Shown: in pieces, positions 1 to 46,794 of the stretch | Layout: each line of letters starts with the position of its first letter | Numbering within the stretch: the first letter of the stretch is position 1 | Assembly: GCA_035692745.1 (NCBI GenBank) | Contig: DASSHR010000322.1 | Coordinates: 1-46,794 of the forward strand | Source of the DNA: Candidatus Limnocylindrales bacterium | GTDB lineage: Bacteria > Chloroflexota > Limnocylindria > Limnocylindrales > CSP1-4 | Direction: 5' to 3' | DNA length: 46,794 bases | The notes under the pieces: model-generated | Database searches by the model: none | What the model saw: the letters and a program-made list of their open reading frames with translations, nothing else | What the model was told of the DNA's origin: nothing | Translations under genes and position numbers: made by a program

Positions 1-1308
1 GGGTACCTGAGCCTCGACCGTTCGTCGGGCACCCTGTCGGGCGGCGAGGCGCAGCGCACGCGCATGGTCCGGCACGTGGGCTCTCCGCTGACCGACGTCA
101 CCTACGTGTTCGACGAGCCGACGATCGGGCTGCACGCGCACGACGTCGAGCGCATGAACGCCCTGCTGCGCCGGCTCCGCGACAAGGGCAACACCGTGCT
201 CGTCGTCGAGCACGATCCCGAGGTGATCCGCATCGCGGACCATGTCGTCGACATGGGCCCCGGCGCCGGTCCGCATGGTGGAACGGTCGTGTTCCAGGGG
301 GGGGTCGACGCACTCGTCGCGTCCGGGACCGCAACCGGGCGGCACCTCGACCAGCAGGTGACGCTCAAGGCGGAGCTGCGGAAGGCGTCGGGTGCGATCC
401 GGATCCGGAACGCCGCCCTGCACAACCTCCAGGACGTGTCGGTCGACGTGCCGCTCGGCGTGCTCGTGGCCGTCACGGGCGTCGCCGGCTCCGGCAAGAG
501 CTCACTCATCCACGGCTGCATGCCGCGGGAGGATCCGTCGGTCACCGTGATCGACCAATCCGCAATCAAGGGCTCGCGGCGTTCCAGCCCGGCGACGTAC
601 ACCGGCATCCTCGATCCCATCCGGACCGCCTTCGCGAAGGCGAACGACGTGAAGCCCGCCCTCTTCAGCGCCAACTCCGAGGGCGCGTGCCCGGCGTGCA
701 ACGGCCTCGGCAAGATCTACACCAGCCTCGGGTTCATGGCCGAGGTTGCGAGCGTGTGCGAGGTCTGCGAGGGTCGGCGGTTCACCGAGGACGTGCTGCA
801 CCACCTGCTGCGAGGAAGAAACATCGTCGAGGTGCTCGCGATGTCCGTCGAGGAGGCGGCCGCGTTCTTCACCGAGAAGCCGGTCAAGGTGATGCTCGAC
901 CGGCTCGCCGACGTCGGGCTCGGCTACGTGTCGCTGGGTCAGGAGCTCGACACGCTGTCGGGCGGCGAGCGGCAGCGGCTCAAGCTCGCGATCGAGATGT
1001 CGACCGACACCGAGGTCTACGTCCTCGACGAGCCGACGACCGGGCTGCACATGCGGGACGTCGACAACCTCGTCGCGCTGCTGGAGCGCCTCGTCGACAG
1101 CGGCCGGACGGTCATCGTGATCGAGCACAACCTCGACGTCGTCGCGCGCGCCGACTGGGTCATCGACATGGGCCCGGGCGCCGGCCACGACGGTGGCCGG
1201 GTCGTGTTCGAGGGGCCGCCCGCCGCGCTCATCGAGGTCAAGGGATCGCTGACCGGCGAGCACCTGCGCCGCCGCCTCGAGCCGGCAGGAGCTGCCGCGC
1301 GCGCCTGA
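1..1308 (+). CDS. UvrA-like ABC ATPase (excinuclease ABC subunit A paralogue), C-terminal part; 5' end outside window
   Basis: The frame of ORF 64..1308 stays open back to nt 1 (GYLSLDRSSGTLSGGEAQRTRM...). It has ABC signature/Walker B pairs LSGGEAQR + VFDEPTIGLH and LSGGERQRLKLA + YVLDEPTTGLH, Walker A GVAGSGKSS, and the zinc finger CPACNGLG...CEVCEGRRF. This is the layout of the second half of UvrA-family proteins. Confidence 0.85.
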   Translation, partial: GYLSLDRSSGTLSGGEAQRTRMVRHVGSPLTDVTYVFDEPTIGLHAHDVERMNALLRRLRDKGNTVLVVEHDPEVIRIADHVVDMGPGAGPHGGTVVFQGGVDALVASGTATGRHLDQQVTLKAELRKASGAIRIRNAALHNLQDVSVDVPLGVLVAVTGVAGSGKSSLIHGCMPREDPSVTVIDQSAIKGSRRSSPATYTGILDPIRTAFAKANDVKPALFSANSEGACPACNGLGKIYTSLGFMAEVASVCEVCEGRRFTEDVLHHLLRGRNIVEVLAMSVEEAAAFFTEKPVKVMLDRLADVGLGYVSLGQELDTLSGGERQRLKLAIEMSTDTEVYVLDEPTTGLHMRDVDNLVALLERLVDSGRTVIVIEHNLDVVARADWVIDMGPGAGHDGGRVVFEGPPAALIEVKGSLTGEHLRRRLEPAGAAARA

Positions 1309-1319
1309 CCCGCCCTAGC

Positions 1320-2519
1320 ATGCTGGCGATGGACCTCCTGGCCCGTGCTCGCGACCTGCTGCCCGGCATCGTCGACGATCGGCGCCGCATCCACCGGCAC
1401 CCGGAGCTCGGGCTCGAGCTGCCGGAGACGCAGCGGCTCGTCGTCGATCGGCTGGTCGGGCTCGGCCTCGAGCCGCGGCTCGGCCGGGGCCTGTCGTCGG
1501 TCATCGCGCTGATCGGGGCGGACCGGCCGGGTCGGACGATCGTGCTGCGGGCCGACATGGACGGACTGCCGATGCCCGAGGACTCGGGCGTGGACTTCAC
1601 CTCCGAGGTGCCGGGGGCCATGCACGCCTGCGGCCACGACACGCACGTGGCGATGCTCCTGGGCGCGGCGCGCCTGCTCACCGAGGCGGCGGCGGCCGAT
1701 CCGGCCGTGCTGCCGGGCCCCGTGCTGCTCATGTTCCAGCCGGGCGAGGAGGGCTTCGCGGGCGCACGTTCGATGCTCGAGGAGGGCCTCCTCGACGGGC
1801 TCGATGCCGCCACGACGCGCGGCCTGGCCGTCCACATCTCCACCCGCTACCCGTCGGGCGAGCTGCATTCGCGGCCGGGCCCGATGCAGGCCTCCGCGGA
1901 CAACTTCTTCATCACCGTCCACGGCCGTGGCGGCCACGCCTCCACCCCGCATCTCGCTGCCGACCCGATCCCCGTCGCCGCCGAGATGATCCTGGCGATG
2001 CAGTCCGCGGTGACGCGCTCGGTCGACGTGTTCGATCCGGCGGTGCTCACGGTCGCGCACGTCGCGGCCGGGACGACGCACAACGTCATCCCGGATCGGG
2101 CGCACCTCGAGGGCACGTTCCGCTGCGTCTCGGTGGCCCGTCGAGCCGCGATGCCGGAGCTCATCCGGCGCGTGGCCGAGGGCGTCGCCGCGGCGCACGG
2201 CCTGGGCGTGCACGTCCGGTTCCAGGAGATCTACCCGGTCACGATGAACGATCCGGACATCTTCGAGCGGGTCCGAACCATCGCCATCGACCTGGTCGGC
2301 GAATCGGACGTGCACACGATGGCCGCGCCGATCATGCCGGCCGAGGACTGGTCGTTCGTGCTCCAGCAGATCCCGGGCGTGATGGTCGACCTCGGGGCGC
2401 GGCCGCGGGATCGCGAGCTCGAGGGCTATCCGCAGAACCACTCGAGCACGGTCGTCTTCGACGAGGGTGCGATGGCCGTGGGTGCCGCGCTGTACGCGAA
2501 GGCGGCGCTCGAGCTCTAG
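1320..2519 (+). CDS. M20-family amidohydrolase (N-acyl-L-amino-acid amidohydrolase / hippurate hydrolase-like)
   Basis: ORF 687..2519 trimmed to the in-frame ATG 1320 (MLAMDLLARARDLLPGIV...; alt ATG 1329). The upstream 211 codons are Arg/Ala-rich and overlap the UvrA-like gene. Family blocks: IHRHPELG, LRADMDGLPM, MHACGHDTH, QPGEEG, HGRGGHAS. Confidence 0.85.
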   Translation: MLAMDLLARARDLLPGIVDDRRRIHRHPELGLELPETQRLVVDRLVGLGLEPRLGRGLSSVIALIGADRPGRTIVLRADMDGLPMPEDSGVDFTSEVPGAMHACGHDTHVAMLLGAARLLTEAAAADPAVLPGPVLLMFQPGEEGFAGARSMLEEGLLDGLDAATTRGLAVHISTRYPSGELHSRPGPMQASADNFFITVHGRGGHASTPHLAADPIPVAAEMILAMQSAVTRSVDVFDPAVLTVAHVAAGTTHNVIPDRAHLEGTFRCVSVARRAAMPELIRRVAEGVAAAHGLGVHVRFQEIYPVTMNDPDIFERVRTIAIDLVGESDVHTMAAPIMPAEDWSFVLQQIPGVMVDLGARPRDRELEGYPQNHSSTVVFDEGAMAVGAALYAKAALEL

Positions 2520-3748
2520 GCCGCGTCCTGCCGGCGCTTCGTGAACCAGTACACGCCGCCGCCGACGACCGCACCGAGCACGAGGATCAGGACGATCAGC
2601 AGCGCCAGTGGGACGCCGCCGGTCGACGCGGCCTCGCCTCCCCTGACGTCCAGCCCGACGATCGTCGGTGCGGGGGTCGCGCCTGGGGCGAGTGTCGGCG
2701 GGGGCGGCGTGATGACGGTCCCATCGGACGCGATCACGTCCGTGGGCGGCGGCACGGTCGTCGGCGCCGGACCGCTCGTCGGCGCCGGACCGCCCGTCGG
2801 CGCCGGGCCGCCGGTGGGCAGCGGCGCGGTCGATGGGTGGGCCGTCGGCAGCGGGGGCGGCGTCAGCTGTGTCGGCAGCGGGGCCGGCGTGGGGCCGGGC
2901 GGCTGGCTGATCGGCGGCGCGAGCGGATCGAAGAAGGCGGTCGTGTCCATCGGAATGGCCGGCATGTCGAACGAGCAGACCGGGCTCGACGAGCCATCGC
3001 ACTCGCCGCCCTCCCAATGGCTGAAGGTGCCGTTGTCGAGGGGCTCGGCGGTGAGGACGATGGGCTCGAGCCACTCGTACGTGGCGTCGCAGAGCTCGCC
3101 GCACGCGATCCCGTCGGGCGAGCTGGTCACGACCCCGTGCCCGAGCCCGCCGAGGTGAACGCTCAGGTCCACGGGTCGGTTGATGTACGACAGCGTGAGG
3201 CTGACCCGATCCGTCCCCGAGATCGCGAAGTCCTGGTAGTCCGGATTCCGCGTGTTGCCGGAGTCGTCGGAAAGGCGGAAGCCGACCCAGTCATCGCCGT
3301 TCGTGACGCGCTCCTGCACGAACGCCTGGACATCCGGATGGACCACGCTCCCGGTGGGCGTCATGATCCGGACGAGCGACCCGGCACTGACGTCGCCGAG
3401 ATCGTCGCTGCCGTTCCCGGTGTACCCGAAGATGTCGACCGCGCAGTCGTTCGCGCCGCAGCCGGCGGTCTTCCGGATGTCGATCGTGGCGGAAAGGATC
3501 TTCGACGAGCTCAGCAGCGGGGAGACGTCGAACTCGAAGGCGCAGCGGTATTCCGTGGTGCCATCGAACCCGACACGGCAGCCGTCGCTGAACCCGAACC
3601 CCGATGCCGGTGGCGTGTGGCTGGCGCCGACGGTGATCGTGGTGGTGATGGTTCGCTCGTCTGCGGCGGCCGCGGGGGCCGGGCGCGACAGCCCGACGCC
3701 GCCCAGGAGGAGCGCCAGGAGCGCGAGCACGAGCCCTCGCCGATGCAT
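2516..3748 (-). CDS. Secreted, C-terminally membrane-anchored protein (Cys-rich beta domains + Pro/Thr linker)
   Basis: Signal peptide MHRRGLVLALLALLLGGVGLSRPAPAAAA. One module, GVVTSSPDGIACGELCDATYEW..VLTAEP..GTFSHWEGGECDG..CSF, resembles bacterial InlB-B-repeat-like domains. This is followed by a Pro/Thr-rich linker (GGPAPT repeats), then the TM helix LALLIVLILVLGAVVGGGVYWF and a basic tail KRRQDAA. Confidence 0.7.
   Translation of the reverse strand: MHRRGLVLALLALLLGGVGLSRPAPAAAADERTITTTITVGASHTPPASGFGFSDGCRVGFDGTTEYRCAFEFDVSPLLSSSKILSATIDIRKTAGCGANDCAVDIFGYTGNGSDDLGDVSAGSLVRIMTPTGSVVHPDVQAFVQERVTNGDDWVGFRLSDDSGNTRNPDYQDFAISGTDRVSLTLSYINRPVDLSVHLGGLGHGVVTSSPDGIACGELCDATYEWLEPIVLTAEPLDNGTFSHWEGGECDGSSSPVCSFDMPAIPMDTTAFFDPLAPPISQPPGPTPAPLPTQLTPPPLPTAHPSTAPLPTGGPAPTGGPAPTSGPAPTTVPPPTDVIASDGTVITPPPPTLAPGATPAPTIVGLDVRGGEAASTGGVPLALLIVLILVLGAVVGGGVYWFTKRRQDAA
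2760..2813 (-). repeat. In-frame 18-bp x3 tandem repeat inside the linker of the anchored protein
   Basis: Plus strand reads gtcggcgccggaccgctc / gtcggcgccggaccgccc / gtcggcgccgggccgccg. These encode the GGPAPT/GGPAPT/SGPAPT hexapeptides. Confidence 0.8.
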
Positions 3749-3781
3749 CGCGCCGAGGATACCTGCGGCCGGTGGCCCGAT

Positions 3782-4528
3782 TCAGGCGGCTGCGCGGTCT
3801 CCGGCGGTGCGCGCCGCGTCGGCGAGGATCTGGGCGAGCTCGCGCGGCTTCGACCACATGACCCAGTGGCTCGTCGGTAGGTCGACCCAGGTGATGTCGT
3901 GGACCTCGTTCAGTCCGGCGAGCCACGGCGGCCCGTCCTTCGCCCACTCCTGGTACGTCGCCGAGGAGACGCCCGTGGCGATGATGGTGCTGGGGATGTC
4001 GAGGCGCGCGTCGTTCGTGAGCGGCACGTCCGCGCGCAGGATGGCGCCAGGCTCGGGCACGGCGCGCTCGTAGAACGTCGCGAGCTGCGCGTCCGACAGG
4101 CCGTCGAGGTTCTCGTTCTGCCGGAGCTCCGCCAGCGGCGGGATCGGGTAGTCGCCCTCGAGGTCCGGATCCATCGCCCCGACGCCGGGCGCGGTGTCCA
4201 CGTAGACCATCCGCGCGATCAGCTCGGGAACGCGATCGCTCGCGTCGTAGCCGGAGAAGCCGGTCCCGCTGTGGACGGCGAGGACGACCTGGCGGCCGGT
4301 CCGATCGTGCACGGAGCGCACGGCATCGGCGATGGCGCGCACGTGATCCTCCATCGTGACCTGCGAGCGATCGGCGTCCTTCGATTCGAGGCCCGGGAGG
4401 GTCAGCGGTGTCACATCCAGGCCGTCGGCTCGGAGCAGCCCGGCAACCTCGTCCCAGGCCCACGCGCCGAGCCAGAAGCCGGGCACGAGGATGAGCGGGG
4501 CGGCGGAGGTGGCGGTCGATGTCGTCAT
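3782..4528 (-). CDS. Alpha/beta-fold hydrolase family protein
   Basis: ORF 3782..5491 trimmed to ATG 4528 (MTTSTATSAAPLILVPGFWLGAWAWD...). It has the PLILVPGF start strand and a VLAVHSGTG elbow-like segment. Its start overlaps the stop of the upstream epimerase gene (ATGA at 4525-4528). Confidence 0.75.
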   Translation of the reverse strand: MTTSTATSAAPLILVPGFWLGAWAWDEVAGLLRADGLDVTPLTLPGLESKDADRSQVTMEDHVRAIADAVRSVHDRTGRQVVLAVHSGTGFSGYDASDRVPELIARMVYVDTAPGVGAMDPDLEGDYPIPPLAELRQNENLDGLSDAQLATFYERAVPEPGAILRADVPLTNDARLDIPSTIIATGVSSATYQEWAKDGPPWLAGLNEVHDITWVDLPTSHWVMWSKPRELAQILADAARTAGDRAAA

Positions 4529-5415
4529 GGCCCGATTCTCGACGATCGACCGGATTTGGGCCTTGCCGGTCGGGTGGGCATCGCCCACGCAAGCTGCAGG
4601 CTGGCCGTCATGGTCTCGCCCGCCGCGAGAAACCGGACGCCGGCTGCGCGCGCATCCGGCTCGGGCAGCGCCAGGGCATTCGGCGGGGCCGTCAGCGGCT
4701 CGATGCACACCCCGCTCGCGGGCGTGTGCACCACCACGATGCTCGGGGCGGGCTCCCAGGCAAGGGTCAGCCGCAGGTCCGGCCACTGCAGCGTCGCGGG
4801 CGGCGCCGCCCCCACGTAGGCGTGATCCAGTCGGCGGCGCCCCAGCTGGCCGCCGGCTCGCAGATCGAGGTGACCGGTCACGGGCAGCTGCACCCCCGTG
4901 GGGATCAGGCGGTCCGTCTCGAGCCAGGCGTCCGCGTCGAGTCGAACGGCGACGGGCAGGCCGCGACGCGCGAACCAGGGATGCCAGCCCAGGGCAGCCG
5001 GCATCGCGTCGCCCGCGGTCAGCGTGGCGGTCATCCGAAGGCCGTGCGGCGTCAGCTCGAAGGCCTGGCGAACCACGCCGCCCATCGGCCAGTCGGGCGG
5101 CAGCGGGCAGGCAAGCGTGGCCCGTGCCCTCTCCGTCTCGACGACCTCCCACGGCCGATCCCAGACCAGCCCGTGGATCGCGTGCCGTCCGTGCGTCCGC
5201 GGCAGCTCGATCGTGCGCCCGTGCCACGTGAAGCGGCCGCCTTTTAGCCTGCCGGGCCAGGGCGCCATCAGGTAGCAGCCCCACGCGATCGGACGCGGGG
5301 CCGGTCCCCCGCCGGTGACGAGGAGCTCGCGGCCAGCGACCACCAGGGACGCCAACCGGCCGCCGGCGGCCGGATCGATCGTGGCGCGAGCGTCGGTCGT
5401 TTCCAGCACGAGCAT
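4525..5415 (-). CDS. Aldose 1-epimerase (galactose mutarotase-like) family protein
   Basis: Real part of ORF 4525..7260: MLVLETTDARATIDPAAGGRLASLVVAGRELL...HGLVWDRPW...GWHPWF. The start is set at ATG 5415. The alternative ATG 5460 would add 15 codons made of rare AT-rich codons (GAT TTG GAA GTT ACA) and leave only 21 bp to xylA. Confidence 0.7.
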   Translation of the reverse strand: MLVLETTDARATIDPAAGGRLASLVVAGRELLVTGGGPAPRPIAWGCYLMAPWPGRLKGGRFTWHGRTIELPRTHGRHAIHGLVWDRPWEVVETERARATLACPLPPDWPMGGVVRQAFELTPHGLRMTATLTAGDAMPAALGWHPWFARRGLPVAVRLDADAWLETDRLIPTGVQLPVTGHLDLRAGGQLGRRRLDHAYVGAAPPATLQWPDLRLTLAWEPAPSIVVVHTPASGVCIEPLTAPPNALALPEPDARAAGVRFLAAGETMTASLQLAWAMPTRPARPKSGRSSRIGP

Positions 5416-5432
5416 GTGGCCCGGAGGGTATG

Positions 5433-5441
5433 TGATAACTT
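5433..5441 (+). promoter_or_regulatory. Candidate extended -10 element (TGATAACTT) for xylA
   Basis: TGn-TANNNT lies in the only AT-rich stretch of the 66-bp divergent gap, about 40 nt upstream of ATG 5482. A similar TGATAGCCT is found upstream of the xylose binding-protein gene. Confidence 0.3.
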
Positions 5442-5481
5442 CGAACAAATCCTCCTCCATCCGTGCCCGAGAGGCCCCGCG

Positions 5482-6816
5482 ATGCGCACACCCTTCTTCA
5501 CGGACGTCCCCGACCGGATCCCGTTCGGCGGGTCCGACACGAACGATGACCTCGCCTTCACGGTCTACCAACCGGACCGCGTCGTGCTCGGCAAGCGCAT
5601 GGAGGACCACCTTCGGATCGGCGCGTGCCTGTGGCATTCCTTCGCGTGGCCCGGCGCCGACATGTTCGGTGCCGGCACGTTCGACCGGCCGTGGAACGCA
5701 TCCGGGCTCGATCCGCTCGTCGCGGCCGAGATGAAGCTCGACGCGGCCTTCGAGTTCCTCGGCAAGCTCGGCGTTCCGTACTTCTGCGTCCACGACCGCG
5801 ACATCGCACCGGAGGGCGCCGACGGACGCGAGACGCGGCGGATCTTCGATGCAGTCATGGACATGGTCGAGGCGCGCATGGCCGCCACCGGCGTGCGGCT
5901 GCTGTGGGGCACGGCAAACCTGTTCACCCACCCGCGGTACATGTCCGGCGCGGCCACGAACCCGAACCCCGAGGTGTTCGCGTACGCCGCGGCCCAGGTC
6001 AAGCTGATGCTCGAGACCACGCAGCGCCTCGGTGGCCAGAACTACGTGCTGTGGGGCGGTCGCGAGGGCTACGACACGCTGCTGAACACGGACCTCAGGC
6101 GCGAGGACGCGCAGCTGGCGAGGTTCCTGCACCTCGTCGCCGAGCACAAGCACAAGATCGGCTTCGACGGCCTGCTGCTGATCGAGCCGAAGCCGCACGA
6201 GCCGACCAAGCATCAGTACGACCACGACGCCGCCACGGTCCACGGCTTCCTCGTCCGCCACGGGCTGGAGGGCGAGTACAAGCTGAACCTCGAAGCGAAC
6301 CACGCCACGCTCTCGGGCAACAGCTTCCACCACGAGGTCGCGTACGCGGTCGCGCACGGGATGCTCGGTTCGATCGACGCGAACCGCGGCGACTACCAGA
6401 ACGGCTGGGACACGGACCAGTTCCCCAACTCGGTGGACGAGCTGAGCCTCGCCGTCTACGAGATCCTGCGTGGCGGCGGGTTCACGACCGGCGGCTTCAA
6501 CTTCGACGCGAAGCTGCGCCGCCAGAGCATCAGTCGCACGGACCTGTTCCACGCCCACATCGCCGGCATCGACACGCTGGCGCGGTCGCTGCTCGTCGCC
6601 GCCAACATGATCGAGCGCGAAACGCTCTCCAGGCCCCTGGCCGAACGCTACGCGGGCTGGGATGCGCCGCTCGGGCGATCCATCATGGACGGCACGACGT
6701 CGCTCGCGGACCTTGCGGCAACGGTGGAGGCAGACGATCTCGACCCGGCGCCCGTCTCGGGGGGCCAGGAGCGGCTCGAGGGCGCGGTGAACCGCCGCAT
6801 CTGGGGAGCCGGCTGA
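5482..6816 (+). CDS. xylA: Xylose isomerase, class II (long form)
   Basis: ORF 5416..6816 trimmed to ATG 5482 (MRTPFFTDVPDRIPFGG...). Blocks VLGKRMEDHLRIGACLWHSFAWPGADMFG, FCVHDRD, LLIEPKPHEPTKHQYD, NLEANHATL and DANRGD match E. coli/Bacillus-type XylA. GAGAGG lies a few nt upstream. Confidence 0.95.
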   Translation: MRTPFFTDVPDRIPFGGSDTNDDLAFTVYQPDRVVLGKRMEDHLRIGACLWHSFAWPGADMFGAGTFDRPWNASGLDPLVAAEMKLDAAFEFLGKLGVPYFCVHDRDIAPEGADGRETRRIFDAVMDMVEARMAATGVRLLWGTANLFTHPRYMSGAATNPNPEVFAYAAAQVKLMLETTQRLGGQNYVLWGGREGYDTLLNTDLRREDAQLARFLHLVAEHKHKIGFDGLLLIEPKPHEPTKHQYDHDAATVHGFLVRHGLEGEYKLNLEANHATLSGNSFHHEVAYAVAHGMLGSIDANRGDYQNGWDTDQFPNSVDELSLAVYEILRGGGFTTGGFNFDAKLRRQSISRTDLFHAHIAGIDTLARSLLVAANMIERETLSRPLAERYAGWDAPLGRSIMDGTTSLADLAATVEADDLDPAPVSGGQERLEGAVNRRIWGAG

Positions 6817-6859
6817 GCGAGCCGGGCGCGGGAACCGTCGCGAGAACCCTCGTGCGACG

Positions 6860-8344
6860 ATGAGCTTCGTCCTCGGCATCGACGTCTCGACGACGGCAAC
6901 GAAGGCCGTCCTCGTGGCCGAGGACGGCACGGTCGCCGGAATCGGGACGGCGGAGTACGGCTTCGACCAGCCGCGGCCACTGTGGGCGGAGCAGGATCCC
7001 GAGGCCTGGTGGACGGCTGCCATCGCGGCCATCGGGCAGGTGCTCGCCGCCACGCGCGTGGATCCCGGCGCCATTGCCGCGATCGGCTTGACCGGGCAGA
7101 TGCACGGGCTCGTGCTGCTCGACGCCGCGGATCGCGTGCTCCGACCCGCGATCCTGTGGAACGACCAGCGGACAGCCGCCGAATGCGACGAGATCCGCGC
7201 CGCGGTGGGGGCGCGGCGGCTCATCGAGCTCACGGGCAACGACGCCGTGACCGGGCTCACGGCGCCGAAGCTTGCCTGGGTGGCCCGCCACGAACCGGTG
7301 CTGTGGGCGCGCGCCGCGCACGTGCTCCTGCCGAAGGATTACCTGCGCCTCCGCCTGTCCGGCGAGCATGCCCTCGACAAGGCCGATGGCGCCGGCACCC
7401 TGCTCTTCGACCTGGCGGCGCGCGACTGGTCGCCGGAGGTCCTGGATGCGCTCCGCATCCCGCAGGCCTGGCTGCCGCGGACGTTCGAAGGCCCGGAGGT
7501 CACCGGCTCGGTGAGCGCGAGCGCCGCCGCGGCCACGGGCCTGCGGGCCGGCACGCCCATCGTCGCGGGCGGTGGCGACCAGTCGGCGAACGCCGTCGGC
7601 GTGGGCGTGCTCGCGCCGGGCGGCGCCGCGCTCTCGCTTGGAACCTCGGGCGTGGTCTTCGCCGCCACGGACGCTCCCCTCTTCGACCCGCAGGGCCGGG
7701 TCCACGCGTTCTGCCACGCCGTTCCCGATCGCTGGCACCTCATGTCGGTGATGCTCTCCGCCGGGGGCAGCCTGCGGTGGCTGCGCGACGTCGTCGCGCC
7801 GGGCGCCGACTTCGGGCCGCTCGTCGCGACCGCCGCCGACGTTCCTGCCGGGAGCCTCGGCCTCCTGTTCCTGCCGTATCTCTCCGGCGAGCGCAGCCCG
7901 TACCCCGACCCGACGGCACGCGGCGCCTTCGTCGGCCTCACGCTCGCCCACGATCGGCGGCACCTCGTCCGGGCGGTCCTCGAGGGCGTCGCCTTCGGGC
8001 TCCGCGACGGGCTCGACCTGATGCTCGCCGCGGGCATGCCCGCGCCGTCCTGGATCCGCGCCTCGGGTGGCGGCCTTTCAAGCCCGGTGTGGCGGCAGAT
8101 CCTGGCCGACGTGCTCGAGGTGGAGCTCGAGACCACGGAGACGACGGAGGGCGCGGCCTACGGCGCGGCCCTGCTCGCGACGCCTGCCGCCGGATGGTTC
8201 CCGAGCGTGGAGGCAGCCGCCGCGGCCCTCGTCGTGTCGACACCCGTCGCCTCGCCCGGGCCTGCCGCCCCGCGGTACCGCGATGCTCACGCGAGCTACC
8301 GCGCGCTCTATCCCGCCCTGCGGCCCTTCTTTCCGCCCGCCTGA
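6860..8344 (+). CDS. xylB: Xylulokinase (FGGY carbohydrate kinase)
   Basis: MSFVLGIDVSTTATKAVL, LTGQMHGLVLLD, GGGDQSANAVGVG, YLSGERSPY, GGGLSSPVWRQILADV. It lies directly downstream of xylA. Confidence 0.9.
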   Translation: MSFVLGIDVSTTATKAVLVAEDGTVAGIGTAEYGFDQPRPLWAEQDPEAWWTAAIAAIGQVLAATRVDPGAIAAIGLTGQMHGLVLLDAADRVLRPAILWNDQRTAAECDEIRAAVGARRLIELTGNDAVTGLTAPKLAWVARHEPVLWARAAHVLLPKDYLRLRLSGEHALDKADGAGTLLFDLAARDWSPEVLDALRIPQAWLPRTFEGPEVTGSVSASAAAATGLRAGTPIVAGGGDQSANAVGVGVLAPGGAALSLGTSGVVFAATDAPLFDPQGRVHAFCHAVPDRWHLMSVMLSAGGSLRWLRDVVAPGADFGPLVATAADVPAGSLGLLFLPYLSGERSPYPDPTARGAFVGLTLAHDRRHLVRAVLEGVAFGLRDGLDLMLAAGMPAPSWIRASGGGLSSPVWRQILADVLEVELETTETTEGAAYGAALLATPAAGWFPSVEAAAAALVVSTPVASPGPAAPRYRDAHASYRALYPALRPFFPPA

Positions 8345-8368
8345 CGGGTCATTCCGCCCGCCTGACGG

Positions 8369-8372
<4 letters not shown>
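8331..8372. repeat. 21-bp tandem duplication spanning the xylB stop codon
   Basis: ttccgcccgcctgacgg(gtca) at 8331-8351 is repeated as ttccgcccgcctgacgg(tca) at 8352-8371. The first copy holds the xylB TGA (8342-8344). The second copy ends in the stop of the convergent ATPase gene. Confidence 0.85.
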
Positions 8373-9196
<824 letters not shown>

Positions 9197-9199
9197 GGC

Positions 9200-10561
9200 T
9201 CAGCCCGCCCTTCTGCGCAGCAGCGTGTCCAGGCCGACCGCTGCAACGAGCACCACGCCGACGATGACGTCCTGCATGGGCGAATCGACGTTCAGGAGGC
9301 TCATGCCCGAGCGCAGGGACTGCATCACGACCGCGCCCAGGATCGCACCCGGGATCGTGCCGATGCCGCCCGCGAACGACGTCCCGCCGATCACGGCGGC
9401 GGAGATCACGTCGAGCTCGTTCTGCGTGCCGAGGTTCGTCACCGCGCTGTCGAGGCGGGCGGTGGCGACCGCGGCGCTGATGCCGGCGAGGATGCCCATG
9501 AGTCCGAAGGTCTTGAGGATCGTCCAGCGCACGTTGATGCCACCGAGGACCGCCGCGTCAGGATTCCCGCCGATCGCGTAGACGTACCGGCCGAACTGGC
9601 GGCGGGTCGCGAGGAACGTCATCGCGATCGCAACCACGATGAGGATCAGCACCGGGAACGCCACGCCGGTGGCGATTCCGTCCGGCGGCACCGCGATCCC
9701 CTTCTCCCTGGCCACCGCCTCGGCGACGTTCTGCGGGAGTGGATAGCTCACGGCCACGAACACGGCGCCGAGCGCCGCCGCGCAGGCGATGGCGCCGACC
9801 GCCACCTCGGCCCACAGCGGGCGGGTCGGGAATCCGTAGCGTCGCTTGCGCCGCCGGGCGAAGGCGAGCGAGGCGACGATCGCGGCGCACGCGATCGCCC
9901 CGAGCACCCAGCTGCCGACGTCGCCGAGCGAGCCGACGCGGGTCCCGACCGTGCCGCCGCCGAGCATCTGGAAGGTCTGGTCGAGCGGGGCGATCGTCTG
10001 GCCCTGCGCATATCGGAAGATGAGGCCGCGCCAGATCAGCAGGCCGCCGAGGGTGACGATGAACGACGGCACCCCGCCGTACGCGACGATGAAGCCCTGG
10101 ATGCCGCCGATCAGCGCGCCGAGCGCCACGCCGACCAGCAGCGTGACGACCCACAGCCATGGCTGCGGGTCGGGCCCGAACCACTGCGGAACCCAGATGG
10201 CCTGGAACATCGCCATCGTGTAGCCGAGGAACGCCAGCATCGAGCCGACGGACAGGTCGATGTTGCGCGAGACGATGATGAGGACCATGCCCGTCGCCAT
10301 GATCGCGATCGAGGCGCTCTGGACGGACAGGTTCCACAGGTTCCGGGCGGTGATGAACTTGCCGTCGCCGGCGATGTTGAAGCTGATCCAGATGACGGCC
10401 AACGCGACGATCATGCCGATCAGCCGCGTGTCCACCTCGAGGATCCCGAGCCGGCTGGAGACCGGGGAGAGCATGGCGCGGACGCGATCGACGAGCCGTC
10501 GCACCGGCGCGGCCGGACGGCCTTCGACCGCGGCCGTCCCGGTGTTCTCGGAGAGCGCCAT
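9200..10561 (-). CDS. Sugar ABC transporter permease (CUT2, xylH-like by context)
   Basis: A 453-aa polytopic membrane protein with typical branched-chain/monosaccharide permease segments (GGTSFAGGIGTIPGAILGAVV). Confidence 0.85.
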   Translation of the reverse strand: MALSENTGTAAVEGRPAAPVRRLVDRVRAMLSPVSSRLGILEVDTRLIGMIVALAVIWISFNIAGDGKFITARNLWNLSVQSASIAIMATGMVLIIVSRNIDLSVGSMLAFLGYTMAMFQAIWVPQWFGPDPQPWLWVVTLLVGVALGALIGGIQGFIVAYGGVPSFIVTLGGLLIWRGLIFRYAQGQTIAPLDQTFQMLGGGTVGTRVGSLGDVGSWVLGAIACAAIVASLAFARRRKRRYGFPTRPLWAEVAVGAIACAAALGAVFVAVSYPLPQNVAEAVAREKGIAVPPDGIATGVAFPVLILIVVAIAMTFLATRRQFGRYVYAIGGNPDAAVLGGINVRWTILKTFGLMGILAGISAAVATARLDSAVTNLGTQNELDVISAAVIGGTSFAGGIGTIPGAILGAVVMQSLRSGMSLLNVDSPMQDVIVGVVLVAAVGLDTLLRRRAG

Positions 10562-10603
10562 CGTCGTTCGCTCCTCTGCCTGGAAGCGTGGCTCGATTGC
10601 GGC

Positions 10604-10647
10604 GAGAAAGAAGTGCGCCCTGCCCCGCGTCAGCGGAGGCAGGGCGC
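10604..10647 (-). terminator. Intercistronic GC hairpin + U-rich tail after the binding-protein gene (partial terminator/mRNA stabiliser)
   Basis: On the minus strand: GCGCCCUGCC(U)CCGC-UGAC-GCGGGGCAGGGCGC followed by ACUUCUUUCU. It lies 26 nt after the SBP stop and upstream of the permease start. Confidence 0.5.
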
Positions 10648-10672
10648 TTCAGTCACCTGATGACGAGGATCG

Positions 10673-11770
10673 TCAGCAGCCGGAAACGGACCCGGCGGTG
10701 ACGTCCTTGCACAGCGCGTCCTTCGTGATCCAGCCCGCGTCGAGGACGTCCTTGAGGTTGTCCTTGGTGATCGCGTCCGGGGTCAGGAGGATCGAGCTGA
10801 CGGAGTTGCCACCCGGCGTGGTGAACGCGGCCGTGCCGGACACCTTGCTCGCATCGGGGTTGTTGCACAGCTGGACAGCAGCCTCGCCGGCCGACTTGCC
10901 GAGCAACCGCGCGTCCTTCCAGACGTCGACGGTCTGCGTGCCAAGGGCGACGCGGTTGAGGGCGGCGAGATCGCCATCCTGGCCGGACACCGGCACGGTG
11001 CCGGCGAGGCCCTGGGCCTGCAGCGCCGCGATGGCGCCACCGGCCATGCCGTCGTTCTCCACGAAGGCGATGTCGATCTTGTTGCTGTTCGCCGTCAGGA
11101 ACTGCTCCATCTCGGTCTGGGCCTTGCCGGGATCCCAGTTGTCCGTGTAGGTCTCACCGACATTCTTGAGCGTGTCGCTGCTCTGGCCGGCCTCCGGGAG
11201 GCCCGCCTCGACCATGCCGGCGCGGAGGAAGTCCGCGTTGGCGTCGGCCTTGTTGCCCTTGATGACGACGAAGTTGCCGGCGCTCTTGACCTTCAGCAGG
11301 GCCGTGGCCTGGAGCTTGCCGACGAGCTTGTTGTCGAACGTGATGTAGAGGACCTTGGGGTCCTCGATCAGGCGGTCGTACGCGATGACCGGCACGTTGG
11401 CCTGCTGGGCCGCCGTGACCGCGGTCTTGATCGCCGTCCCGTCCTGGGCAAGGACGATCACGACCTTCGCGCCCTGCGAGATCAGGTTCGCGACGTTCGA
11501 GTTCTGGGTGTCCGCGGACGACTTGGCGTCGTTCGAGATGTACTTCCCGCCGGCGGCCTCGATGGCGGCCTTGATGGCGGGCTCATCCCACTTCGCCCAG
11601 CGCTCTTCCTGGTAGTTGTTCCACGAGACGCCGATCGTGCAGCCGGCCGCCGTCGCGCCGGTGCCTGCGGGACCACTGGCGCCCGGACCTGTCGTCGCGC
11701 CCCCGTTGCCGCTGCATGCGGCAAATCCGAGAACGGCGACCGCCGTCAACGCCAAGAGCCGTGTTCGCAT
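10673..11770 (-). CDS. Sugar ABC transporter substrate-binding lipoprotein (xylF-like by context)
   Basis: Lipoprotein signal MRTRLLALTAVAVLGFAAC-SGNG. It has a periplasmic-binding-protein type I fold (VIVLAQDGTA, PVIAYDRLI, AFVENDGMAGGAI). GGAGGA lies 6 nt upstream of the ATG. Confidence 0.85.
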   Translation of the reverse strand: MRTRLLALTAVAVLGFAACSGNGGATTGPGASGPAGTGATAAGCTIGVSWNNYQEERWAKWDEPAIKAAIEAAGGKYISNDAKSSADTQNSNVANLISQGAKVVIVLAQDGTAIKTAVTAAQQANVPVIAYDRLIEDPKVLYITFDNKLVGKLQATALLKVKSAGNFVVIKGNKADANADFLRAGMVEAGLPEAGQSSDTLKNVGETYTDNWDPGKAQTEMEQFLTANSNKIDIAFVENDGMAGGAIAALQAQGLAGTVPVSGQDGDLAALNRVALGTQTVDVWKDARLLGKSAGEAAVQLCNNPDASKVSGTAAFTTPGGNSVSSILLTPDAITKDNLKDVLDAGWITKDALCKDVTAGSVSGC

Positions 11771-11822
11771 GTGATTCCTCCACGAGATGGATGCTTGCCC
11801 GGAACGAGGAAAAACGGTGCTC

Positions 11823-11831
11823 AGGCTATCA
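11823..11831 (-). promoter_or_regulatory. Candidate extended -10 element (TGATAGCCT) for the xylose ABC operon
   Basis: The minus strand reads gagaGTGATAGCCTgagc about 55 nt upstream of ATG 11770. It has the same TGATA(A/G)C core as upstream of xylA. Confidence 0.3.
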
Positions 11832-11899
11832 CTCTCCTCTCGGCCACTTCGTGCGCGACGGCGTGCCCGGAACCGATCCGGACGAGCCCGGCTGCGAGC

Positions 11900-13192
11900 T
11901 CACGCGCCCGCTCCGACGGCAAGCCGGGCACGGGGACCGAGCCAGGCAGCCGGATCGACGAGGAATGGCTCGAGCGCGAGCTCGGCGGCACCGACGAGCG
12001 GGGCATCGACCCCGAGGTCGGCCGGGGCGACGCGGACCAGGCTTCGCGGACCCGCCAGCCCCTTCCGGCGCAGCTGCCGATCGAGCTCCGGCGCGATGAA
12101 CGGGTAGGCACGCGCAAAGAGCCCACCCAGGACGATCACCCGGGGGTTGAGCACGTTCACGAGCCCGGCGAGGCCGATCCCGAGCCAGCCGCCGACCCCG
12201 CGGAACGCCGCAATGGCCTGGGGGTCGCCGTCACCGGCAGCCGTGAGGACGCGATCGACCTCGTCCGGCCCGCCATCCTCCGGGCGGCCGGCGAGCTGCA
12301 GCAGCGCCCGCTCGCCGATCTCGGTCTCCCAGCATCCCGTCGAGCCGCAGTGGCACGCCCGACCGTGTGGGTTCACCGGCATGTGCCCCACCTCGCCCGC
12401 GAAGCCGGCGACGCCGCCGAGCGGCTGCCCGCCGACGATGATGCCGCCGCCGACGCCGACCTCGCCCGAGACGAAGACGAGGTCATCGGCGCCACGCGCA
12501 GCGCCCCGCCGCAGCTCCGCCATCGCCCCGAGGTCCGCCTCGTTGCCCACGAGGACCGGGCGGTGCGTCCCCAGCGAGGCCTCGATCAGCCGGGCGAGCG
12601 GCGCGTCGCGCCAGCCAAGGTTCGGCGCCATCAGCACCGTGCCATCGTCCCGGCGGACGAGGCCGGCAACGGCGACGCCGATCGCGATCGGCACGTCGCG
12701 CTCACCCGGCGGCAGGATCATCGAGGTGAGCTCGGCGAGATCGGCGACGATCGCCTCGGGCGACAGGTGCGCACGAGGTCGCTCGATGCTCTGCTGGGCC
12801 AGGATCTCGCCGCCGAGCCCTACCAGCGCGGCCGCGAGCGAATCCACGCGGATCTCCAAGGCGAGCGCGAACCAGTCCTGGGAGCGGGGTCGGACCAGCG
12901 GCGATGGCCGGCCCGGGGCGCCGTCGGGCGCGCCGCGCTCCTCGGTGAGGACGCCGCCGGCCACGAGCTCGCCGATGAGCGCGCGGATCGCGGTCCGGGT
13001 CAGGCCGGTCCGTGCGACGAGCTCCGATCGCGACTGCGGACCGCGCAGGTGCAGCTCCCGCACGATCGCCGCCAGGTTGGCGCGACGCACGGTTCCACTG
13101 CGCTGGCCGATGGATTCCGCGATCAACAACGGCGACACCTGCAACTGGGCGGACGCGGCGGGACGATGGGTCGGCAGCGGGTTTGTGCTCAT
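11900..13192 (-). CDS. ROK-family transcriptional regulator (XylR-like by context)
   Basis: ORF 11900..13528 trimmed to ATG 13192 (MSTNPLPTHRP...). It has the wHTH LHLRGPQSRSELVARTGLTRTAIRALIGELVAGGVL and the ROK zinc motif GHMPVNPHGRACHCGSTGCWE. Confidence 0.85.
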   Translation of the reverse strand: MSTNPLPTHRPAASAQLQVSPLLIAESIGQRSGTVRRANLAAIVRELHLRGPQSRSELVARTGLTRTAIRALIGELVAGGVLTEERGAPDGAPGRPSPLVRPRSQDWFALALEIRVDSLAAALVGLGGEILAQQSIERPRAHLSPEAIVADLAELTSMILPPGERDVPIAIGVAVAGLVRRDDGTVLMAPNLGWRDAPLARLIEASLGTHRPVLVGNEADLGAMAELRRGAARGADDLVFVSGEVGVGGGIIVGGQPLGGVAGFAGEVGHMPVNPHGRACHCGSTGCWETEIGERALLQLAGRPEDGGPDEVDRVLTAAGDGDPQAIAAFRGVGGWLGIGLAGLVNVLNPRVIVLGGLFARAYPFIAPELDRQLRRKGLAGPRSLVRVAPADLGVDAPLVGAAELALEPFLVDPAAWLGPRARLAVGAGA

Positions 13193-13298
13193 GTCTTCCA
13201 AACCGCCCGTGCTAGGCTCGACCATTCGCCGGCCGGTGTCAAGATGCGACGCCAAGGCTGCCGCGACGGTCGATGATCTGGCCTCTGGAGGAACGGCG

Positions 13299-14006
13299 AT
13301 GGGAACCCTCGACGGCCGTGTCGCGCTGATCACCGGCGCGAGTCGCGGGATCGGCAGCGCGATCGCGCGAACCCTCGTCGAGGAGGGTGCCCGCGTCGCC
13401 CTCGCATCACGCAGCGGCGACGATCTCGGGATCCCGGAAGCCTTCGCGCGCGCCTGCGATGTCCGCGATGCCACGGCGCTCGAAACGATGGCCCGCGACG
13501 CCGCCGAGCACTTCGGCGGGATCGACATCCTCGTGGTGAACGCGGGGGTGGGCGCCTACGGCCCGTTCCTCGAGCTCGACGCCGCCCACCTCGAGGAGAT
13601 GATCGACGTCAATGTGAAGGGCGCGATCTACGCGGCGCGCGCGGCGCTCCCCTACCTGCTCCGCAGTGAGGCGGCCGATTTCGTGATGATCGCCAGCGAG
13701 GCCGGTCGTCGCGGCCTCCCGTTCGAGGCGGTCTACTGCGCCTCGAAATTCGCCCAGGTCGGGTTGACCGCGGCGCTCGATCACGAGCTGCGCGAGCACG
13801 GGGTCCGGTGCACGAACATCTGTCCCGGCGGCGTGGCGACGGACTTCGCGATGGGCCGCGGTCGCACGCCGGACATGCCGGCGCTGGCCGGGATGATGGC
13901 GCCCCAGGACGTCGCCGAGGCCGTGCGCTTCGTGGTCACGCGCCCGCGAACGCACCGGATCCTGGAGGTCGCCTTCCGGCCCGTCACCGAGTCCTCGTGG
14001 GGCTGA
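13299..14006 (+). CDS. Short-chain dehydrogenase/reductase (SDR)
   Basis: ATG 13299 is preceded by GGAGGA. Motifs: TGASRGIGSAIA (TGxxxGxG), VVNAGVG, YCASK (YxxxK). Confidence 0.9.
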   Translation: MGTLDGRVALITGASRGIGSAIARTLVEEGARVALASRSGDDLGIPEAFARACDVRDATALETMARDAAEHFGGIDILVVNAGVGAYGPFLELDAAHLEEMIDVNVKGAIYAARAALPYLLRSEAADFVMIASEAGRRGLPFEAVYCASKFAQVGLTAALDHELREHGVRCTNICPGGVATDFAMGRGRTPDMPALAGMMAPQDVAEAVRFVVTRPRTHRILEVAFRPVTESSWG

Positions 14007-14008
14007 CC

Positions 14009-15085
14009 ATGGGCAGCTCCAAGCTCCGCTGGGGCGTCCTGTCGACCGCGGACATCGCGCGCAGCAAGTGGATCCCCGGCGTGCGTCGGGCGCCGGAGCA
14101 GCGCGGCGAGGTCGTGGCCATTGCCTCGCGCTCGGCAGACGTTGCGCGCCGCGTCGCCGACGAGCTCCGGATCCCGCGAGCGCACGGGTCGTACGAGGCG
14201 CTGCTCGCGGATCCCGATGTCGACGCGGTGTACGTCCCGCTGCCGAATCACCTCCACCTCGAGTGGGTGATCGCGGCCGCGCGGGCGGGCAAGCACGTCC
14301 TGTGCGAGAAGCCGCTGGCGCTGTCGTCGACGGATGCGCAGCGGATGGTCGACGCCTGCGATGCGGCCGGCGTCCAGCTCATGGAGGCGTTCATGTACCG
14401 CCTCCACCCGTCGTGGCAGGCGGTCCGCGCGATCGTCTCGAGCGGGCGCATCGGACGGCTGCAGAGCGTCCAGAGCTGGTTCTCCTACTGGAACGACGAT
14501 CCGGCGAACATCCGGAACCAGGCCGATGCCGGCGGCGGCGCGCTCATGGACATCGGCTGCTACTCGATCAACCTGTCGCGGCTGCTCTTCGGATCCGAGC
14601 CGGAGCGGGTCGAGGCGTCCTGTGTCCGCGATCCGGACATGGGCATCGACGTCCTCACGTCGGCGCTGCTCGTCTTCCCCGGCGGCGGGACCGCGACGTT
14701 CACCTGCTCCACGCGGGCCGAATCGGACCAGCGCGTGCACGTCTACGGCACCGAGGGCCGCATCTCGGTCGAGATCCCGTTCAACATCCCGCCGGACCGC
14801 GAGACACACGTGTTCATGACGCATGGTGGCGACCCGCCGGTCGCGCCGAACACCGAGACGCTGACGTTCCCGATCGCCGATCCGTACGGCGTCGAGGCCG
14901 ATGCCTTTGCCGCCGCGGTCCTGGACGGGACGCCCGTGCCAACGCCACCCGCGGATGGCGTGGCGAACATGCGGGTGATCGAGCAGGTGTTCGCGGCGGC
15001 GGCGCGCGGGTCGGCGGCGACGCGCGAGTCCACGTCGGCGCGCGAGTCCGCATCGGCGCGCGGGTCCGCATCGGAGCGCGGTTGA
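14009..15085 (+). CDS. Gfo/Idh/MocA-family oxidoreductase
   Basis: ATG 14009 lies 2 nt after the SDR stop. Motifs: RWGVLSTADIA, VAIASRS, HVLCEKPLAL (EKP motif). The C-terminal tail is built from hexapeptide repeats. Confidence 0.85.
   Translation: MGSSKLRWGVLSTADIARSKWIPGVRRAPEQRGEVVAIASRSADVARRVADELRIPRAHGSYEALLADPDVDAVYVPLPNHLHLEWVIAAARAGKHVLCEKPLALSSTDAQRMVDACDAAGVQLMEAFMYRLHPSWQAVRAIVSSGRIGRLQSVQSWFSYWNDDPANIRNQADAGGGALMDIGCYSINLSRLLFGSEPERVEASCVRDPDMGIDVLTSALLVFPGGGTATFTCSTRAESDQRVHVYGTEGRISVEIPFNIPPDRETHVFMTHGGDPPVAPNTETLTFPIADPYGVEADAFAAAVLDGTPVPTPPADGVANMRVIEQVFAAAARGSAATRESTSARESASARGSASERG
15022..15075 (+). repeat. In-frame 18-bp x3 tandem repeat at the 3' end of the Gfo/Idh/MocA gene
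   Basis: gcgcgagtccacgtcggc / gcgcgagtccgcatcggc / gcgcgggtccgcatcgga, encoding ARESTS/ARESAS/ARGSAS just before the stop. Confidence 0.85.
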
Positions 15086-15099
15086 GCCGCCAGCGGGGC

Positions 15100-16470
15100 G
15101 TGGTCGCGCGCCTCGCCCCGATCGAGCTGCCGGATTTCGGCGTCGCCGAGGTGCGGCCGGCGCTCCCGCCCGGGATCCACGCCGCCCGCCTGGAGCGGCT
15201 GCGGGCTGCCGCTGCCGAGCGGCGTCTCGACGTGCTGGTCCTGCCTGCGGATCGGGAGCACAGCGCGAACGTCAGCTGGCTGTCCGGCTTCGACCCGCGC
15301 TTCGAGGAGGCGATCGTGGTCGTGCGGCCGACCGGCCAGCCGACGATCCTCGTCGGCAATGAGTGCTGGGGCATCGCGGGTGACGCGCCGCTGCCGATGG
15401 ACCGGGTGCTCCACCAGGACCTGAGCCTGCCGAGCCAGCCGCGGGACCGGTCGCGGCCGCTCGCCGACGTGCTGCGCGACGCAGGCGTCGGGCCGGGCGC
15501 GCGCATCGGCGTCGTCGGCTGGAAGACGTACGCGGACCCGGCGTGGCTGGACGTGCCGGCCTACCTCGCGGATGTCGTTCGCGAGCTCGTCGGCGCTTCC
15601 GGGCACGTGGAGAACGCGGCCGGCCTCCTGATCGATGCCGGGACCGGCCTGCGCGTCGTCAACGAGGTCGACCAGCTGGCCGCCTTCGAGGCCGCGTCGA
15701 CGCGGACGTCCAGCGGCGTCCGCAACCTGCTGCGCAACCTCCGCCCCGGCCTTCGCGAGCGCGACGCGGTGGCCCTCCTCGGCTGGGACGGCTCGCCCCT
15801 GTCGTGCCACCTCATGCTCACCGCGGGGCCGCGCGCGCGGTTCGGCCTGTACAGCCCGGGCGACCGCCCGATGGACGCAGGCGACCCGTTCACCGCCGCG
15901 TTCGGCGTGTGGGGCGCGCTGAACTGCCGAGCCGGCTGGCTCGTCGACGATGCCGCCGCACTCCCGGAGGGCATCCGCGACTACGTCGATCGCCTCGTGG
16001 CGCCCTATTTCGCGGCCATCGCCGCGTGGTACGAGGCACTCCGCATCGGGCAGACCGGGGGCGCGCTCGACGCGATCATCGCCGAGCGGCTCGGCGATCC
16101 GTTCTTCGGGATCTTCCTGAATCCCGGCCACCAGATCTCGCTCGACGAGTGGGTGAACTCGCCGATCGGGCCGGGATCCACCACGGAGCTGCGGTCCGGC
16201 ATGTACCTCCAGGTCGACGTCATCCCGGCGACCGGAACGCCGTACTTCACGACGAACATCGAGGACGGGGTCGCACTCGCCGACGCATCGCTGCGGCGCG
16301 AGCTCGAGGCGCGCCACCCCGAGGCGTGGCAGCGCATCCAGCGACGGCGCGCGTTCATGGCCGACCAGCTCGGCATCGGGCTGCACCCGGACGTGCTGCC
16401 GTTCTCGAACATGCCCGCCTGGCTGCCGCCGTTCCTGCTCGACACCGGGCGGGCGATGTCGCTCGCCTGA
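15100..16470 (+). CDS. Creatinase/prolidase-fold (M24-like) protein
   Basis: Real part of ORF 14068..16470. The start is GTG 15100, or alternatively TTG 15082, which overlaps the upstream TGA as TTGA. N-terminal creatinase-like block LDVLVLPADREHSANVSWLSGFDPRFEEAIVVV; pita-bread-like C-terminal half (LNPGHQISLDEW, MYLQVDVIP, NIEDGVAL). Confidence 0.7.
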   Translation: MVARLAPIELPDFGVAEVRPALPPGIHAARLERLRAAAAERRLDVLVLPADREHSANVSWLSGFDPRFEEAIVVVRPTGQPTILVGNECWGIAGDAPLPMDRVLHQDLSLPSQPRDRSRPLADVLRDAGVGPGARIGVVGWKTYADPAWLDVPAYLADVVRELVGASGHVENAAGLLIDAGTGLRVVNEVDQLAAFEAASTRTSSGVRNLLRNLRPGLRERDAVALLGWDGSPLSCHLMLTAGPRARFGLYSPGDRPMDAGDPFTAAFGVWGALNCRAGWLVDDAAALPEGIRDYVDRLVAPYFAAIAAWYEALRIGQTGGALDAIIAERLGDPFFGIFLNPGHQISLDEWVNSPIGPGSTTELRSGMYLQVDVIPATGTPYFTTNIEDGVALADASLRRELEARHPEAWQRIQRRRAFMADQLGIGLHPDVLPFSNMPAWLPPFLLDTGRAMSLA

Positions 16471-16481
16471 GGCGCGATCCG

Positions 16482-18176
16482 ATGACCGCATCGACGCCGT
16501 CACGGAGGCCCCGCGCGCTGCTCCTCGGCCTCGGCGTGATCGTGGCCGTGGTTGCGATCGGGGGCGCCGCGACCGCGCTCGGGCTCGCGCCATGGTCGCC
16601 GGCAGCCACCGACGGCGTCCCGATCCCCCACTTCATCGATGAGACGGCCTCCTCCGGCGTCGACTTCACGTCGGGCGGCGACGTGACGTACTCGGTCGGC
16701 GGTGGGGTCGCCGTGTTCGACTGCAACGACGACGGCCGTGAGGACCTGTACCTCGCCGGCGGCACGGATCCCGCGGCCCTGTTCCGGAACGACAGCCCGA
16801 CCGGCGGTGCCCTGGCGTTCACGCGGCTGGCCGATCCGGCCACCGACCTCGACGCCGTGAACGGGGCCTACCCCATCGACGTCGACGGCGACCGCCGCAT
16901 CGACCTCGTCGTGCTCCGCAACGGCGAGAACGTCGTGCTCCGCGGCCTCGGTGACTGTCGGTTCGAGCGGGCCAACGAGCGCTGGGGGCTGGACGGCGGC
17001 GACGAGCTCACCGAGGCGTTCAGCGCGACGTGGGAGCCCGGCGCCACCTGGCCGATGGTCGCGTTCGGCAACTACGTGGACCCGACGCAGGACGATCCGT
17101 CGCGCTGGTGCGAGCCGAACCAGCTCGTTCGGCCGGCGGCGGGAGCAACGCCCGGGTTCGGAGATGGGCAGCCGCTCGACCCGAGCTGGTGCGCGCTGTC
17201 GATGCTGTTCAGCGACTGGGACGGGTCCGGCCGGATGGACCTGCGCATCAGCAACGACCAGCACTACTACCCCCCGGAGCTCGGCGAGGAGCAGCTCTGG
17301 CGCATCGAGCCCGGAGCCACCCCGCGGCTGTACACCCCCGACGATGGCTGGCGGCTCGTCCGGATCCAGGGCATGGGCATCGCCAGCCAGGACCTGACGG
17401 GCGACGGGCTGCCGGAGATCTACCTCACGAGCCAGGCGGCGAGCCGGCTCCAGACGCTGGCGTTGGGACCGTCGAAGCCGACATACATGGACATCGGATC
17501 CGCCCGCAACGTCAACGTGGCGCAGCCGTTCGCGGGCGGCGAGCACCTGCCGTCAACGGCCTGGCATCCCGAGTTCGAGGACGTGAACAACGACGGGCGG
17601 CTCGATCTCTTCGTGTCCAAGGGCAACGTGACGACCCAGCCGGACTACGCCCAGAAGGATCCGAGCAACCTCCTCCTCGGCCTACCCGACGGCACCTTCC
17701 GGGAGGTCGCGGACGTCGCCGGGATCCTGTCCTTCGACCGCGGGCGTGGCGCCGCCCTGGCCGATTTCAACCTCGACGGCTGGCTCGATCTCGTCGAGGT
17801 GAGCTACGGCGCGCCGGTCCGACTCTGGCGGGGCACCGGCACGGACGCGGCGCGCGGTGGCGGGCACCCGGGCCATTGGCTCGCGCTCCGCGTGCGCGAG
17901 GGCGGCCCGAACGTCGATGCCATCGGCGGCACGCTGGAGGTCCGGTTCGGCGACCAGGTGGTGCGGCACGAGCTCACGATCGGTGGCGGGCACGCCGGCG
18001 GCCAGCTCGGCTGGGTCCACGTCGGGCTCGGCGCCGCGACGAGCGCGGAGGCCCGCGTCCATTGGCCGGACGGGACCGACGGCCCGTGGCAGGCGCTCGG
18101 CGTGGATGGCTTCGCCGTGCTGGATCGTGATGCGCCCGGGCCGATTGCCTGGCAGCCCGGAGCTCCCCTGCCCTAG
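16482..18176 (+). CDS. CRTAC1-family protein: FG-GAP/VCBS repeats + ASPIC/UnbV C-terminal module, N-terminal signal anchor
   Basis: Real part of ORF 15543..18176 from ATG 16482 (MTASTPSRRPRALLLGLGVIVAVVAIGG...). Repeats: FDCNDDGREDLYLAG, IDVDGDRRIDLVVL, SDWDGSGRMDLRISN, QDLTGDGLPEIYLTS, EDVNNDGRLDLFVSKG, ADFNLDGWLDLVEVS. These are followed by GGTLEVRFGDQVVRHELTIGGGHAGGQ. Confidence 0.8.
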   Translation: MTASTPSRRPRALLLGLGVIVAVVAIGGAATALGLAPWSPAATDGVPIPHFIDETASSGVDFTSGGDVTYSVGGGVAVFDCNDDGREDLYLAGGTDPAALFRNDSPTGGALAFTRLADPATDLDAVNGAYPIDVDGDRRIDLVVLRNGENVVLRGLGDCRFERANERWGLDGGDELTEAFSATWEPGATWPMVAFGNYVDPTQDDPSRWCEPNQLVRPAAGATPGFGDGQPLDPSWCALSMLFSDWDGSGRMDLRISNDQHYYPPELGEEQLWRIEPGATPRLYTPDDGWRLVRIQGMGIASQDLTGDGLPEIYLTSQAASRLQTLALGPSKPTYMDIGSARNVNVAQPFAGGEHLPSTAWHPEFEDVNNDGRLDLFVSKGNVTTQPDYAQKDPSNLLLGLPDGTFREVADVAGILSFDRGRGAALADFNLDGWLDLVEVSYGAPVRLWRGTGTDAARGGGHPGHWLALRVREGGPNVDAIGGTLEVRFGDQVVRHELTIGGGHAGGQLGWVHVGLGAATSAEARVHWPDGTDGPWQALGVDGFAVLDRDAPGPIAWQPGAPLP

Positions 18177-19765
18177 GTCGTGCTCGGCGGGAGCACCGCG
18201 ACCAGCAGCCAGCGCTCGCCCGTCGCCCGCCGGACCGCGAACACCTCGTCGAACGGCGCCTCGGTCGTGGAAACCACCACCCCGGCGGCATCCCGGGTCT
18301 GGTCGGTCCGCGTGCCGGTCATGCGGAAGCCGAGGCTGAAGCCGTCCTGCTTCCCGAACGGGACGAGCAGCGAGACCGTCCCGGCGTCGAAGTCGTAGGT
18401 GGTGAGCACGGTCTGCCCGCTGGCATGGGCGTCGAGCAGTCGCTGCGTCATCTCGGCCAGGCGATCGCCGTGGTCGGCGACCGCGAGCAGCGAGCGATCG
18501 TCGTGCAGGAGCGCCTCGTTCTCGATCGCCAGGTTCTGCGCCAGGGTGATGAGGATGGCGTTGATGCCCGGGCCGGCGAACGACGGATCGAAATCGGTCA
18601 CGTCCTGGCCGACGGTGACCGGTGGCAGGGTCGATGGGTCGACCTGGCCGGGCAGCCGGTTCAGCACCTCCGCCGACACCGGCAGGGTCACGCCCCGGGC
18701 CGGCGTGCCGGCGACCACGATGCCGGTGCCCAGGATCGCCAGCGCCACGACGGCGGCCACGCCCGCGACACCGCGCCGCCCGGCGCTGGCGGCGGGATCG
18801 CCGCCGGTCGCGAGGCGGTCGGCGAAGGCTCGGAGCCGGTCGGCGGCCGATTTCGGCTCCGGCAGGACGCGCTCGAGGAGCGGTCGGGTCGCGCAGACCA
18901 CGACGAGACCGGAGAGCAGCCCGACCTTCGCCCCGAACTCGGTCGTCTGCGGCGCGATCAGGATCGTGCTGACCACCGCGACGAGGAAGCCGAACACGAC
19001 CCGTCCGACCCGGCCGCCGGGCACGGTCTTGGGATCCGTGATCATGAAGAACAGGAAGATCAGGATCTCCGGCGACGTCACGATCGAGCGCCAGAAGTCG
19101 ACGCCGCACACGGGTGCGAACGACCAGCGCGTGACCATGCAGTGCCCGGACGCGGCGAGCAGCCCGAGGCCCACCGCGAGGGTCCCCCAGAACGTCGCGG
19201 CGAGGATCAGCAGGTGCAGCCGCCGCGTGATCAGCACGCCGCCGACGAGGATTACCCCGTAGGCGAGGAGCATCGCCGGGTTGGTGATCGGCGCCCACCA
19301 GAAATCGAGCGGCTCCACTCGTGTCGAGCCAAGGATCACGAAGGTCAGCACGAGGCCCAGGTTGGCCGGGTTGAAGACGTGGGAGCCGCGGTAGCGGATG
19401 ACGTACTTCGAGAGGAGCGAGAGGCCGGCCACGCCGGCGAAGAGCCACCAGGCGTACGTGGTCCAGTGGTCCCCGGGCGCCGTCCCGACGACGCGCATGA
19501 TCAGGGCCACGGCGCTGCCGGTGAGCATCGCGCTCGCGGGCCACACGAAGGACTTCGTCTGCCAGAAGGTGATGCCCACCTCCAGCAGCCAGCAGATGCC
19601 GATCGCGGCGACGATCTGCGGCACGCTGACCCAGAAGCCCAGGCCCACCTGGCCGAGCAGGTGCACCGTGAGGACGACGATCGCGACGTGCAATCGCGGA
19701 TCGCGCACGTTCGGAAGGACGAGCGGATAGCTCCCCTGCCCGATGGTGACGGTCCGCGCGGTCAT
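18173..19765 (-). CDS. RnfD/NqrB-like polytopic membrane protein with extra TM helix and ~190-aa C-terminal extracytoplasmic-looking domain
   Basis: 530-aa clean ORF. Blocks SHVFNPANLGLV and FFMITDPKTVP resemble the FNPA and MxTDP blocks of the NQR2/RnfD/RnfE family. After about residue 330 there is the TM helix GVAGVAAVVALAILGTGIVVAG and then a soluble domain. A TATGAT -10-like hexamer (plus 19774-19779) lies 8 nt before the ATG. Confidence 0.65.
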   Translation of the reverse strand: MTARTVTIGQGSYPLVLPNVRDPRLHVAIVVLTVHLLGQVGLGFWVSVPQIVAAIGICWLLEVGITFWQTKSFVWPASAMLTGSAVALIMRVVGTAPGDHWTTYAWWLFAGVAGLSLLSKYVIRYRGSHVFNPANLGLVLTFVILGSTRVEPLDFWWAPITNPAMLLAYGVILVGGVLITRRLHLLILAATFWGTLAVGLGLLAASGHCMVTRWSFAPVCGVDFWRSIVTSPEILIFLFFMITDPKTVPGGRVGRVVFGFLVAVVSTILIAPQTTEFGAKVGLLSGLVVVCATRPLLERVLPEPKSAADRLRAFADRLATGGDPAASAGRRGVAGVAAVVALAILGTGIVVAGTPARGVTLPVSAEVLNRLPGQVDPSTLPPVTVGQDVTDFDPSFAGPGINAILITLAQNLAIENEALLHDDRSLLAVADHGDRLAEMTQRLLDAHASGQTVLTTYDFDAGTVSLLVPFGKQDGFSLGFRMTGTRTDQTRDAAGVVVSTTEAPFDEVFAVRRATGERWLLVAVLPPSTT

Positions 19766-19784
19766 GGTCGGGCATCATAGGTGC

Positions 19785-20417
19785 ATGGCACGTGACGAAG
19801 AACGAGTCGAGCGGGCTGGGCAGGCGCCGATCGTGGGCGGCCTCCCGGAGGTGCCCGGCATCGGGGTGGCGATGCGCCTGACGCCCGGTCTGGGCGTGCA
19901 TCTCCGGGGCCTCGCCGACGAGGTGCTGGTCCACGACTTCCCCGGGGCGACGCTCCGCCGCGACCAGCGCGAGCTGCTCGCGACCGCGGTCTCGGCCGCG
20001 AACGACTGCTTCTTCTGCATGGATTCCCACGGCGCCTTCGTGGCCGCGCTCCTGGAGAAATCCGGCGCGCAGGAGCTCCTGCCGTTGATCGACGTCGCGA
20101 AGGCCGGCTCGTCCGAGGGCTTCGACGCGAAGATGCAGGCGCTGCTGCACATCGCCCGCACCGTCCGCCGCGACGCGCTGGCGCTGACGGAGGCCGACGT
20201 CGCGGCGGCCCACCACGCCGGGGCCACGGAGGCGGACGTCCAGCTCGCGGTGCTCATCGCCTCGGCGTTCTCGATGTACAACCGGCTGGTCGACGGCTTC
20301 CGGGCCCGCACCGCGCCCACGCCGGACGCCTATCGCGAGCGGGCGGCCGAGATCGCCGACAACGGCTACAGCGCGCCGTCGGCGCTGCCTGCGGCGCCCG
20401 GACCGCCTCGACCCTAG
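19785..20417 (+). CDS. Carboxymuconolactone decarboxylase / AhpD-like peroxidase-related protein
   Basis: ORF 19743..20417 trimmed to ATG 19785. It has the CxxCxxxH redox motif NDCFFCMDSH typical of AhpD/CMD-family proteins. Confidence 0.75.
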   Translation: MARDEERVERAGQAPIVGGLPEVPGIGVAMRLTPGLGVHLRGLADEVLVHDFPGATLRRDQRELLATAVSAANDCFFCMDSHGAFVAALLEKSGAQELLPLIDVAKAGSSEGFDAKMQALLHIARTVRRDALALTEADVAAAHHAGATEADVQLAVLIASAFSMYNRLVDGFRARTAPTPDAYRERAAEIADNGYSAPSALPAAPGPPRP

Positions 20418-20481
20418 GAAGCCCGCGCCGGGGCGGCGCGCTCTCAGGCAGTTCGAAGAATTGGGCGCCAACCTGCGGGTC

Positions 20482-20850
20482 ATGAACGAATCCGCCCGAG
20501 CCACCACCGCGCGAGAGCGTGACCGCGCCCTTCGTCGACTCCGTTCGATCACCACGGGCACGGCCGTCGTCGCGACGATGGCAACGGCCGGGTTCGGCAC
20601 GCTCGCCGCGTTCACGTGGTCGGGCGCGTCCACCGACGCGACCGCCGAGCAGGACGACACGGGCACGGTCACGACCGACACCACGATCACCACCGGCGTC
20701 GTCGGCGGCGACGAGGACGCCGACATGCTGCCCGACGCCGAGGCACCAGCGACCGCGGCGCCACAGACCGCGGCGCCACTCCAGCCGACGCCCACGCCGA
20801 TCGCGACCACGAAGCACAAGAGCCGCGTCACGAGCGGAGGCTCCGGGTGA
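20482..20850 (+). CDS. Small single-pass membrane protein with low-complexity Thr/Asp and Pro/Ala tail (no recognisable domain)
   Basis: ATG 20482 (MNESARATTARERD...), TM helix ITTGTAVVATMATAGFGTLAAF, C-terminus ...KHKSRVTSGGSG. Its TGA overlaps the GTG of apbE (GTGA 20847-20850), which argues that it is translated. Confidence 0.5.
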   Translation: MNESARATTARERDRALRRLRSITTGTAVVATMATAGFGTLAAFTWSGASTDATAEQDDTGTVTTDTTITTGVVGGDEDADMLPDAEAPATAAPQTAAPLQPTPTPIATTKHKSRVTSGGSG

Positions 20851-21791
20851 TCCGCTGGCGCGCGCTGGGCACGCATGTCGACCTGCTCGTCCATCGCGGC
20901 GACGCCCGCGTTGCACGCGCCGCGGTCGAGGCCGTCCTGGCGGACGTCGACCGGACATACAGCCGCTTTCGACCGGACAGCGAGCTCGTCGCACTCAACG
21001 CACGAGCCGGCACGACCGTTGAGCTGAGCCCGCTGCTCGCCCGCGCGATCGGGGTCGCAATCCGAGCCGCACGCCAGACCGACGGCCTGTGCGATCCCAC
21101 GATCGGGCGTGCGCTGCTGCGCATCGGCTACGACGCCGACTTCGCCGCGATCGCGGCGAGCAGCGCACCGATCGAGCTGCGCATGGAGCGCGTCGCCGGC
21201 TGGCGGTCCCTCCGGTTCGACGAGGCGGCGCGGACGTTGCGGGCGCCGGCCGGCGTGGCGATCGACCTCGGCTCGACCGGCAAGGCGCTTGCGGCCGATC
21301 TCGCGGCGGAGGCCGCCGTCGCGGCGATGGGTCGGGGCGGGGTGCTCGTCAGCCTGGGTGGCGACCTCGCCGTCGCCGGCGACGTGCCCGCGGACGGCTG
21401 GCCGGTCCTCGCCGCCGATGATTCGACGGCGCCAGCACGCCGCGGTGGCGAGGTCATCGCGATCCGGGACGGGGCCATCGCCACGTCGAGCACGACCGTT
21501 CGAACCTGGCGCCGCGCCTCGGTCGTCGTCCATCACCTCATCGATCCGCGCACCGGAATCCCGGCGCGCAGCCCGTGGCGGACCGTTTCGGTTGCCGCGG
21601 CCACCTGCGTCGATGCGAACGCCGCGGCCACGGCCGGGCTCATCCGGGGCACGGACGCGCCGGGCTGGCTCGAGGGCCTCGGCTTGGCGGCCCGACTCGT
21701 CACGCTCGAGGGCGAGATCGTGCGCGTCGGCGGCTGGCCGATGCCGGCATCCGCCGCGCCCGCGCCGACCTCCGCAGGACGTGCCGCGTGA
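20847..21791 (+). CDS. apbE: FAD:protein FMN transferase (ApbE family), no signal peptide visible
   Basis: Real part of ORF 20616..21791 from GTG 20847 (VIRWRALGTHVDLLV...). Blocks: RFRPDSELVALN, DPTIG, DLGSTGKALAADL, SLGGDLAV, TSSTTVRTW, HHLIDPRTG. Confidence 0.85.
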   Translation: MIRWRALGTHVDLLVHRGDARVARAAVEAVLADVDRTYSRFRPDSELVALNARAGTTVELSPLLARAIGVAIRAARQTDGLCDPTIGRALLRIGYDADFAAIAASSAPIELRMERVAGWRSLRFDEAARTLRAPAGVAIDLGSTGKALAADLAAEAAVAAMGRGGVLVSLGGDLAVAGDVPADGWPVLAADDSTAPARRGGEVIAIRDGAIATSSTTVRTWRRASVVVHHLIDPRTGIPARSPWRTVSVAAATCVDANAAATAGLIRGTDAPGWLEGLGLAARLVTLEGEIVRVGGWPMPASAAPAPTSAGRAA

Positions 21792-22372
21792 GCACCCAGC
21801 TGCTGTGGTTCGCGACGCGCGGCTCGGGCATCGTGTCGATGCTCCTGTTCAGCTTCGTCGTGGTCCTCGGCATCCTGACCACGATGCGCTGGCAGGCCTC
21901 CGGCTGGCCGCGCTTCCTCACCGCCGAGCTGCACCGGACCATCTCGCTGCTCTCGGTCGCGTTCATCGTCGCCCACATCGTCACGTCGATCCTCGACCCG
22001 TTCGCGAAGCTCGGCATCGAGGCGGCAATCATTCCCTTCGCGTCGTCGTACCGGCCGCTGTGGGTCGGGCTCGGGGTCCTGTCGATGGACATCGGGATCG
22101 CGCTGCTCGTGACCTCCCTGCTCAAGGCGCGGGTCGGCCAGCGCGCCTGGCGCGCCGTGCACTGGCTCGCCTATGCCGCGTGGCCGCTCGCGATCCTGCA
22201 CACGATCGGCTCCGGCAGCGACGGCGGGGCGAGCTGGATGTTCGCCATCGACGTCGTGTGCATCGGGTCGGTGTGCCTCGCGTTGATCTGGCGGATCCTC
22301 GCCGCGCGCGGCCCGAACACCGCCCTCCTCGAAGCGGTCGCGGATGGCGCTCGCGGGGCGGGCCGGCCATGA
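21788..22372 (+). CDS. Ferric-reductase-like transmembrane (dihaem b) domain protein
   Basis: GTG 21788 overlaps the apbE stop (GTGA). It has six predicted TM segments. The bis-His pairs H-x13-H (ELHRTISLLSVAFIVAH) and H-x12-H (AVHWLAYAAWPLAILH) match FRD/NOX/MsrQ-type domains. Confidence 0.8.
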   Translation: MSTQLLWFATRGSGIVSMLLFSFVVVLGILTTMRWQASGWPRFLTAELHRTISLLSVAFIVAHIVTSILDPFAKLGIEAAIIPFASSYRPLWVGLGVLSMDIGIALLVTSLLKARVGQRAWRAVHWLAYAAWPLAILHTIGSGSDGGASWMFAIDVVCIGSVCLALIWRILAARGPNTALLEAVADGARGAGRP

Positions 22373-22385
22373 GCGGCGGCCACCC

Positions 22386-23663
22386 GTGAGCGCCGTCCGT
22401 GTCCTGGCGGGGCCGCCGCTCGAGCGGGGCGCCGAGTCGTACCTCGAGCACGTCGCGCGGCTCGGCCCGCTGCCGCTGTCGCAGGCGCAACGCACGTTGA
22501 TCCCCGAGCTCGAGGCGAGCGGCCTGCTCGGCCGCGGTGGCGCGGGCTTTCCGGTCGGTCGGAAGTGGCGGTCGGTCGCGGAGCGAGCGCACGGACGGGG
22601 CGCGGTCGTGCTCGTCAATGGGGCCGAAGGCGAGCCGCTGTCCCACAAGGACCGCACGATCCTTGCCCTGCGCCCGAACCTCGTCCTCGATGGCGCGCAG
22701 CTTGCGGCCGAGGCCATCGGCGCGAACGAGATCGTGCTGTACGTCGGCGAGACCGCCGAGGCGGCCACCGATGCCCTCCAGCGCGCCGGCGCGGAACGTC
22801 GGGCGGCGGGCGCGGGCTCGAGGGTGCCGATTCGCATCGCCCGTGCGCCCGACCGCTACGTGGCCGGCGAGGAATCGGCCGCGGTCCGCTTCGTCAACGA
22901 GGGTGACGCACGACCCGTGACCACGCCGCCCCGGCCGTTCGAGCGCGGCGTCGCCGGCCTGCCCACCCTCGTGCAGAACGTCGAGAGCCTCGCGCACGCT
23001 GCCCTCATCGCGCGCAGCGGCGCGGACTGGTATCGCGCCGTCGGCGAGGGCGACGCGCGCGGCACGGCGCTCGTCACGGTCACGGCGCCGGGCGGCAGGC
23101 CGGTGGTTCGTGAGGTCGAGCTGGGTCGCACCATTGGGGAGGTCGCGCGGCTCGACGCGGCACGTCCCGGCGACGGCACGTCGGCGGCGACCGCCTCGGA
23201 TACCCAGGCGGTGCTGCTCGGCGGCTACTTCGGGCGCTGGATCGATGCCGGCACGGCGTGGGGCCTGCCGCTCAACCCGGACATCCTGCGACAGCACGGC
23301 CTGTCGATGGGCGCCGGCGTCGTCGCATTCCTGTCGACGTCGACGTGCCCGATCGTGGCGACCGCCCGCATCGCCGAGTACCTGGCGGCGCAGAGTGCGG
23401 CGCAATGCGGCCCGTGCGTGTTCGGGCTGCGGGCGATCGCGGACGCGGTGACCCGCCTCGCACGGCTCGAGGCACACCGGGAGGACTGGGCGAACGTCGA
23501 GCGCTGGGCCGCCCAGGTGAAGAACCGCGGCGCGTGCCGGCATCCGGACGGGGCGGTGGGTTTGCTCGAAAGCGCGCTCGTGACGTTCGAGGGCGAGCTG
23601 GAGCGGCACTGGCATCGGCGCGGCTGCTCCTTCTCGGCCGGCGTCCGCAGCCGGGCTGCGTGA
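22386..23663 (+). CDS. NuoF-like NAD(P)H-oxidising flavo-iron-sulfur protein (stand-alone)
   Basis: ORF 22344..23663; start GTG 22386 (alt ATG 22344 would overlap the FRD gene). Blocks: GRGGAGFPVGRKW, NGAEGEPLSHKDR. Cys ligands: QCGPCVFG and GACRHPDG. Confidence 0.8.
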   Translation: MSAVRVLAGPPLERGAESYLEHVARLGPLPLSQAQRTLIPELEASGLLGRGGAGFPVGRKWRSVAERAHGRGAVVLVNGAEGEPLSHKDRTILALRPNLVLDGAQLAAEAIGANEIVLYVGETAEAATDALQRAGAERRAAGAGSRVPIRIARAPDRYVAGEESAAVRFVNEGDARPVTTPPRPFERGVAGLPTLVQNVESLAHAALIARSGADWYRAVGEGDARGTALVTVTAPGGRPVVREVELGRTIGEVARLDAARPGDGTSAATASDTQAVLLGGYFGRWIDAGTAWGLPLNPDILRQHGLSMGAGVVAFLSTSTCPIVATARIAEYLAAQSAAQCGPCVFGLRAIADAVTRLARLEAHREDWANVERWAAQVKNRGACRHPDGAVGLLESALVTFEGELERHWHRRGCSFSAGVRSRAA

Positions 23664-23920
23664 TGGCGACGTCGACGAAGACGCAGATGCCGCCGGCGCA
23701 CGGCAGGCCGCTGGCGCAGGGCGAGACCCGCCTCGAGGTGGATCGCATCCTGTGCGACGGCTATGGCATGTGCGCGGAGCTGCTGCCCGAGCTCATCGAC
23801 CTCGACGACTGGGGCTACCCGATCGTCCACTCGCACGTGCCACGGCAGCTCGAACGGGTTGCCCGCCGGGCGGTCGACGTGTGCCCCGTGCTCGCCCTCC
23901 GGTTGCGATCCGGCCGCTGA
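23663..23920 (+). CDS. Single-cluster ferredoxin (C-x5-C...CP type)
   Basis: ATG 23663 overlaps the preceding TGA (TGATG). Sequence: ILCDGYGMCAELLPELIDLDDWGYP...VDVCPVLAL. Confidence 0.8.
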   Translation: MATSTKTQMPPAHGRPLAQGETRLEVDRILCDGYGMCAELLPELIDLDDWGYPIVHSHVPRQLERVARRAVDVCPVLALRLRSGR

Positions 23921-23972
23921 TCGGCGGCCACCCGCATGGCGCGATCCGCCGGTCCTTGGCAGGATTCAACCC

Positions 23973-25370
23973 ATGACGACGACGAATTCCACGCTCCAGG
24001 ACCAGCTGCGAACGCTTCGATCCACGATCGCCGGCCGTGTCATCGAGCCCGCTGACGTCGAGTACGACCAGGCCCGCCAGGTGATGCTGGGCGGCATCGA
24101 CCGCCATCCCGCGGCGATCGTGCGCGTCGCCGACGTCGACGACGTCCGGGCGGTGATCGCCCTCGCCCGCGAGACAGGCGCCGAGCTGGCGGTGCGCAGC
24201 GGCGGCCACAGCGCCAAGGGCGACAGCACGACCGAGGGTGGCATCGTGCTCGACCTGCACGACCTGCGGGCGATCGACATCGATGCCGAGGCCCGCACCG
24301 GCTGGTTCGAGACCGGCCTGAGCGCCGCCGACGTGTCGCAGGCAGCGGCCGCCCACGGGCTCGCGATCGGGTTCGGGGATACCGGCTCGGTCGGGATCGG
24401 CGGGATCACCACCGGTGGCGGCATCGGCTACCTCGTCCGCAAGTTCGGGATGACCATCGACAACGTCCTCGCCGCGGACGTCGTCACCGCCGACGGCCAG
24501 CTCCTGCGTGCCGATGCATCGACGAATCCGGACCTGTTCTGGGCGATCCGCGGCGGTGGTGGCAACTTCGGCGTGGTGGTCCGGTTCCAGTACCGGCTCG
24601 CCGAGCTGCCCGGGATCGTGGGCGGCATGCTCTTCCTGCCGGCCACCGCGGAGACCGTCGAACGGTTCGTCGCTCTCGCCGGCGAGGCGCCCGAGGAGCT
24701 GTCGACGATCGCGAACGTCATGCCCTGCCCGCCGATGCCGATGGTGGACCCGGCCTGGCACGGCAAGCTCGTGATCTTCGGGCTCCTGTGCTATGCGGGA
24801 CCGGCCGATGCCGGCAACGCAGCGCTGCAGCCGTTCCGCGACCTGGCGAAGCTCGGTGGCCTGGACGCCCCGATCGCCGACCTCGTGCGTCCGATGACCT
24901 ACCCGGAGATGTTCCCGCCCGAACAGGGTGACTACCACCCGCTCGCGGTCAGTCTCAACCTGTTCCTCGACCGGTTCGACACGGCGACTGCCGAGCAGGT
25001 GATGGCGCACCTCGAGGCCTCCGACGCGGAGATGCGAGCGGCGCAGATCCGGGTGCTCGGCGGGGCGATGGCGCGGGTGCCCGTGGATGCCACGGCCTTC
25101 GCCCACCGCCGGAGCCCGATCATGGTCCAGGTCGCGGTGTTCTACGCGGACGACGCTGATCGCGTCCGGCGGCTCGCGTGGGCGCAGGACTTCGTCGATG
25201 CGATCCGCCAGGACGACGATGGCGCGTACGTGGGGTTCGTCGGCGACGAGGGCGAGGAACGGGTCCACGCTGCCTATCCCGGCGCGACCTACCAGCACCT
25301 CGCCGAGGTCAAGCGCCGCTACGACCCGACCAACCTCTTCCGGCTGAACCAGAACATCCCGGCCGCCTGA
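23973..25370 (+). CDS. FAD-linked oxidase (FAD_binding_4 + BBE-like C-terminus)
   Basis: ORF 23763..25370 trimmed to ATG 23973 (MTTTNSTLQDQL...). Blocks: AELAVRSGGHS, GIGGITTGGGIGYL, DLFWAIRGGGGNFGVV, YDPTNLFRLNQNI. Confidence 0.85.
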   Translation: MTTTNSTLQDQLRTLRSTIAGRVIEPADVEYDQARQVMLGGIDRHPAAIVRVADVDDVRAVIALARETGAELAVRSGGHSAKGDSTTEGGIVLDLHDLRAIDIDAEARTGWFETGLSAADVSQAAAAHGLAIGFGDTGSVGIGGITTGGGIGYLVRKFGMTIDNVLAADVVTADGQLLRADASTNPDLFWAIRGGGGNFGVVVRFQYRLAELPGIVGGMLFLPATAETVERFVALAGEAPEELSTIANVMPCPPMPMVDPAWHGKLVIFGLLCYAGPADAGNAALQPFRDLAKLGGLDAPIADLVRPMTYPEMFPPEQGDYHPLAVSLNLFLDRFDTATAEQVMAHLEASDAEMRAAQIRVLGGAMARVPVDATAFAHRRSPIMVQVAVFYADDADRVRRLAWAQDFVDAIRQDDDGAYVGFVGDEGEERVHAAYPGATYQHLAEVKRRYDPTNLFRLNQNIPAA

Positions 25371-25381
25371 GGTCGCCCGCG

Positions 25382-25425
25382 CGACGCCGGCTCGACGCCG
25401 GCTCGACGCCGGCTCGACGCCGGCG
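25382..25425. repeat. Intergenic 11-bp x4 tandem repeat
   Basis: cgacgccggct x3 followed by cgacgccggcg. It lies between the FAD oxidase stop (25370) and the GlsB-family start. The unit length is not a multiple of 3. Confidence 0.85.
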
Positions 25426-25462
25426 CGGCGCCGCCGCCCGCATGGCGGCCGGGCGCGGCACA

Positions 25463-25741
25463 ATGCCCGGCATGCCCGGCTACGACCTCCTCGGCTGGAT
25501 CGTCATCGGCCTGCTCGCAGGCTCGATCTCGGGCTGGTTCGTGCGCGGCACCCACAGCGTGCAGGGCTGCCTGCCGACCATCGTCGTCGGGATCCTCGGC
25601 GCGATCGTGGGCGGCTGGATCGTGCGCAGCATCGGCAACGACCCGGCGCAGGGCTTCTTTGGGGCCTTGGTGTTCGCGATCATCGGCTCGGTGGTCGTGC
25701 GAATCGTGCTCCGGGCGATCGAGGGCGGCGGGCGCCGCTGA
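25463..25741 (+). CDS. GlsB/YeaQ/YmgE-family small membrane protein
   Basis: Tail of ORF 25178..25741; start ATG 25463 or 25472. Sequence: LLGWIVIGLLAGSISGWFV...VGILGAIVGGWIV...GALVFAIIGSVVV. Confidence 0.8.
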   Translation: MPGMPGYDLLGWIVIGLLAGSISGWFVRGTHSVQGCLPTIVVGILGAIVGGWIVRSIGNDPAQGFFGALVFAIIGSVVVRIVLRAIEGGGRR

Positions 25742-26476
25742 TCAGCGCCAGTCGATCGTGACGACCTCCACCGGCTCGGAGAACCCCTTCAGGACCTCCC
25801 GCCGCGGCGCGGAGGTCGGATAGGCGTCACCCGCCGTCGCGACGCTCGCGACGATCTCGTTGCCGCCGGCGATCGACGCGATCCGCGACGCCTCGTGGAC
25901 GCCGCGGCCCCGGAAGTTCTCGCCGACCTGGTTCGCGTCGGCGGCGTGGATCCCGATCCGGATGGGCGGCGCGAAGCCCGCCTTCTGGCGATGCTCTGCC
26001 AGCCGGCGCTGGATGGCGACCGCGGCCGCAACCGCCTGCTCCGGCGAGTCGAAGCCGACGAAGAACCCGTCGCCCGTCGTCGAGATCTCCTTGCCCTGGT
26101 GCGCGCTGAACACCTCGCGCAGGGTCGCGTCGTGCCAGCGGAGAAGCGTGTCCCACGCCTCGTCGCCCATGACCTCGACGAGGTTCGTGGAGCCAACGAC
26201 GTCGGTGAACATGAACGTCTTGAGCACGCGCCGCTTCGGCTCGGCCCTGCCCCGCAGCTGCCACGGCAGGAGCTCGGTGACCTGCTCGATCACGATCGCG
26301 GCCGTTGGGCAGGCGAAGGCCGCCTCCTGCAGCAGGTCGTCCTCGACGGTGTCCGTGCCGATCACGTCGGCCTTGCCGAAGTCGCCCTTCAGCCAGTCGA
26401 ACGCCGTGGGGGCCAGCGTGATGCAGTTGCCCGCGCCGATGCACTTGTGCCGATCGACGCGGACGACGAGCGGCAT
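25742..26476 (-). CDS. Ferredoxin-domain / class III nucleotidyl (adenylate/guanylate) cyclase fusion protein
   Basis: Real part of ORF 25742..27403 from ATG 26476 (MPLVVRVDRHKCIGAGNCITLAP...AFACPTAAIVIE). The cyclase core follows: FMFTDVVGSTNL, TTGDGFFVGF, IRIGIHAADA, RGRGVHEASRI. Confidence 0.8.
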   Translation of the reverse strand: MPLVVRVDRHKCIGAGNCITLAPTAFDWLKGDFGKADVIGTDTVEDDLLQEAAFACPTAAIVIEQVTELLPWQLRGRAEPKRRVLKTFMFTDVVGSTNLVEVMGDEAWDTLLRWHDATLREVFSAHQGKEISTTGDGFFVGFDSPEQAVAAAVAIQRRLAEHRQKAGFAPPIRIGIHAADANQVGENFRGRGVHEASRIASIAGGNEIVASVATAGDAYPTSAPRREVLKGFSEPVEVVTIDWR

Positions 26477-26486
26477 CAGGCGCGCC

Positions 26487-29400
26487 TCATGCCGGCGCCA
26501 GGCCCTGCCCGCCACCGACGGGCAGCGACGCACCGAGGCCGCGCATTGCCAGCGTCGTGGCGTGCGCGCGATCGGTCGCGCCCATCGTGACCATGAGGTC
26601 GGCGAGCCGGCCGGAGACGGTCGCCTCGTCGACGCCGAGCCGAGCGGCCATCTCGCGGTTGGTGAGGCCCTCGGTGAGGAGGAACACCAGTGCGCGGTCG
26701 TCATCGGACAGGCCGCTGGTCGGGCCGCCGGAGCGGTCGCCCGTCCCTGCCGCCGGCGGCTCGCCGGCCAGGGCCACGAAGCGGGAGCCGATCGGGCCGC
26801 GCAGCCAGCGCACGCGGACGGACTCGTCGAGGATGCCCTGCACGCTGCGCGCGAGGATGATCTGGAGGTAGCCGCGAACGAATTCCTGCGCCTCGGGCGG
26901 CCCTGCTTCGAGCAGGATCCGGCCGGCGGGGAGCACGACATCCGGGTAGACATCCTCGTGCTGGCCGGCCTCGAGTGCCTGGACCGCGGCAAACGCCGCC
27001 GCGACCGCACCGTCGACGTCGCCACGCGCCAGGTGGACCGTCGCGAGCGCGGCGTCGCACTCCGAGCCCCACGCGGGCTGCCCGGGCAGCTGGGCGAGGA
27101 GGGCCTTCGCGGCGCCGGCGGACCGCTCCGCCAGGCCGAGGAGCTCGTCGTCCTGGCGCTCCGCTCCGAGCCGGGCCGCCTCGACGGCAAGCCGGGTGAG
27201 CGCCTCGCATCGGGCCGCGGGCCGGCCCTGGCCCTCGGCGAGCTCGACGGCGCGCTCGAGCTGGGCTCGCGTGCCCGGCACGTCGCCCGCGGCCGCGCGT
27301 GCGCGGCCGCGCAGGAGCGCGAGCTGCCGCGTGCGCGCGGGCGTCGGGAGCGCGCTCGCGACCTCCGCCGCGGCGTCGATCCAGCGCTCCGCGGCATCGA
27401 CATCGCCGAGCTGCAGCTCCGCCAGCGCGACGCCCTTGGCGGCGCTGAACTGCACGTCCTGCCGGCCGAGCAGCCGTGCCGCTCGATACGCCTCCTCGCC
27501 GCGCGAGGTCGCGGCGTCGGGCAGCTGCTTGCCGAGGCCGTACACCTGGATGCCGTACAGCAGATGCAGCTCCTGCGCGGCGCGCTCGCTCTCCGTGACG
27601 AGCACGGCCTGTCGGGCGATGACGCGCTTGATCTCCTCGAGATGGCGGACCGAGTTCGACAGGTGGATCAGCGGCGCGTACCGCAGGTAGGCCATCGCGA
27701 TCACCGTCGACATCACCCCCGACCGGTCGTCGAGCCGTTCGAAGATGGCGAGCGCCCGCTCCAGGAGCGCCCCGCCCTCGGCAACGAGCTTGCCGAGGGG
27801 CAGGTCCCCGACCACGGCCTCCAGCGTCTCGCCCGCCTGCAGCCGGCGGGTGACCCCCATCCACTCGCCCGTCCGGACGAGGTCGTTGACGAACGTGGTC
27901 CGGAGGCGCGAGACGACGAGCGAGCCGACCTCGCGCAGGGATGCCGCGAGCGCCCGCTCGTCGCCGAGCTGCTCGGCCAGCTCCGCCGCACGCCGGAAGG
28001 CCGCCTCGGCGCCGTCCGCATCCACCTCGACCGTCGACACGCCGAACGAGTCTCCGAGCTCCGTCCGGGACAGCGCCTGGCCGAGCTCGAGGGTCGCCCG
28101 GAGCTCCGTCGCCGGATCGCCGAGCTCTGCGGCGCGCGCGATCACGCGGCGCGCCAGCTCCGCGGCCGCGTCTTCGTCGTGGGCCGCCCGGAGCGCCGCC
28201 GCCCGCCGGAGCTGCACGTCCAGCTCCAGGGCCGGCTCGCGGAGCGCCTCGGCGAGCGCGCCGAGCTCCGCGAGGCCCTCGATGCGGTCGGAGGTGCGCC
28301 GCAGCGCGGCGTACGCATCGTCGCGGGTGGCGAGCAGGACGCGCCGCTCCGCCGGCGACGTGACGACCGGCAGCGCCGCGTCGACCAGGCGCAGCGCCTC
28401 CTCGGGCGCGTTCGAGCGGAGCGCGGCCGCGGCCGCGTCGATGGAGAACCGTGCCGCGCGCGTGTTGTCGCCGGCGGCGAGCGCGTGCTGGGCGAGCATC
28501 GGCAGGCCCTCGGCGGGCGGCTCGCCCGCCTCGAGGAGCAGGTCGACCACGCGGCCGTGAACCTCGCGCCGGCGGGCGTTCGCCAGCTGGGCATTCGCGA
28601 AGTCCCGGACCTGCTCGTGGGAGAACGTGTAGTCCGCGGCATCGCCTTGCGGATGCGCCAGGAGCAGGCCGGCCTCGACGGCCGGAGCGAGCGCCGCGGC
28701 AATCCCGTCGGGCGTGCGGTCGGCGCCACCGATCGCCACGAGATCGCGCACGCTGAAGCTCCGTCCGAGCACGGCCGCCTCGCCGAGCAGTGCGAGCGCG
28801 GGAGCCGGCAGGCGCGCGGCCCGTCGCGAGATCAGCGTCCGGACGGCAGAGGGCACGAGCCGGGCCGCGTTCCGGCCGAGCCGCCACTCCCCGCCGACCT
28901 GCTGCAGCGTGCCGGCCTCGCGATGCGCCTGGGCGAGCTCCTCGACGATGAACGGCACGCCTTCCGACTGGGCGTGCATCGCGGCGATGCTCTGGCCGTC
29001 CACCGGCCCACCGAGCACCTGCCGGAGCAGCAGGCCGGTCTCCGTGGCGCCGAACCGGCTGACCCGGAGGCGCCGCACGAGGCCCATCCGCTCCATGTCG
29101 GCGAGGAAGTTCGTCGCTTCCGTGTTTTTCGCGAGCTCGTCCGTTCGGAAGGTCAGGAACAGGAACACGGGCCGGTCGCCGACGCTGCGGACGGCGTAGC
29201 GCAGCAGTCGCAGCGTGTCGTCATCGGCCCACTGGACGTCATCGAGCAGCAGGGCGATGGGCTTGACCGCGGCCAGCTCCTGGATCGCGATGCCCGCGAG
29301 GTCGAACGTGCGGAGGAGCTTCGCCTCGGGCGACAGGTGCTCGAAGCCGGGCTCGTCGCGACCGGCCAGTGCGTCGGCCACGCGCCGGACCGGGACCTCC

Positions 29401-29768
29401 GCCCGTGATCCGACCGCGAGCTCGCGGGTCGCGCCGTTCCCGAACAGCGATCGCGCGACGAGGAACGGGCCGCGGATCTCCTCGTCCGCGGTGATCGCGA
29501 CCGTCGTGAACCCGGCAGCCTCGGCCATCTCGGCGGCGGCGACGAGGAGCCGGGTCTTGCCGATGCCCGGCTCGCCCTCGAGGGTCACGGCGGCAAGGCG
29601 GGTGCGGGCTTCCCGGATCGCGTGCTCGATCGCCGCGAGCTCCGTGCTCCGGCCGACGATCGAACCGGTGGCACGCCGGAGCTGTACCGACAGCGAGCAC
29701 TGCGGCTGGACCAGCGGGTCCAGCGCATCGCCGTCGAGGAGGCGCACGGGGCCGGCTTCTGCAACCAT
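26487..29768 (-). CDS. Large ATP-binding LuxR-family regulator (LAL/MalT-like: AAA/STAND-type NTPase + helical repeats + LuxR HTH)
   Basis: ORF 26487..30056 trimmed to ATG 29768 (MVAEAGPVRLL...IVGRSTELAAI). Walker A GEPGIGKTRL, Walker B-like ALLLDDVQWAD, a roughly 700-aa TPR-like helical region, and the C-terminal HTH LTEGLTNREMAARLGVDEATVSGRLADLM. The stop lies 10 nt before the cyclase start. Confidence 0.85.
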   Translation of the reverse strand: MVAEAGPVRLLDGDALDPLVQPQCSLSVQLRRATGSIVGRSTELAAIEHAIREARTRLAAVTLEGEPGIGKTRLLVAAAEMAEAAGFTTVAITADEEIRGPFLVARSLFGNGATRELAVGSRAEVPVRRVADALAGRDEPGFEHLSPEAKLLRTFDLAGIAIQELAAVKPIALLLDDVQWADDDTLRLLRYAVRSVGDRPVFLFLTFRTDELAKNTEATNFLADMERMGLVRRLRVSRFGATETGLLLRQVLGGPVDGQSIAAMHAQSEGVPFIVEELAQAHREAGTLQQVGGEWRLGRNAARLVPSAVRTLISRRAARLPAPALALLGEAAVLGRSFSVRDLVAIGGADRTPDGIAAALAPAVEAGLLLAHPQGDAADYTFSHEQVRDFANAQLANARRREVHGRVVDLLLEAGEPPAEGLPMLAQHALAAGDNTRAARFSIDAAAAALRSNAPEEALRLVDAALPVVTSPAERRVLLATRDDAYAALRRTSDRIEGLAELGALAEALREPALELDVQLRRAAALRAAHDEDAAAELARRVIARAAELGDPATELRATLELGQALSRTELGDSFGVSTVEVDADGAEAAFRRAAELAEQLGDERALAASLREVGSLVVSRLRTTFVNDLVRTGEWMGVTRRLQAGETLEAVVGDLPLGKLVAEGGALLERALAIFERLDDRSGVMSTVIAMAYLRYAPLIHLSNSVRHLEEIKRVIARQAVLVTESERAAQELHLLYGIQVYGLGKQLPDAATSRGEEAYRAARLLGRQDVQFSAAKGVALAELQLGDVDAAERWIDAAAEVASALPTPARTRQLALLRGRARAAAGDVPGTRAQLERAVELAEGQGRPAARCEALTRLAVEAARLGAERQDDELLGLAERSAGAAKALLAQLPGQPAWGSECDAALATVHLARGDVDGAVAAAFAAVQALEAGQHEDVYPDVVLPAGRILLEAGPPEAQEFVRGYLQIILARSVQGILDESVRVRWLRGPIGSRFVALAGEPPAAGTGDRSGGPTSGLSDDDRALVFLLTEGLTNREMAARLGVDEATVSGRLADLMVTMGATDRAHATTLAMRGLGASLPVGGGQGLAPA

Positions 29769-29778
29769 CGCCGACAGT

Positions 29779-30903
29779 ATGCGCGAGCACGATGTCGCCG
29801 CCGTCGGCATGCACCTCGACGCCGCGGGCGAGGGGCGCCTGCATCGCGCCCTGCGCCGATGCTGGCAGCCCGTGTGCCGTGTCGCCGACCTCGGTGACCG
29901 GCCGATCCCGGTGACGCTGCTCGACGAGCAGCTCGTCGTCGTCCGCCTCGGGAATGAGATCGCGTGCTTCCCGGACCTGTGCGTGCATCGCGGAACCGCC
30001 CTGTCGCTCGGCTGGATCGACGACGGATCGCAACCGGCGCCCGACGGTTCGGGCACGGTCGGAGCCCCGTGCCTCGTCTGCCCGTACCACGGCTGGAGCT
30101 ACGACCGAAACGGCGTGGTGCGACGCATCCCGGCGGTGCACGGCCGGTCCATCCCGAGCCGCGCTCGCGTGACGCGCTACGCCACCGCCGAGGGCGTGGG
30201 CCTGGTGTGGGTGCTGCTGGAGCCGGGTGTGGGCGGCTGGGAAGCGCCGAGCGAGGCCTATCCCCTGCCCCGCGCCGATTCCTGGTGGGGCCGCGATGGC
30301 TTCCGCACGATCCCGATCGAGACCTACGACTGGGCGTGCTCCGCTGCTCGGCGGGTGGAGAACTTCGTGGACTTCAGCCACTTCCCATGGGTCCATCCGG
30401 ACGTGCTCGGCGATCGGGCGAAGCCGCTGTCTCCCGAGCACGAGGTGGTCGACGACGGGACGACCATCTCGTTCGACATCGCGCTCGAGGAGCCGCAGGC
30501 GTCGGTCAAGGGCGACGCGGCGCCGGGCGCGAAGGTCCAGCGCGACCCCACGACGTACACGCTCCACCTGCCGCTGTCGGTGACCCTGGACCAGCGGCTG
30601 CCGCCGTCAGCGGATCGCCCGGACGGCAACCGGTTCGTCCTGTTCCTCGCCGTGTCGCCGGTGACCGCCCGGCGCTGCCGCTCGTTCACCTGGAACGCCC
30701 GCACCTACTCCCTCGACCCGTCCGCCGATGCCGAGCTCGCGGCGTTCCAGGCGCTGATCCTCGACCAGGACCGCCCGATCGCGGAATCCCAGCGGCCCGA
30801 AGCGCTGCCCGTCGACCTGTCCGAGGAGCTGCACATCGCCGGCCCGGACAAGGCATCGATCCAGTACCGACGACGCCTCGCGGAGCTTGCGGCGAGCGGC
30901 TGA
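29779..30903 (+). CDS. Rieske [2Fe-2S] non-haem-iron oxygenase, alpha-subunit type
   Basis: ORF 29215..30903 trimmed to ATG 29779 (alt ATG 29809). Rieske ligands CVHRG ... CPYHGW; mononuclear iron motif ENFVDFSHFPWVH (D-x2-H-x4-H). Confidence 0.8.
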   Translation: MREHDVAAVGMHLDAAGEGRLHRALRRCWQPVCRVADLGDRPIPVTLLDEQLVVVRLGNEIACFPDLCVHRGTALSLGWIDDGSQPAPDGSGTVGAPCLVCPYHGWSYDRNGVVRRIPAVHGRSIPSRARVTRYATAEGVGLVWVLLEPGVGGWEAPSEAYPLPRADSWWGRDGFRTIPIETYDWACSAARRVENFVDFSHFPWVHPDVLGDRAKPLSPEHEVVDDGTTISFDIALEEPQASVKGDAAPGAKVQRDPTTYTLHLPLSVTLDQRLPPSADRPDGNRFVLFLAVSPVTARRCRSFTWNARTYSLDPSADAELAAFQALILDQDRPIAESQRPEALPVDLSEELHIAGPDKASIQYRRRLAELAASG

Positions 30904-30919
30904 CTCGGCGTGCGATCGC

Positions 30920-30974
30920 CACCCGGCCGCCCGGTCACCCGGCCGCCCGGTCGCCCGTCGCCCGGTCGCCCGGC
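30920..30974. repeat. 8-bp microsatellite-like array (about 7 units) filling a convergent intergenic gap
   Basis: cacccggc cgcccggt cacccggc cgcccggt cgcccgt cgcccggt cgcccggc. It also reads as a 16-bp x2 duplication at 30920-30951. It lies between the Rieske stop (30903) and the stop of the ABM/PAS gene (30975). Confidence 0.8.
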
Positions 30975-31973
30975 TCAGGCGGAGGCGTACCGGGCGACGA
31001 ACCCCGCGTCCGCGAGCGCTCGATCGACGTCGAGGTCATGGCCTTCGCCGGCGGGCACCACCAGCGAGGCATGGGACCCGGGCCACGGGGAGTTTGCCTT
31101 GGCCGCGTAGCGAACCTCGATGTCGGAGCCGTCGGGGCGCGTGAGCAGGTACGGCCCCTCCGCGGAGCCGTCGTGCACGAATCGATCGAACGCCTCGGGC
31201 ACCGCCTCGCGCTCCGACGCGCGGGTGATGTCCTCGACCCGCATCGTCAGGAGCCGGGCGAGCGGCCGCCCGCTCAGGCGTGCTGCTGCCGGCGTCGCAT
31301 GCACGTACCGGCGCCGATCGTCGGTGAGGAACAGGGCCGGCGCGTCGGGCCGCGGCTCGACCGCGGTGAGCGCGTCGAAGTGCTCGATGGAGGGCTCGGC
31401 GGCCCAGAAGGGCGACAGCTCTGCGCCGCCCATCGGCCGGTCGAGGTCCGAGCCGGCCACGTCGCGAAGTGCCGCCTCGTCCTGCCACAGCATCGCGGCC
31501 ACGATGTCGTCCTGGCGGCCGACGATCCGCCGGCCGAGGGTGAAGGCGACCAGGCCCGTCTCGTCGAGCAGCCGGTCCGCCCACTTCCGCACGGCGGCGT
31601 AGTAGGCCGCTTCGGCGTTGGGCTTGATCGGGATGCGGATGAGGCGCAGCTTGGCGTGTCGCAGCGGCATCGCCCGAGCCTCGCCGAGGACCAGCTCATA
31701 GTGCTCGGCGTGCGCCTCCGTGAGCATCGCGTCCGCGCCCGGCATGGACAGCGGCGCGTCCAGGTCGCGGGTTGACGTGGCCATCTCCTCGAAGCCCGTC
31801 CACGTGGACACGATCGCGAGCTCCAGCCCGGCGCTGGTCTCGCGAACTGCCGGCTGGAGCGACAGCAGCCCGGGCACGGCGAGGGCATTGGCGACGGCCT
31901 CGTCGCGGATGAAGCGCAGGAGTCGCGGCGACTCGCCATCGAGGACGTTCGCCCGGAGCACGCGGAGGATCAT
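30975..31973 (-). CDS. Hypothetical protein: two ABM/Dabb-like halves + C-terminal PAS-like domain
   Basis: Clean 332-aa ORF with genome-typical codon style. The N-terminal segments (MILRVLRANV...LAIVSTWTGFEEM; LRLIRIPIKPN...VAAMLWQDEAAL) look like duplicated ferredoxin-like ABM folds. The C-terminal LFLTDDRRRYVHATPAAARLSGRPLARLLTMRVEDI... is PAS-like. Confidence 0.6.
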   Translation of the reverse strand: MILRVLRANVLDGESPRLLRFIRDEAVANALAVPGLLSLQPAVRETSAGLELAIVSTWTGFEEMATSTRDLDAPLSMPGADAMLTEAHAEHYELVLGEARAMPLRHAKLRLIRIPIKPNAEAAYYAAVRKWADRLLDETGLVAFTLGRRIVGRQDDIVAAMLWQDEAALRDVAGSDLDRPMGGAELSPFWAAEPSIEHFDALTAVEPRPDAPALFLTDDRRRYVHATPAAARLSGRPLARLLTMRVEDITRASEREAVPEAFDRFVHDGSAEGPYLLTRPDGSDIEVRYAAKANSPWPGSHASLVVPAGEGHDLDVDRALADAGFVARYASA

Positions 31974-32054
31974 CGGCAGGTGCCCGCTCCCTGACGGTGT
32001 GGGCGATCACCTTACGCGATCAATTCGGCAATGTCGCGTGGTTGCAAGGAATAT

Positions 32055-32197
32055 CACGAATCCTTGATGGGTTCCCCATTCCGTCATGCTCTCGCCAGCC
32101 ACCTGCAACCCGCCCGCGCCGCCCGGCACCCCCGAGTGCAACTCCTGTTCCGCGAGCATCTGCAGGTGTCCAATCCCCACGAGTCTGACGACCCGTG
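32055..32197 (+). promoter_or_regulatory. Candidate structured 5' leader (possible ydaO/c-di-AMP-type riboswitch) of the RlpA-like gene
   Basis: This is a low-GC island in a 221-bp divergent gap. It has three AAUCC-type blocks: CACGAAUCC 32055-63, GAGUGCAACUCC 32134-45, CCAAUCC 32170-76. An UCCGUCAUGCU block is also present. There is an 8-bp long-range helix, CACCTGCA 32100-07 / TGCAGGTG 32161-68. CACG (32055-58) could pair with CGUG, which contains the GUG start (32194-97). No covariance-model search was possible. Confidence 0.3.
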
Positions 32198-32857
32198 CGA
32201 ACGCGCCCGTTGCGTTCCCGTCGTCGAGCGCTCCTTCCACTCCTCTTCGCCGGCGCACTGAGCCTCGCCGCCACCGCCGCGGCAGGCATCCAGCCCTCGC
32301 TCCCGGGGTCGATCCCCGACTCGGCCTTCGTGCCGCTGACGATCGACGCCTTCCCGAGCAGCCCCGAGCTCGGTTCGGAAGCGATGCCGTTCCACGGCAC
32401 GCGGCTCGCCGGCGGGCCCGTGCGCGCGCCGGACCGCGTCCCGATCGCGGATCCGTGGCTGCTCGCGGCGCCTTCGGGTGACCGCGCGCGTCCGAGCCTG
32501 CCCGGTCCGCGGCCGATCGCGGTCACGCGTCCGCAGTCGGGCTCATCCCTCGGCGCGGCGTCGGCGACCGGTCAATCGATCAGCGGCGCCGCCTCGTGGT
32601 ACTGCGACGCGGGCGTCTCGCCGTGCACGACGGACCATCCGGACACCTCCGGCTTCGACGCCTATGCCGCCGCCGGACCGCGCCTCCGAGCCGCCATCGG
32701 TTCGAATTGGCGGGGGATGGTGGTGACGGTCGATGACGTGCGCGTGAAGCTGATCGACTGGTGCCAGTGCTACGACGGCGAATCCAACGAGAAGCTCCTC
32801 GACCTCTATCACGACGTCTACCTGCGCACCGGTTCCTCCGTCACGATCCGCTGGTAG
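32195..32857 (+). CDS. Secreted RlpA-like double-psi beta-barrel (lytic transglycosylase/expansin-like) protein
   Basis: GTG 32195. Signal peptide MRTRPLRSRRRALLPLLFAGALSLAATAAAG. C-terminal block GAASWYCDAG...DAYAAAGPRLRAAIG...VVTVDDVRVKLIDWCQC. Confidence 0.75.
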   Translation: MRTRPLRSRRRALLPLLFAGALSLAATAAAGIQPSLPGSIPDSAFVPLTIDAFPSSPELGSEAMPFHGTRLAGGPVRAPDRVPIADPWLLAAPSGDRARPSLPGPRPIAVTRPQSGSSLGAASATGQSISGAASWYCDAGVSPCTTDHPDTSGFDAYAAAGPRLRAAIGSNWRGMVVTVDDVRVKLIDWCQCYDGESNEKLLDLYHDVYLRTGSSVTIRW

Positions 32858-32878
32858 CCCGCGCCGGCCCTTCGCGGT

Positions 32879-34141
32879 CTATCGGTTCGCGCCGCCGCTG
32901 GGTGCGCGGCTGCGCAGCTGGTAGCTCGCCGCGGCGTGCACCGATTTGAGGGCCAGCGGCGCCATCGGCGCGCGCCACCGGGCGTCCTCGGCTCGCAGCT
33001 CCGCCACGAGCGACAGGAGGTCCGGATCGCTGCCCGCGTACCCGGCGATCCGCTCGGCGACGGCGCGAACCCCGTGGGCCGCGCGGCCGAGGTCACCGTG
33101 CCGGTTCAGCTGGACCGCCTCCTGCCGGGCGCGCGCCGCGAACAGCTTCGCGACCGCCAGGTCCACGGTCCGATCGCGCGCCTGCGCGTCGTTGGTGCGG
33201 TCGTCCGCGAACTCCCAGCCGATGCCCGCGGGCGCGACGCCCGCGGCGGCCAGCACACCCTCGCGATCCGATGCGTCGACGCGCAGCCCGACCTCGCGGC
33301 CGACCTGGCCGTAGCCGAACTTGACGCGCAGGACCACCTGCAGTCGCTGCTCGGCCACGAGGTCGCCGAGCAGGACCCGGACACGGTCGCCACGCTGCTC
33401 GAGCGGATACGGCGAGAGGGTCGTCACCGAGACGGCGTCCGGCACGGTCACGTCGAGCACCGCGTCCCGGACGACGACCTGCAGCAGCTCACCCACCTCG
33501 GTCGCGATGTGGTCCTGGATCTGCGCAGCGCGCTCGATGAAGTAGAAGTGCCCGCCGCCGGCATCGGCCATCGACTGGAGGAGCGTCTCGTCGAAGTCCG
33601 CGCCCACGCCGAAGGTGCTCGTCGTCACGCCGCGCGCCCGCAGCTCCCGGGCATGCCGGGCGAGCTCCGCAGGATCGACGATCCCGACGTTCGCCAATCC
33701 GTCCGTCAGCACGAGCGTGCGATTGACGCCGGCCGGCCCCATCGACAGCGCGACCTGCTCGGCCCCGCGCAGCCAACCGCCGCCGAGGTCCGTCGAGCCA
33801 CGAGCATCGATGGCCCGCAGGCGGTCGATGGCGTTCGTCTTCGCTTCGCGCGAAGCGGACGTCGTCTCGACCACGACGTCGATACGGTCGTCGTAGCAGA
33901 CGATCGAGAACCGGTCGCTCGGCAGCAGCCGGTCAATGGCCGTCTCGATGGCCTGCTTCGCGAGAGCGAGCTTGTCGCCGGACATGGAGCCCGAGCGGTC
34001 GAGGACGAAGGCGAGGTTGACGGGCTCGCGCCGTGCCTGGCGCGGCGCCGGCGGCGCGTCGAGCTCCACGAGCACGAAACGCTCACTGCGGTGGGTCGAC
34101 CGTACGAAGCGGCGATCCGATCGCGCACGAAGGGTGGTCAT
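32879..34141 (-). CDS. von Willebrand factor type A (vWA) domain protein, cytoplasmic-looking
   Basis: ORF 32879..34369 trimmed to ATG 34141 (MTTLRARSDRRFV...). MIDAS motif DRSGSMSG, TDLGGG, LVLTDGLANVG, followed by a roughly 200-aa C-terminal region. The start overlaps the MerR stop (ATGA). Confidence 0.8.
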   Translation of the reverse strand: MTTLRARSDRRFVRSTHRSERFVLVELDAPPAPRQARREPVNLAFVLDRSGSMSGDKLALAKQAIETAIDRLLPSDRFSIVCYDDRIDVVVETTSASREAKTNAIDRLRAIDARGSTDLGGGWLRGAEQVALSMGPAGVNRTLVLTDGLANVGIVDPAELARHARELRARGVTTSTFGVGADFDETLLQSMADAGGGHFYFIERAAQIQDHIATEVGELLQVVVRDAVLDVTVPDAVSVTTLSPYPLEQRGDRVRVLLGDLVAEQRLQVVLRVKFGYGQVGREVGLRVDASDREGVLAAAGVAPAGIGWEFADDRTNDAQARDRTVDLAVAKLFAARARQEAVQLNRHGDLGRAAHGVRAVAERIAGYAGSDPDLLSLVAELRAEDARWRAPMAPLALKSVHAAASYQLRSRAPSGGANR

Positions 34142-34782
34142 GGCTGTTCCTCCTTGAGGACCTGGCGCGCGATCGTGATCAGGCGCTCGACCCGTTTCTG
34201 CTCGAGCCGGCCCAGCGGCCGGCGGACGTGGAGCTCGAGATTGGGCCCGAGCGAGAGGCGCTCCCACTGGGAGCGTTCGATGGTCTGGTGGTCCGGTGCC
34301 GGCGCCGACGCCTCCGCGTATGGAGCGGCAACCTCGGCAAGGGATGGCATTGCCATCCGACGGAGCCACCTGCCGGCGGGCGGGGCGTCGCGCATCGCGG
34401 GCATCGCGGGCATCGCGCCGGGGGCGCGGGTCGCGAGCGGCGTCGCTGCCGGCGCCGGGGCTGCGAGGACGGACCGGACGTAGTCCAGGGCGGACGTGGT
34501 TGGCTCGGCGACCGCCGGCGATGCGGAAGCAGCGAGGTCCGCCACCTCGGCATCGGTCAGGGCCGCGAGCCGGGCGCGGATCTCGGCGAGCGGAAGGTGC
34601 TGCTGCTGGAGCCGCCGGACCAGGCGCAGGCGAGCGAGATGCGCGTCGCCGTAATGCGCTCCGGGCCCCGATTCGCCGGACGCCGGGATCAGGCCCTGCG
34701 CCAGGTAGTAGCGGATGGTGCGGACGGTGAGCCCGGTGAGGCCGGCGAGGTCGCTGATCGAATAGGGAACGTCGGATGGCAC
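34138..34782 (-). CDS. MerR-family transcriptional regulator
   Basis: GTG 34782. HTH YSISDLAGLTGLTVRTIRYYLAQGLI, followed by a coiled-coil and a roughly 130-aa C-terminal region. Confidence 0.8.
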   Translation of the reverse strand: MPSDVPYSISDLAGLTGLTVRTIRYYLAQGLIPASGESGPGAHYGDAHLARLRLVRRLQQQHLPLAEIRARLAALTDAEVADLAASASPAVAEPTTSALDYVRSVLAAPAPAATPLATRAPGAMPAMPAMRDAPPAGRWLRRMAMPSLAEVAAPYAEASAPAPDHQTIERSQWERLSLGPNLELHVRRPLGRLEQKRVERLITIARQVLKEEQP

Positions 34783-34788
34783 CCGGTA

Positions 34789-34816
34789 ACTATACAGTCA
34801 CCAGTCCGACTGTCAA
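34789..34816 (-). promoter_or_regulatory. Near-consensus promoter TTGACA-16 nt-TATAGT with embedded dyad; predicted leaderless start of the MerR gene
   Basis: The minus strand reads TTGACAgtcggactggtgactgTATAGTtaccggGTG. The -10 element ends 6 nt before the GTG start codon. The dyad ACAGTC-N9-GACTGT spans the spacer. Confidence 0.55.
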
Positions 34817-34852
34817 GACCGCCGCGTCTCGCGCATCTCGCGCGTCGTGGCG

Positions 34853-35812
34853 CTACGCGATGCCGCCGTCCACCATCGGCACGACCTCGCCGATCCAGCG
34901 GTCGATCGTCTCGTCGTCATACGGCGCGGCGAGCTCGGCGAGGAACGTATGGAAGCCGAGCGCCTTCGCCTCGGCCATCTTCTCCGCGACGAGCTCCGGC
35001 GTGCCCACCCAGAACGTGTCGTCATCGGCGACCTCGGCCATCGGCGTCCGGTTGTGCGCCATCTGGGCCTCCCAGACGCGTCGTGCCTCCTCGACCGTGT
35101 TGCGGATGATCGGCTTGCAGCCGCCGGTGAGCTCGATCTCGGCGATGTCCCGGCCGACGTCGTCGCAATGTCGCTGGAGGACCTCGATCTTGTGCTCCAG
35201 GAACTCGCGGCTGCCCATCGCGTTCCACATGTCGGCGTGCAGCGCGACCGATCGCAGCGTCTTCTTCTCGCCCGACCCGCCGATGAGGATCGGCAGGCGC
35301 GCCTGGATGGGCCGCGGCAGCAGGGCGAAGTCGTCGAGCGCGTAGTGCCCGCCCGCCGGCGACGTGTACCGCTCGCCCGCGAACAGCGTCTCGAGCGCGG
35401 ACGCGGTCTCCTCCATCCAGTCGAGCCGCTGCCCAAAGCCGCTGCCGAAATCGATGCCCGCCGCCTCGTGCTCGAGCTCCATCCAGGCGCCGCCGATGCC
35501 TGCGATGGCCCGGCCGCCGCTCGCGTGGTCGATCGTCGTGAGCATCTTCGCGACGACCGCGGGATTGCGGAACGTGTTGGCCCCGACGAGCAGGCCGAGG
35601 CGGATCCGCTTCGTGATCCCGGCCCAGGTCGCCAGCGTCGTGTAGCCCTCGAAGATGGGCTGGTACGGGTCCCCGAAGATCGCGTAGAGGTGATCCCACG
35701 CGAGCAGGTAGTCGTACCCGAGCTCGTCCATCCGGAGCGCCGCGCGCTGCATCGAGGGCCAATCCGTGGCCTGGTTCCAGAGCAGGATCCCGAGGCGGGT
35801 TTGCTTCGTCAT
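34853..35812 (-). CDS. LLM-class (luciferase-like) F420-dependent oxidoreductase
   Basis: ORF 34853..36598 trimmed to ATG 35812 (MTKQTRLGILLWNQATDW...). Sequence features: DELGYDYLLAWDHL, RIRLGLLVGANTFRNPAV, IAGIGGAW, LIGGSGEKKTL. Confidence 0.85.
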   Translation of the reverse strand: MTKQTRLGILLWNQATDWPSMQRAALRMDELGYDYLLAWDHLYAIFGDPYQPIFEGYTTLATWAGITKRIRLGLLVGANTFRNPAVVAKMLTTIDHASGGRAIAGIGGAWMELEHEAAGIDFGSGFGQRLDWMEETASALETLFAGERYTSPAGGHYALDDFALLPRPIQARLPILIGGSGEKKTLRSVALHADMWNAMGSREFLEHKIEVLQRHCDDVGRDIAEIELTGGCKPIIRNTVEEARRVWEAQMAHNRTPMAEVADDDTFWVGTPELVAEKMAEAKALGFHTFLAELAAPYDDETIDRWIGEVVPMVDGGIA

Positions 35813-35817
35813 GCCGG

Positions 35818-36990
35818 CTACGGTATGCCATCCACGGCCGGTCGCACGACCACCGCGCCGTCGCTGGACCCGCGCACCGCGATGGCAACCGCCACGACGG
35901 ACGCGAGCGCGATCACCGTCGCCGTGCCGAACAATCCGGCGAGCCCGACCTGCGCCGCGATGGCGCCCCCCGCTGCCGCGGCGACGACGGAGCTCAGGCC
36001 GTTGGCGATGCCCTGGAAGATGCCCTGCCCGGTTGCGGCGACGTCGCGCGGCAGGCGCTCCGACACGAAGGTGATCGCCCCGATCGTGAACAGCGCGTAG
36101 CCGACCCCGCCGATTCCCGCTCCCGCGACGAGGAACTCCGGCGTCGTGCTGATTGCCGAGAGGAAGCTGCGCAGGGCGAGCACGATGGCGCCGACGACGA
36201 GCAGTCGATGGCCGCCGAACCGTCGAGCGAGCCAGGGAAACGCGAGCATCGTCGGCACCTCGATCGCGGCGGGGATGGCGGAGCCGAGACCCACGATCGT
36301 CCGGCTGCCGCCGAGCTCGTCGATGCGGAGCGGCTGGAAGTCGATCGTGACGAACAGCGCCGCGCCGGACAGGAAGCCACCGATCATGAACACGCCCAGC
36401 GGCCCGCCGCGAAACCGCTCGAGCGCGGAGCGCAGCGGCCGTTCGGCTCGCCGGTGGGCGATCGGGTGCAGGCCCAACCCCAGCAGCGCCGTGAGGACAT
36501 ACAGCGAGCCGGCAACCCAGAACAGCACCCACAGGCCGAGCGCCTGGGTCGCGATCCCGGTGAGCAGCGACGAGACCACCCAGCCCAGCGAGCCCCACGC
36601 GCGCAGCGGGCCGAACCCCGCTCGCTCGTCACCGGCATGCTCGAGGGCGCGCGCATCGATGATCGGTGAGAGGCCGGCGATACCGATCGACAGCACGACG
36701 TTCGCGGCAAGGATCCCGGAGAACTCGTCGGCCAGGGCGAGTCCGGCGAGGCCCACCAGCGCGACCGCCGCACCGGCGACGAGCACGCGGGGCGATCCGG
36801 CGACCCGGTCCGACAGGGCGCCCCACAGCGGCGAGGCCACGAGGCCCAGCAGCGCGCCGATGGACAGGAGCAGCCCGATCCGGGCGAGGTCGAGACCGCG
36901 CGACTGGTAGTAGAGCGTCGAGTACGGGAGGAACGCCCCGCCTCCGGCGTACAGCGCGAAATAGACGAGGGCCGGCCGGCGGATCCTCAA
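35818..36990 (-). CDS. MFS transporter (MFS_1_like / nucleoside-H+ symporter-like)
   Basis: ORF 35818..37785 trimmed to TTG 36990, which overlaps the GH4 stop as TTGA. The product is 390 aa with about 12 TM segments beginning LRIRRPALVYFALYAGGGAFLPY. A start further upstream would overlap GH4. Confidence 0.75.
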   Translation of the reverse strand: MRIRRPALVYFALYAGGGAFLPYSTLYYQSRGLDLARIGLLLSIGALLGLVASPLWGALSDRVAGSPRVLVAGAAVALVGLAGLALADEFSGILAANVVLSIGIAGLSPIIDARALEHAGDERAGFGPLRAWGSLGWVVSSLLTGIATQALGLWVLFWVAGSLYVLTALLGLGLHPIAHRRAERPLRSALERFRGGPLGVFMIGGFLSGAALFVTIDFQPLRIDELGGSRTIVGLGSAIPAAIEVPTMLAFPWLARRFGGHRLLVVGAIVLALRSFLSAISTTPEFLVAGAGIGGVGYALFTIGAITFVSERLPRDVAATGQGIFQGIANGLSSVVAAAAGGAIAAQVGLAGLFGTATVIALASVVAVAIAVRGSSDGAVVVRPAVDGIP

Positions 36991-38276
36991 CCCTGGCGCG
37001 GGAAGAACCGCGGCAGGTGCGTGCGGTTGGCGTCGAGAAGGGCCGCGAGCAGCGGCTCGGCGATGGACCATCGCGCGACGAGCGGATTGGCCAGGAGTGC
37101 CTGCAGCGCGACGCCGCGATCGCCGGTTTTCGCCGCGGTGACCGCGAGCTCCTCGTACGCCTTCATGGATTGCACGAGGCCGCGCATGCCGGCCTGGAGC
37201 GGCGCCTGCGGGATGACCTGCGCGCCGTCGCGGGTGATCCGCGCGGGGACCTCGACGACCGCGTGATCCGGGAGCTCCGGGAGGGCGCGGGCGCCTGATC
37301 CGTCGCCGTTGCGGATGTCGACGACCTGGACGTCGCCCCGGCCGTCGTGCAGCGAGGCGATGAGCTGCGCCGCCGCCTCCGAGTAGAACGCGCCGCCGCG
37401 GCGCTCGAGCAGCTTCGGCTTCTCGTCGAGGTTCGGGTTGCGATACATGTCCAGGAGCTCGCCTTCGATGTCCATGACCTCCGCGGCCCGGGTCTCGCCG
37501 CCCTCGAGCTGGCCGCGGAGCACCTGGTCGAACGCGTAGTAGTACTTGAGGTAGTAGCTCGGGATCGCCTCGAGCAGGCGGATCAGCTCGGCCGGCGTGC
37601 CCACGTCCTCCGCCAGGGCCTCGGCATGCAGCCGGAGGATGTTCGGCAAGCGATCCTCGCCGTCGACCTTCACGGACCTGATCCACGACAGGTGGTTCAG
37701 CCCGACGTGGCCCAGCTCCACCTGCTCCGGCGTCACGTGGTTGCGCTCCGCGAATCGGCGCTGGAACCCGATCGCGACGTTGCACAGCCCAATCGCCCGG
37801 TGGCCCTCGTCGAGGAGCGCCTGGGTGACGATCCCGACGGGGTTCGTGAAATCGACGATCCAGGCGCCCGGGGCCCCCCGGCGGGCCGTTCGCTCGGCGA
37901 TGTCGAGGACGACGGGCACGGTGCGCAGCGCCTTCGCAAACCCGCCGGCGCCCGTGGTCTCCTGGCCGATCGTCCCGAACGTCGGCGGCAGCGTCTCGTC
38001 CACCAGGCGGGCCGCCTGGCCGCCGACCCGAAGCTGGATGAGCACGAAGCTCGCGCCGTCGAGCGCGGCGTCGGTGTCACCGGTGAGGCTGAGCGTTCCG
38101 GGCCAGCCGAGGCGCCGGAGCATCCGCCCCGCGAGGCCGCCGACGATCTCGAGCCGCTCCGGATCGATGTCGAGGAGCACGAGCTCGTCGACGGGCAATC
38201 GGTCCGCGCGCCGCGCGATGCCCTCGATCAGCTCCGGCGTATAGGTGCTGCCGCCCCCGACCACTGCGAGCTTCAC
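36987..38276 (-). CDS. Glycoside hydrolase family 4, 6-phospho-beta-glucosidase (ChbF/CelF-like)
   Basis: GTG 38276 (VKLAVVGGGSTYTPELIEG; alt TTG 38282). It tracks E. coli ChbF along its whole length: LRVGGQAARLVDE, GQETTGAGGFAKALRTVPV, FTNPVGIVTQA, GLCNV, GLNHLSW, RGGAFYSEAA. Confidence 0.9.
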   Translation of the reverse strand: MKLAVVGGGSTYTPELIEGIARRADRLPVDELVLLDIDPERLEIVGGLAGRMLRRLGWPGTLSLTGDTDAALDGASFVLIQLRVGGQAARLVDETLPPTFGTIGQETTGAGGFAKALRTVPVVLDIAERTARRGAPGAWIVDFTNPVGIVTQALLDEGHRAIGLCNVAIGFQRRFAERNHVTPEQVELGHVGLNHLSWIRSVKVDGEDRLPNILRLHAEALAEDVGTPAELIRLLEAIPSYYLKYYYAFDQVLRGQLEGGETRAAEVMDIEGELLDMYRNPNLDEKPKLLERRGGAFYSEAAAQLIASLHDGRGDVQVVDIRNGDGSGARALPELPDHAVVEVPARITRDGAQVIPQAPLQAGMRGLVQSMKAYEELAVTAAKTGDRGVALQALLANPLVARWSIAEPLLAALLDANRTHLPRFFPRQG

Positions 38277-38303
38277 GCCCAACCGCAGCCTCGCTTTCCG
38301 CCC

Positions 38304-38334
38304 TTGACAACCGATGGATTGCTTATAACGTTAT
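38304..38334 (+). promoter_or_regulatory. Candidate promoter (TTGACA-16 nt-TAACGT) with perfect 10-bp palindrome ATAACGTTAT on the -10; likely GntR/HutC operator
   Basis: TTGACA 38304-09, TAACGT 38326-31, palindrome 38325-34. It lies in the AT-richest part of the 146-bp divergent region between GH4 and the GntR gene. Confidence 0.45.
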
Positions 38335-38357
38335 CAACTCTCGCACGGGATACAAGG

Positions 38358-38402
38358 GGCAACGTCCACCGCGGCAACGTCCACAGCGGCAACGTCCAGG
38401 TC
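38358..38402 (+). repeat. 15-bp x3 direct repeat in the leader of the GntR gene
   Basis: ggcaacgtccaccgc / ggcaacgtccacagc / ggcaacgtccaggtc. Each unit contains the AACGT core of the upstream palindrome. The array ends 20 nt before GTG 38423. Confidence 0.85.
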
Positions 38403-38422
38403 GAGGAGGAGACCAGCGACCC

Positions 38423-39208
38423 GTGGCGCGCTACCGGCTTGAGCTCGGTCCTGTTCCGCTGCATCACCAGGTCTATCTTGACCTCAAGGCAGCGATGGAT
38501 GCGGGCGAGCACGCCCCCGGCGACCAGCTGCCTCCCGAACGCGAGCTCGCGCGCCGCTACGGCTGCAGCCTCATCACGATCCGTCGGGCGCTCGACGAGC
38601 TATCGCGCGAGGGCCGCGTCCAACGCCACCGGGGTCGCGGCACCTTCGTCCTGCCCCCGCGCCTCGACCGCGACATCGCGGGCGCCATGTCCTTCGCCGA
38701 GGAGATGCAGCATCGCGGCCTGGATCCGGAGACGCGGCTCGTCGCCGCACGGCCGGAGGCGGCCGGCGAATCGGTCGCGGCCGCGCTCGCGCTCGAGGTC
38801 GGCTCCCCGACCCTGTACCTGGAGCGGCTCCGCCTCGCCGGCGGCGAGCCGTTGCTGCTCGAGATGGTCCACCTGCCCGCGGAGCGATTCCCGGGCCTGC
38901 TGGCCAGCGACCTCGAGCACAACTCCCTCTACGACGTCCTCACCGAGCGGTACGGGACCCCCGTGGTTCGTGCCCGGGAGGCCCTCGAGCCGGTGCTCCT
39001 CCCGGCCCGCGAGGCACGCCTCCTCGGGCTCGAGCCGCGGAGTCTCGCGCTGCTCGTGGAGGGCATCGCGTACACCCGGGATGACACGCCGGTGGAGTTC
39101 GGGCGGACGTACGTTCGCGGAGACCGAACCCGCTACTACGTCGAACGGGTCCACGTCCGGTCCGGCATGAGCCGGATCCGGCAAGCAGGGCCGGCGCTCG
39201 CCGGCTGA
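38423..39208 (+). CDS. GntR-family regulator, HutC subfamily (wHTH + UTRA)
   Basis: GTG 38423 with GAGGAGGA 12 nt upstream. wHTH LPPERELARRYGCSLITIRRALDELSREGRVQRHRGRGTFV, then a UTRA-like effector domain. Confidence 0.85.
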   Translation: MARYRLELGPVPLHHQVYLDLKAAMDAGEHAPGDQLPPERELARRYGCSLITIRRALDELSREGRVQRHRGRGTFVLPPRLDRDIAGAMSFAEEMQHRGLDPETRLVAARPEAAGESVAAALALEVGSPTLYLERLRLAGGEPLLLEMVHLPAERFPGLLASDLEHNSLYDVLTERYGTPVVRAREALEPVLLPAREARLLGLEPRSLALLVEGIAYTRDDTPVEFGRTYVRGDRTRYYVERVHVRSGMSRIRQAGPALAG

Positions 39209-39224
39209 TCGAGAGGAGGCGCTC

Positions 39225-40679
39225 GTGCACTCGAGATCCCGCATCACCGGGCTGCTGGCGACGATCGCGATCGTCGTCTCGGCCTGCGGTGGGAACACCG
39301 CGTCGCCGGCTGCGACCGGCGGCGGGTCGACCGCCGCCGCGACGGGCGGCGCGACGACCGCTCCCGGCACACCGGCGGCCCCCGCGTCGTTCGCGCCGGC
39401 CGCCCTGCGCTGGTACTGCTGCCTGGGCACCGGCGAGGATCCGTCGCAGGTTCCGACCGAGAACCAGGTGGCGGACGGCTTTGCCGCGAAGCACCCCGGC
39501 AGCAGCCTCAAGCTCGAGGTCGTGACCTACCAGGCCGCGCGCGACACGCTGTCGACCCAGATCGGCGGCGGCAACAGTCCGGATGTCGTCGGCCCGACCG
39601 GCGTCGGCGGCCTCGCCGCGTTCCAGGGCCAGTGGCTGGACCTCGCGCCGTACATTGCCAAGACCGGCTACGACACGAGCCAGTACGACCCGTCCGCCGT
39701 CGCCTTCTACAACACGCCGGACGGCCAGATCGGCCTGCCGTTCGCGATCTACCCGTCGATGGTCTGGTACAAGGCCGACATGTTCACGGAGGCCGGCCTC
39801 GCCGAGCCGCCGCACAAGTACGGCGACCAGTACACCCTCGACGGCCAGCAGGTCGAGTGGAACTACGACACCCTCCGGCAGATCGCGATGCGCCTCACGG
39901 TCGACAAGGCCGGCAAGGACGCGACGCAGGCCGGCTTCGACCCGAAGAACATCGTCCAGTACGGCTTCGAGCCGCAGCGCGACGACCTTCGCGGCCTCGG
40001 CGCCTACTGGGGCGCCGGCAACCTCGCCGGGGGCGCTGACGGCAAGACCGTCACGATCCCGGAGGACTGGAAGACCGCGTGGAAGTTCTTCTACGACGGC
40101 ATGTGGAAGGACCACTTCATCATGACCGGGCCGGTCTACCAGACCGACCAGTTCAACGGCGGCGGGTACGCGTTCTTCAGCGGCCGCGTCGCGATGAGCG
40201 AGAACTTCCTCTGGACCACCTACGGCGTCGCCGATTCCGGCAAGGACTGGAACCTCGCGGCCATCCCGGCGAACAACGGCAAGGTCACCTCGCCGCTTAA
40301 CGCCGACACGTTCGCCGTGCTGAAGGGCACGAAGAACCCCGATGCCGCGTGGGCAGCACTGCAGTACATCCTCGACGACTCGGCGGACACGCTCCTCGGC
40401 CTGTACGGCGGCATGCCGGCCCGGCCGGAGAAGCAGGATGCGTTCTTCACCTCGCTGACCACGAGCAAGGGCTTCGAGCCCACGGTCGACTGGCAGGTTG
40501 CGAAGGACAGCGTCCAGTACGCCGACAACCCGAACTTCGAAGCGCCGATGCCGAAGTACAACGAGACCCTGACCATCCTCAGCAAGTACCTGTCCAAGTG
40601 GACGGCCACGCCGGGCCTGGACATGGATGCCGAGATCGAGGCCATGCGGGCCGAGATCCAGGCCAAGTGGGATAGCTAG
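39225..40679 (+). CDS. CUT1 ABC transporter extracellular solute-binding lipoprotein
   Basis: GTG 39225 with GAGAGGAGG upstream. Lipobox IAIVVSAC-GGN. It is a family 1 SBP of about 480 aa. Confidence 0.85.
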   Translation: MHSRSRITGLLATIAIVVSACGGNTASPAATGGGSTAAATGGATTAPGTPAAPASFAPAALRWYCCLGTGEDPSQVPTENQVADGFAAKHPGSSLKLEVVTYQAARDTLSTQIGGGNSPDVVGPTGVGGLAAFQGQWLDLAPYIAKTGYDTSQYDPSAVAFYNTPDGQIGLPFAIYPSMVWYKADMFTEAGLAEPPHKYGDQYTLDGQQVEWNYDTLRQIAMRLTVDKAGKDATQAGFDPKNIVQYGFEPQRDDLRGLGAYWGAGNLAGGADGKTVTIPEDWKTAWKFFYDGMWKDHFIMTGPVYQTDQFNGGGYAFFSGRVAMSENFLWTTYGVADSGKDWNLAAIPANNGKVTSPLNADTFAVLKGTKNPDAAWAALQYILDDSADTLLGLYGGMPARPEKQDAFFTSLTTSKGFEPTVDWQVAKDSVQYADNPNFEAPMPKYNETLTILSKYLSKWTATPGLDMDAEIEAMRAEIQAKWDS

Positions 40680-40696
40680 CCCCGGATAGCTCCTCC

Positions 40697-40734
40697 GAGC
40701 GGGCGGTCCGCGACAACCTCCGGACCGCCCGCTC
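40697..40734 (+). terminator. Perfect 14-bp-stem hairpin between the SBP and first permease genes (attenuator/mRNA stabiliser)
   Basis: GAGCGGGCGGTCCG-cgacaacctc-CGGACCGCCCGCTC, 17 nt after the SBP stop. It is followed by a C/U-rich stretch with no clean U-run. Confidence 0.45.
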
Positions 40735-40783
40735 CGTATCCTTCGACCCGCTCCCTTCCTTCGCCCCGAGACAGGAGCATCGC

Positions 40784-41773
40784 TTGGACCAGGTTCCGGC
40801 CATCCTCGGACCGAGCTCCCCGACGCTCGCCGGCGCGCGCCGCCGGCGTCGGTTCGGCCTTCACTGGCGGAAGCTCTCGCCGATCGCCCGGCGCGAGGCC
40901 CGCCAGGGCTACCTCTACATCCTGCCGTGGATCCTCGGCTTCCTCGCCTTCACGCTGCTGCCGATGATCGCGACACTGGTCATGACGTTCCTCAACGTGA
41001 CCCTGTCGCAGGAAGTGCCGCTCGGCTTCGTCGGGCTCGACAACTGGACGCGGCTGTTCCGCGACAAGGACGTCTGGGACTCCCTGTCGGTCACCCTCCG
41101 GTTCGCGCTCCTGTGGCTGCCCATCTCGATCGTCGTCCCGTTCGCGATCGCGCTCGGGCTCAACGCCAAGTCCATCCGCGGCGCCGGGATCATGCGCAGC
41201 CTGTTCTTCATGCCGTACGTGGTGCCGTTCGTGGCCGGCGTGCTCGTGTGGGAGCAGCTGCTGGGCGACGATGGCTGGATCAACGGCGCGCTGCGGATCC
41301 TGGGCGTCGAGAATCCGCCGAGCTGGCTCTACGACAGCACCGCGGTGTTCCCTGCCCTCGCCATCGTCGGCATCTGGGGCATCGGCGCCGGCATCCTGAT
41401 CAACCTCGCCGGCCTGCGCGGGATCCCGACCGAGCTGTACGAGGCGTCGCGCATCGACGGCGCGGGCGCCTGGGCGCAGCTGCGCAACGTGACCATCCCG
41501 ATGATGTCCCCGATCCTCTTCTACACGCTGATCCTGGGCGTGGTCGAGGTGCTCCAGTACTTCCTCGTGCCCCTGGTGCTCAAGAACGGCACGGGCGAGC
41601 CGGGCGGTCAGACGCTCTTCTACAACCTCAACCTGTACAAGACGTTCTTCACCTACCAGCAGCTGTCGTACGGGGCAACGATGGCCTGGCTGCTCTTCGG
41701 GATCACGCTCGTGATCACCCTCGCGCTGTTCGCGCTGTCGCGGCGCTGGGTCTACTACGCGGGCGAACGATGA
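40784..41773 (+). CDS. CUT1 ABC transporter permease (MalF-like)
   Basis: TTG 40784 with AGGAG 6 nt upstream. EAA loop ELYEASRIDGAGAWAQLRNVTIPMM. Six TM segments. Confidence 0.8.
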   Translation: MDQVPAILGPSSPTLAGARRRRRFGLHWRKLSPIARREARQGYLYILPWILGFLAFTLLPMIATLVMTFLNVTLSQEVPLGFVGLDNWTRLFRDKDVWDSLSVTLRFALLWLPISIVVPFAIALGLNAKSIRGAGIMRSLFFMPYVVPFVAGVLVWEQLLGDDGWINGALRILGVENPPSWLYDSTAVFPALAIVGIWGIGAGILINLAGLRGIPTELYEASRIDGAGAWAQLRNVTIPMMSPILFYTLILGVVEVLQYFLVPLVLKNGTGEPGGQTLFYNLNLYKTFFTYQQLSYGATMAWLLFGITLVITLALFALSRRWVYYAGER

Positions 41774-42849
41774 CCGCCGGCTCGATCGCCGCGGCCGTTC
41801 GGCGCGGGCCGCGCTGGCCGCGCACGGCAGCCGAGATGGTCCGCGCCGCGGCGCTGACGAGCCTGTTCGTGGCGATCCTGCTCGCCTTCCTGTCGCCCCT
41901 CGCGTACTCGGCGATCACGTCGCTGAAGACGCCGACCCAGATCACCCAGCCGAACTCGCCGGTCCTGCCCTCCGACCCGGCCACGTTCACCTACCAGGGC
42001 AAGGAGCTCAACGTCTACTTCGTGCCGCTGCCCGATGGGAGCATCCGGCAGCTCGCGCTGCTCAAGCCCGGCCGAACGCAGAGCACGTTCGTCGATCCGG
42101 CCAGCCCCGACGCGACACCGATCGTGTGGGACGGCTCGTGGCGGACGCTCGAGCAGCCGTGGGAGCTCGCGCCGGTGTGGGACAACTACGGGAAGGTCTG
42201 GGACCTCATCGACTTCCCCGTCCCGCTGCGGAACACGATCCTGATCGCCCTCATCTCGACACTCGGGACGGTGCTGTCGTGCACCCTCGTCGCCTACGGG
42301 TTTGCGCGCTTCCGCTTCCCGGGCAAGGGCCTGCTCTTCACGCTGCTGCTGGCCACCATCTTCCTGCCCGGGGCGGTGACGCTGATCCCCACCTACGCCA
42401 TCTTCGCCAAGATCGGCTGGGTCGGCAGCTGGCTCCCGATCCTCGTGCCCGCGTTCTTCGCCAACGCGTACGACGTGTTCCTGTTGCGCCAGTACCTGCT
42501 CACGATCCCGCGCGACCTCGACGAAGCCGCCGCGATCGACGGCGCCGGCTCGCTCCGGATCCTGCGCTCGGTGATCCTGCCCCAGGCGTGGCCCGTGATC
42601 ATCGCGGTGACGATCTTCACGTTCGTGTATTCGTGGAACGACTTCTTCGGGCCGCTCATCTACCTCGCCGGCCACGAGGAGCTGCAGCCGCTCCAGGTGG
42701 CGCTGGCGCGGTTCCATGGCATCTACTACCAGAACCCGGCGTACATCCAGGCGGGCAACCTGATGACGATGATCGTGCCGCTGCTGCTGTTCGTGATGTT
42801 CCAGCGGGTGTTCATCCGGGGCATCGTGATCACCGGCGTCGAGAAGTAG
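41770..42849 (+). CDS. CUT1 ABC transporter permease (MalG-like, with long first external loop)
   Basis: Real part of ORF 40927..42849 from ATG 41770 (ATGA overlap). EAA loop DLDEAAAIDGAGSLRILRSVILPQ. Confidence 0.85.
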   Translation: MTAGSIAAAVRRGPRWPRTAAEMVRAAALTSLFVAILLAFLSPLAYSAITSLKTPTQITQPNSPVLPSDPATFTYQGKELNVYFVPLPDGSIRQLALLKPGRTQSTFVDPASPDATPIVWDGSWRTLEQPWELAPVWDNYGKVWDLIDFPVPLRNTILIALISTLGTVLSCTLVAYGFARFRFPGKGLLFTLLLATIFLPGAVTLIPTYAIFAKIGWVGSWLPILVPAFFANAYDVFLLRQYLLTIPRDLDEAAAIDGAGSLRILRSVILPQAWPVIIAVTIFTFVYSWNDFFGPLIYLAGHEELQPLQVALARFHGIYYQNPAYIQAGNLMTMIVPLLLFVMFQRVFIRGIVITGVEK

Positions 42850-42853
42850 CCGG

Positions 42854-43627
42854 ATGGCGAAGGTAACCGGCACGGCCAGAGCGGGCCGCACGGCCAGGAC
42901 GGGCCGCACGGCCAGGACGGGCCGGGCCAAGGCCGGCGCGAGGTCCGCGCCCGCGCCGTTCCGGGTCGCGCTGACGTTCGACGCCGAGCATCCGGATCGG
43001 CCGTCGGCGGCCGGTGTCCAGGAGCGGCTGCTGGACCTCCTGGCCCGTCACGACGTGCGATCGACGTTCTTCGTGCAGGGCCGCTGGGCCGAGGCGTATC
43101 CGCGCACCGCGCGCCGGATCCCGGACGAGGGCCACCTCGTCGGGAGCCATTCCCACTACCACGCCCGGATGCCGCTGCTGAACGTGCGCGGCCTGCGCTC
43201 CGACCTCGCGGATGCGCAGCAAGCCGTCCTCGACGCGAGCGGGGCTGACCCGCGGCCGTGGTTCCGTTGTCCGTTCGGGGCCGGCGCGACGGACGCGCGG
43301 GTCCAGCGCATCGTGCGCGAGGCGGGCTATCGGCACGTGGGCTGGCACGTCGCCGGCATCGACTGGCCGGTCGAGCGGACCGGCAAGGACGTCGAGGAGC
43401 AGATCGTGGCCGGCGCGCTCGCCCACGGCGACGGGACCGTGGTGCTGCTGCACACGTGGCCGGATCGAGCCGAGGGCGCCATCCCGGGCGTCATCGCCCG
43501 GCTTCGGGACGCCGGCGCGGCGTTCGTCCGGGTCGACGAGCTGCCGGACGAGCTCATCCCCGAGATCGAGGTGGACGACGCGGTCTTCGTCCCGTCCGCG
43601 CCGACGACAGCGGCGCCGACCGCGTGA
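42854..43627 (+). CDS. Polysaccharide/oligosaccharide deacetylase (NodB homology, CE4)
   Basis: ATG 42854. NodB blocks VALTFDAEHP, HLVGSHSHYH, RPWFRCPFG, VLLHTW. There is no signal peptide. The N-terminus is Arg-rich and built from repeats. Confidence 0.85.
   Translation: MAKVTGTARAGRTARTGRTARTGRAKAGARSAPAPFRVALTFDAEHPDRPSAAGVQERLLDLLARHDVRSTFFVQGRWAEAYPRTARRIPDEGHLVGSHSHYHARMPLLNVRGLRSDLADAQQAVLDASGADPRPWFRCPFGAGATDARVQRIVREAGYRHVGWHVAGIDWPVERTGKDVEEQIVAGALAHGDGTVVLLHTWPDRAEGAIPGVIARLRDAGAAFVRVDELPDELIPEIEVDDAVFVPSAPTTAAPTA
42871..42924 (+). repeat. In-frame 18-bp x3 tandem repeat at the 5' end of the deacetylase gene
   Basis: cacggccagagcgggccg / cacggccaggacgggccg / cacggccaggacgggccg, encoding TARAGR/TARTGR/TARTGR. 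Confidence 0.85.
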
Positions 43628-44652
43628 CCGCGGCGGGTGCCGGCGCGCGGGCGGCGGTCCTCGCGGTCGATGGCGGCAATTCCAAGGCAGATCTCGCCCT
43701 CGTCGCGGCCGACGGGACGCTCCTCGCCGCGGTCCACGGGCCGTCGATCTCGCACCAGGCGGTCGGGCTCGAGACGGGCATGGCGAACCTCGAGGCGCTG
43801 GCGCGGCGTGCGGCGGACGCGGCGGGCCTGGCGCGCGATCTGCGGCCGATCGCGGAGCGGGCCGTGCATTGCCTTGCCGGTGCGGACTACCCGGAGGACG
43901 TCCGCCTCCTGCAACGGGCCATCCGCGCGCTCGGGCTGAGCACGACGCTGGAGATTCGGAATGACACGTTCGGTGCCCTGCGCGCCGGGACGCACCGGCC
44001 GTGGGGCGTGGTGCTCATCTGCGGCCGCGGCGTGAACGGCGCGGGCGTGGCGCCGAACGGGAAGACGATCCGGTTCGACGGGGTCGGCACGTACAGCGGC
44101 GACTGGGGCGGTGGGGGTGGCATCGGGCTGGCGGCGATCGCCGCGGCCGTCCGCGGCCGCGACGGGCGGGGTCCGCGGACGCGCCTGGAGCGGGACGTGC
44201 CCGCCTTCTTCGGCGTGGCGTCACCGCCGGCGATGACGAAAGCGCTGTACCTCGAGCAGATCCCGCGCGGGCGGATCACCGAGCTCGCGCCGCTCGTGTT
44301 CCAAGCCGCGGCCGATGGCGATGGCGTCGCCCGCGGGATCCTCGACCGGCTGGCCGACGAGCTGGTGGCGATGGCCACCGCGCTGATCCACCGGCTGCGG
44401 CTGGCCCACCTCGATCCCGAGGTCGTGCTCGCCGGCGGCGTGTTCCGGAATCAGGACCAGGCGTTCCACGATCGACTGGAGGCCGGGATCCACGCCGTTG
44501 CGCCGCGCGCCGAGCTGCGGCGGCTGGCGGCGCCGCCCGTGCTCGGCGCGGCCCTGATCGGGTTGGACGCCGCGACGGACGGCGGCTCGACCCCGCCAGG
44601 CGCCGAGGCCAGGCTCCGTCGCGCGCTGGAGACCTGGGCCGGCGCCGCGTGA
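43624..44652 (+). CDS. BadF/BadG/BcrA/BcrD-type ATPase (N-acetylglucosamine-kinase-like sugar kinase)
   Basis: Real part of ORF 43258..44652 from GTG 43624 (GTGA overlap). Sequence features: AVLAVDGGNSKADLALV, LICGRGVNGAGV, VVLAGGVFRNQ. Confidence 0.8.
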   Translation: MTAAGAGARAAVLAVDGGNSKADLALVAADGTLLAAVHGPSISHQAVGLETGMANLEALARRAADAAGLARDLRPIAERAVHCLAGADYPEDVRLLQRAIRALGLSTTLEIRNDTFGALRAGTHRPWGVVLICGRGVNGAGVAPNGKTIRFDGVGTYSGDWGGGGGIGLAAIAAAVRGRDGRGPRTRLERDVPAFFGVASPPAMTKALYLEQIPRGRITELAPLVFQAAADGDGVARGILDRLADELVAMATALIHRLRLAHLDPEVVLAGGVFRNQDQAFHDRLEAGIHAVAPRAELRRLAAPPVLGAALIGLDAATDGGSTPPGAEARLRRALETWAGAA

Positions 44653-44662
44653 AGGACGAGCG

Positions 44663-45721
44663 GTGACGCTCCTCGACGAGATCCGCGAGCAGCCGGACGC
44701 TGCGGCACGGTTCCTGGACCGCCAGCTCCCGCGGCTCCCGGCGATCGCCGCCGCGGCGCGACGTCACGCTCCGAAGCTCGTGCTCATCGCGGCCCGCGGC
44801 TCCTCGGACCACGCGGCGATCTACGCGCAGTACGTCCTGGGCATCCGCAACGGGCTGCCCGTCGCCCTCGCCGCGCCCTCGATGTTCTCGCTGTTCGCCG
44901 CGCCGCCGCGCCTCGCCGACGCGCTCGTCATCGGCATCTCCCAGTCGGGCCAATCGCCGGACATCGTGGCCGTGCTCGAGGAAGCGAAGCGCCAGGGTGC
45001 GCCGTCGATCGCGATCACGAACACGGAGGGCTCGCCGCTCGCGGACGCGGCGGATCACGTGCTTCTGCTCGGAGCCGGCGAGGAGCGGGCCGTCGCGGCC
45101 ACGAAGACGTACACGACCGAGCTGCTGGCGATCGCGGCGCTGTCCGCCTCGCTCGTACGGGCGGCGACGATGCCGAGCTCGATGCACGTCCAGGCAGAGG
45201 CGGAGCTTCGTGCCGTGCCCGCCGCCATCGCGGTGGCGCTGCAGACGGAGGACGCTGCACGCGACCGCGCCGGACGTCTGGCCTGGAACGAGCCGCGCGC
45301 GATCGTGCTCGGGCGCGGGTTCGAGTACGGCACCGCGCGCGAGATCGCGCTGAAGCTCCAGGAGCTGGCGCAGGTCCTGGCCCACGCCTGGTCGTCGTCG
45401 GACTTCGAGCATGGCCCGCTCGCGCTGCTGGAGCCGGGCTTCCCGGTCATCGCGATCGTCTCGGACGACGTCGCGGGCGCCGCGCTCGTGCCGCTCCTCC
45501 ATCGGCTGCGCGACGAGCACGGTGCGGACCTCGTCGTCCTCAGCCGGCGTGCCGACACGGCGGCCTTCGACCCACTCCCCCTGCCCGCCGGCGCTCCCGC
45601 CTGGCTGGCGCCGATCTCCTCGATCGTGCCCGGCCAGCTCCTCGCCTACCACCTCGCCCGTGCGCGCGGCCTCGACACCGAGCATCCGCGCGCGATCGCC
45701 AAGGTGACCCGGACCCGCTGA
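44663..45721 (+). CDS. Double-SIS-domain protein (GlmS isomerase-domain-like; glucosamine-6-P deaminase/ketoamine deglycase type)
   Basis: GTG 44663. First SIS domain: LIAARGSSDHAA, VIGISQSGQSPD, ITNTEGSPLA. Second SIS domain: VLGRGFEYGTAREIALKLQE. Confidence 0.85.
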   Translation: MTLLDEIREQPDAAARFLDRQLPRLPAIAAAARRHAPKLVLIAARGSSDHAAIYAQYVLGIRNGLPVALAAPSMFSLFAAPPRLADALVIGISQSGQSPDIVAVLEEAKRQGAPSIAITNTEGSPLADAADHVLLLGAGEERAVAATKTYTTELLAIAALSASLVRAATMPSSMHVQAEAELRAVPAAIAVALQTEDAARDRAGRLAWNEPRAIVLGRGFEYGTAREIALKLQELAQVLAHAWSSSDFEHGPLALLEPGFPVIAIVSDDVAGAALVPLLHRLRDEHGADLVVLSRRADTAAFDPLPLPAGAPAWLAPISSIVPGQLLAYHLARARGLDTEHPRAIAKVTRTR

Positions 45722-45760
45722 GCGAGCCCGGATCCGCTGAGCGAGCCCCGGCCCGCTCGA
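45708..45760. repeat. 19-bp tandem duplication (2 full + 1 degenerate copy) spanning the stop codon of the SIS gene
   Basis: cccggacccgctgagcgag (45708-26), cccggatccgctgagcgag (45727-45), then ccccggcccgctcga. The first copy contains the TGA at 45719-21. Confidence 0.8.
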
Positions 45761-45834
45761 CCCGCCGGTGCGCCGCCGCGCCGGTCCCGATTCGAAACGA
45801 ATTCCCGCGGCATCCATATCGTGTGCAGGCAGTG

Positions 45835-46401
45835 ATGAACGGCGAACCGCTTCGCGCGATGGTGGCCCGTGCCGCCCGCGGCGACGAGATCGCGTTCGCG
45901 CGCATCGTGGCCGAGCACCACGACGACATGGCTCGCGTCGCGTACGTCATGTGCGGCGAGGTCGATCTCGCCCAGGAAGCGGTCCAGTCCGCCTGGACGA
46001 AGGCCTGGACGCGGCTCGATACGATCCGCGAGGCGGACCGGCTCAAGCCCTGGCTCGTGTCCATTGCCGCGAACGAGGCAAAGCAGCTCGTGCGCAGCCG
46101 GTCACGCCGGCGCGTCCGCGAGATCCCGATGCCCGAGAGCCCGGCGGACGGGCCCGAGCCGTTCGCGACGAACCGCATTGGATCCGATCCGGCCGATCGC
46201 GTCGTCGACCTCGACCTCGCGGCGGCCCTCATGACCCTCGACGACACCGACCGGACGCTGGTCGCCCTGCGCTATGCGGCCGGCCTGACGTCCGACGAGA
46301 TCGGCCGCGTCATCGGCATGACCGGCGGCGGCGTCCGGGCTCGCCTTGCCCGACTCCTCGACCGACTTCGAAGGGAGCTCCACGATGACGACCCAGCCTG
46401 A
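45835..46401 (+). CDS. ECF-type RNA polymerase sigma factor (sigma-70 family, group 4)
   Basis: ORF 45823..46401; ATG 45835 preferred. Region 2 block FARIVAEHHDDMARVAYVMCG...AQEAVQSAWTKAW. Region 4 HTH LVALRYAAGLTSDEIGRVIGMTGGGVRARLARLLDRL. Confidence 0.85.
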   Translation: MNGEPLRAMVARAARGDEIAFARIVAEHHDDMARVAYVMCGEVDLAQEAVQSAWTKAWTRLDTIREADRLKPWLVSIAANEAKQLVRSRSRRRVREIPMPESPADGPEPFATNRIGSDPADRVVDLDLAAALMTLDDTDRTLVALRYAAGLTSDEIGRVIGMTGGGVRARLARLLDRLRRELHDDDPA

Positions 46402-46794
46402 CGACCCGATCGATGCGGCCGAGGCGCAGTTCGCGCGCCGGGTCCGCGATTACACGCAGCCGGCGGTCGTGCCGGTCGACCACGCCCGGATCGCGGCGAC
46501 CGCGAGCGGCGGCGGCTCGCGCGGATCGCGCGCCGGCGGTGGCCGCTTTGCGTGGCTCGCGCTCGGTGCCGCCGCCGTCGCGGGGGTCGCAGCGGTCGTG
46601 TTCCTCCTGCGGACCCCGAGCAACCCGAACGTCGGTGCTGCGACGGCGACCGTGCCCGGCGCGGCGATGGAGGGCTGCACCGCGAGCGTCCTCGAGGCCA
46701 CGGTCGGCAGCTGGGAAGGCGCCGCCGGGCACCGGATCGGCACGCTGACCCTCACCAACACCGGCGGCGCCGCGTGCGTCCTGTCGGGCACGCC
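46385..46794 (+). CDS. Putative anti-sigma / membrane protein with DUF4232-like extracytoplasmic domain (3' end outside window)
   Basis: This frame is absent from the ORF track because it has no stop in the window. ATG 46385 overlaps the sigma gene by 17 nt. Translation: MTTQPDDPIDAAEAQFARRVRDY..., TM helix FAWLALGAAAVAGVAAVVFLL, then CTASVLEATVGSWEGAAGHRIGTLTLTNTGGAACVLSG, typical of DUF4232. Confidence 0.6.
   Translation, partial: MTTQPDDPIDAAEAQFARRVRDYTQPAVVPVDHARIAATASGGGSRGSRAGGGRFAWLALGAAAVAGVAAVVFLLRTPSNPNVGAATATVPGAAMEGCTASVLEATVGSWEGAAGHRIGTLTLTNTGGAACVLSGT

Follow-up and report, generated by a model that had tools for sequence, protein, structure and literature searches.

The window analysed here, a stretch of 46,794 nucleotides, contains a five-gene operon that is real and conserved in uncultured soil bacteria; its probable role is to move electrons from NAD(P)H through the membrane by way of two haems (Table 1). 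We give a probability of roughly 55% to the reading that it is a self-contained 'MsrQ-like, flavinylation-associated' electron-export module in which ORF1, the product of the first gene, serves as the flavinylated shuttle. This interpretation of the operon is only partly new, as the class of systems was catalogued in 2021 (PMC8238504).

Table 1. Genes of the operon and features of ORF1, with their positions in the window
Feature	Position	Strand	Basis
ORF1 ('TAIL'), 122 aa; proposed ApbE substrate and haem-protein subunit	20482..20850	+	homologues directly upstream of ApbE or FRD
ORF1 TM helix, about residues 23-46, ITTGTAVVATMATAGFGTLAAFTW, conserved ATAGFGxLAA core	20548..20619	+	homologue alignments
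ORF1 C-terminal motif V-T-S-G-G-S-G; Ser121 candidate FMN-acceptor serine	20827..20847	+	conservation in homologues
ApbE-family FAD:protein FMN transferase, 314 aa	20847..21791	+	PF02424 E 1.3e-47
Ferric-reductase/NOX/MsrQ-type dihaem membrane protein (FRD), 194 aa, five predicted TM helices	21788..22372	+	PF01794
NuoF-like flavoprotein, 425 aa; FMN/NAD(P)H-binding domain and Fe-S domain	22386..23663	+	PF01512 2.8e-34, PF10589 2.7e-16
Single-cluster ferredoxin, 85 aa, C31-x5-C37 ... C74-P	23663..23920	+	Fer4_15 E 3.3e-12

The five genes are chained on the + strand between positions 20482 and 23920, and all four junctions claimed in an earlier note on this DNA were confirmed by direct reading of the sequence. 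ORF1 and apbE overlap by GTGA (20847-20850), with a GGAGG 6 nt upstream of the apbE start; apbE and the FRD gene likewise overlap by GTGA (21788-21791). A 13-nt gap (22373-22385) precedes the GTG start of the NuoF-like gene at 22386, whose stop overlaps the ferredoxin start (TGATG, 23661-23665). The unit is translationally coupled and conserved. On a public contig of identical DNA, gene calling done independently gave the same four genes downstream of ORF1, and homologue alignments back both the ATG start of ORF1 at 20482 and the GTG start of the NuoF-like gene. Four of the products score above Pfam thresholds (ApbE, Ferric_reduct, Complex1_51K plus NADH_4Fe-4S, and Fer4_15), in agreement with the families assigned earlier, and every peptide motif then quoted was found in the window's proteins; ORF1 had no Pfam or NCBIfam match in profile searches. 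The arrangement is not a matter of chance: overlaps of -4 or -1 are the commonest junctions across related loci (ORF1>ApbE 21/32, ApbE>FRD 25/43, FRD>NuoF 35/55, NuoF>Fd 36/74), counts that are somewhat generous because the script takes the start codon closest to the upstream stop.

Our gene-neighbourhood survey of 67 informative loci found the five-gene layout conserved in three phyla, namely uncultured Chloroflexota (Limnocylindria-like), Dormibacterota and some Actinomycetota. The window itself most likely comes from a Limnocylindria-like member of the Chloroflexota. The ferredoxin gene lies directly downstream of the NuoF-like gene in 66/67 loci, FRD is present in 46/67, and FRD together with ApbE in 41/67. 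The NuoF-like/ferredoxin pair occurs without FRD in the other 21/67 loci, so its use is not restricted to partnership with this membrane protein, a point against the proposed module. ORF1 homologues were found in 40 of the 46 loci with FRD and in none of the 21 without it (Fisher p = 2e-12). Many of the related loci are also linked to an OmpR-type two-component system.

ORF1 had been left without a function, yet its family is conserved and comprises at least 221 clusters at 50% identity, all of whose members are short, with an ApbE-like motif at the extreme C-terminus. Proteins of this family open with an Arg-rich N-terminal segment, have a single TM helix and then a disordered tether rich in Ser, Thr and Ala, and finish in [ST]-G-G-S. 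The window's protein has an Arg-rich, predicted cytoplasmic N-terminus (RERDRALRRLRS), followed after the single TM helix by an acidic, Thr/Ala/Pro-rich disordered tether and the conserved end ...KSRVTSGGSG-stop; its AF2 model contains a single helix at residues 10-46, with the remainder unstructured. A positive-inside bias (K+R 6.2 in the N-flank versus 0.7 in the C-flank) is seen in 52/53 sequences, and the predicted orientation is N-in, C-out. ORF1 looks like an undescribed tethered peptide receiving a covalent flavin, and we propose it as the flavinylated acceptor of the module.

The tail of ORF1 is hypervariable apart from its last seven residues, which are its most conserved part. G-G-S is invariant in 52 of the 53 locus-derived homologues (the single exception reads G-A-S), and the motif is kept despite synonymous codon change, each Gly being encoded by all four codons and Ser by three. 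At the loci the homologues end in [HV][AV][TSV][ST]-G-G-S plus 0-2 residues, and 139/165 database homologues terminate in [ST]G[GA]S plus 0-3 residues. The GGAGG within the window's SGG codons doubles as the Shine-Dalgarno sequence of apbE, an overlap that could contribute to motif conservation in that subset of loci. However, the motif is retained where FRD rather than ApbE comes next (L065, L069, L070, L076 and L077), where ApbE precedes ORF1 (L063), and in second ORF1 copies that no downstream gene overlaps (L011 11455-11817), so a ribosome-binding-site constraint alone does not account for it. The motif of ApbE substrates is D-x-x-[ST]-G-A-[ST]; the enzyme takes tags of 7 residues, most readily at termini, still works when the Asp is lost and can use Ser, which is the less favoured acceptor (PMC12052999). 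Counting against the proposal, ORF1 differs from these substrates in having Gly for the conserved Ala, in lacking the Asp and in always carrying Ser; the canonical Ala is present in L071 (TSGAS) and L069 (SGAS). With an ApbE-like motif at its extreme C-terminus, ORF1 provides the operon with a substrate candidate. The usual FMN_bind substrate gene is indeed absent. Also against the proposal, ORF1 offers no flavin-binding fold around its proposed FMN. None of the window's other proteins has a canonical ApbE motif in a plausible context.

The window's ApbE carries DLGSTGKALAAD at residue 140 and matches the PDB entries 1vrm, 4xdt and 6nxi in alignments that include the DLG..GK and HHLIDP blocks. 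The usual extracytosolic location had been assumed for it; neither this protein nor any of its about 45 homologues from such clusters has a signal peptide, a lipobox or a TM helix, and it is predicted to be cytoplasmic. Cytoplasmic ApbEs exist, for instance for the fumarate reductase of Klebsiella (PMC12052999). With the C-terminus of ORF1 outside and ApbE in the cytoplasm, the two would be on opposite sides of the membrane unless flavinylation precedes export. Since ApbE has no export signal, the tail would most likely be flavinylated in the cytoplasm ahead of translocation, as a free peptide-like C-terminus. In a different reading, the haem wire operates as proposed and ORF1 is a non-flavinylated, purely structural subunit: its TM helix would take the place of the sixth helix that the ferric-reductase fold lacks here, and its tail would span the wall as a spacer or serve as a docking peptide, while ApbE might flavinylate an unlinked cytoplasmic protein, or be a flavin-trafficking enzyme or FAD pyrophosphatase that gives the NuoF-like protein its FMN. 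The missing export signal in ApbE and all its homologues, the Klebsiella precedent (PMC12052999), the five instead of six helices of FRD, the conserved TM sequence of ORF1 and the departure of its motif from the D-x-x-[ST]-G-A-[ST] consensus would all fit. We nevertheless regard this reading as rather unlikely, given the translational coupling of ORF1 and ApbE at most loci and the lack of another canonical motif in a plausible context in the window; moreover, the last seven residues, the most conserved part of the tail, mimic the ApbE motif, and a purely structural spacer has no need of an invariant G-G-S end.

FRD scores 34.2 bits against Ferric_reduct PF01794 (cut-off 28). Its haem ligands are H49/H63 (H-x13-H in ELHRTISLLSVAFIVAH; codons 21932-21934 and 21974-21976) and H125/H138 (H-x12-H in AVHWLAYAAWPLAILH; codons 22160-22162 and 22199-22201), and all four histidines are invariant in 60 FRD sequences. 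The top Foldseek matches of its AF2 model (pLDDT 78.5, five long helices) are SpNOX, the csNOX5 TM domain and STEAP1. Many FRD homologues are labelled 'sulfoxide reductase heme-binding subunit YedZ' in the source databases. SpNOX and NOX5 as closest structures, the NOX-type histidine spacing, these YedZ labels and the frequent OmpR-type linkage, which suggests a stress-responsive role, would suit a split bacterial NADPH oxidase or an MsrQ-type donor, whose outer haem would reduce O2 directly, yielding superoxide, or would reduce an MsrP-like reductase or some other unlinked enzyme of the periplasm or wall, the flavin being inessential to the export path. This we consider improbable, as MsrP or another reductase is absent from both the window and the conserved core of related loci, and as the tight linkage of ApbE and ORF1 to FRD would go unexplained.

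The NuoF-like protein carries GRGGAGFPVGRKW, NGAEGEPLSHKDR, QCGPCVFG and GACRHPDG, and preserves the FMN and NADH blocks of NuoF. Its cluster motif reads A339-x-C341-x2-C344 ... C384, with C321 and C414 further invariant. The NuoF-type Cys motifs quoted in the earlier note are present, but alignment to NDUFV1 recovers three of the four canonical cysteines of the N3 cluster, one ligand being short because the first is Ala339. The NuoF-like identity likewise holds at the domain level but not beyond it: the protein scores 195 bits against the NuoF equivalog TIGR01959 (cut-off 558), has no Pfam SLBB match and no adjacent NuoE, and lacks that N3 cysteine, the missing ligand being a point against the proposed module.

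The previously suggested path from NAD(P)H via the NuoF-like protein, ferredoxin and the dihaem protein to a flavin is the most economical reading. The analysis shows which genes are present, how far they are conserved, that the ligands of the cofactors are invariant and the motif is kept, and which topology is predicted; each electron-transfer step is inferred, as are the flavinylation and where it happens, the direction in which electrons flow and the final acceptor. NAD(P)H would be oxidised in the cytoplasm by the NuoF-like flavoprotein on a non-covalent FMN, and single electrons would pass through its Fe-S cluster to the small ferredoxin, which would hand them to the inner b haem (H49/H125) of the five-helix protein. 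The transmembrane step would lead from there to the outer haem (H63/H138). At the outer face, the acceptor would be FMN esterified by ApbE to the near-terminal serine of ORF1, whose conserved single TM helix, oriented N-in and C-out, may pack against the haem protein; the disordered tether of 45-180 residues would let the flavin, while still attached, shuttle electrons to a target outside the cell or associated with its wall, be it Fe(III), some other oxidant or a partner whose gene lies elsewhere. Flow could in principle be inward, an extracellular or quinol-level donor reducing flavin and haems, and the ferredoxin and NuoF-like protein passing the electrons to NAD(P)+ or ferredoxin-dependent enzymes. 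In other enzymes, modules of the NuoF type and ferredoxins work in both directions; such reversibility is known for the diaphorase modules of hydrogenases and formate dehydrogenases, which are among the PDB matches of the NuoF-like protein. Even so, we think inward flow very improbable, since transfer from b haems to NAD+ would be uphill and no energy-coupling subunit is encoded, and since, to our knowledge, all characterised FRD-domain proteins move electrons outward.

The proposed electron-export module shares parts with several known systems. Complex I NuoF/NDUFV1 and the hydrogenase and formate-dehydrogenase diaphorase modules have the same two domains as the NuoF-like protein (about 375 residues aligned, E 1e-43), including the GRGGAGFP and GEE(S/T)A blocks; in contrast to Complex I NuoF, our protein lacks an adjacent NuoE-like 2Fe-2S partner, has Ala for the first N3 cysteine and two extra invariant cysteines, and scores below the equivalog cut-off. 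The best structural matches to the FRD model, bacterial and eukaryotic NADPH oxidases (SpNOX 8qq7, csNOX5 5o0t) and STEAP reductases, likewise hold two bis-His b haems on two helices with x13 and x12 spacing and send electrons outward from NAD(P)H. They combine, in one chain, a six-helix core with an FNR-type FAD/NADPH domain (or an F420-type domain), whereas here a separate NuoF-like flavoprotein and ferredoxin would act as the dehydrogenase of a five-helix core. MsrQ of MsrPQ (YedYZ) is also a small stand-alone FRD-domain haem protein, but the MsrP molybdoenzyme is absent here, and MsrQ receives its electrons from quinol or Fre, not from a NuoF-like/ferredoxin pair, and has no ApbE linkage. 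The flavin-based EET of Listeria (Ndh2, EetAB, FmnB, PplA) resembles our proposal in its monoderm host and in its route from an ApbE-type enzyme via a membrane-tethered covalent-FMN protein to extracellular acceptors; its PplA has folded FMN_bind domains and a lipid anchor, its FmnB is an exported lipoprotein, and its electrons travel via the quinone pool, none of which applies here.

For the tail itself, flavinylation motifs on the unstructured C-terminal extensions of FMN_red proteins (Huang et al., 2024; PMC11334425) and the bare 7-residue terminal 'Flavin-tag' modified by ApbE (Tong et al., reviewed in PMC12052999) are the parallels. FMN_red tails, however, fold back onto a flavodoxin-like flavin site, and the Flavin-tag is an engineered sequence with D-x-x-[ST]-G-A-[ST], whereas ORF1 is devoid of any folded domain and uses [ST]-G-G-S.

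Profile searches of the window bear out that the gene set is not Nqr, Rnf, MsrPQ or EetAB/PplA: they found none of MsrP, the Nqr/Rnf and EetAB/PplA sets, a terminal reductase or an FMN_bind gene. The broader claim that the module lies outside known layouts has to be given up, as it belongs to the 'MsrQ-like' flavinylation-associated class defined by Méheust et al. (2021, eLife; PMC8238504), 31 clusters of which contain a NuoF-like protein. In both, apbE adjoins the gene of a PF01794 dihaem membrane protein, NAD(P)H presumably enters at a PF10589 NuoF-like protein, and a cytosol-to-outside direction is proposed. Our operon differs in the absence of FMN_bind, in an ApbE without signal peptide, in its dedicated ferredoxin and in the domain-less tail protein in the substrate position, and its hosts are mainly Chloroflexota and Dormibacterota, whereas Actinobacteria dominate the published MsrQ-like clusters.

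The five genes at nucleotides 20482-23920 constitute a conserved, translationally coupled operon whose adjacency is not a product of chance; this conclusion relies on counts made over 67 related loci and on the gene junctions in these loci, which again are mostly -4 or -1 overlaps. Direct reading of the sequence bears out the chain of five plus-strand ORFs that the earlier note had described, with the overlaps GTGA at 20847-20850 and 21788-21791, a 13-nt gap ahead of the GTG codon at 22386 and TGATG at 23661-23665, and all the peptide motifs quoted there were found at their positions. The start codons of ORF1 (ATG 20482) and of the NuoF-like gene (the GTG just mentioned) were set by homologue alignment, and the gene calls for the four genes downstream of ORF1 recur on a public metagenome contig of identical sequence. 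In Pfam profile searches, four products exceed the curated thresholds of the families to which they had been assigned. The window (G+C ~72%) is without any match in Rfam, and control by a riboswitch such as that for FMN was rejected on this ground; promoter and terminator scans of 19600-25600, which are uninformative for this phylum, found none. The features of the region are compiled in the table, in which L082 denotes one of the closest related loci.

Features of the gene cluster and its surroundings
Feature	Position	Strand	Remarks
Polytopic membrane protein, 530 aa	18173-19765	-	Sub-threshold match to NQR2_RnfD_RnfE (E 9.6e-4); divergent from the cluster
CMD/AhpD-like 'peroxidase-related' protein	19743-20417	+	CFFC motif; directly 5' of ORF1; in L082, not in more distant loci
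ORF1 (tail protein), 122 aa	20482-20850	+	Ser121, candidate FMN acceptor
S-G-A-S within FTWSGAS, ORF1 residues 46-50	20617-20631	+	Just past the TM helix
ApbE, 314 aa	20847-21791	+	
FRD, predicted dihaem membrane protein, 194 aa	21788-22372	+	
NuoF-like protein, 425 aa	22386-23663	+	
Ferredoxin (Fd), 85 aa	23663-23920	+	
BBE/FAD_binding_4 oxidase	23973-25370	+	Directly 3' of the ferredoxin gene
Single-cluster ferredoxin domain fused to class III adenylate/guanylate cyclase	25742-26476	-	
AAA_16 + LuxR/GerE regulator, 1189 aa	26487-30056	-	Directly 5' of the ferredoxin-cyclase gene, same strand

Relatives of the NuoF-like protein number in the thousands in metagenomes. In the species-level genome collection, the nearest (≤73% identity) come from MAGs labelled Limnocylindrales, Chloroflexia or Chloroflexota, those further off from Dormibacterota, and the furthest (42-50% identity) from Actinomycetota/Solirubrobacterales, with no cultured organism among them. 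MAGs are almost the only source of knowledge on Limnocylindria-like Chloroflexota and Dormibacterota, and next to nothing is known about redox processes in their envelopes. Sixty-seven loci were judged to carry enough flanking DNA, and counts across them were obtained by tblastn for the partner genes and by ORF-end searches. The Fd gene lies directly 3' of the NuoF-like gene in 66/67 loci and the FRD gene directly 5' of it in 46/67, while ApbE is encoded at most 7 kb away in 44/67 and accompanies FRD in 41/67, so that the gene-order survey proposed in the earlier note came out in favour of the operon. The remaining 21/67 loci possess the NuoF-like/Fd pair without FRD and with unrelated genes 5' of it (e.g., L005, L013, L015, L021, L023, L031 and L044, which have no ApbE or tail gene); this occurrence of the pair on its own marks it as a portable two-gene module of the NAD(P)H:ferredoxin type.

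The NuoF-like protein carries both the FMN/NADH domain (PF01512 Complex1_51K, 118.6 bits, E 2.8e-34) and the Fe-S domain (PF10589 NADH_4Fe-4S, 59.6 bits, E 2.7e-16), and ~375 of its residues align with NDUFV1/NuoF (E 3e-43) with retention of GRGGAGFPxGxKW and Y(I/V)xGEE(T/S)A. The NuoF module foreseen for it stands in this respect, but the protein is a divergent paralogue and not a NuoF orthologue, since its score of 195 bits against the NuoF equivalog model TIGR01959 is far under the cut-off of 558.65. Where NDUFV1 has the N3 motif ESCGQCTPC, the sequence here reads QSAAQCGPC, and the first Cys is thus replaced by Ala339, while C341, C344 and C384 are kept. Ala339 is nearly invariant in the NuoF-like family, and two additional residues, C321 and C414, are invariant. 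This pattern suggests that the set of ligands, or the type of cluster, is altered, and either C321 or C414 may be the source of the fourth cluster ligand. Neither NuoE nor other nuo genes occur among the neighbours scanned (12147-30056) or in the gene lists of the related loci L082, L084 and L085. The product of the last gene is, as had been proposed, a ferredoxin; it has a single-cluster C-x5-C ... C-P pattern and a Fer4_15 match (E 3.3e-12).

The FRD protein matches PF01794 Ferric_reduct over nearly the entire model (34.2 bits, cut-off 28, positions 1-120 of 121), and its histidines H49, H63, H125 and H138, paired at spacings of x13 and x12, are invariant among 60 homologues. Its AlphaFold2 model, based on a 32-sequence alignment (pLDDT 78.5, pTM 0.73), consists of five long helices, two of which (residues 46-69 and 118-142) bear the His pairs. 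Among PDB folds, Foldseek placed the bacterial NADPH oxidase SpNOX, the transmembrane part of a cyanobacterial NOX5 and STEAP1 at the top, with probabilities of 0.93-0.99 but weak E values of 0.1-0.4 and TM-scores of about 0.45-0.55; 172-188 columns aligned with NOX5 and STEAP1, at TM-scores of 0.5-0.55. NOX, STEAP and MsrQ share a six-helix core, of which the first helix is absent in the modeled FRD. The charged loop residues K113, R115, R119 and R122 put the 112-124 loop and the C-terminus inside, and we infer on this basis that H49/H125 would form the inner and H63/H138 the outer of the two predicted haem sites.

ApbE scores well above the threshold of its Pfam family (PF02424, 163 bits, cut-off 25.6, E 1.3e-47, model positions 1-256 of 266), and solved ApbE/Ftp structures in the PDB match it with E values of 8e-25 to 1e-12. 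The family blocks considered were DLGG(I/S)xKG, (H)HH(I/L)IDP with its general-base His and, on the C-terminal side, D-A-x-A-x-(S/T)-A; the corresponding catalytic and FAD/Mg blocks, DLGSTGKA, HHLIDP and DANAAATA, line up with those of 1vrm and 4xdt, while the SG-Y-ER block is divergent here (SSTTVRTW). The ORF opens six residues ahead of position 1 of the Pfam model, that is, practically at the start of the fold. By inspection of about 45 homologous loci, there is no signal peptide, lipobox or TM segment upstream in the ApbE frame, and the ~45 homologues have at most 15 residues, without a hydrophobic segment, ahead of the W(R/K)ALGT fold start. As judged by inspection, an ApbE of the exported type is not what these sequences would encode.

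The earlier note had regarded the usual ApbE substrate gene as missing. A gene for an FMN_bind domain is indeed absent, given that PF04205 gave no match in the cluster genes and scanned neighbours (Pfam) or among the Pfam domains precomputed for L082, L084 and L085, yet a substrate candidate with an [ST]-G-G-S end, ORF1, was overlooked. ORF1 has no match in Pfam or NCBIfam. In three annotated relatives, the gene 5' of apbE encodes 108-118 aa, equally without a Pfam match, and aligns with ORF1 at both ends, and when every locus was searched for ORFs that finish alike, 53 proteins of one common plan came together. They start with an Arg-rich segment, RDRA(L/V)xR(L/I)xx(L/I)T, followed by a single hydrophobic helix with the conserved core ATAGFGxLAA and by a hypervariable tether of 44-183 residues (Ser 19%, Thr 18%, Ala 15%, Gly 14%, Pro 8%), and they finish in [H/V]-[A/V]-[T/S/V]-[S/T]-G-G-S plus 0-2 residues, with G-G-S invariant save for one G-A-S. 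AlphaFold2 models ORF1 as one helix (residues 10-46) that is unstructured elsewhere. The 20 residues before the helix contain on average 6.2 K+R versus 0.7 after it (52/53 family sequences), a bias from which an N-in, C-out topology is predicted. Just past the helix, ORF1 has a canonical-looking S-G-A-S (see table). Relatives keep only the [WY]-S-G part of this FTWSGAS string, which is therefore probably no second site of flavinylation but an interfacial aromatic/Gly feature.

ApbE recognises D-x-x-[S/T]-G-A-[S/T], to the last residue of which it joins FMN by an ester bond; as a tag, seven residues are enough, termini work best, loss of the Asp is of minor effect, and Ser is less well accepted than Thr (PMC12052999). 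The end of ORF1, R-V-T-S-G-G-S-G, keeps the [ST]-G-x-[ST] skeleton and the Ser, has Gly in place of Ala and lacks the Asp, and a Gly at the Ala position is not among the tolerances reported in the literature consulted; two family members (from loci L071 and L069) have the canonical Ala. Since the stop codon of ORF1 overlaps the apbE start, conservation of SGGSG could reflect the GGAGG Shine-Dalgarno sequence of apbE. We rejected such a ribosome-binding-site artefact as the sole cause because all four synonymous codons are used at each Gly and three at the Ser of G-G-S, which argues for selection on the peptide, and because the motif is kept irrespective of the gene downstream: it persists where FRD is the next gene (L065, L069, L070, L076, L077), in L063, where ORF1 comes after ApbE on the other strand, and in second paralogues 3' of a two-component system that have no overlapping gene downstream. 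The ending is shared by 67 of the 10,311 ORFs of at least 60 aa in the related loci, most of them ORF1-family members, and by 139/165 retrieved database homologues ([ST]G[GA]S plus 0-3 residues), the rest being mostly fragments or TGSS variants. Other ApbE substrates in the window were rejected, as the remaining [ST]GA[ST] strings are a TGAS in the Rossmann fold of an SDR, the non-conserved SGAS at the TM exit of ORF1 and strings in mis-called N-terminal extensions.

When 1.84 billion representative proteins were searched with a profile, 221 ORF1-family clusters emerged, all of 59-244 aa, none of them fused to another domain. A recoding event that would fuse ORF1 to ApbE and so supply the latter with a membrane anchor was rejected: it would demand a -1 shift in the window and stop-codon readthrough in L084, where ApbE is in the same frame as ORF1, and no fused ORF1-ApbE protein exists among the 221 cluster representatives, the longest having 244 aa. 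The family is present in 40/46 loci with FRD versus 0/21 without it (p = 2e-12). There is an alternative to which the NOX-like folds of the FRD model lend some appeal, namely that the cluster is a split NOX or an MsrQ-like donor whose electrons go to O2 or to an unlinked enzyme; we consider it rather improbable.

We hold the electron path drawn in the earlier note to be right in outline, with ORF1 left out of it. In the path that we infer, electrons would pass from NAD(P)H via the FMN and Fe-S centres of the NuoF-like protein to the ferredoxin, from there to the inner and then the outer haem, and finally to an FMN on the ORF1 tail and an external acceptor, a route that we hold to be slightly on the probable side. 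The conserved core gives no pointer to the terminal acceptor. Inward electron flow appears highly improbable. The chief weakness of the proposed path is a topological mismatch, in that ORF1 is predicted to be C-out and ApbE to be cytoplasmic. The simplest reconciliation, albeit a speculative one, is that the free, unstructured C-terminus of ORF1 would be flavinylated in the cytoplasm and translocated later; the extreme C-terminus is the part that leaves the cytoplasm last. SecYEG is reported to let through groups attached to its cargo that exceed FMN in size. Export of an already flavinylated tail by the Tat route was rejected as a general mechanism, a twin-Arg directly preceding the TM helix in only about half of the sequences. 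It is likewise speculation that the conserved ORF1 helix takes the place of the first helix absent from the FRD core.

Taken together, ORF1 would represent a new class of ApbE substrate that dispenses with a flavin-binding domain: a disordered tether ending in [ST]-G-G-S-COOH, flavinylated in the cytoplasm and threaded outward, with its own membrane helix supplying in trans the sixth helix that FRD lacks. Such a 'flavin on a string' would swing to and fro between acceptors outside the cell and the outer haem of a NOX-like cytochrome with five helices, and would amount to an extracellular electron-transfer device not recognised before, in Chloroflexota, Dormibacterota and Actinomycetota that are abundant in soil and uncultured. 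We put the probability of this joint reading at roughly one in three. That ORF1 is merely structural and ApbE has a cytoplasmic role would sit well with the predicted location of ApbE and with the atypical Gly, and poorly with the selection seen on the terminal peptide; we regard this alternative as unlikely.

The surroundings of the operon vary. The divergent 530-aa membrane protein contains FNPAN- and TDPKT-like strings and a C-terminal extension of ~230 residues; it is conserved in the closest relatives only (L001, L082) and thus lies outside the core. As an RnfD/NqrB-like acceptor it was rejected on account of this restricted occurrence, its sub-threshold Pfam match and the lack of any match among PDB sequences. 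In L002, L082 and L084, a homologue of the BBE/FAD_binding_4 oxidase adjoins the cluster or lies close by, which may reflect a loose association. The ferredoxin-cyclase fusion could be an Fe-S/redox-sensing cyclase, and its pairing with the AAA_16/LuxR regulator recurs in L082. In many 'Chloroflexia' MAGs, the Fd gene is followed by genes for an OmpR-type regulator, a HisKA/HATPase kinase, a second tail paralogue (...HA(S/T)(S/T)GGS) and a DinB_2 protein, an arrangement seen in L028 (9516-12404) and in L004, L007, L011, L012, L030, L037, L038 and L051; its presence in some loci points to a regulated, envelope-related use of the module. A distant variant in L033 (3089-9215) and L035 encodes two small TM/low-complexity proteins that do not end in GGS, an ApbE (33% identity) that is likewise signal-less, an FRD extended at its N-terminus to 271 aa, then a response regulator and kinase, and the NuoF-like/Fd pair last.

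If our reading holds true, the known range of ApbE substrates would no longer end at folded domains but include a bare C-terminal tag of natural origin, and a cytoplasmic ApbE would be able to flavinylate a protein bound for export. A flavoprotein of complex-I type would then combine with a ferredoxin and a NOX-type cytochrome in a compact wire from NAD(P)H to the outside. The natural [ST]GGS tag might also find use in flavin-tagging technology.

The claim that the gene set lies outside known layouts can be upheld for Nqr, Rnf and MsrPQ. There is no multi-subunit Nqr/Rnf set, the sole match being the sub-threshold PF03116 hit (E 9.6e-4) in the divergent 530-aa protein, and the molybdopterin oxidoreductase MsrP is not found among the window neighbours scanned or in L082, L084 and L085. 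It does not hold for the 'MsrQ-like' flavinylation systems, a class already defined by Méheust et al. (2021; PMC8238504), who list 1797 clusters, mostly from Actinobacteria, by the presence of a PF01794 gene no more than five genes away from apbE, FMN_bind, DUF2271 or DUF3570. Their article describes such clusters as typically containing apbE plus an FMN_bind gene, records a NuoF-like protein in 31 of them, and links some to VIT1 iron transporters. The FRD gene studied here overlaps the apbE stop and hence falls under this definition, but the accompanying ApbE is signal-less by inspection, and neither an FMN_bind nor a DUF gene is present. With the work of Huang et al. (2024), Flavodoxin_4 and FMN_red proteins joined the substrates, and the FMN_red motifs sit on unstructured C-terminal extensions that fold back onto the flavin site (PMC11334425). 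In Bifidobacterium breve, mutation of apbE confers sensitivity to the chelation of ferrous iron (PMC5449479); by analogy with this phenotype and with the VIT1-linked clusters, iron reduction by the module would be a reasonable guess. Full-text searches of the literature returned nothing on a domain-less tail substrate or on this cluster in Chloroflexota/Dormibacterota. The class of system is consequently known from bioinformatics, whereas the present variant, and ORF1 above all, is undescribed in the literature searched: the operon belongs to a class that has been catalogued but is itself uncharacterised, and it is the conserved, tethered [ST]GGS tail together with a signal-less ApbE that would surprise specialists.

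Follow-up and report, generated by a model that had tools for sequence, protein, structure and literature searches.

The window, a stretch of 46,794 nucleotides from a Candidatus Limnocylindrales bacterium, contained a cluster of five genes that encode a small protein with a predicted membrane anchor (hereafter the tag protein), an ApbE, an MsrQ-like membrane protein, a NuoF-like protein, and a small ferredoxin (Table 1). These genes were chained through overlapping or near-touching stop and start codons. The MsrQ-like protein carried two pairs of histidines (H49/H63 and H125/H138), and the match of the NuoF-like protein to TIGR01959 was below the cut-off. The order of tag, ApbE, Ferric_reduct, NuoF-like, and Fer4_15 genes recurred in the related loci L014-L017, which are located on contigs from different samples. 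An AhpD/CMD-like gene and, on the opposite strand, a gene for a membrane protein of 530 aa were found upstream of the tag gene; the match of this protein to RnfD/NqrB was sub-threshold. This RnfD-like neighbor was considered as the true target of ApbE and rejected, as it had no [ST]G[AGS][ST] anywhere in its sequence and its Pfam score was below the cut-off. The genome that harbored the window was a metagenome-assembled genome (MAG) of 2.39 Mb in 446 contigs, with a completeness of 77%.

Table 1. Genes and sequence features of the tag-ApbE cluster, in window coordinates.
Feature	Position	Strand	Basis or remarks
Tag protein gene, 122 aa	20482..20850	+	ATG 20482, TGA 20848-20850; GC3, dN/dS, relatives
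Basic N-terminal segment (RERDRAL.RLRSIT) and single hydrophobic helix	20509..20616	+	AlphaFold2 helix, residues 10-45; predicted N-in, C-out
Disordered linker, residues 47-100, Thr/Asp/Ala/Pro-rich	20620..20781	+	pLDDT 43-60; sequence and length vary among relatives
Conserved C-terminal tail LQP.PTP...KHKSRVTSGGSG, residues 101-122	20782..20847	+	pLDDT about 75 (last 20 residues), no secondary structure
Candidate flavinylation motif V116-T-S-G-G-S121	20827..20844	+	Ser121 (20842-20844), proposed FMN acceptor
GGAGG Shine-Dalgarno-like pentamer	20836..20840	+	Lies in the two Gly codons of the motif; the ApbE GTG follows after 6 nt
ApbE (FAD:protein FMN transferase), 314 aa, without signal peptide or lipobox	20847..21791	+	PF02424, 163 bits (cut-off 25.6)
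MsrQ-like/ferric-reductase-type membrane protein, 194 aa	21788..22372	+	PF01794; GTG overlaps the ApbE stop
NuoF-like protein (Nuo51 FMN/NADH domain and 4Fe-4S region)	22386..23663	+	PF01512, PF10589; alternative start ATG 22344
Small ferredoxin, 85 aa	23663..23920	+	PF13459 Fer4_15; ATG shares one base with the NuoF-like stop

The 122-aa ORF given in the initial annotation was recovered with an identical protein sequence, and its stop codon overlaps the start codon of ApbE in the sequence GTGA, as had been described. The encoded protein comprises, in order, a basic N-terminus (RERDRALRRLR), a hydrophobic segment (ITTGTAVVATMATAGFGTLAAF), an acidic Thr-rich part, a Pro/Ala-rich part, and the ending KHKSRVTSGGSG. 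No match to the tag protein was detected in Pfam and NCBIfam at E ≤ 0.01, including the FMN_bind profile (PF04205). The tag gene had a GC3 of 0.89 over the entire ORF. Between 20616 and 20846, where two frames had been reported as open, an open ApbE frame from 20616 onward was confirmed, but GC3 was 0.93 in the tag frame vs. 0.66 in the ApbE frame, and the GC content of codon position 1 in the latter was 0.94; the upstream extension of ApbE is therefore noncoding. Comparison with five orthologues showed purifying selection on the frame of the tag ORF itself, as dN/dS ranged over 0.10-0.42 in the N-terminal part and helix, 0.34-0.65 in the linker, and 0.26-0.59 in the C-terminal tail. A set of 20 close metagenomic homologues, 49-97% identical, had a common architecture and, with few exceptions, lengths of 112-127 aa. 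When 1.84 billion representatives were searched exhaustively with a profile, 221 clusters of the family were found at E ≤ 0.001, and almost all of the best 150 of these 221 relatives were 90-140 aa long, with matches that extended to the protein end. The initial annotation had allowed for a complete lack of conservation of the small ORF, which was not the case, as about 220 clusters, counted at 50% identity, share its plan. Members of the family are named hypothetical protein in the databases, except for one that is labelled RodZ. On these genomic data, the 122-aa ORF is a real, coding, and conserved gene that is separate from apbE.

The second reading proposed in the initial annotation was that the ORF represents the membrane anchor and linker of ApbE, cut off through fission of the gene or through an indel introduced in assembly or sequencing. 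This origin would be in line with an ApbE frame that is open back to 20616 and with an ApbE that has no anchor of its own. However, the tag and ApbE genes were separate in all loci examined, with either a GTGA or TGATG overlap or a gap of 9-31 nt, and a continuous anchored ApbE ORF was found in none of them. In about 21 loci from several Chloroflexota families, the ApbE start overlapped the tag stop codon or the ApbE domain began 9-31 nt after it, and in L014 the two genes share one frame with a stop codon between them. None of the best 150 of the 221 relatives was longer than 244 aa, and therefore none of these was fused to ApbE. The tag stop codon was located 0-3 residues past the conserved C-terminal motif throughout the family, and the GC3 values mark the tag frame as the coding one over 20616-20846. 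Because the genes are separate in every related locus, a frameshift, an assembly indel, and recent fission are excluded, and this reading, which is also contradicted by selection on the ORF in its own frame, was rejected as extremely improbable. The description of the downstream ApbE as signal-less, on the other hand, proved correct, in that its PF02424 match begins at residue 7 and leaves a signal peptide no room. All tag-linked ApbEs examined likewise had no room for a signal peptide. Alignment of the window ApbE to TM1553 and T. pallidum Ftp (1vrm and 4xdt, respectively) indicated that the DPT.G, DLG..K, GGD, HH.IDP.TG.PA, and DA.A..TA blocks are conserved.

AlphaFold2 modeling of the tag protein with 69 relatives generated a single helix at residues 10-45 (pLDDT 86-94) and coil elsewhere. 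A compact alpha/beta domain of the FMN_bind type (about 80-120 residues, bearing the motif) was absent from this model. With one helix, coil, and no profile match, the protein has no FMN_bind fold, as had been anticipated. The best 19-residue Kyte-Doolittle window had a median of 1.65 in the family and a value of 1.39 in the window's copy. In the family, the N flank of the helix had a mean net charge of +2.7 and the C flank one of -0.7, and the N flank was more positive than the C flank in 97% of the members; an N-in, C-out topology is therefore predicted. The part that follows the helix had a median length of 69 residues in the family, consisted of 70% Thr, Ser, Ala, Gly, and Pro, and contained no Cys. 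Residues Q101, P106, V116, S118, G119, G120, and S121 were invariant in close relatives. A Tat signal was considered and rejected, as the twin arginines R18 and R19 are not kept in relatives. The mismatch between a signal-less ApbE and an apparently extracytosolic target, which had been raised in the initial annotation, was confirmed by an ApbE domain that starts at residue 7 and a tail that is predicted to lie outside.

The C-terminal motif was compared among 145 motif-bearing sequences that were chosen out of 165 retrieved relatives, with positions counted from the proposed acceptor serine as 0. Ser at position 0 and Gly at position -2 were present in all 145 sequences. Position -1 was occupied by Gly (136), Ser (6), or Ala (3), position -3 by Thr (81) or Ser (64), position -4 mainly by Thr (83) and Ser (49), position -5 by Val (86) and Ala (54), and position -6 by His (88), Arg (23), and Gln (23). 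The protein ended directly at the motif serine in 73 sequences, whereas this serine was followed by Gly in 39 and by His in 17. The motif recognized by ApbE is D-x-x-[S/T]-G-A-[S/T], of which the last residue is flavinylated (PMC12052999). The tag protein carries the corresponding residues at positions -3, -2, and 0 (S118, G119, and S121), similar to all of the 145 motif-selected relatives, but it differs in having Gly120 instead of Ala at position -1 and Arg115 instead of Asp at position -6. A seven-residue motif is sufficient for ApbE, tags perform best at protein termini, and Ser is accepted; replacement of the motif Asp by Ala had minor effects, and Gly-to-Ala and Ala-to-Val substitutions roughly halved labelling (PMC12052999). 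In addition, a C-terminal GVDGLSGATLTS tag was fully labelled by a truncated ApbE in the cytoplasm of E. coli (PMC9400968). The terminal TSGGS had been described as the only motif-like site in the protein; its resemblance to [S/T]GA[S/T] stands, but a canonical SGAS also occurs at residues 47-50. This membrane-proximal SGAS is kept in 2 of the 69 relatives and was rejected as the true site. The C-terminal motif is kept in 68 of the 69.

A scan of the stop-to-stop ORFs of at least 60 aa in the window genome revealed that 14 of 19,093 terminate in [ST][ST]G[GAS]S with 0-2 further residues. Arg-rich wrong-frame sequences accounted for 12 of the 14; the remaining two, which alone look like genuine proteins, directly precede the two ApbE genes of the genome. 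The occurrence of the C-terminal motif before ApbE genes exceeds chance expectation. At the nucleotide level, the motif codons in the window (AGC GGA GGC TCC) contain GGAGG at a short distance from the ApbE GTG, and conservation of Gly-Gly-Ser could in this case be a mere nucleotide constraint of the ribosome-binding site or start region of ApbE. However, GGAGG was present at the motif codons in only 4 of 39 distinct related loci, and a ribosome-binding site therefore does not explain the conservation of the peptide. Furthermore, the Gly codons of the motif (GGC, GGA, GGT, and GGG) and its Ser codons differ between loci, and the motif is retained in tag paralogues that have no downstream apbE as well as across spacers of 10-30 nt. 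These observations indicate that conservation acts on the peptide, and a purely nucleotide-level constraint is hardly credible.

The closer family alignment retrieved eight related loci. Among 29 loci from other genomes, ApbE was encoded directly downstream of the tag gene in about 16 and directly upstream in 2, and was located within a few kilobases in others. About a third of the family members in sampled loci had no ApbE within 1.5 kb. The tag family was present in 47 of 401 sampled genomes of the phylum Chloroflexota (titles including Candidatus Limnocylindrales). ApbE was detected in 46 of these 47 tag-bearing genomes vs. 232 of the 401 overall, a comparison that is given without a formal statistic because the genomes are related; the exception gave weak partial matches only. 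In some genomes (G432 and G322), a single ApbE had two tag genes in its vicinity. L058 has MsrQ-like and NuoF-like genes directly after the tag gene and lacks an intervening ApbE, which ties the tag protein to the cytochrome module itself.

The window genome contained two ApbE genes, both of which are signal-less, and each is directly preceded by a gene for a small anchored protein with a motif ending. The protein before the second ApbE (contig C407, locus L011) is dissimilar to the tag protein, is anchored and probably coiled-coil, and ends in TTGASGG, which contains the canonical [S/T]GA[S/T]. Coiled-coil proteins of this type also precede the paralogous ApbEs of related genomes (L003, L006, and L010). 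In the ApbE tree, the two kinds of neighbor (tag and coiled-coil type) corresponded to two deep clades, and ApbEs with G-A-S tag neighbors were nested at least twice within the G-G-S clade; Gly and Ala at position -1 therefore appear to be interchangeable for one ApbE lineage. No FMN_bind or DUF2271 genes were found in the window genome, in G314 (same genus, 93% complete), or in G322 and G247, and no NqrB/RnfD above the cut-off was found in the window genome (77% complete) or G314 (93% complete). A search with PF12094 (DUF3570) gave no match even in the control genomes and carries no weight here. Unless the tag proteins serve as substrates, these ApbEs would have no known one.

The linkage pattern and the motif also bear on the alternative that the tag protein is an unmodified structural or assembly subunit, such as an adaptor that recruits ApbE or the NuoF-like protein to the MsrQ-like protein, with its C-terminus acting in docking or regulation. 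The strongest constraint falls on the N-terminal cytoplasmic segment and helix (dN/dS 0.1-0.4), tight translational coupling with ApbE would suit a stoichiometric partner, the motif is non-canonical at positions -1 and -6, and one locus has the tag gene beside MsrQ-like and NuoF-like genes with ApbE absent between them. On the other hand, agreement with the acceptor motif at positions -3, -2, and 0 is not expected of a docking peptide, nor are a change to the canonical G-A-S and an ending precisely on the acceptor serine, as seen in half of the family. Neither does a docking role account for the TTGASGG ending of the dissimilar protein before the second ApbE, and it would leave the ApbEs of these genomes with no known substrate at all. 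The occurrence of two tags per ApbE in a cluster also fits substrates better than a one-to-one partner. An adaptor function is thus considered unlikely, and a role of the tag protein as substrate of ApbE is preferred.

MsrQ-like gene clusters were described by Meheust et al. (2021, eLife), who reported 31 with a NuoF-like gene; these clusters typically hold an FMN_bind gene, and electrons from NAD(P)H were proposed to cross the membrane to a flavinylated acceptor (PMC8238504). Components without a signal peptide or lipobox, including signal-less ApbEs, were discarded in that study, whose authors note that some ApbE substrates are still to be identified (PMC8238504). The window operon resembles the NuoF subtype of these clusters in combining ApbE, a PF01794 dihaem protein, and a PF10589 NuoF-like module, and its PF01794 gene lies in one cluster with a flavinylation component, as in MsrQ-like clusters. 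In contrast, the signal peptide or lipobox and the FMN_bind gene that characterize extracytosolic machinery were absent: neither the cluster nor the assembled genome contained FMN_bind, the ApbE is signal-less, a ferredoxin is added, and the slot of FMN_bind is held by a fold-less protein that ends in S-G-G-S. The hosts are Chloroflexota (Limnocylindrales-type MAGs) and not Actinobacteria.

Known ApbE substrates include FMN_bind proteins (NqrC, RnfG, and PplA), NqrB/RnfD, DUF2271, and DUF3570. The tag protein is similar to these in its acceptor Ser/Thr, the Gly at position -2, the Ser/Thr at position -3, and the location of its gene next to a cognate apbE, and rare members of the family have Ala at position -1. 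However, the motif of known substrates lies inside a folded domain or membrane protein, whereas that of the tag protein lies in the last 4-7 residues of a disordered tail. Huang et al. reported that flavinylation sites occur in highly varied structural contexts, yet the substrates described are folded. The engineered Flavin-tag (Tong et al. 2021) is comparable in that a short unstructured terminal peptide, as proposed here, is paired with a signal-less ApbE. The Flavin-tag is artificial, was copied from NqrC (GVDGLSGATLTS), and is a label without a known electron-transfer role, whereas the tag protein is a natural sequence that differs at positions -1 and -6. In the cytoplasmic fumarate reductase pair of Klebsiella pneumoniae, as proposed here, a signal-less ApbE acts on a target whose gene lies nearby (PMC12052999). 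The Klebsiella target is soluble and contains an FMN_bind-type domain, whereas the tag protein is anchored, domain-less, and predicted to face outward. No description of a natural C-terminal flavinylation tag was found in the literature searched, which covered few subscription journals.

The most likely role of the tag protein is that of a carrier, new and fold-less, to which a flavin is covalently tethered. The other reading in the initial annotation, which proposed a new class of substrate or a minimal flavinylation tag anchored in the membrane, corresponds to this role and is favored by the invariant motif, the linkage to ApbE, and the lack of any other known substrate domain in the genome. 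The match at positions -3, -2, and 0, the tight and near-universal linkage to ApbE (46/47 genomes), the nesting of G-A-S within the G-G-S clade of ApbEs, the dissimilar protein with TTGASGG before the second ApbE, and the intact catalytic blocks of ApbE all argue for it, and published labelling of short tags (PMC12052999, PMC9400968) indicates that the chemistry is feasible. Several features weigh against it, namely, Gly at position -1, where Ala is described as conserved in known substrates, Arg, His, or Gln instead of Asp at position -6, the marginal hydrophobicity of the helix (Kyte-Doolittle 1.39), the third of sampled family members without ApbE within 1.5 kb, and the Gly-Gly codons in the window that double as the ApbE ribosome-binding site. 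The combination of a tail that is predicted outside with an ApbE that has no export signal also counts against it, as the model then requires modification before export. On balance, we lean, if only by a little, toward flavinylation of Ser121 by ApbE, with the FMN on a flexible leash taking electrons from the MsrQ-like haem.

From these features we infer flavinylation and its site, as well as how the protein lies in the membrane, whether modification precedes export, and which way electrons flow. The tag protein would be a small bitopic membrane protein whose N-terminus is cytoplasmic and whose single helix leads into a disordered tail of some 75 residues. Its C-terminus (...R-V-T-S-G-G-S121-G) would be recognized, as a natural minimal tag, by the ApbE encoded immediately downstream, which would move FMN from FAD to Ser121. 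The tag motif would be the last part to leave the ribosome, which would then go on to apbE. As neither ApbE of the genome has a signal peptide, the transfer of FMN would most likely take place in the cytoplasm, and the tail would be translocated afterwards. Cytosolic ApbEs exist (PMC12052999). Cytoplasmic modification followed by export of the tail would be the simplest way to reconcile an outside tail with a signal-less ApbE. The tethered FMN would take the place of the FMN_bind protein in ordinary MsrQ-like clusters and accept electrons from the outer haem of the MsrQ-like protein. Electrons may thus pass from NAD(P)H to the NuoF-like protein (FMN, Fe-S), the ferredoxin, the MsrQ-like dihaem protein, the leashed FMN, and an outside acceptor. 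We know of no precedent for flavin modification before export of a tail. The full sequence of events, in which ApbE loads FMN in the cytoplasm, the flavinylated tail is threaded across the membrane, and the FMN, reduced by the MsrQ-like protein, reaches acceptors in the envelope or beyond it on a leash of about 70 residues, is accordingly put forward as a tentative and rather doubtful proposal.

Alternatively, the flavinylated tail may stay in the cytoplasm, if the helix does not act as a genuine N-in anchor or only packs on a partner, and its FMN may connect the inner haem of the MsrQ-like protein with the ferredoxin or NuoF-like protein. The two signal-less ApbEs of the genome, the marginally hydrophobic helix in the window's copy, and the known cytosolic pairs of ApbE and substrate, such as that of Klebsiella pneumoniae (PMC12052999), are compatible with this arrangement. 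However, the positive-inside rule favors N-in, C-out in 97% of the members, and the Cys-free Thr/Ser/Pro-rich linker appears to resemble an extracytoplasmic linker. Moreover, the NuoF-like protein and the ferredoxin already supply cytoplasmic flavin and Fe-S carriers, and the flavinylated partner is extracytosolic in ordinary MsrQ-like clusters (PMC8238504). A cytoplasmic tail therefore seems quite unlikely, and a tethered flavin that faces outward is preferred.

To our knowledge, the flavin of each ApbE substrate confirmed to date is carried by a folded domain or a membrane protein. If the proposal is true, a peptide on a tether would represent a new class of ApbE substrate that explains some of the remaining orphan ApbEs, and the engineered Flavin-tag would have a natural counterpart. 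The G-G-S tag and its cognate ApbE could serve as a second labelling pair, which may not cross-react with the existing one. The finding also raises the question of how a cofactor that is attached in the cytoplasm could reach the cell exterior. The window system would be one of ApbE flavinylation within an MsrQ-like system, with the fold-less tag as the new part. Such a tag would provide a fold-less, tethered alternative to FMN_bind domains and secreted flavin shuttles, for which FAD export would be unneeded, and thus a candidate extracytosolic electron-transfer route for abundant uncultured Chloroflexota of soil and freshwater.

The Gly-Gly codons (GGA GGC) of the C-terminal tag motif form a GGAGG sequence located 6 nt upstream of the GTG start codon of ApbE; therefore, the tag motif also serves as the ribosome-binding site in the copy found in the window. 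This GGAGG within the motif was shared by only four of 39 related loci. The proposed acceptor serine was encoded by TCN (TCC, TCG, or TCA) and never by AGY in all 39 loci, and the serine at position -3 of the motif was mostly encoded by AGC. The small protein also contained a canonical SGAS at residues 47-50, immediately after the helix. Because it was present in just two of 69 relatives, conservation of this SGAS as a site of modification is improbable; its labelling could still occur in the window's own protein.

Locations of the features discussed
Feature	Location	Strand	Remark
530-aa membrane protein	window 18173-19765	-	RnfD/NqrB match below threshold
SGAS of the small protein	window 20620-20631		residues 47-50
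GGAGG	window 20836-20840		Gly-Gly codons of the tag
NuoF-like protein	window 22386-23663
Region before the second ApbE, own genome	L011, contig C407, about 1009-1429		also L003, L006, L010 of related genomes
Tag paralogues without adjoining apbE	L058 (G119:C70) 2346-4612; L056 (G322:C4); L057 (G400:C7)

The 530-aa membrane protein scored 19.1 bits in its match to RnfD/NqrB, for which the cut-off is 27.7; it carried an additional C-terminal part and lacked an [ST]G[AGS][ST] motif along its whole length. Its placement relative to both the operon and the CMD-like gene was kept in two related loci (L015 and L017), but not in a third (L014). The NuoF-like protein retained the GRGGAGFP motif. Its cysteine pattern (C ... 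QCGPC ... GAC) was unlike the C-x2-C-x2-C of NuoF.

Some tag paralogues were found away from apbE. One of these (L058) was directly followed by MsrQ-like and NuoF-like genes; of the L056 and L057 paralogues, one was located behind a histidine kinase and close to LiaF-like genes, and another adjoined a DUF1801 protein and a NosD-like beta-helix protein. Conflicting taxonomic labels were seen among the related MAGs. The public record of locus L021 was titled Candidatus Dormiibacterota, and its tag tail and tag-to-ApbE-match distance were identical to those of L029, from a genome (G314) assigned to the window's genus; other relatives of the window were titled Limnocylindrales or Chloroflexota.

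The second ApbE of the window's genome was likewise signal-less. Ahead of it were a fragment of a haem-type membrane protein and two anchored proteins: a coiled-coil protein with the C-terminus DDDGGFDD, and one of about 139 aa with the C-terminus TTGASGG. The ApbEs linked to the TTGASGG-type protein formed a deep clade of their own. This protein looks like a second type of C-terminal tag protein, dissimilar to the first.

Follow-up and report, generated by a model that had tools for sequence, protein, structure and literature searches.

The ferredoxin-cyclase gene of the window (the whole stretch of DNA analysed, 46,794 nucleotides) and the gene directly upstream of it, coding for a LAL/STAND-LuxR regulator, constitute a strictly conserved two-gene operon, probably with translational coupling. 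This obligate upstream gene, absent from the first-pass annotation, is the most informative feature of the locus. The conserved pairing of the ferredoxin-cyclase with an upstream AAA_16-LuxR (LAL/STAND-type) regulator is new; a redox-regulated Fe-S cyclase, CyaC, is already known. The family of ferredoxin-cyclases is without any characterised member. With moderate confidence, the protein is regarded here as a cNMP cyclase that is gated by redox or by its cluster and acts together with a STAND transcription factor.

Gene and Protein Characteristics

The open reading frame of the ferredoxin-cyclase starts with ATG at position 26476 and ends with a stop codon at positions 25742–25744 of the minus strand, and its product has 244 amino acids. 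The translation was identical to the protein quoted in the first-pass annotation, and the fusion of a ferredoxin to a cyclase claimed there was confirmed, with Pfam scores above the gathering cut-offs. The product is soluble and comprises an N-terminal single-cluster ferredoxin domain, the linker LLPWQLRG, which was invariant in alignment A1, and a class III cyclase domain of compact form. With this length, and with four residues ahead of the ferredoxin domain, the protein cannot accommodate a membrane anchor. The coordinates of all features are detailed in Table 1.

A total of 199 homologues were aligned, and their common length and architecture indicate that the fusion is not a chance match; the 79 proteins translated from their loci were 225–247 amino acids long. 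The family was found in metagenome-assembled genomes (MAGs) of Chloroflexota and Actinomycetota. Residues C18, C56, P57, D92, D136, H194 and R198 were invariant in all 199 sequences, and C12 and A15 were kept in 198 of them.

Table 1. Location of the features of the ferredoxin-cyclase operon in the window.
Feature	Position	Strand	Basis or remark
Ferredoxin-cyclase gene	25742..26476	minus	ORF and translation; Pfam Fer4_13/Fer4_15 and Guanylate_cyc
Single-cluster ferredoxin domain, aa 5–65	26282..26464	minus	Pfam; motif C12-x2-A15-x2-C18 ... C56-P57
Linker LLPWQLRG, aa 69–76, ferredoxin/cyclase junction	26249..26272	minus	Kept in 97% or more of the 199 sequences
Class III cyclase homology domain, aa 87–244	25745..26218	minus	Pfam, PDB alignments, AlphaFold, Foldseek, conservation
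His194 codon, canonical Asn transition-state position	25895..25897	minus	Four residues ahead of R198
Partner gene, LAL/STAND-type regulator, ~1093 aa	26487..29768	minus	Pfam, motifs; likely start is M97 of the long ORF

Ferredoxin Domain

In Pfam, residues 7–61 matched Fer4_13 (E 5.6e-9, 37.0 bits, cut-off 24.5) and residues 5–63 matched Fer4_15 (E 6.1e-9, 36.9 bits, cut-off 22.4), while no match to a 2Fe-2S family was obtained; the domain fits the 3Fe/4Fe single-cluster families. The closest PDB sequence for residues 4–65 was the single-cluster ferredoxin of Thermotoga maritima. Only three cysteines, C12, C18 and C56, are present in the domain, and A15 stands where a 4Fe motif has its second cysteine in an alignment to the ferredoxins of T. 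maritima, P. furiosus and R. palustris. The complete single-cluster ferredoxin with a C-x5-C...CP motif that had been proposed stands as a domain, with its motif restated as a three-cysteine CxxAxxC...CP; in full it reads C12-I-G-A15-G-N-C18...C56-P57 and matches CxxA/GxxC(x)nCP, the motif of [3Fe-4S] ferredoxins (PMC6237146). Judging by this motif, the domain most likely binds one [3Fe-4S] cluster via C12, C18 and C56. The AlphaFold pLDDT was below 50 across the ferredoxin domain and the linker, and the model is not a confident one there.

As an N-terminal domain, it resembles in Pfam families, motif and size the single-cluster [3Fe-4S] ferredoxins, such as the P450-associated Fdx of Mycobacterium marinum and that of R. 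palustris (4ID8) (PMC6237146). Those ferredoxins are free-standing electron carriers encoded beside P450 genes, whereas the domain described here forms one chain with a signalling enzyme, and the clustered neighbouring ORFs of 80 loci included no P450 as a conserved neighbour. The stand-alone ferredoxin at position 23663, previously considered of the same type, also belongs to Fer4_15, but it has a CxxYxxC...CP motif and it shows weak pairwise similarity to the fused one (10/23 identities, E 7e-4).

Cyclase Domain

The Guanylate_cyc family (PF00211) matched residues 87–208 (E 3.5e-7, 30.4 bits, cut-off 21.9; Pfam). The PDB sequences closest to the cyclase domain were Ma1120 (E 3.9e-21) and Rv1900c (E 1.6e-18), which were also the top Foldseek matches (TMt 0.76–0.88 and 0.76–0.80, respectively), and the AlphaFold pLDDT over the domain was 75–95. 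Key residues are D92 and D136 (metal), S132 and N187 (base-pocket positions), H194, R198 and K230-G231; K230 and G231 are conserved across the family alignment of 199 sequences. D92 (FMFTD) and D136 (TGDG) align with the metal aspartates of Ma1120 and Rv1900c, in agreement with the earlier statement that both aspartates are present. The protein is most likely a homodimer-type class III cyclase of the Rv1900c/Ma1120-like branch, with a short arm region and His for Asn.

The transition-state Asn-Arg pair is incomplete: R198 is present, and His194, in the Asn slot, corresponds in the alignment to a His in Rv1900c and to Ala164 in Ma1120. The Asn-to-His change highlighted in the first-pass annotation is therefore real as a substitution but not as a peculiarity, given that His occupies this position in 133 of the 150 nearest cyclase representatives and in Rv1900c as well. 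A secondary source (PMC4886424) describes Rv1900c as an active enzyme with His at this position, an assignment which rests on that source and on the sequence alignment carried out here. Ma1120 is active with Ala at the Asn position, and its activity was lost once Asn was introduced (PMC4215837). Since His is the norm of the clade and is present in active Rv1900c, and Ma1120 has Ala, His194 gives no ground to suspect altered catalysis. The suggestion of a catalytically altered cyclase-like domain, argued from this residue, loses its premise, and the compatibility of His or Ala with activity counts in favour of the preferred reading (PMC4886424; PMC4215837).

At the base-pocket positions, Ser (143/199) and Val (41/199) were found at position 132, and Asn (169/199) and Asp (18/199) at position 187. 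The canonical base-specifying pair, Lys/Asp (ATP) or Glu/Cys-type (GTP), was absent, with Ser132 and Asn187 instead; the corresponding residues are Lys/Asp in Ma1120 (PMC4215837) and, as read from the alignment, Asn and Asp in Rv1900c. As both positions are non-canonical and not conserved, the substrate is not readable from the sequence.

Regulator Gene and Operon Structure

The regulator has an N-terminal AAA_16 P-loop NTPase domain (56.9 bits, cut-off 32.6; Pfam) with the Walker A motif GEPGIGKT and the Walker B motif LLLDDVQWAD, followed by a long middle part and, at the C-terminus, by a helix-turn-helix domain of the LuxR/GerE type. The GerE score was 21.6 bits in the full-length regulator, slightly under the cut-off of 23.5, 25.4 bits when the C-terminal 150 amino acids were used alone, and 28.5–43.7 bits in six orthologues. 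No TPR family was matched in the regulator of the window at E 0.01 (Pfam); TPR_12 and TPR_MalT are present in the fused relatives described below.

In the window, the stop codon of the regulator gene lies 10 nt ahead of the ATG of the cyclase. Upstream sequence was available for 79 loci, and in every one of these the regulator gene was immediately upstream and on the same strand; the gap was −4 to +45 nt in 74 loci, and TGATG was a common junction. Unbiased clustering of the neighbouring ORFs of 80 loci recovered the regulator in 76 and no third conserved gene, so that regulator and cyclase are the sole shared ORFs. Because the cyclase is always directly behind the regulator, the two proteins are probably a redox-linked signalling pair.

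Enrichment of 8-mers and 10-mers in 55 regions upstream of the regulator gene revealed no operator above shuffled controls. Around the operon, a promoter scan detected no sigma-70 promoter-like site, and an intrinsic terminator scan a single terminator-like site, located within the regulator gene and at chance level. The surrounding genes have ordinary metabolic and transport functions, and no genes for cNMP-binding proteins were found in the window. The nearby NuoF-like, ferredoxin, BBE-oxidase and ferric-reductase-like genes were considered as parts of the module and placed outside it, since their conservation is limited to close Limnocylindrales relatives.

Additionally, the nearest relatives of the cyclase domain (50–60% identity) are C-terminal domains of AAA_16/TPR/MalT-TPR/SARP proteins. 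Proteins P0235, P0147 and P0225 are single chains of the architecture AAA_16-(TPR)-GerE-cyclase; in P0206, an AAA_16-TPR-GerE protein, the cyclase match covers residues 1036–1200. At the N-terminus, the NTPase regions of these proteins share homology with the regulator of the window (E 1e-18 to 3e-30). In these four metagenomic proteins the domain order equals the gene order of the operon, and their cyclase domains, 52–55% identical to the one described here, also have His at the Asn position. On the other hand, they are uncharacterised single chains without a ferredoxin domain, whereas the ferredoxin-cyclase is a separate polypeptide. For the fused relatives the source gives a single name, assigned automatically: “class 3 adenylate cyclase/TPR repeat protein”. 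Four other proteins, P0122, P0124, P0126 and P0129, which would join the C-terminus of the regulator to the ferredoxin-cyclase, were rejected as real three-part fusions and treated as gene-calling or frameshift artefacts, since their catalytic columns are short or garbled.

Comparison with Known Systems

Rv1900c (LipJ, Mycobacterium tuberculosis; 1YBT/1YBU) and Ma1120 (M. avium; 4WP3, among others) are the closest solved cyclase domains in both sequence and fold, and like the ferredoxin-cyclase they have a compact domain with the two metal aspartates and the Arg. The N-terminal domain of Rv1900c is an alpha/beta-hydrolase, in contrast to the ferredoxin of the protein described here. With the NCBIfam model of LipJ/Rv1900c (NF058673) the score was 94.9 bits, against a cut-off of 800, and the match was limited to model positions 270–416, the cyclase part; the protein was not considered an orthologue.

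The first-pass annotation was aware of no characterised ferredoxin-cyclase fusion. CyaC of Sinorhizobium meliloti is a characterised Fe-S, redox-regulated class III cyclase, as stated in PMC10463352, citing Wissig 2019, and ferredoxin-linked class IIIb cyclases have already been catalogued (PMC4821796), for example UniProt Q132R4. In all of them the Fe-S module is placed directly ahead of the class III cyclase domain, as in the protein of the window (PMC4821796; PMC10463352). The architecture of CyaC is different: following PMC10463352, CyaC is a class IIIb enzyme of alpha/beta-proteobacteria with a diheme-B membrane anchor of six transmembrane helices and a [2Fe-2S] cluster, which forms complexes with transcription regulators. 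The ferredoxin-cyclase is a soluble protein of 244 amino acids, with a three-cysteine 3Fe/4Fe-type motif, an Rv1900c-like cyclase domain and a STAND-LuxR partner; having neither the diheme-B anchor nor a [2Fe-2S] module, it was not assigned to the CyaC type.

The Mclx proteins (Rv0386, Rv1358 and Rv2488c) unite a class III cyclase with an NTPase of the AAA/NB-ARC type and a LuxR helix-turn-helix as a single functional unit, as does the operon (PMC4452763; PMC3466318). Compared by their descriptions, they have the cyclase at the N-terminus of one chain and no ferredoxin, whereas here the cyclase is separate, has a ferredoxin and is encoded after the LuxR domain. Two genes in this order are not consistent with membership of the Rv0386 type.

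Proposed Function and Alternative Explanations

We propose that the condition of the cluster, either its redox state or its integrity, would be relayed by the LLPWQLRG linker and set the activity of the cyclase dimer. The product would most probably be cAMP, with a possibly loose base specificity. The cyclase would act in complex with the STAND regulator, probably bound to it, and the redox signal and the ATP/ligand-driven oligomerisation of the regulator would jointly govern cNMP output and LuxR-dependent transcription. CyaC is the precedent of a redox-regulated Fe-S cyclase complexed with transcription regulators (PMC10463352). The Fe-S-gated cNMP signal proposed in the first-pass annotation is still the most plausible reading of an architecture that is real and conserved, although two of its premises, the oddity of the Asn-to-His change and the lack of a precedent, fail. 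A more specific version is offered tentatively: in a physical complex, the redox state of the [3Fe-4S] cluster might act through the cyclase domain to control the STAND factor, by way of a local cNMP inducer or of oligomerisation-dependent activation of the cyclase, and the His-type cyclase clade as a whole might serve STAND, MalT-like and SARP regulators as effectors or co-sensors built into them.

A rival reading extends the redox-gated cyclase of the first-pass annotation to an autonomous one, which would deliver cNMP to a global receptor elsewhere in the genome, and the regulator would merely control expression of the operon. Domains and residues speak for it as much as for the preferred reading, but the adjacency in 79 of 79 loci from two phyla, the stop/start overlaps and the single-chain relatives point to a unit closer than mere co-expression, and such autonomy is unlikely. 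Alternatively, the cyclase-like domain could be a pseudo-enzyme, which binds nucleotide or merely dimerises, makes no cNMP and serves the LAL regulator as its regulatory subunit. The non-canonical base pocket and the His for Asn are in line with this, and a purely regulatory role has been suggested for Rv1358 and Rv2488c, in which some canonical residues are missing (PMC4452763). The invariance of the metal aspartates, R198 and H194 in 199 sequences, with K230-G231 conserved, argues against it, as does the activity of enzymes with His, the norm of the clade (Rv1900c; PMC4886424), or Ala (Ma1120; PMC4215837), and we consider a pseudo-enzyme improbable.

Ferredoxins with a [3Fe-4S] cluster are usually electron carriers and not sensors, which counts against a redox-sensor reading. 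The variable, non-canonical base pocket, the low-confidence model of the ferredoxin domain and linker, the lack of a cNMP-binding protein among the products of the window and the negative operator search also weigh against the preferred model. The ferredoxin domain could accordingly be an electron-transfer module for another reaction, CxxAxxC...CP ferredoxins being typically carriers for P450 (PMC6237146), or a cluster-free structural or docking tether to the regulator; the fused relatives tether the cyclase covalently after the LuxR domain, so a split system needs some docking element. Both roles are doubtful: the three cysteines and the CP, which show little or no variation in two phyla, argue for a bound cluster, neither a P450 nor a reductase is among the conserved neighbours, and a carrier would be fused to a signalling enzyme without an obvious acceptor. 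An anti-phage defence module, with a Pycsar-like pyrimidine cyclase and an Avs-like STAND NTPase, was evaluated with PADLOC and rejected as very improbable. STAND NTPases are common in defence systems, and PycC gave matches to the cyclase domain; these were weak (19–23 bits, best E 1e-5) and confined to that domain. The regulator fits no defence STAND model of PADLOC and has a LuxR DNA-binding domain as its output, the operon is surrounded by genes of ordinary metabolism and transport, and the clustered neighbouring ORFs included neither an adjacent cNMP-activated effector, as Pycsar requires together with PycC, nor one conserved nearby.

If the redox-gated cyclase working with the STAND factor is the true model, it would tie the redox or iron-sulfur state of the cytoplasm to signalling by cyclic nucleotides and to a large transcription factor of the STAND type. 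It would also provide a small soluble system for the role of a cyclase domain on an NTPase-LuxR regulator, a question open for the Rv0386 family, and the ferredoxin-cyclase is a compact candidate for a redox-switchable cNMP generator. The hosts of the family are Candidatus Limnocylindria, other Chloroflexota, and Gaiellales- and Solirubrobacterales-like Actinomycetota, which are abundant, uncultured lineages of soil.

Ferredoxin-cyclase gene and domain composition

The first-pass annotation had described the gene under study as a ferredoxin module fused to a class III cyclase, and this was confirmed, since the open reading frame (ORF), Pfam, matches to solved structures and structure modelling agree, the latter for the cyclase domain. 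Residues 7–61 matched Fer4_13 (E 5.6e-9), residues 5–63 Fer4_15 (E 6.1e-9) and residues 87–208 Guanylate_cyc (E 3.5e-7), all above the curated Pfam cut-offs. Among solved structures, the cyclase domains of Mycobacterium avium Ma1120 and M. tuberculosis Rv1900c matched residues 76–233 (E 3.9e-21) and 82–217 (E 1.6e-18), respectively, and the single-cluster ferredoxin of Thermotoga maritima matched residues 4–65. An AlphaFold model with 52 homologues as input was confident for the cyclase domain (pLDDT about 75–95) and not confident for the ferredoxin domain and linker (pLDDT below 50). The closest Foldseek match of this model was Ma1120 (TM 0.76–0.88, relative to the target), and Rv1900c reached 0.76–0.80. 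The 244-aa protein belongs both to the class III cyclases and to the single-cluster ferredoxin families; a LipJ orthologue was ruled out (94.9 bits against a cut-off of 800). The stop codon of a convergent gene for a Transgly_assoc (GlsB/YeaQ-like) membrane protein (TGA, 25739–25741) abuts that of the cyclase gene (TCA on the + strand), which leaves no space for a terminator between them.

Features of the window and architectures of related database proteins (P-numbers)
Feature	Position or protein	Strand	Details
Ferredoxin-cyclase ORF	25742–26476	-	ATG at 26476, stop 25742–25744; 244 aa
Regulator gene (LAL/STAND type, AAA_16-LuxR)	26487–29768	-	Likely about 1093 aa
Redox gene run	20616–23920	+	With 18173–19765 (-)
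Stand-alone ferredoxin	23663–23920		CxxYxxC...CP
ORF with FG-GAP-like repeats and ASPIC/UnbV domain	15543–18176	+	877 aa
SARP (Trans_reg_C + BTAD)-cyclase	P0128
BTAD-AAA_16-cyclase	P0132
MalT-TPR-cyclase	P0134, P0135, P0137, P0140, P0146
FHA-FtsK/SpoIIIE-cyclase	P0133
AAA_16-(TPR)-GerE-cyclase	P0235, P0147, P0225		Single chain
AAA_16-TPR-GerE	P0206		Cyclase match at residues 1036–1200 from the HMMER scan

Distribution and conservation

A search of 5.8 billion clustered proteins returned 2296 matches. The best 120 of them were all 243–248 aa long, 76–100% identical and of identical two-domain architecture; they came mostly from metagenomes and had automatic names only ('class 3 adenylate cyclase'). 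With one genome per GTDB species, a relative was encoded in 190 stretches, and the best 80 loci were analysed; every one was a metagenome-assembled genome, labelled Chloroflexota (about 29), Actinomycetota (about 47) or otherwise (4). The closest relatives among these 80 were Candidatus Limnocylindrales (92% identity), and locus L001 of this group was syntenic with the window over 18–34 kb. The G+C content of the window was 72%, and its most likely origin is thus the genome of a soil Limnocylindrales. Members of the family are frequent in uncultured soil bacteria, and none has been characterised.

Full-length members were also found on contigs labelled Patescibacteria, Eisenbacteria, Dormiibacterota and Planctomycetaceae (loci L005, L009, L035 and L044). 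As these are 66–83% identical to the window protein, have the same regulator upstream and belong to a family otherwise from Chloroflexota and Actinomycetota, their labels may be binning errors and not the true distribution.

Across 199 aligned sequences, C18, P23, C56, P57, D92, D136, G190, G192, H194, A196 and R198 were invariant, C12 and A15 were kept in 198, and the linker LLPWQLRG (residues 69–76) was at least 97% conserved; position 132 (Ser in 143, Val in 41) and position 187 (Asn in 169, Asp in 18) were variable. This pattern indicates purifying selection on both the predicted cluster-binding site and the predicted catalytic site. The protein combines a cluster-type ferredoxin domain with a complete cyclase domain, both strongly constrained.

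Cyclase domain

Both metal-binding aspartates, D92 (FMFTD) and D136 (TGDG), are present, as had been noted earlier. The transition-state arginine is R198, and the canonical asparagine position four residues before it is occupied by H194. K230-G231 matches the usual late Lys-Gly, which presumably takes part in phosphate binding. The residues at the base-pocket positions, Ser132 and Asn187, differ from the ATP pair (Lys/Asp) and do not make up a GTP pair either.

When 1.84 billion representatives were scanned exhaustively with HMMER (E up to 1e-3), 40,245 relatives were retrieved; His stood at the Asn column in 133 of the best 150, and Arg was kept in almost all. Rv1900c, also with His at this position, is active as an adenylyl cyclase and to some extent as a guanylyl cyclase (PMC4886424). 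Ma1120 has Ala164 there, and the A164N 'repair' drastically lowers or abolishes its activity (PMC4215837). The literature thus agrees that the asparagine is dispensable in this branch, and His194 is a clade character and not evidence of altered catalysis; the earlier suggestion that the Asn-to-His change may signal altered catalysis does not hold.

In the wider His-type clade (P0127–P0270), the commonest base-pocket pair was Asp/Gly (31 of 150), and the canonical Lys/Asp was found in 26. The cyanobacterial guanylyl cyclase Cya2 has Glu/Gly (PMC4215837); by this likeness of an acidic residue plus Gly, part of the clade might make a product other than cAMP.

Ferredoxin domain

The ferredoxin domain contains three cysteines only (C12-I-G-A15-G-N-C18...C56-P57). 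Ala15 aligns with the second Cys of the T. maritima [4Fe-4S] ferredoxin (CIGCGVC), a column with Asp in Pyrococcus furiosus ferredoxin and His in Rhodopseudomonas palustris 4ID8. The motif described for [3Fe-4S] ferredoxins is CxxA/GxxC(x)nCP (PMC6237146). The stand-alone ferredoxin, previously taken as the same type, does share the Pfam family, but its motif differs and its pairwise similarity to the fused domain is weak.

Partner regulator and two-gene operon

The first-pass annotation overlooked a regulator gene on the same strand, which ends 10 nt upstream of the cyclase gene. The regulator combines a C-terminal LuxR/GerE helix-turn-helix with an AAA_16 P-loop NTPase domain, in which GEPGIGKT is the Walker A and LLLDDVQWAD the Walker B motif. 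Since orthologue alignments begin near residue 100 of the longest ORF, its start is likely Met at 29768; the longest ORF (to 30056) carries a spurious N-terminal extension of ~96 residues, overlapping a divergent Rieske/VanA_C oxygenase gene (start at 29779 or 29809). With this start the divergent intergenic space would be ~10–40 nt, so that promoters must fall within coding sequence.

In 79 of the best 80 loci the cyclase gene was immediately preceded, in the same orientation, by the regulator C-terminus, the remaining locus having only 184 nt of upstream sequence. Of these 79 loci, 74 had a gap between -4 and +45 nt, and the commonest junction was an overlapping TGATG. Unbiased clustering of neighbouring ORFs recovered the regulator in 76 of the 80 loci and no other neighbour common to more than 13, so the conserved unit is a two-gene operon, regulator and then ferredoxin-cyclase. 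In P0122, P0124, P0126 and P0129 the C-terminal end of the regulator is joined to the ferredoxin-cyclase. With catalytic columns that are in part garbled or absent, these proteins resemble artefacts of a frameshift or of gene calling where stop and start overlap, and not real fusions.

The nearest cyclase domains outside the family (50–60% identity over residues ~77–244) were, among those scanned, the C-terminal part of multidomain proteins. In 60 scanned relatives Pfam detected AAA_16 (17), TPR_12 (22), TPR_MalT (12), GerE (8) and BTAD (2). The architectures of P0128, P0132 and P0133, all close relatives, are unusual for cyclases. The N-terminal NTPase regions of the long AAA_16-GerE-cyclase chains are homologous to the window regulator (E 1e-18 to 3e-30), and P0235 aligned, though weakly, over nearly the full length of the regulator. 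The fusions have their domains in the order of the operon genes, which by the classic fusion argument suggests that both products act together. The NTPase region of the regulator also matches, below the family cut-off (E 8.9e-34), the NTPase part of the NCBIfam model 'TOMM system kinase/cyclase fusion protein', which points the same way. The ferredoxin-cyclase is co-inherited and tightly co-encoded with its STAND-LuxR regulator, and related regulators carry such a cyclase covalently.

Proposed function

Every component of this module is familiar; the mechanism is what we infer. The ferredoxin-cyclase would bind one [3Fe-4S] cluster, and the invariant linker would relay the redox state or integrity of this cluster to the cyclase dimer. 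This would make a cNMP, with cAMP as the default product, and the variable base-pocket residues leave room for a loose or different nucleotide specificity. The cyclase and the regulator would work as a complex. The active sites of class III cyclases are built from two domains each, and activated STAND proteins form oligomers, which gives two coupling models, in no order of preference: the regulator may drive assembly of cyclase dimers, or local cNMP may be its ligand.

The Fe-S gating proposed in the first-pass annotation is plausible, and its interpretation is partly supported, without the histidine argument and with a partner added. It is less likely that the ferredoxin domain is instead an electron carrier or a mere docking domain. 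A pseudo-enzyme without cNMP production is unlikely, since the catalytic residues are invariant and relatives with His or Ala are active. An autonomous cyclase merely co-expressed with the regulator is possible, but explains strict adjacency and fusions less well. That the pair is a defence system is very improbable: PADLOC gave only weak PycC matches (19–23 bits), confined to the cyclase domain, the regulator had no PADLOC defence match, and its output is a DNA-binding domain.

Comparison with known systems

A characterised precedent for the general idea is CyaC of Sinorhizobium meliloti, a membrane-bound cyclase that contains a [2Fe-2S] cluster as well as two hemes b; oxidised quinones activate it, and it forms a complex with Clr and CycR, both of them regulators (PMC10463352). 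A CyaC-type enzyme was ruled out here, as the ferredoxin-cyclase has no membrane anchor and a different predicted cluster type. In a catalogued cluster of about 30 class IIIb cyclases from proteobacteria, a ferredoxin lies between membrane anchor and catalytic domain (PMC4821796). The mycobacterial cyclase/LuxR (Mclx) proteins Rv0386, Rv1358 and Rv2488c have an N-terminal cyclase, all in one chain (PMC4452763, PMC3466318), and this type was ruled out on both grounds.

The Fe-S-linked class III cyclase is known in principle; the first-pass annotation was not aware of a characterised ferredoxin-cyclase fusion. A literature search of incomplete coverage, a weak negative, found neither the soluble Fer4-type form nor its pairing with a LAL regulator described. 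New are the combinations: a soluble form with three Cys, a catalytic branch like that of Rv1900c and, most of all, an obligate STAND-LuxR partner. As a well-defined, testable signalling unit, the module bears on what cyclase-NTPase-LuxR proteins do.

Other genes in the window

Redox-type genes near the cyclase gene include one for a BBE-type FAD oxidase and a run that encodes an ApbE flavin transferase, a membrane protein like ferric reductases (PF01794), a NuoF-like FMN/4Fe-4S protein and the stand-alone ferredoxin. A weakly NQR2/RnfD-like membrane protein is encoded near the run. The run may be a membrane-associated NADH-linked electron-transfer set. These genes are conserved only in the closest relatives, the run only in L001, and it is thus not part of the cyclase module. 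The 877-aa ORF fills a 3-kb stretch without a gene call by the codon-bias filter.
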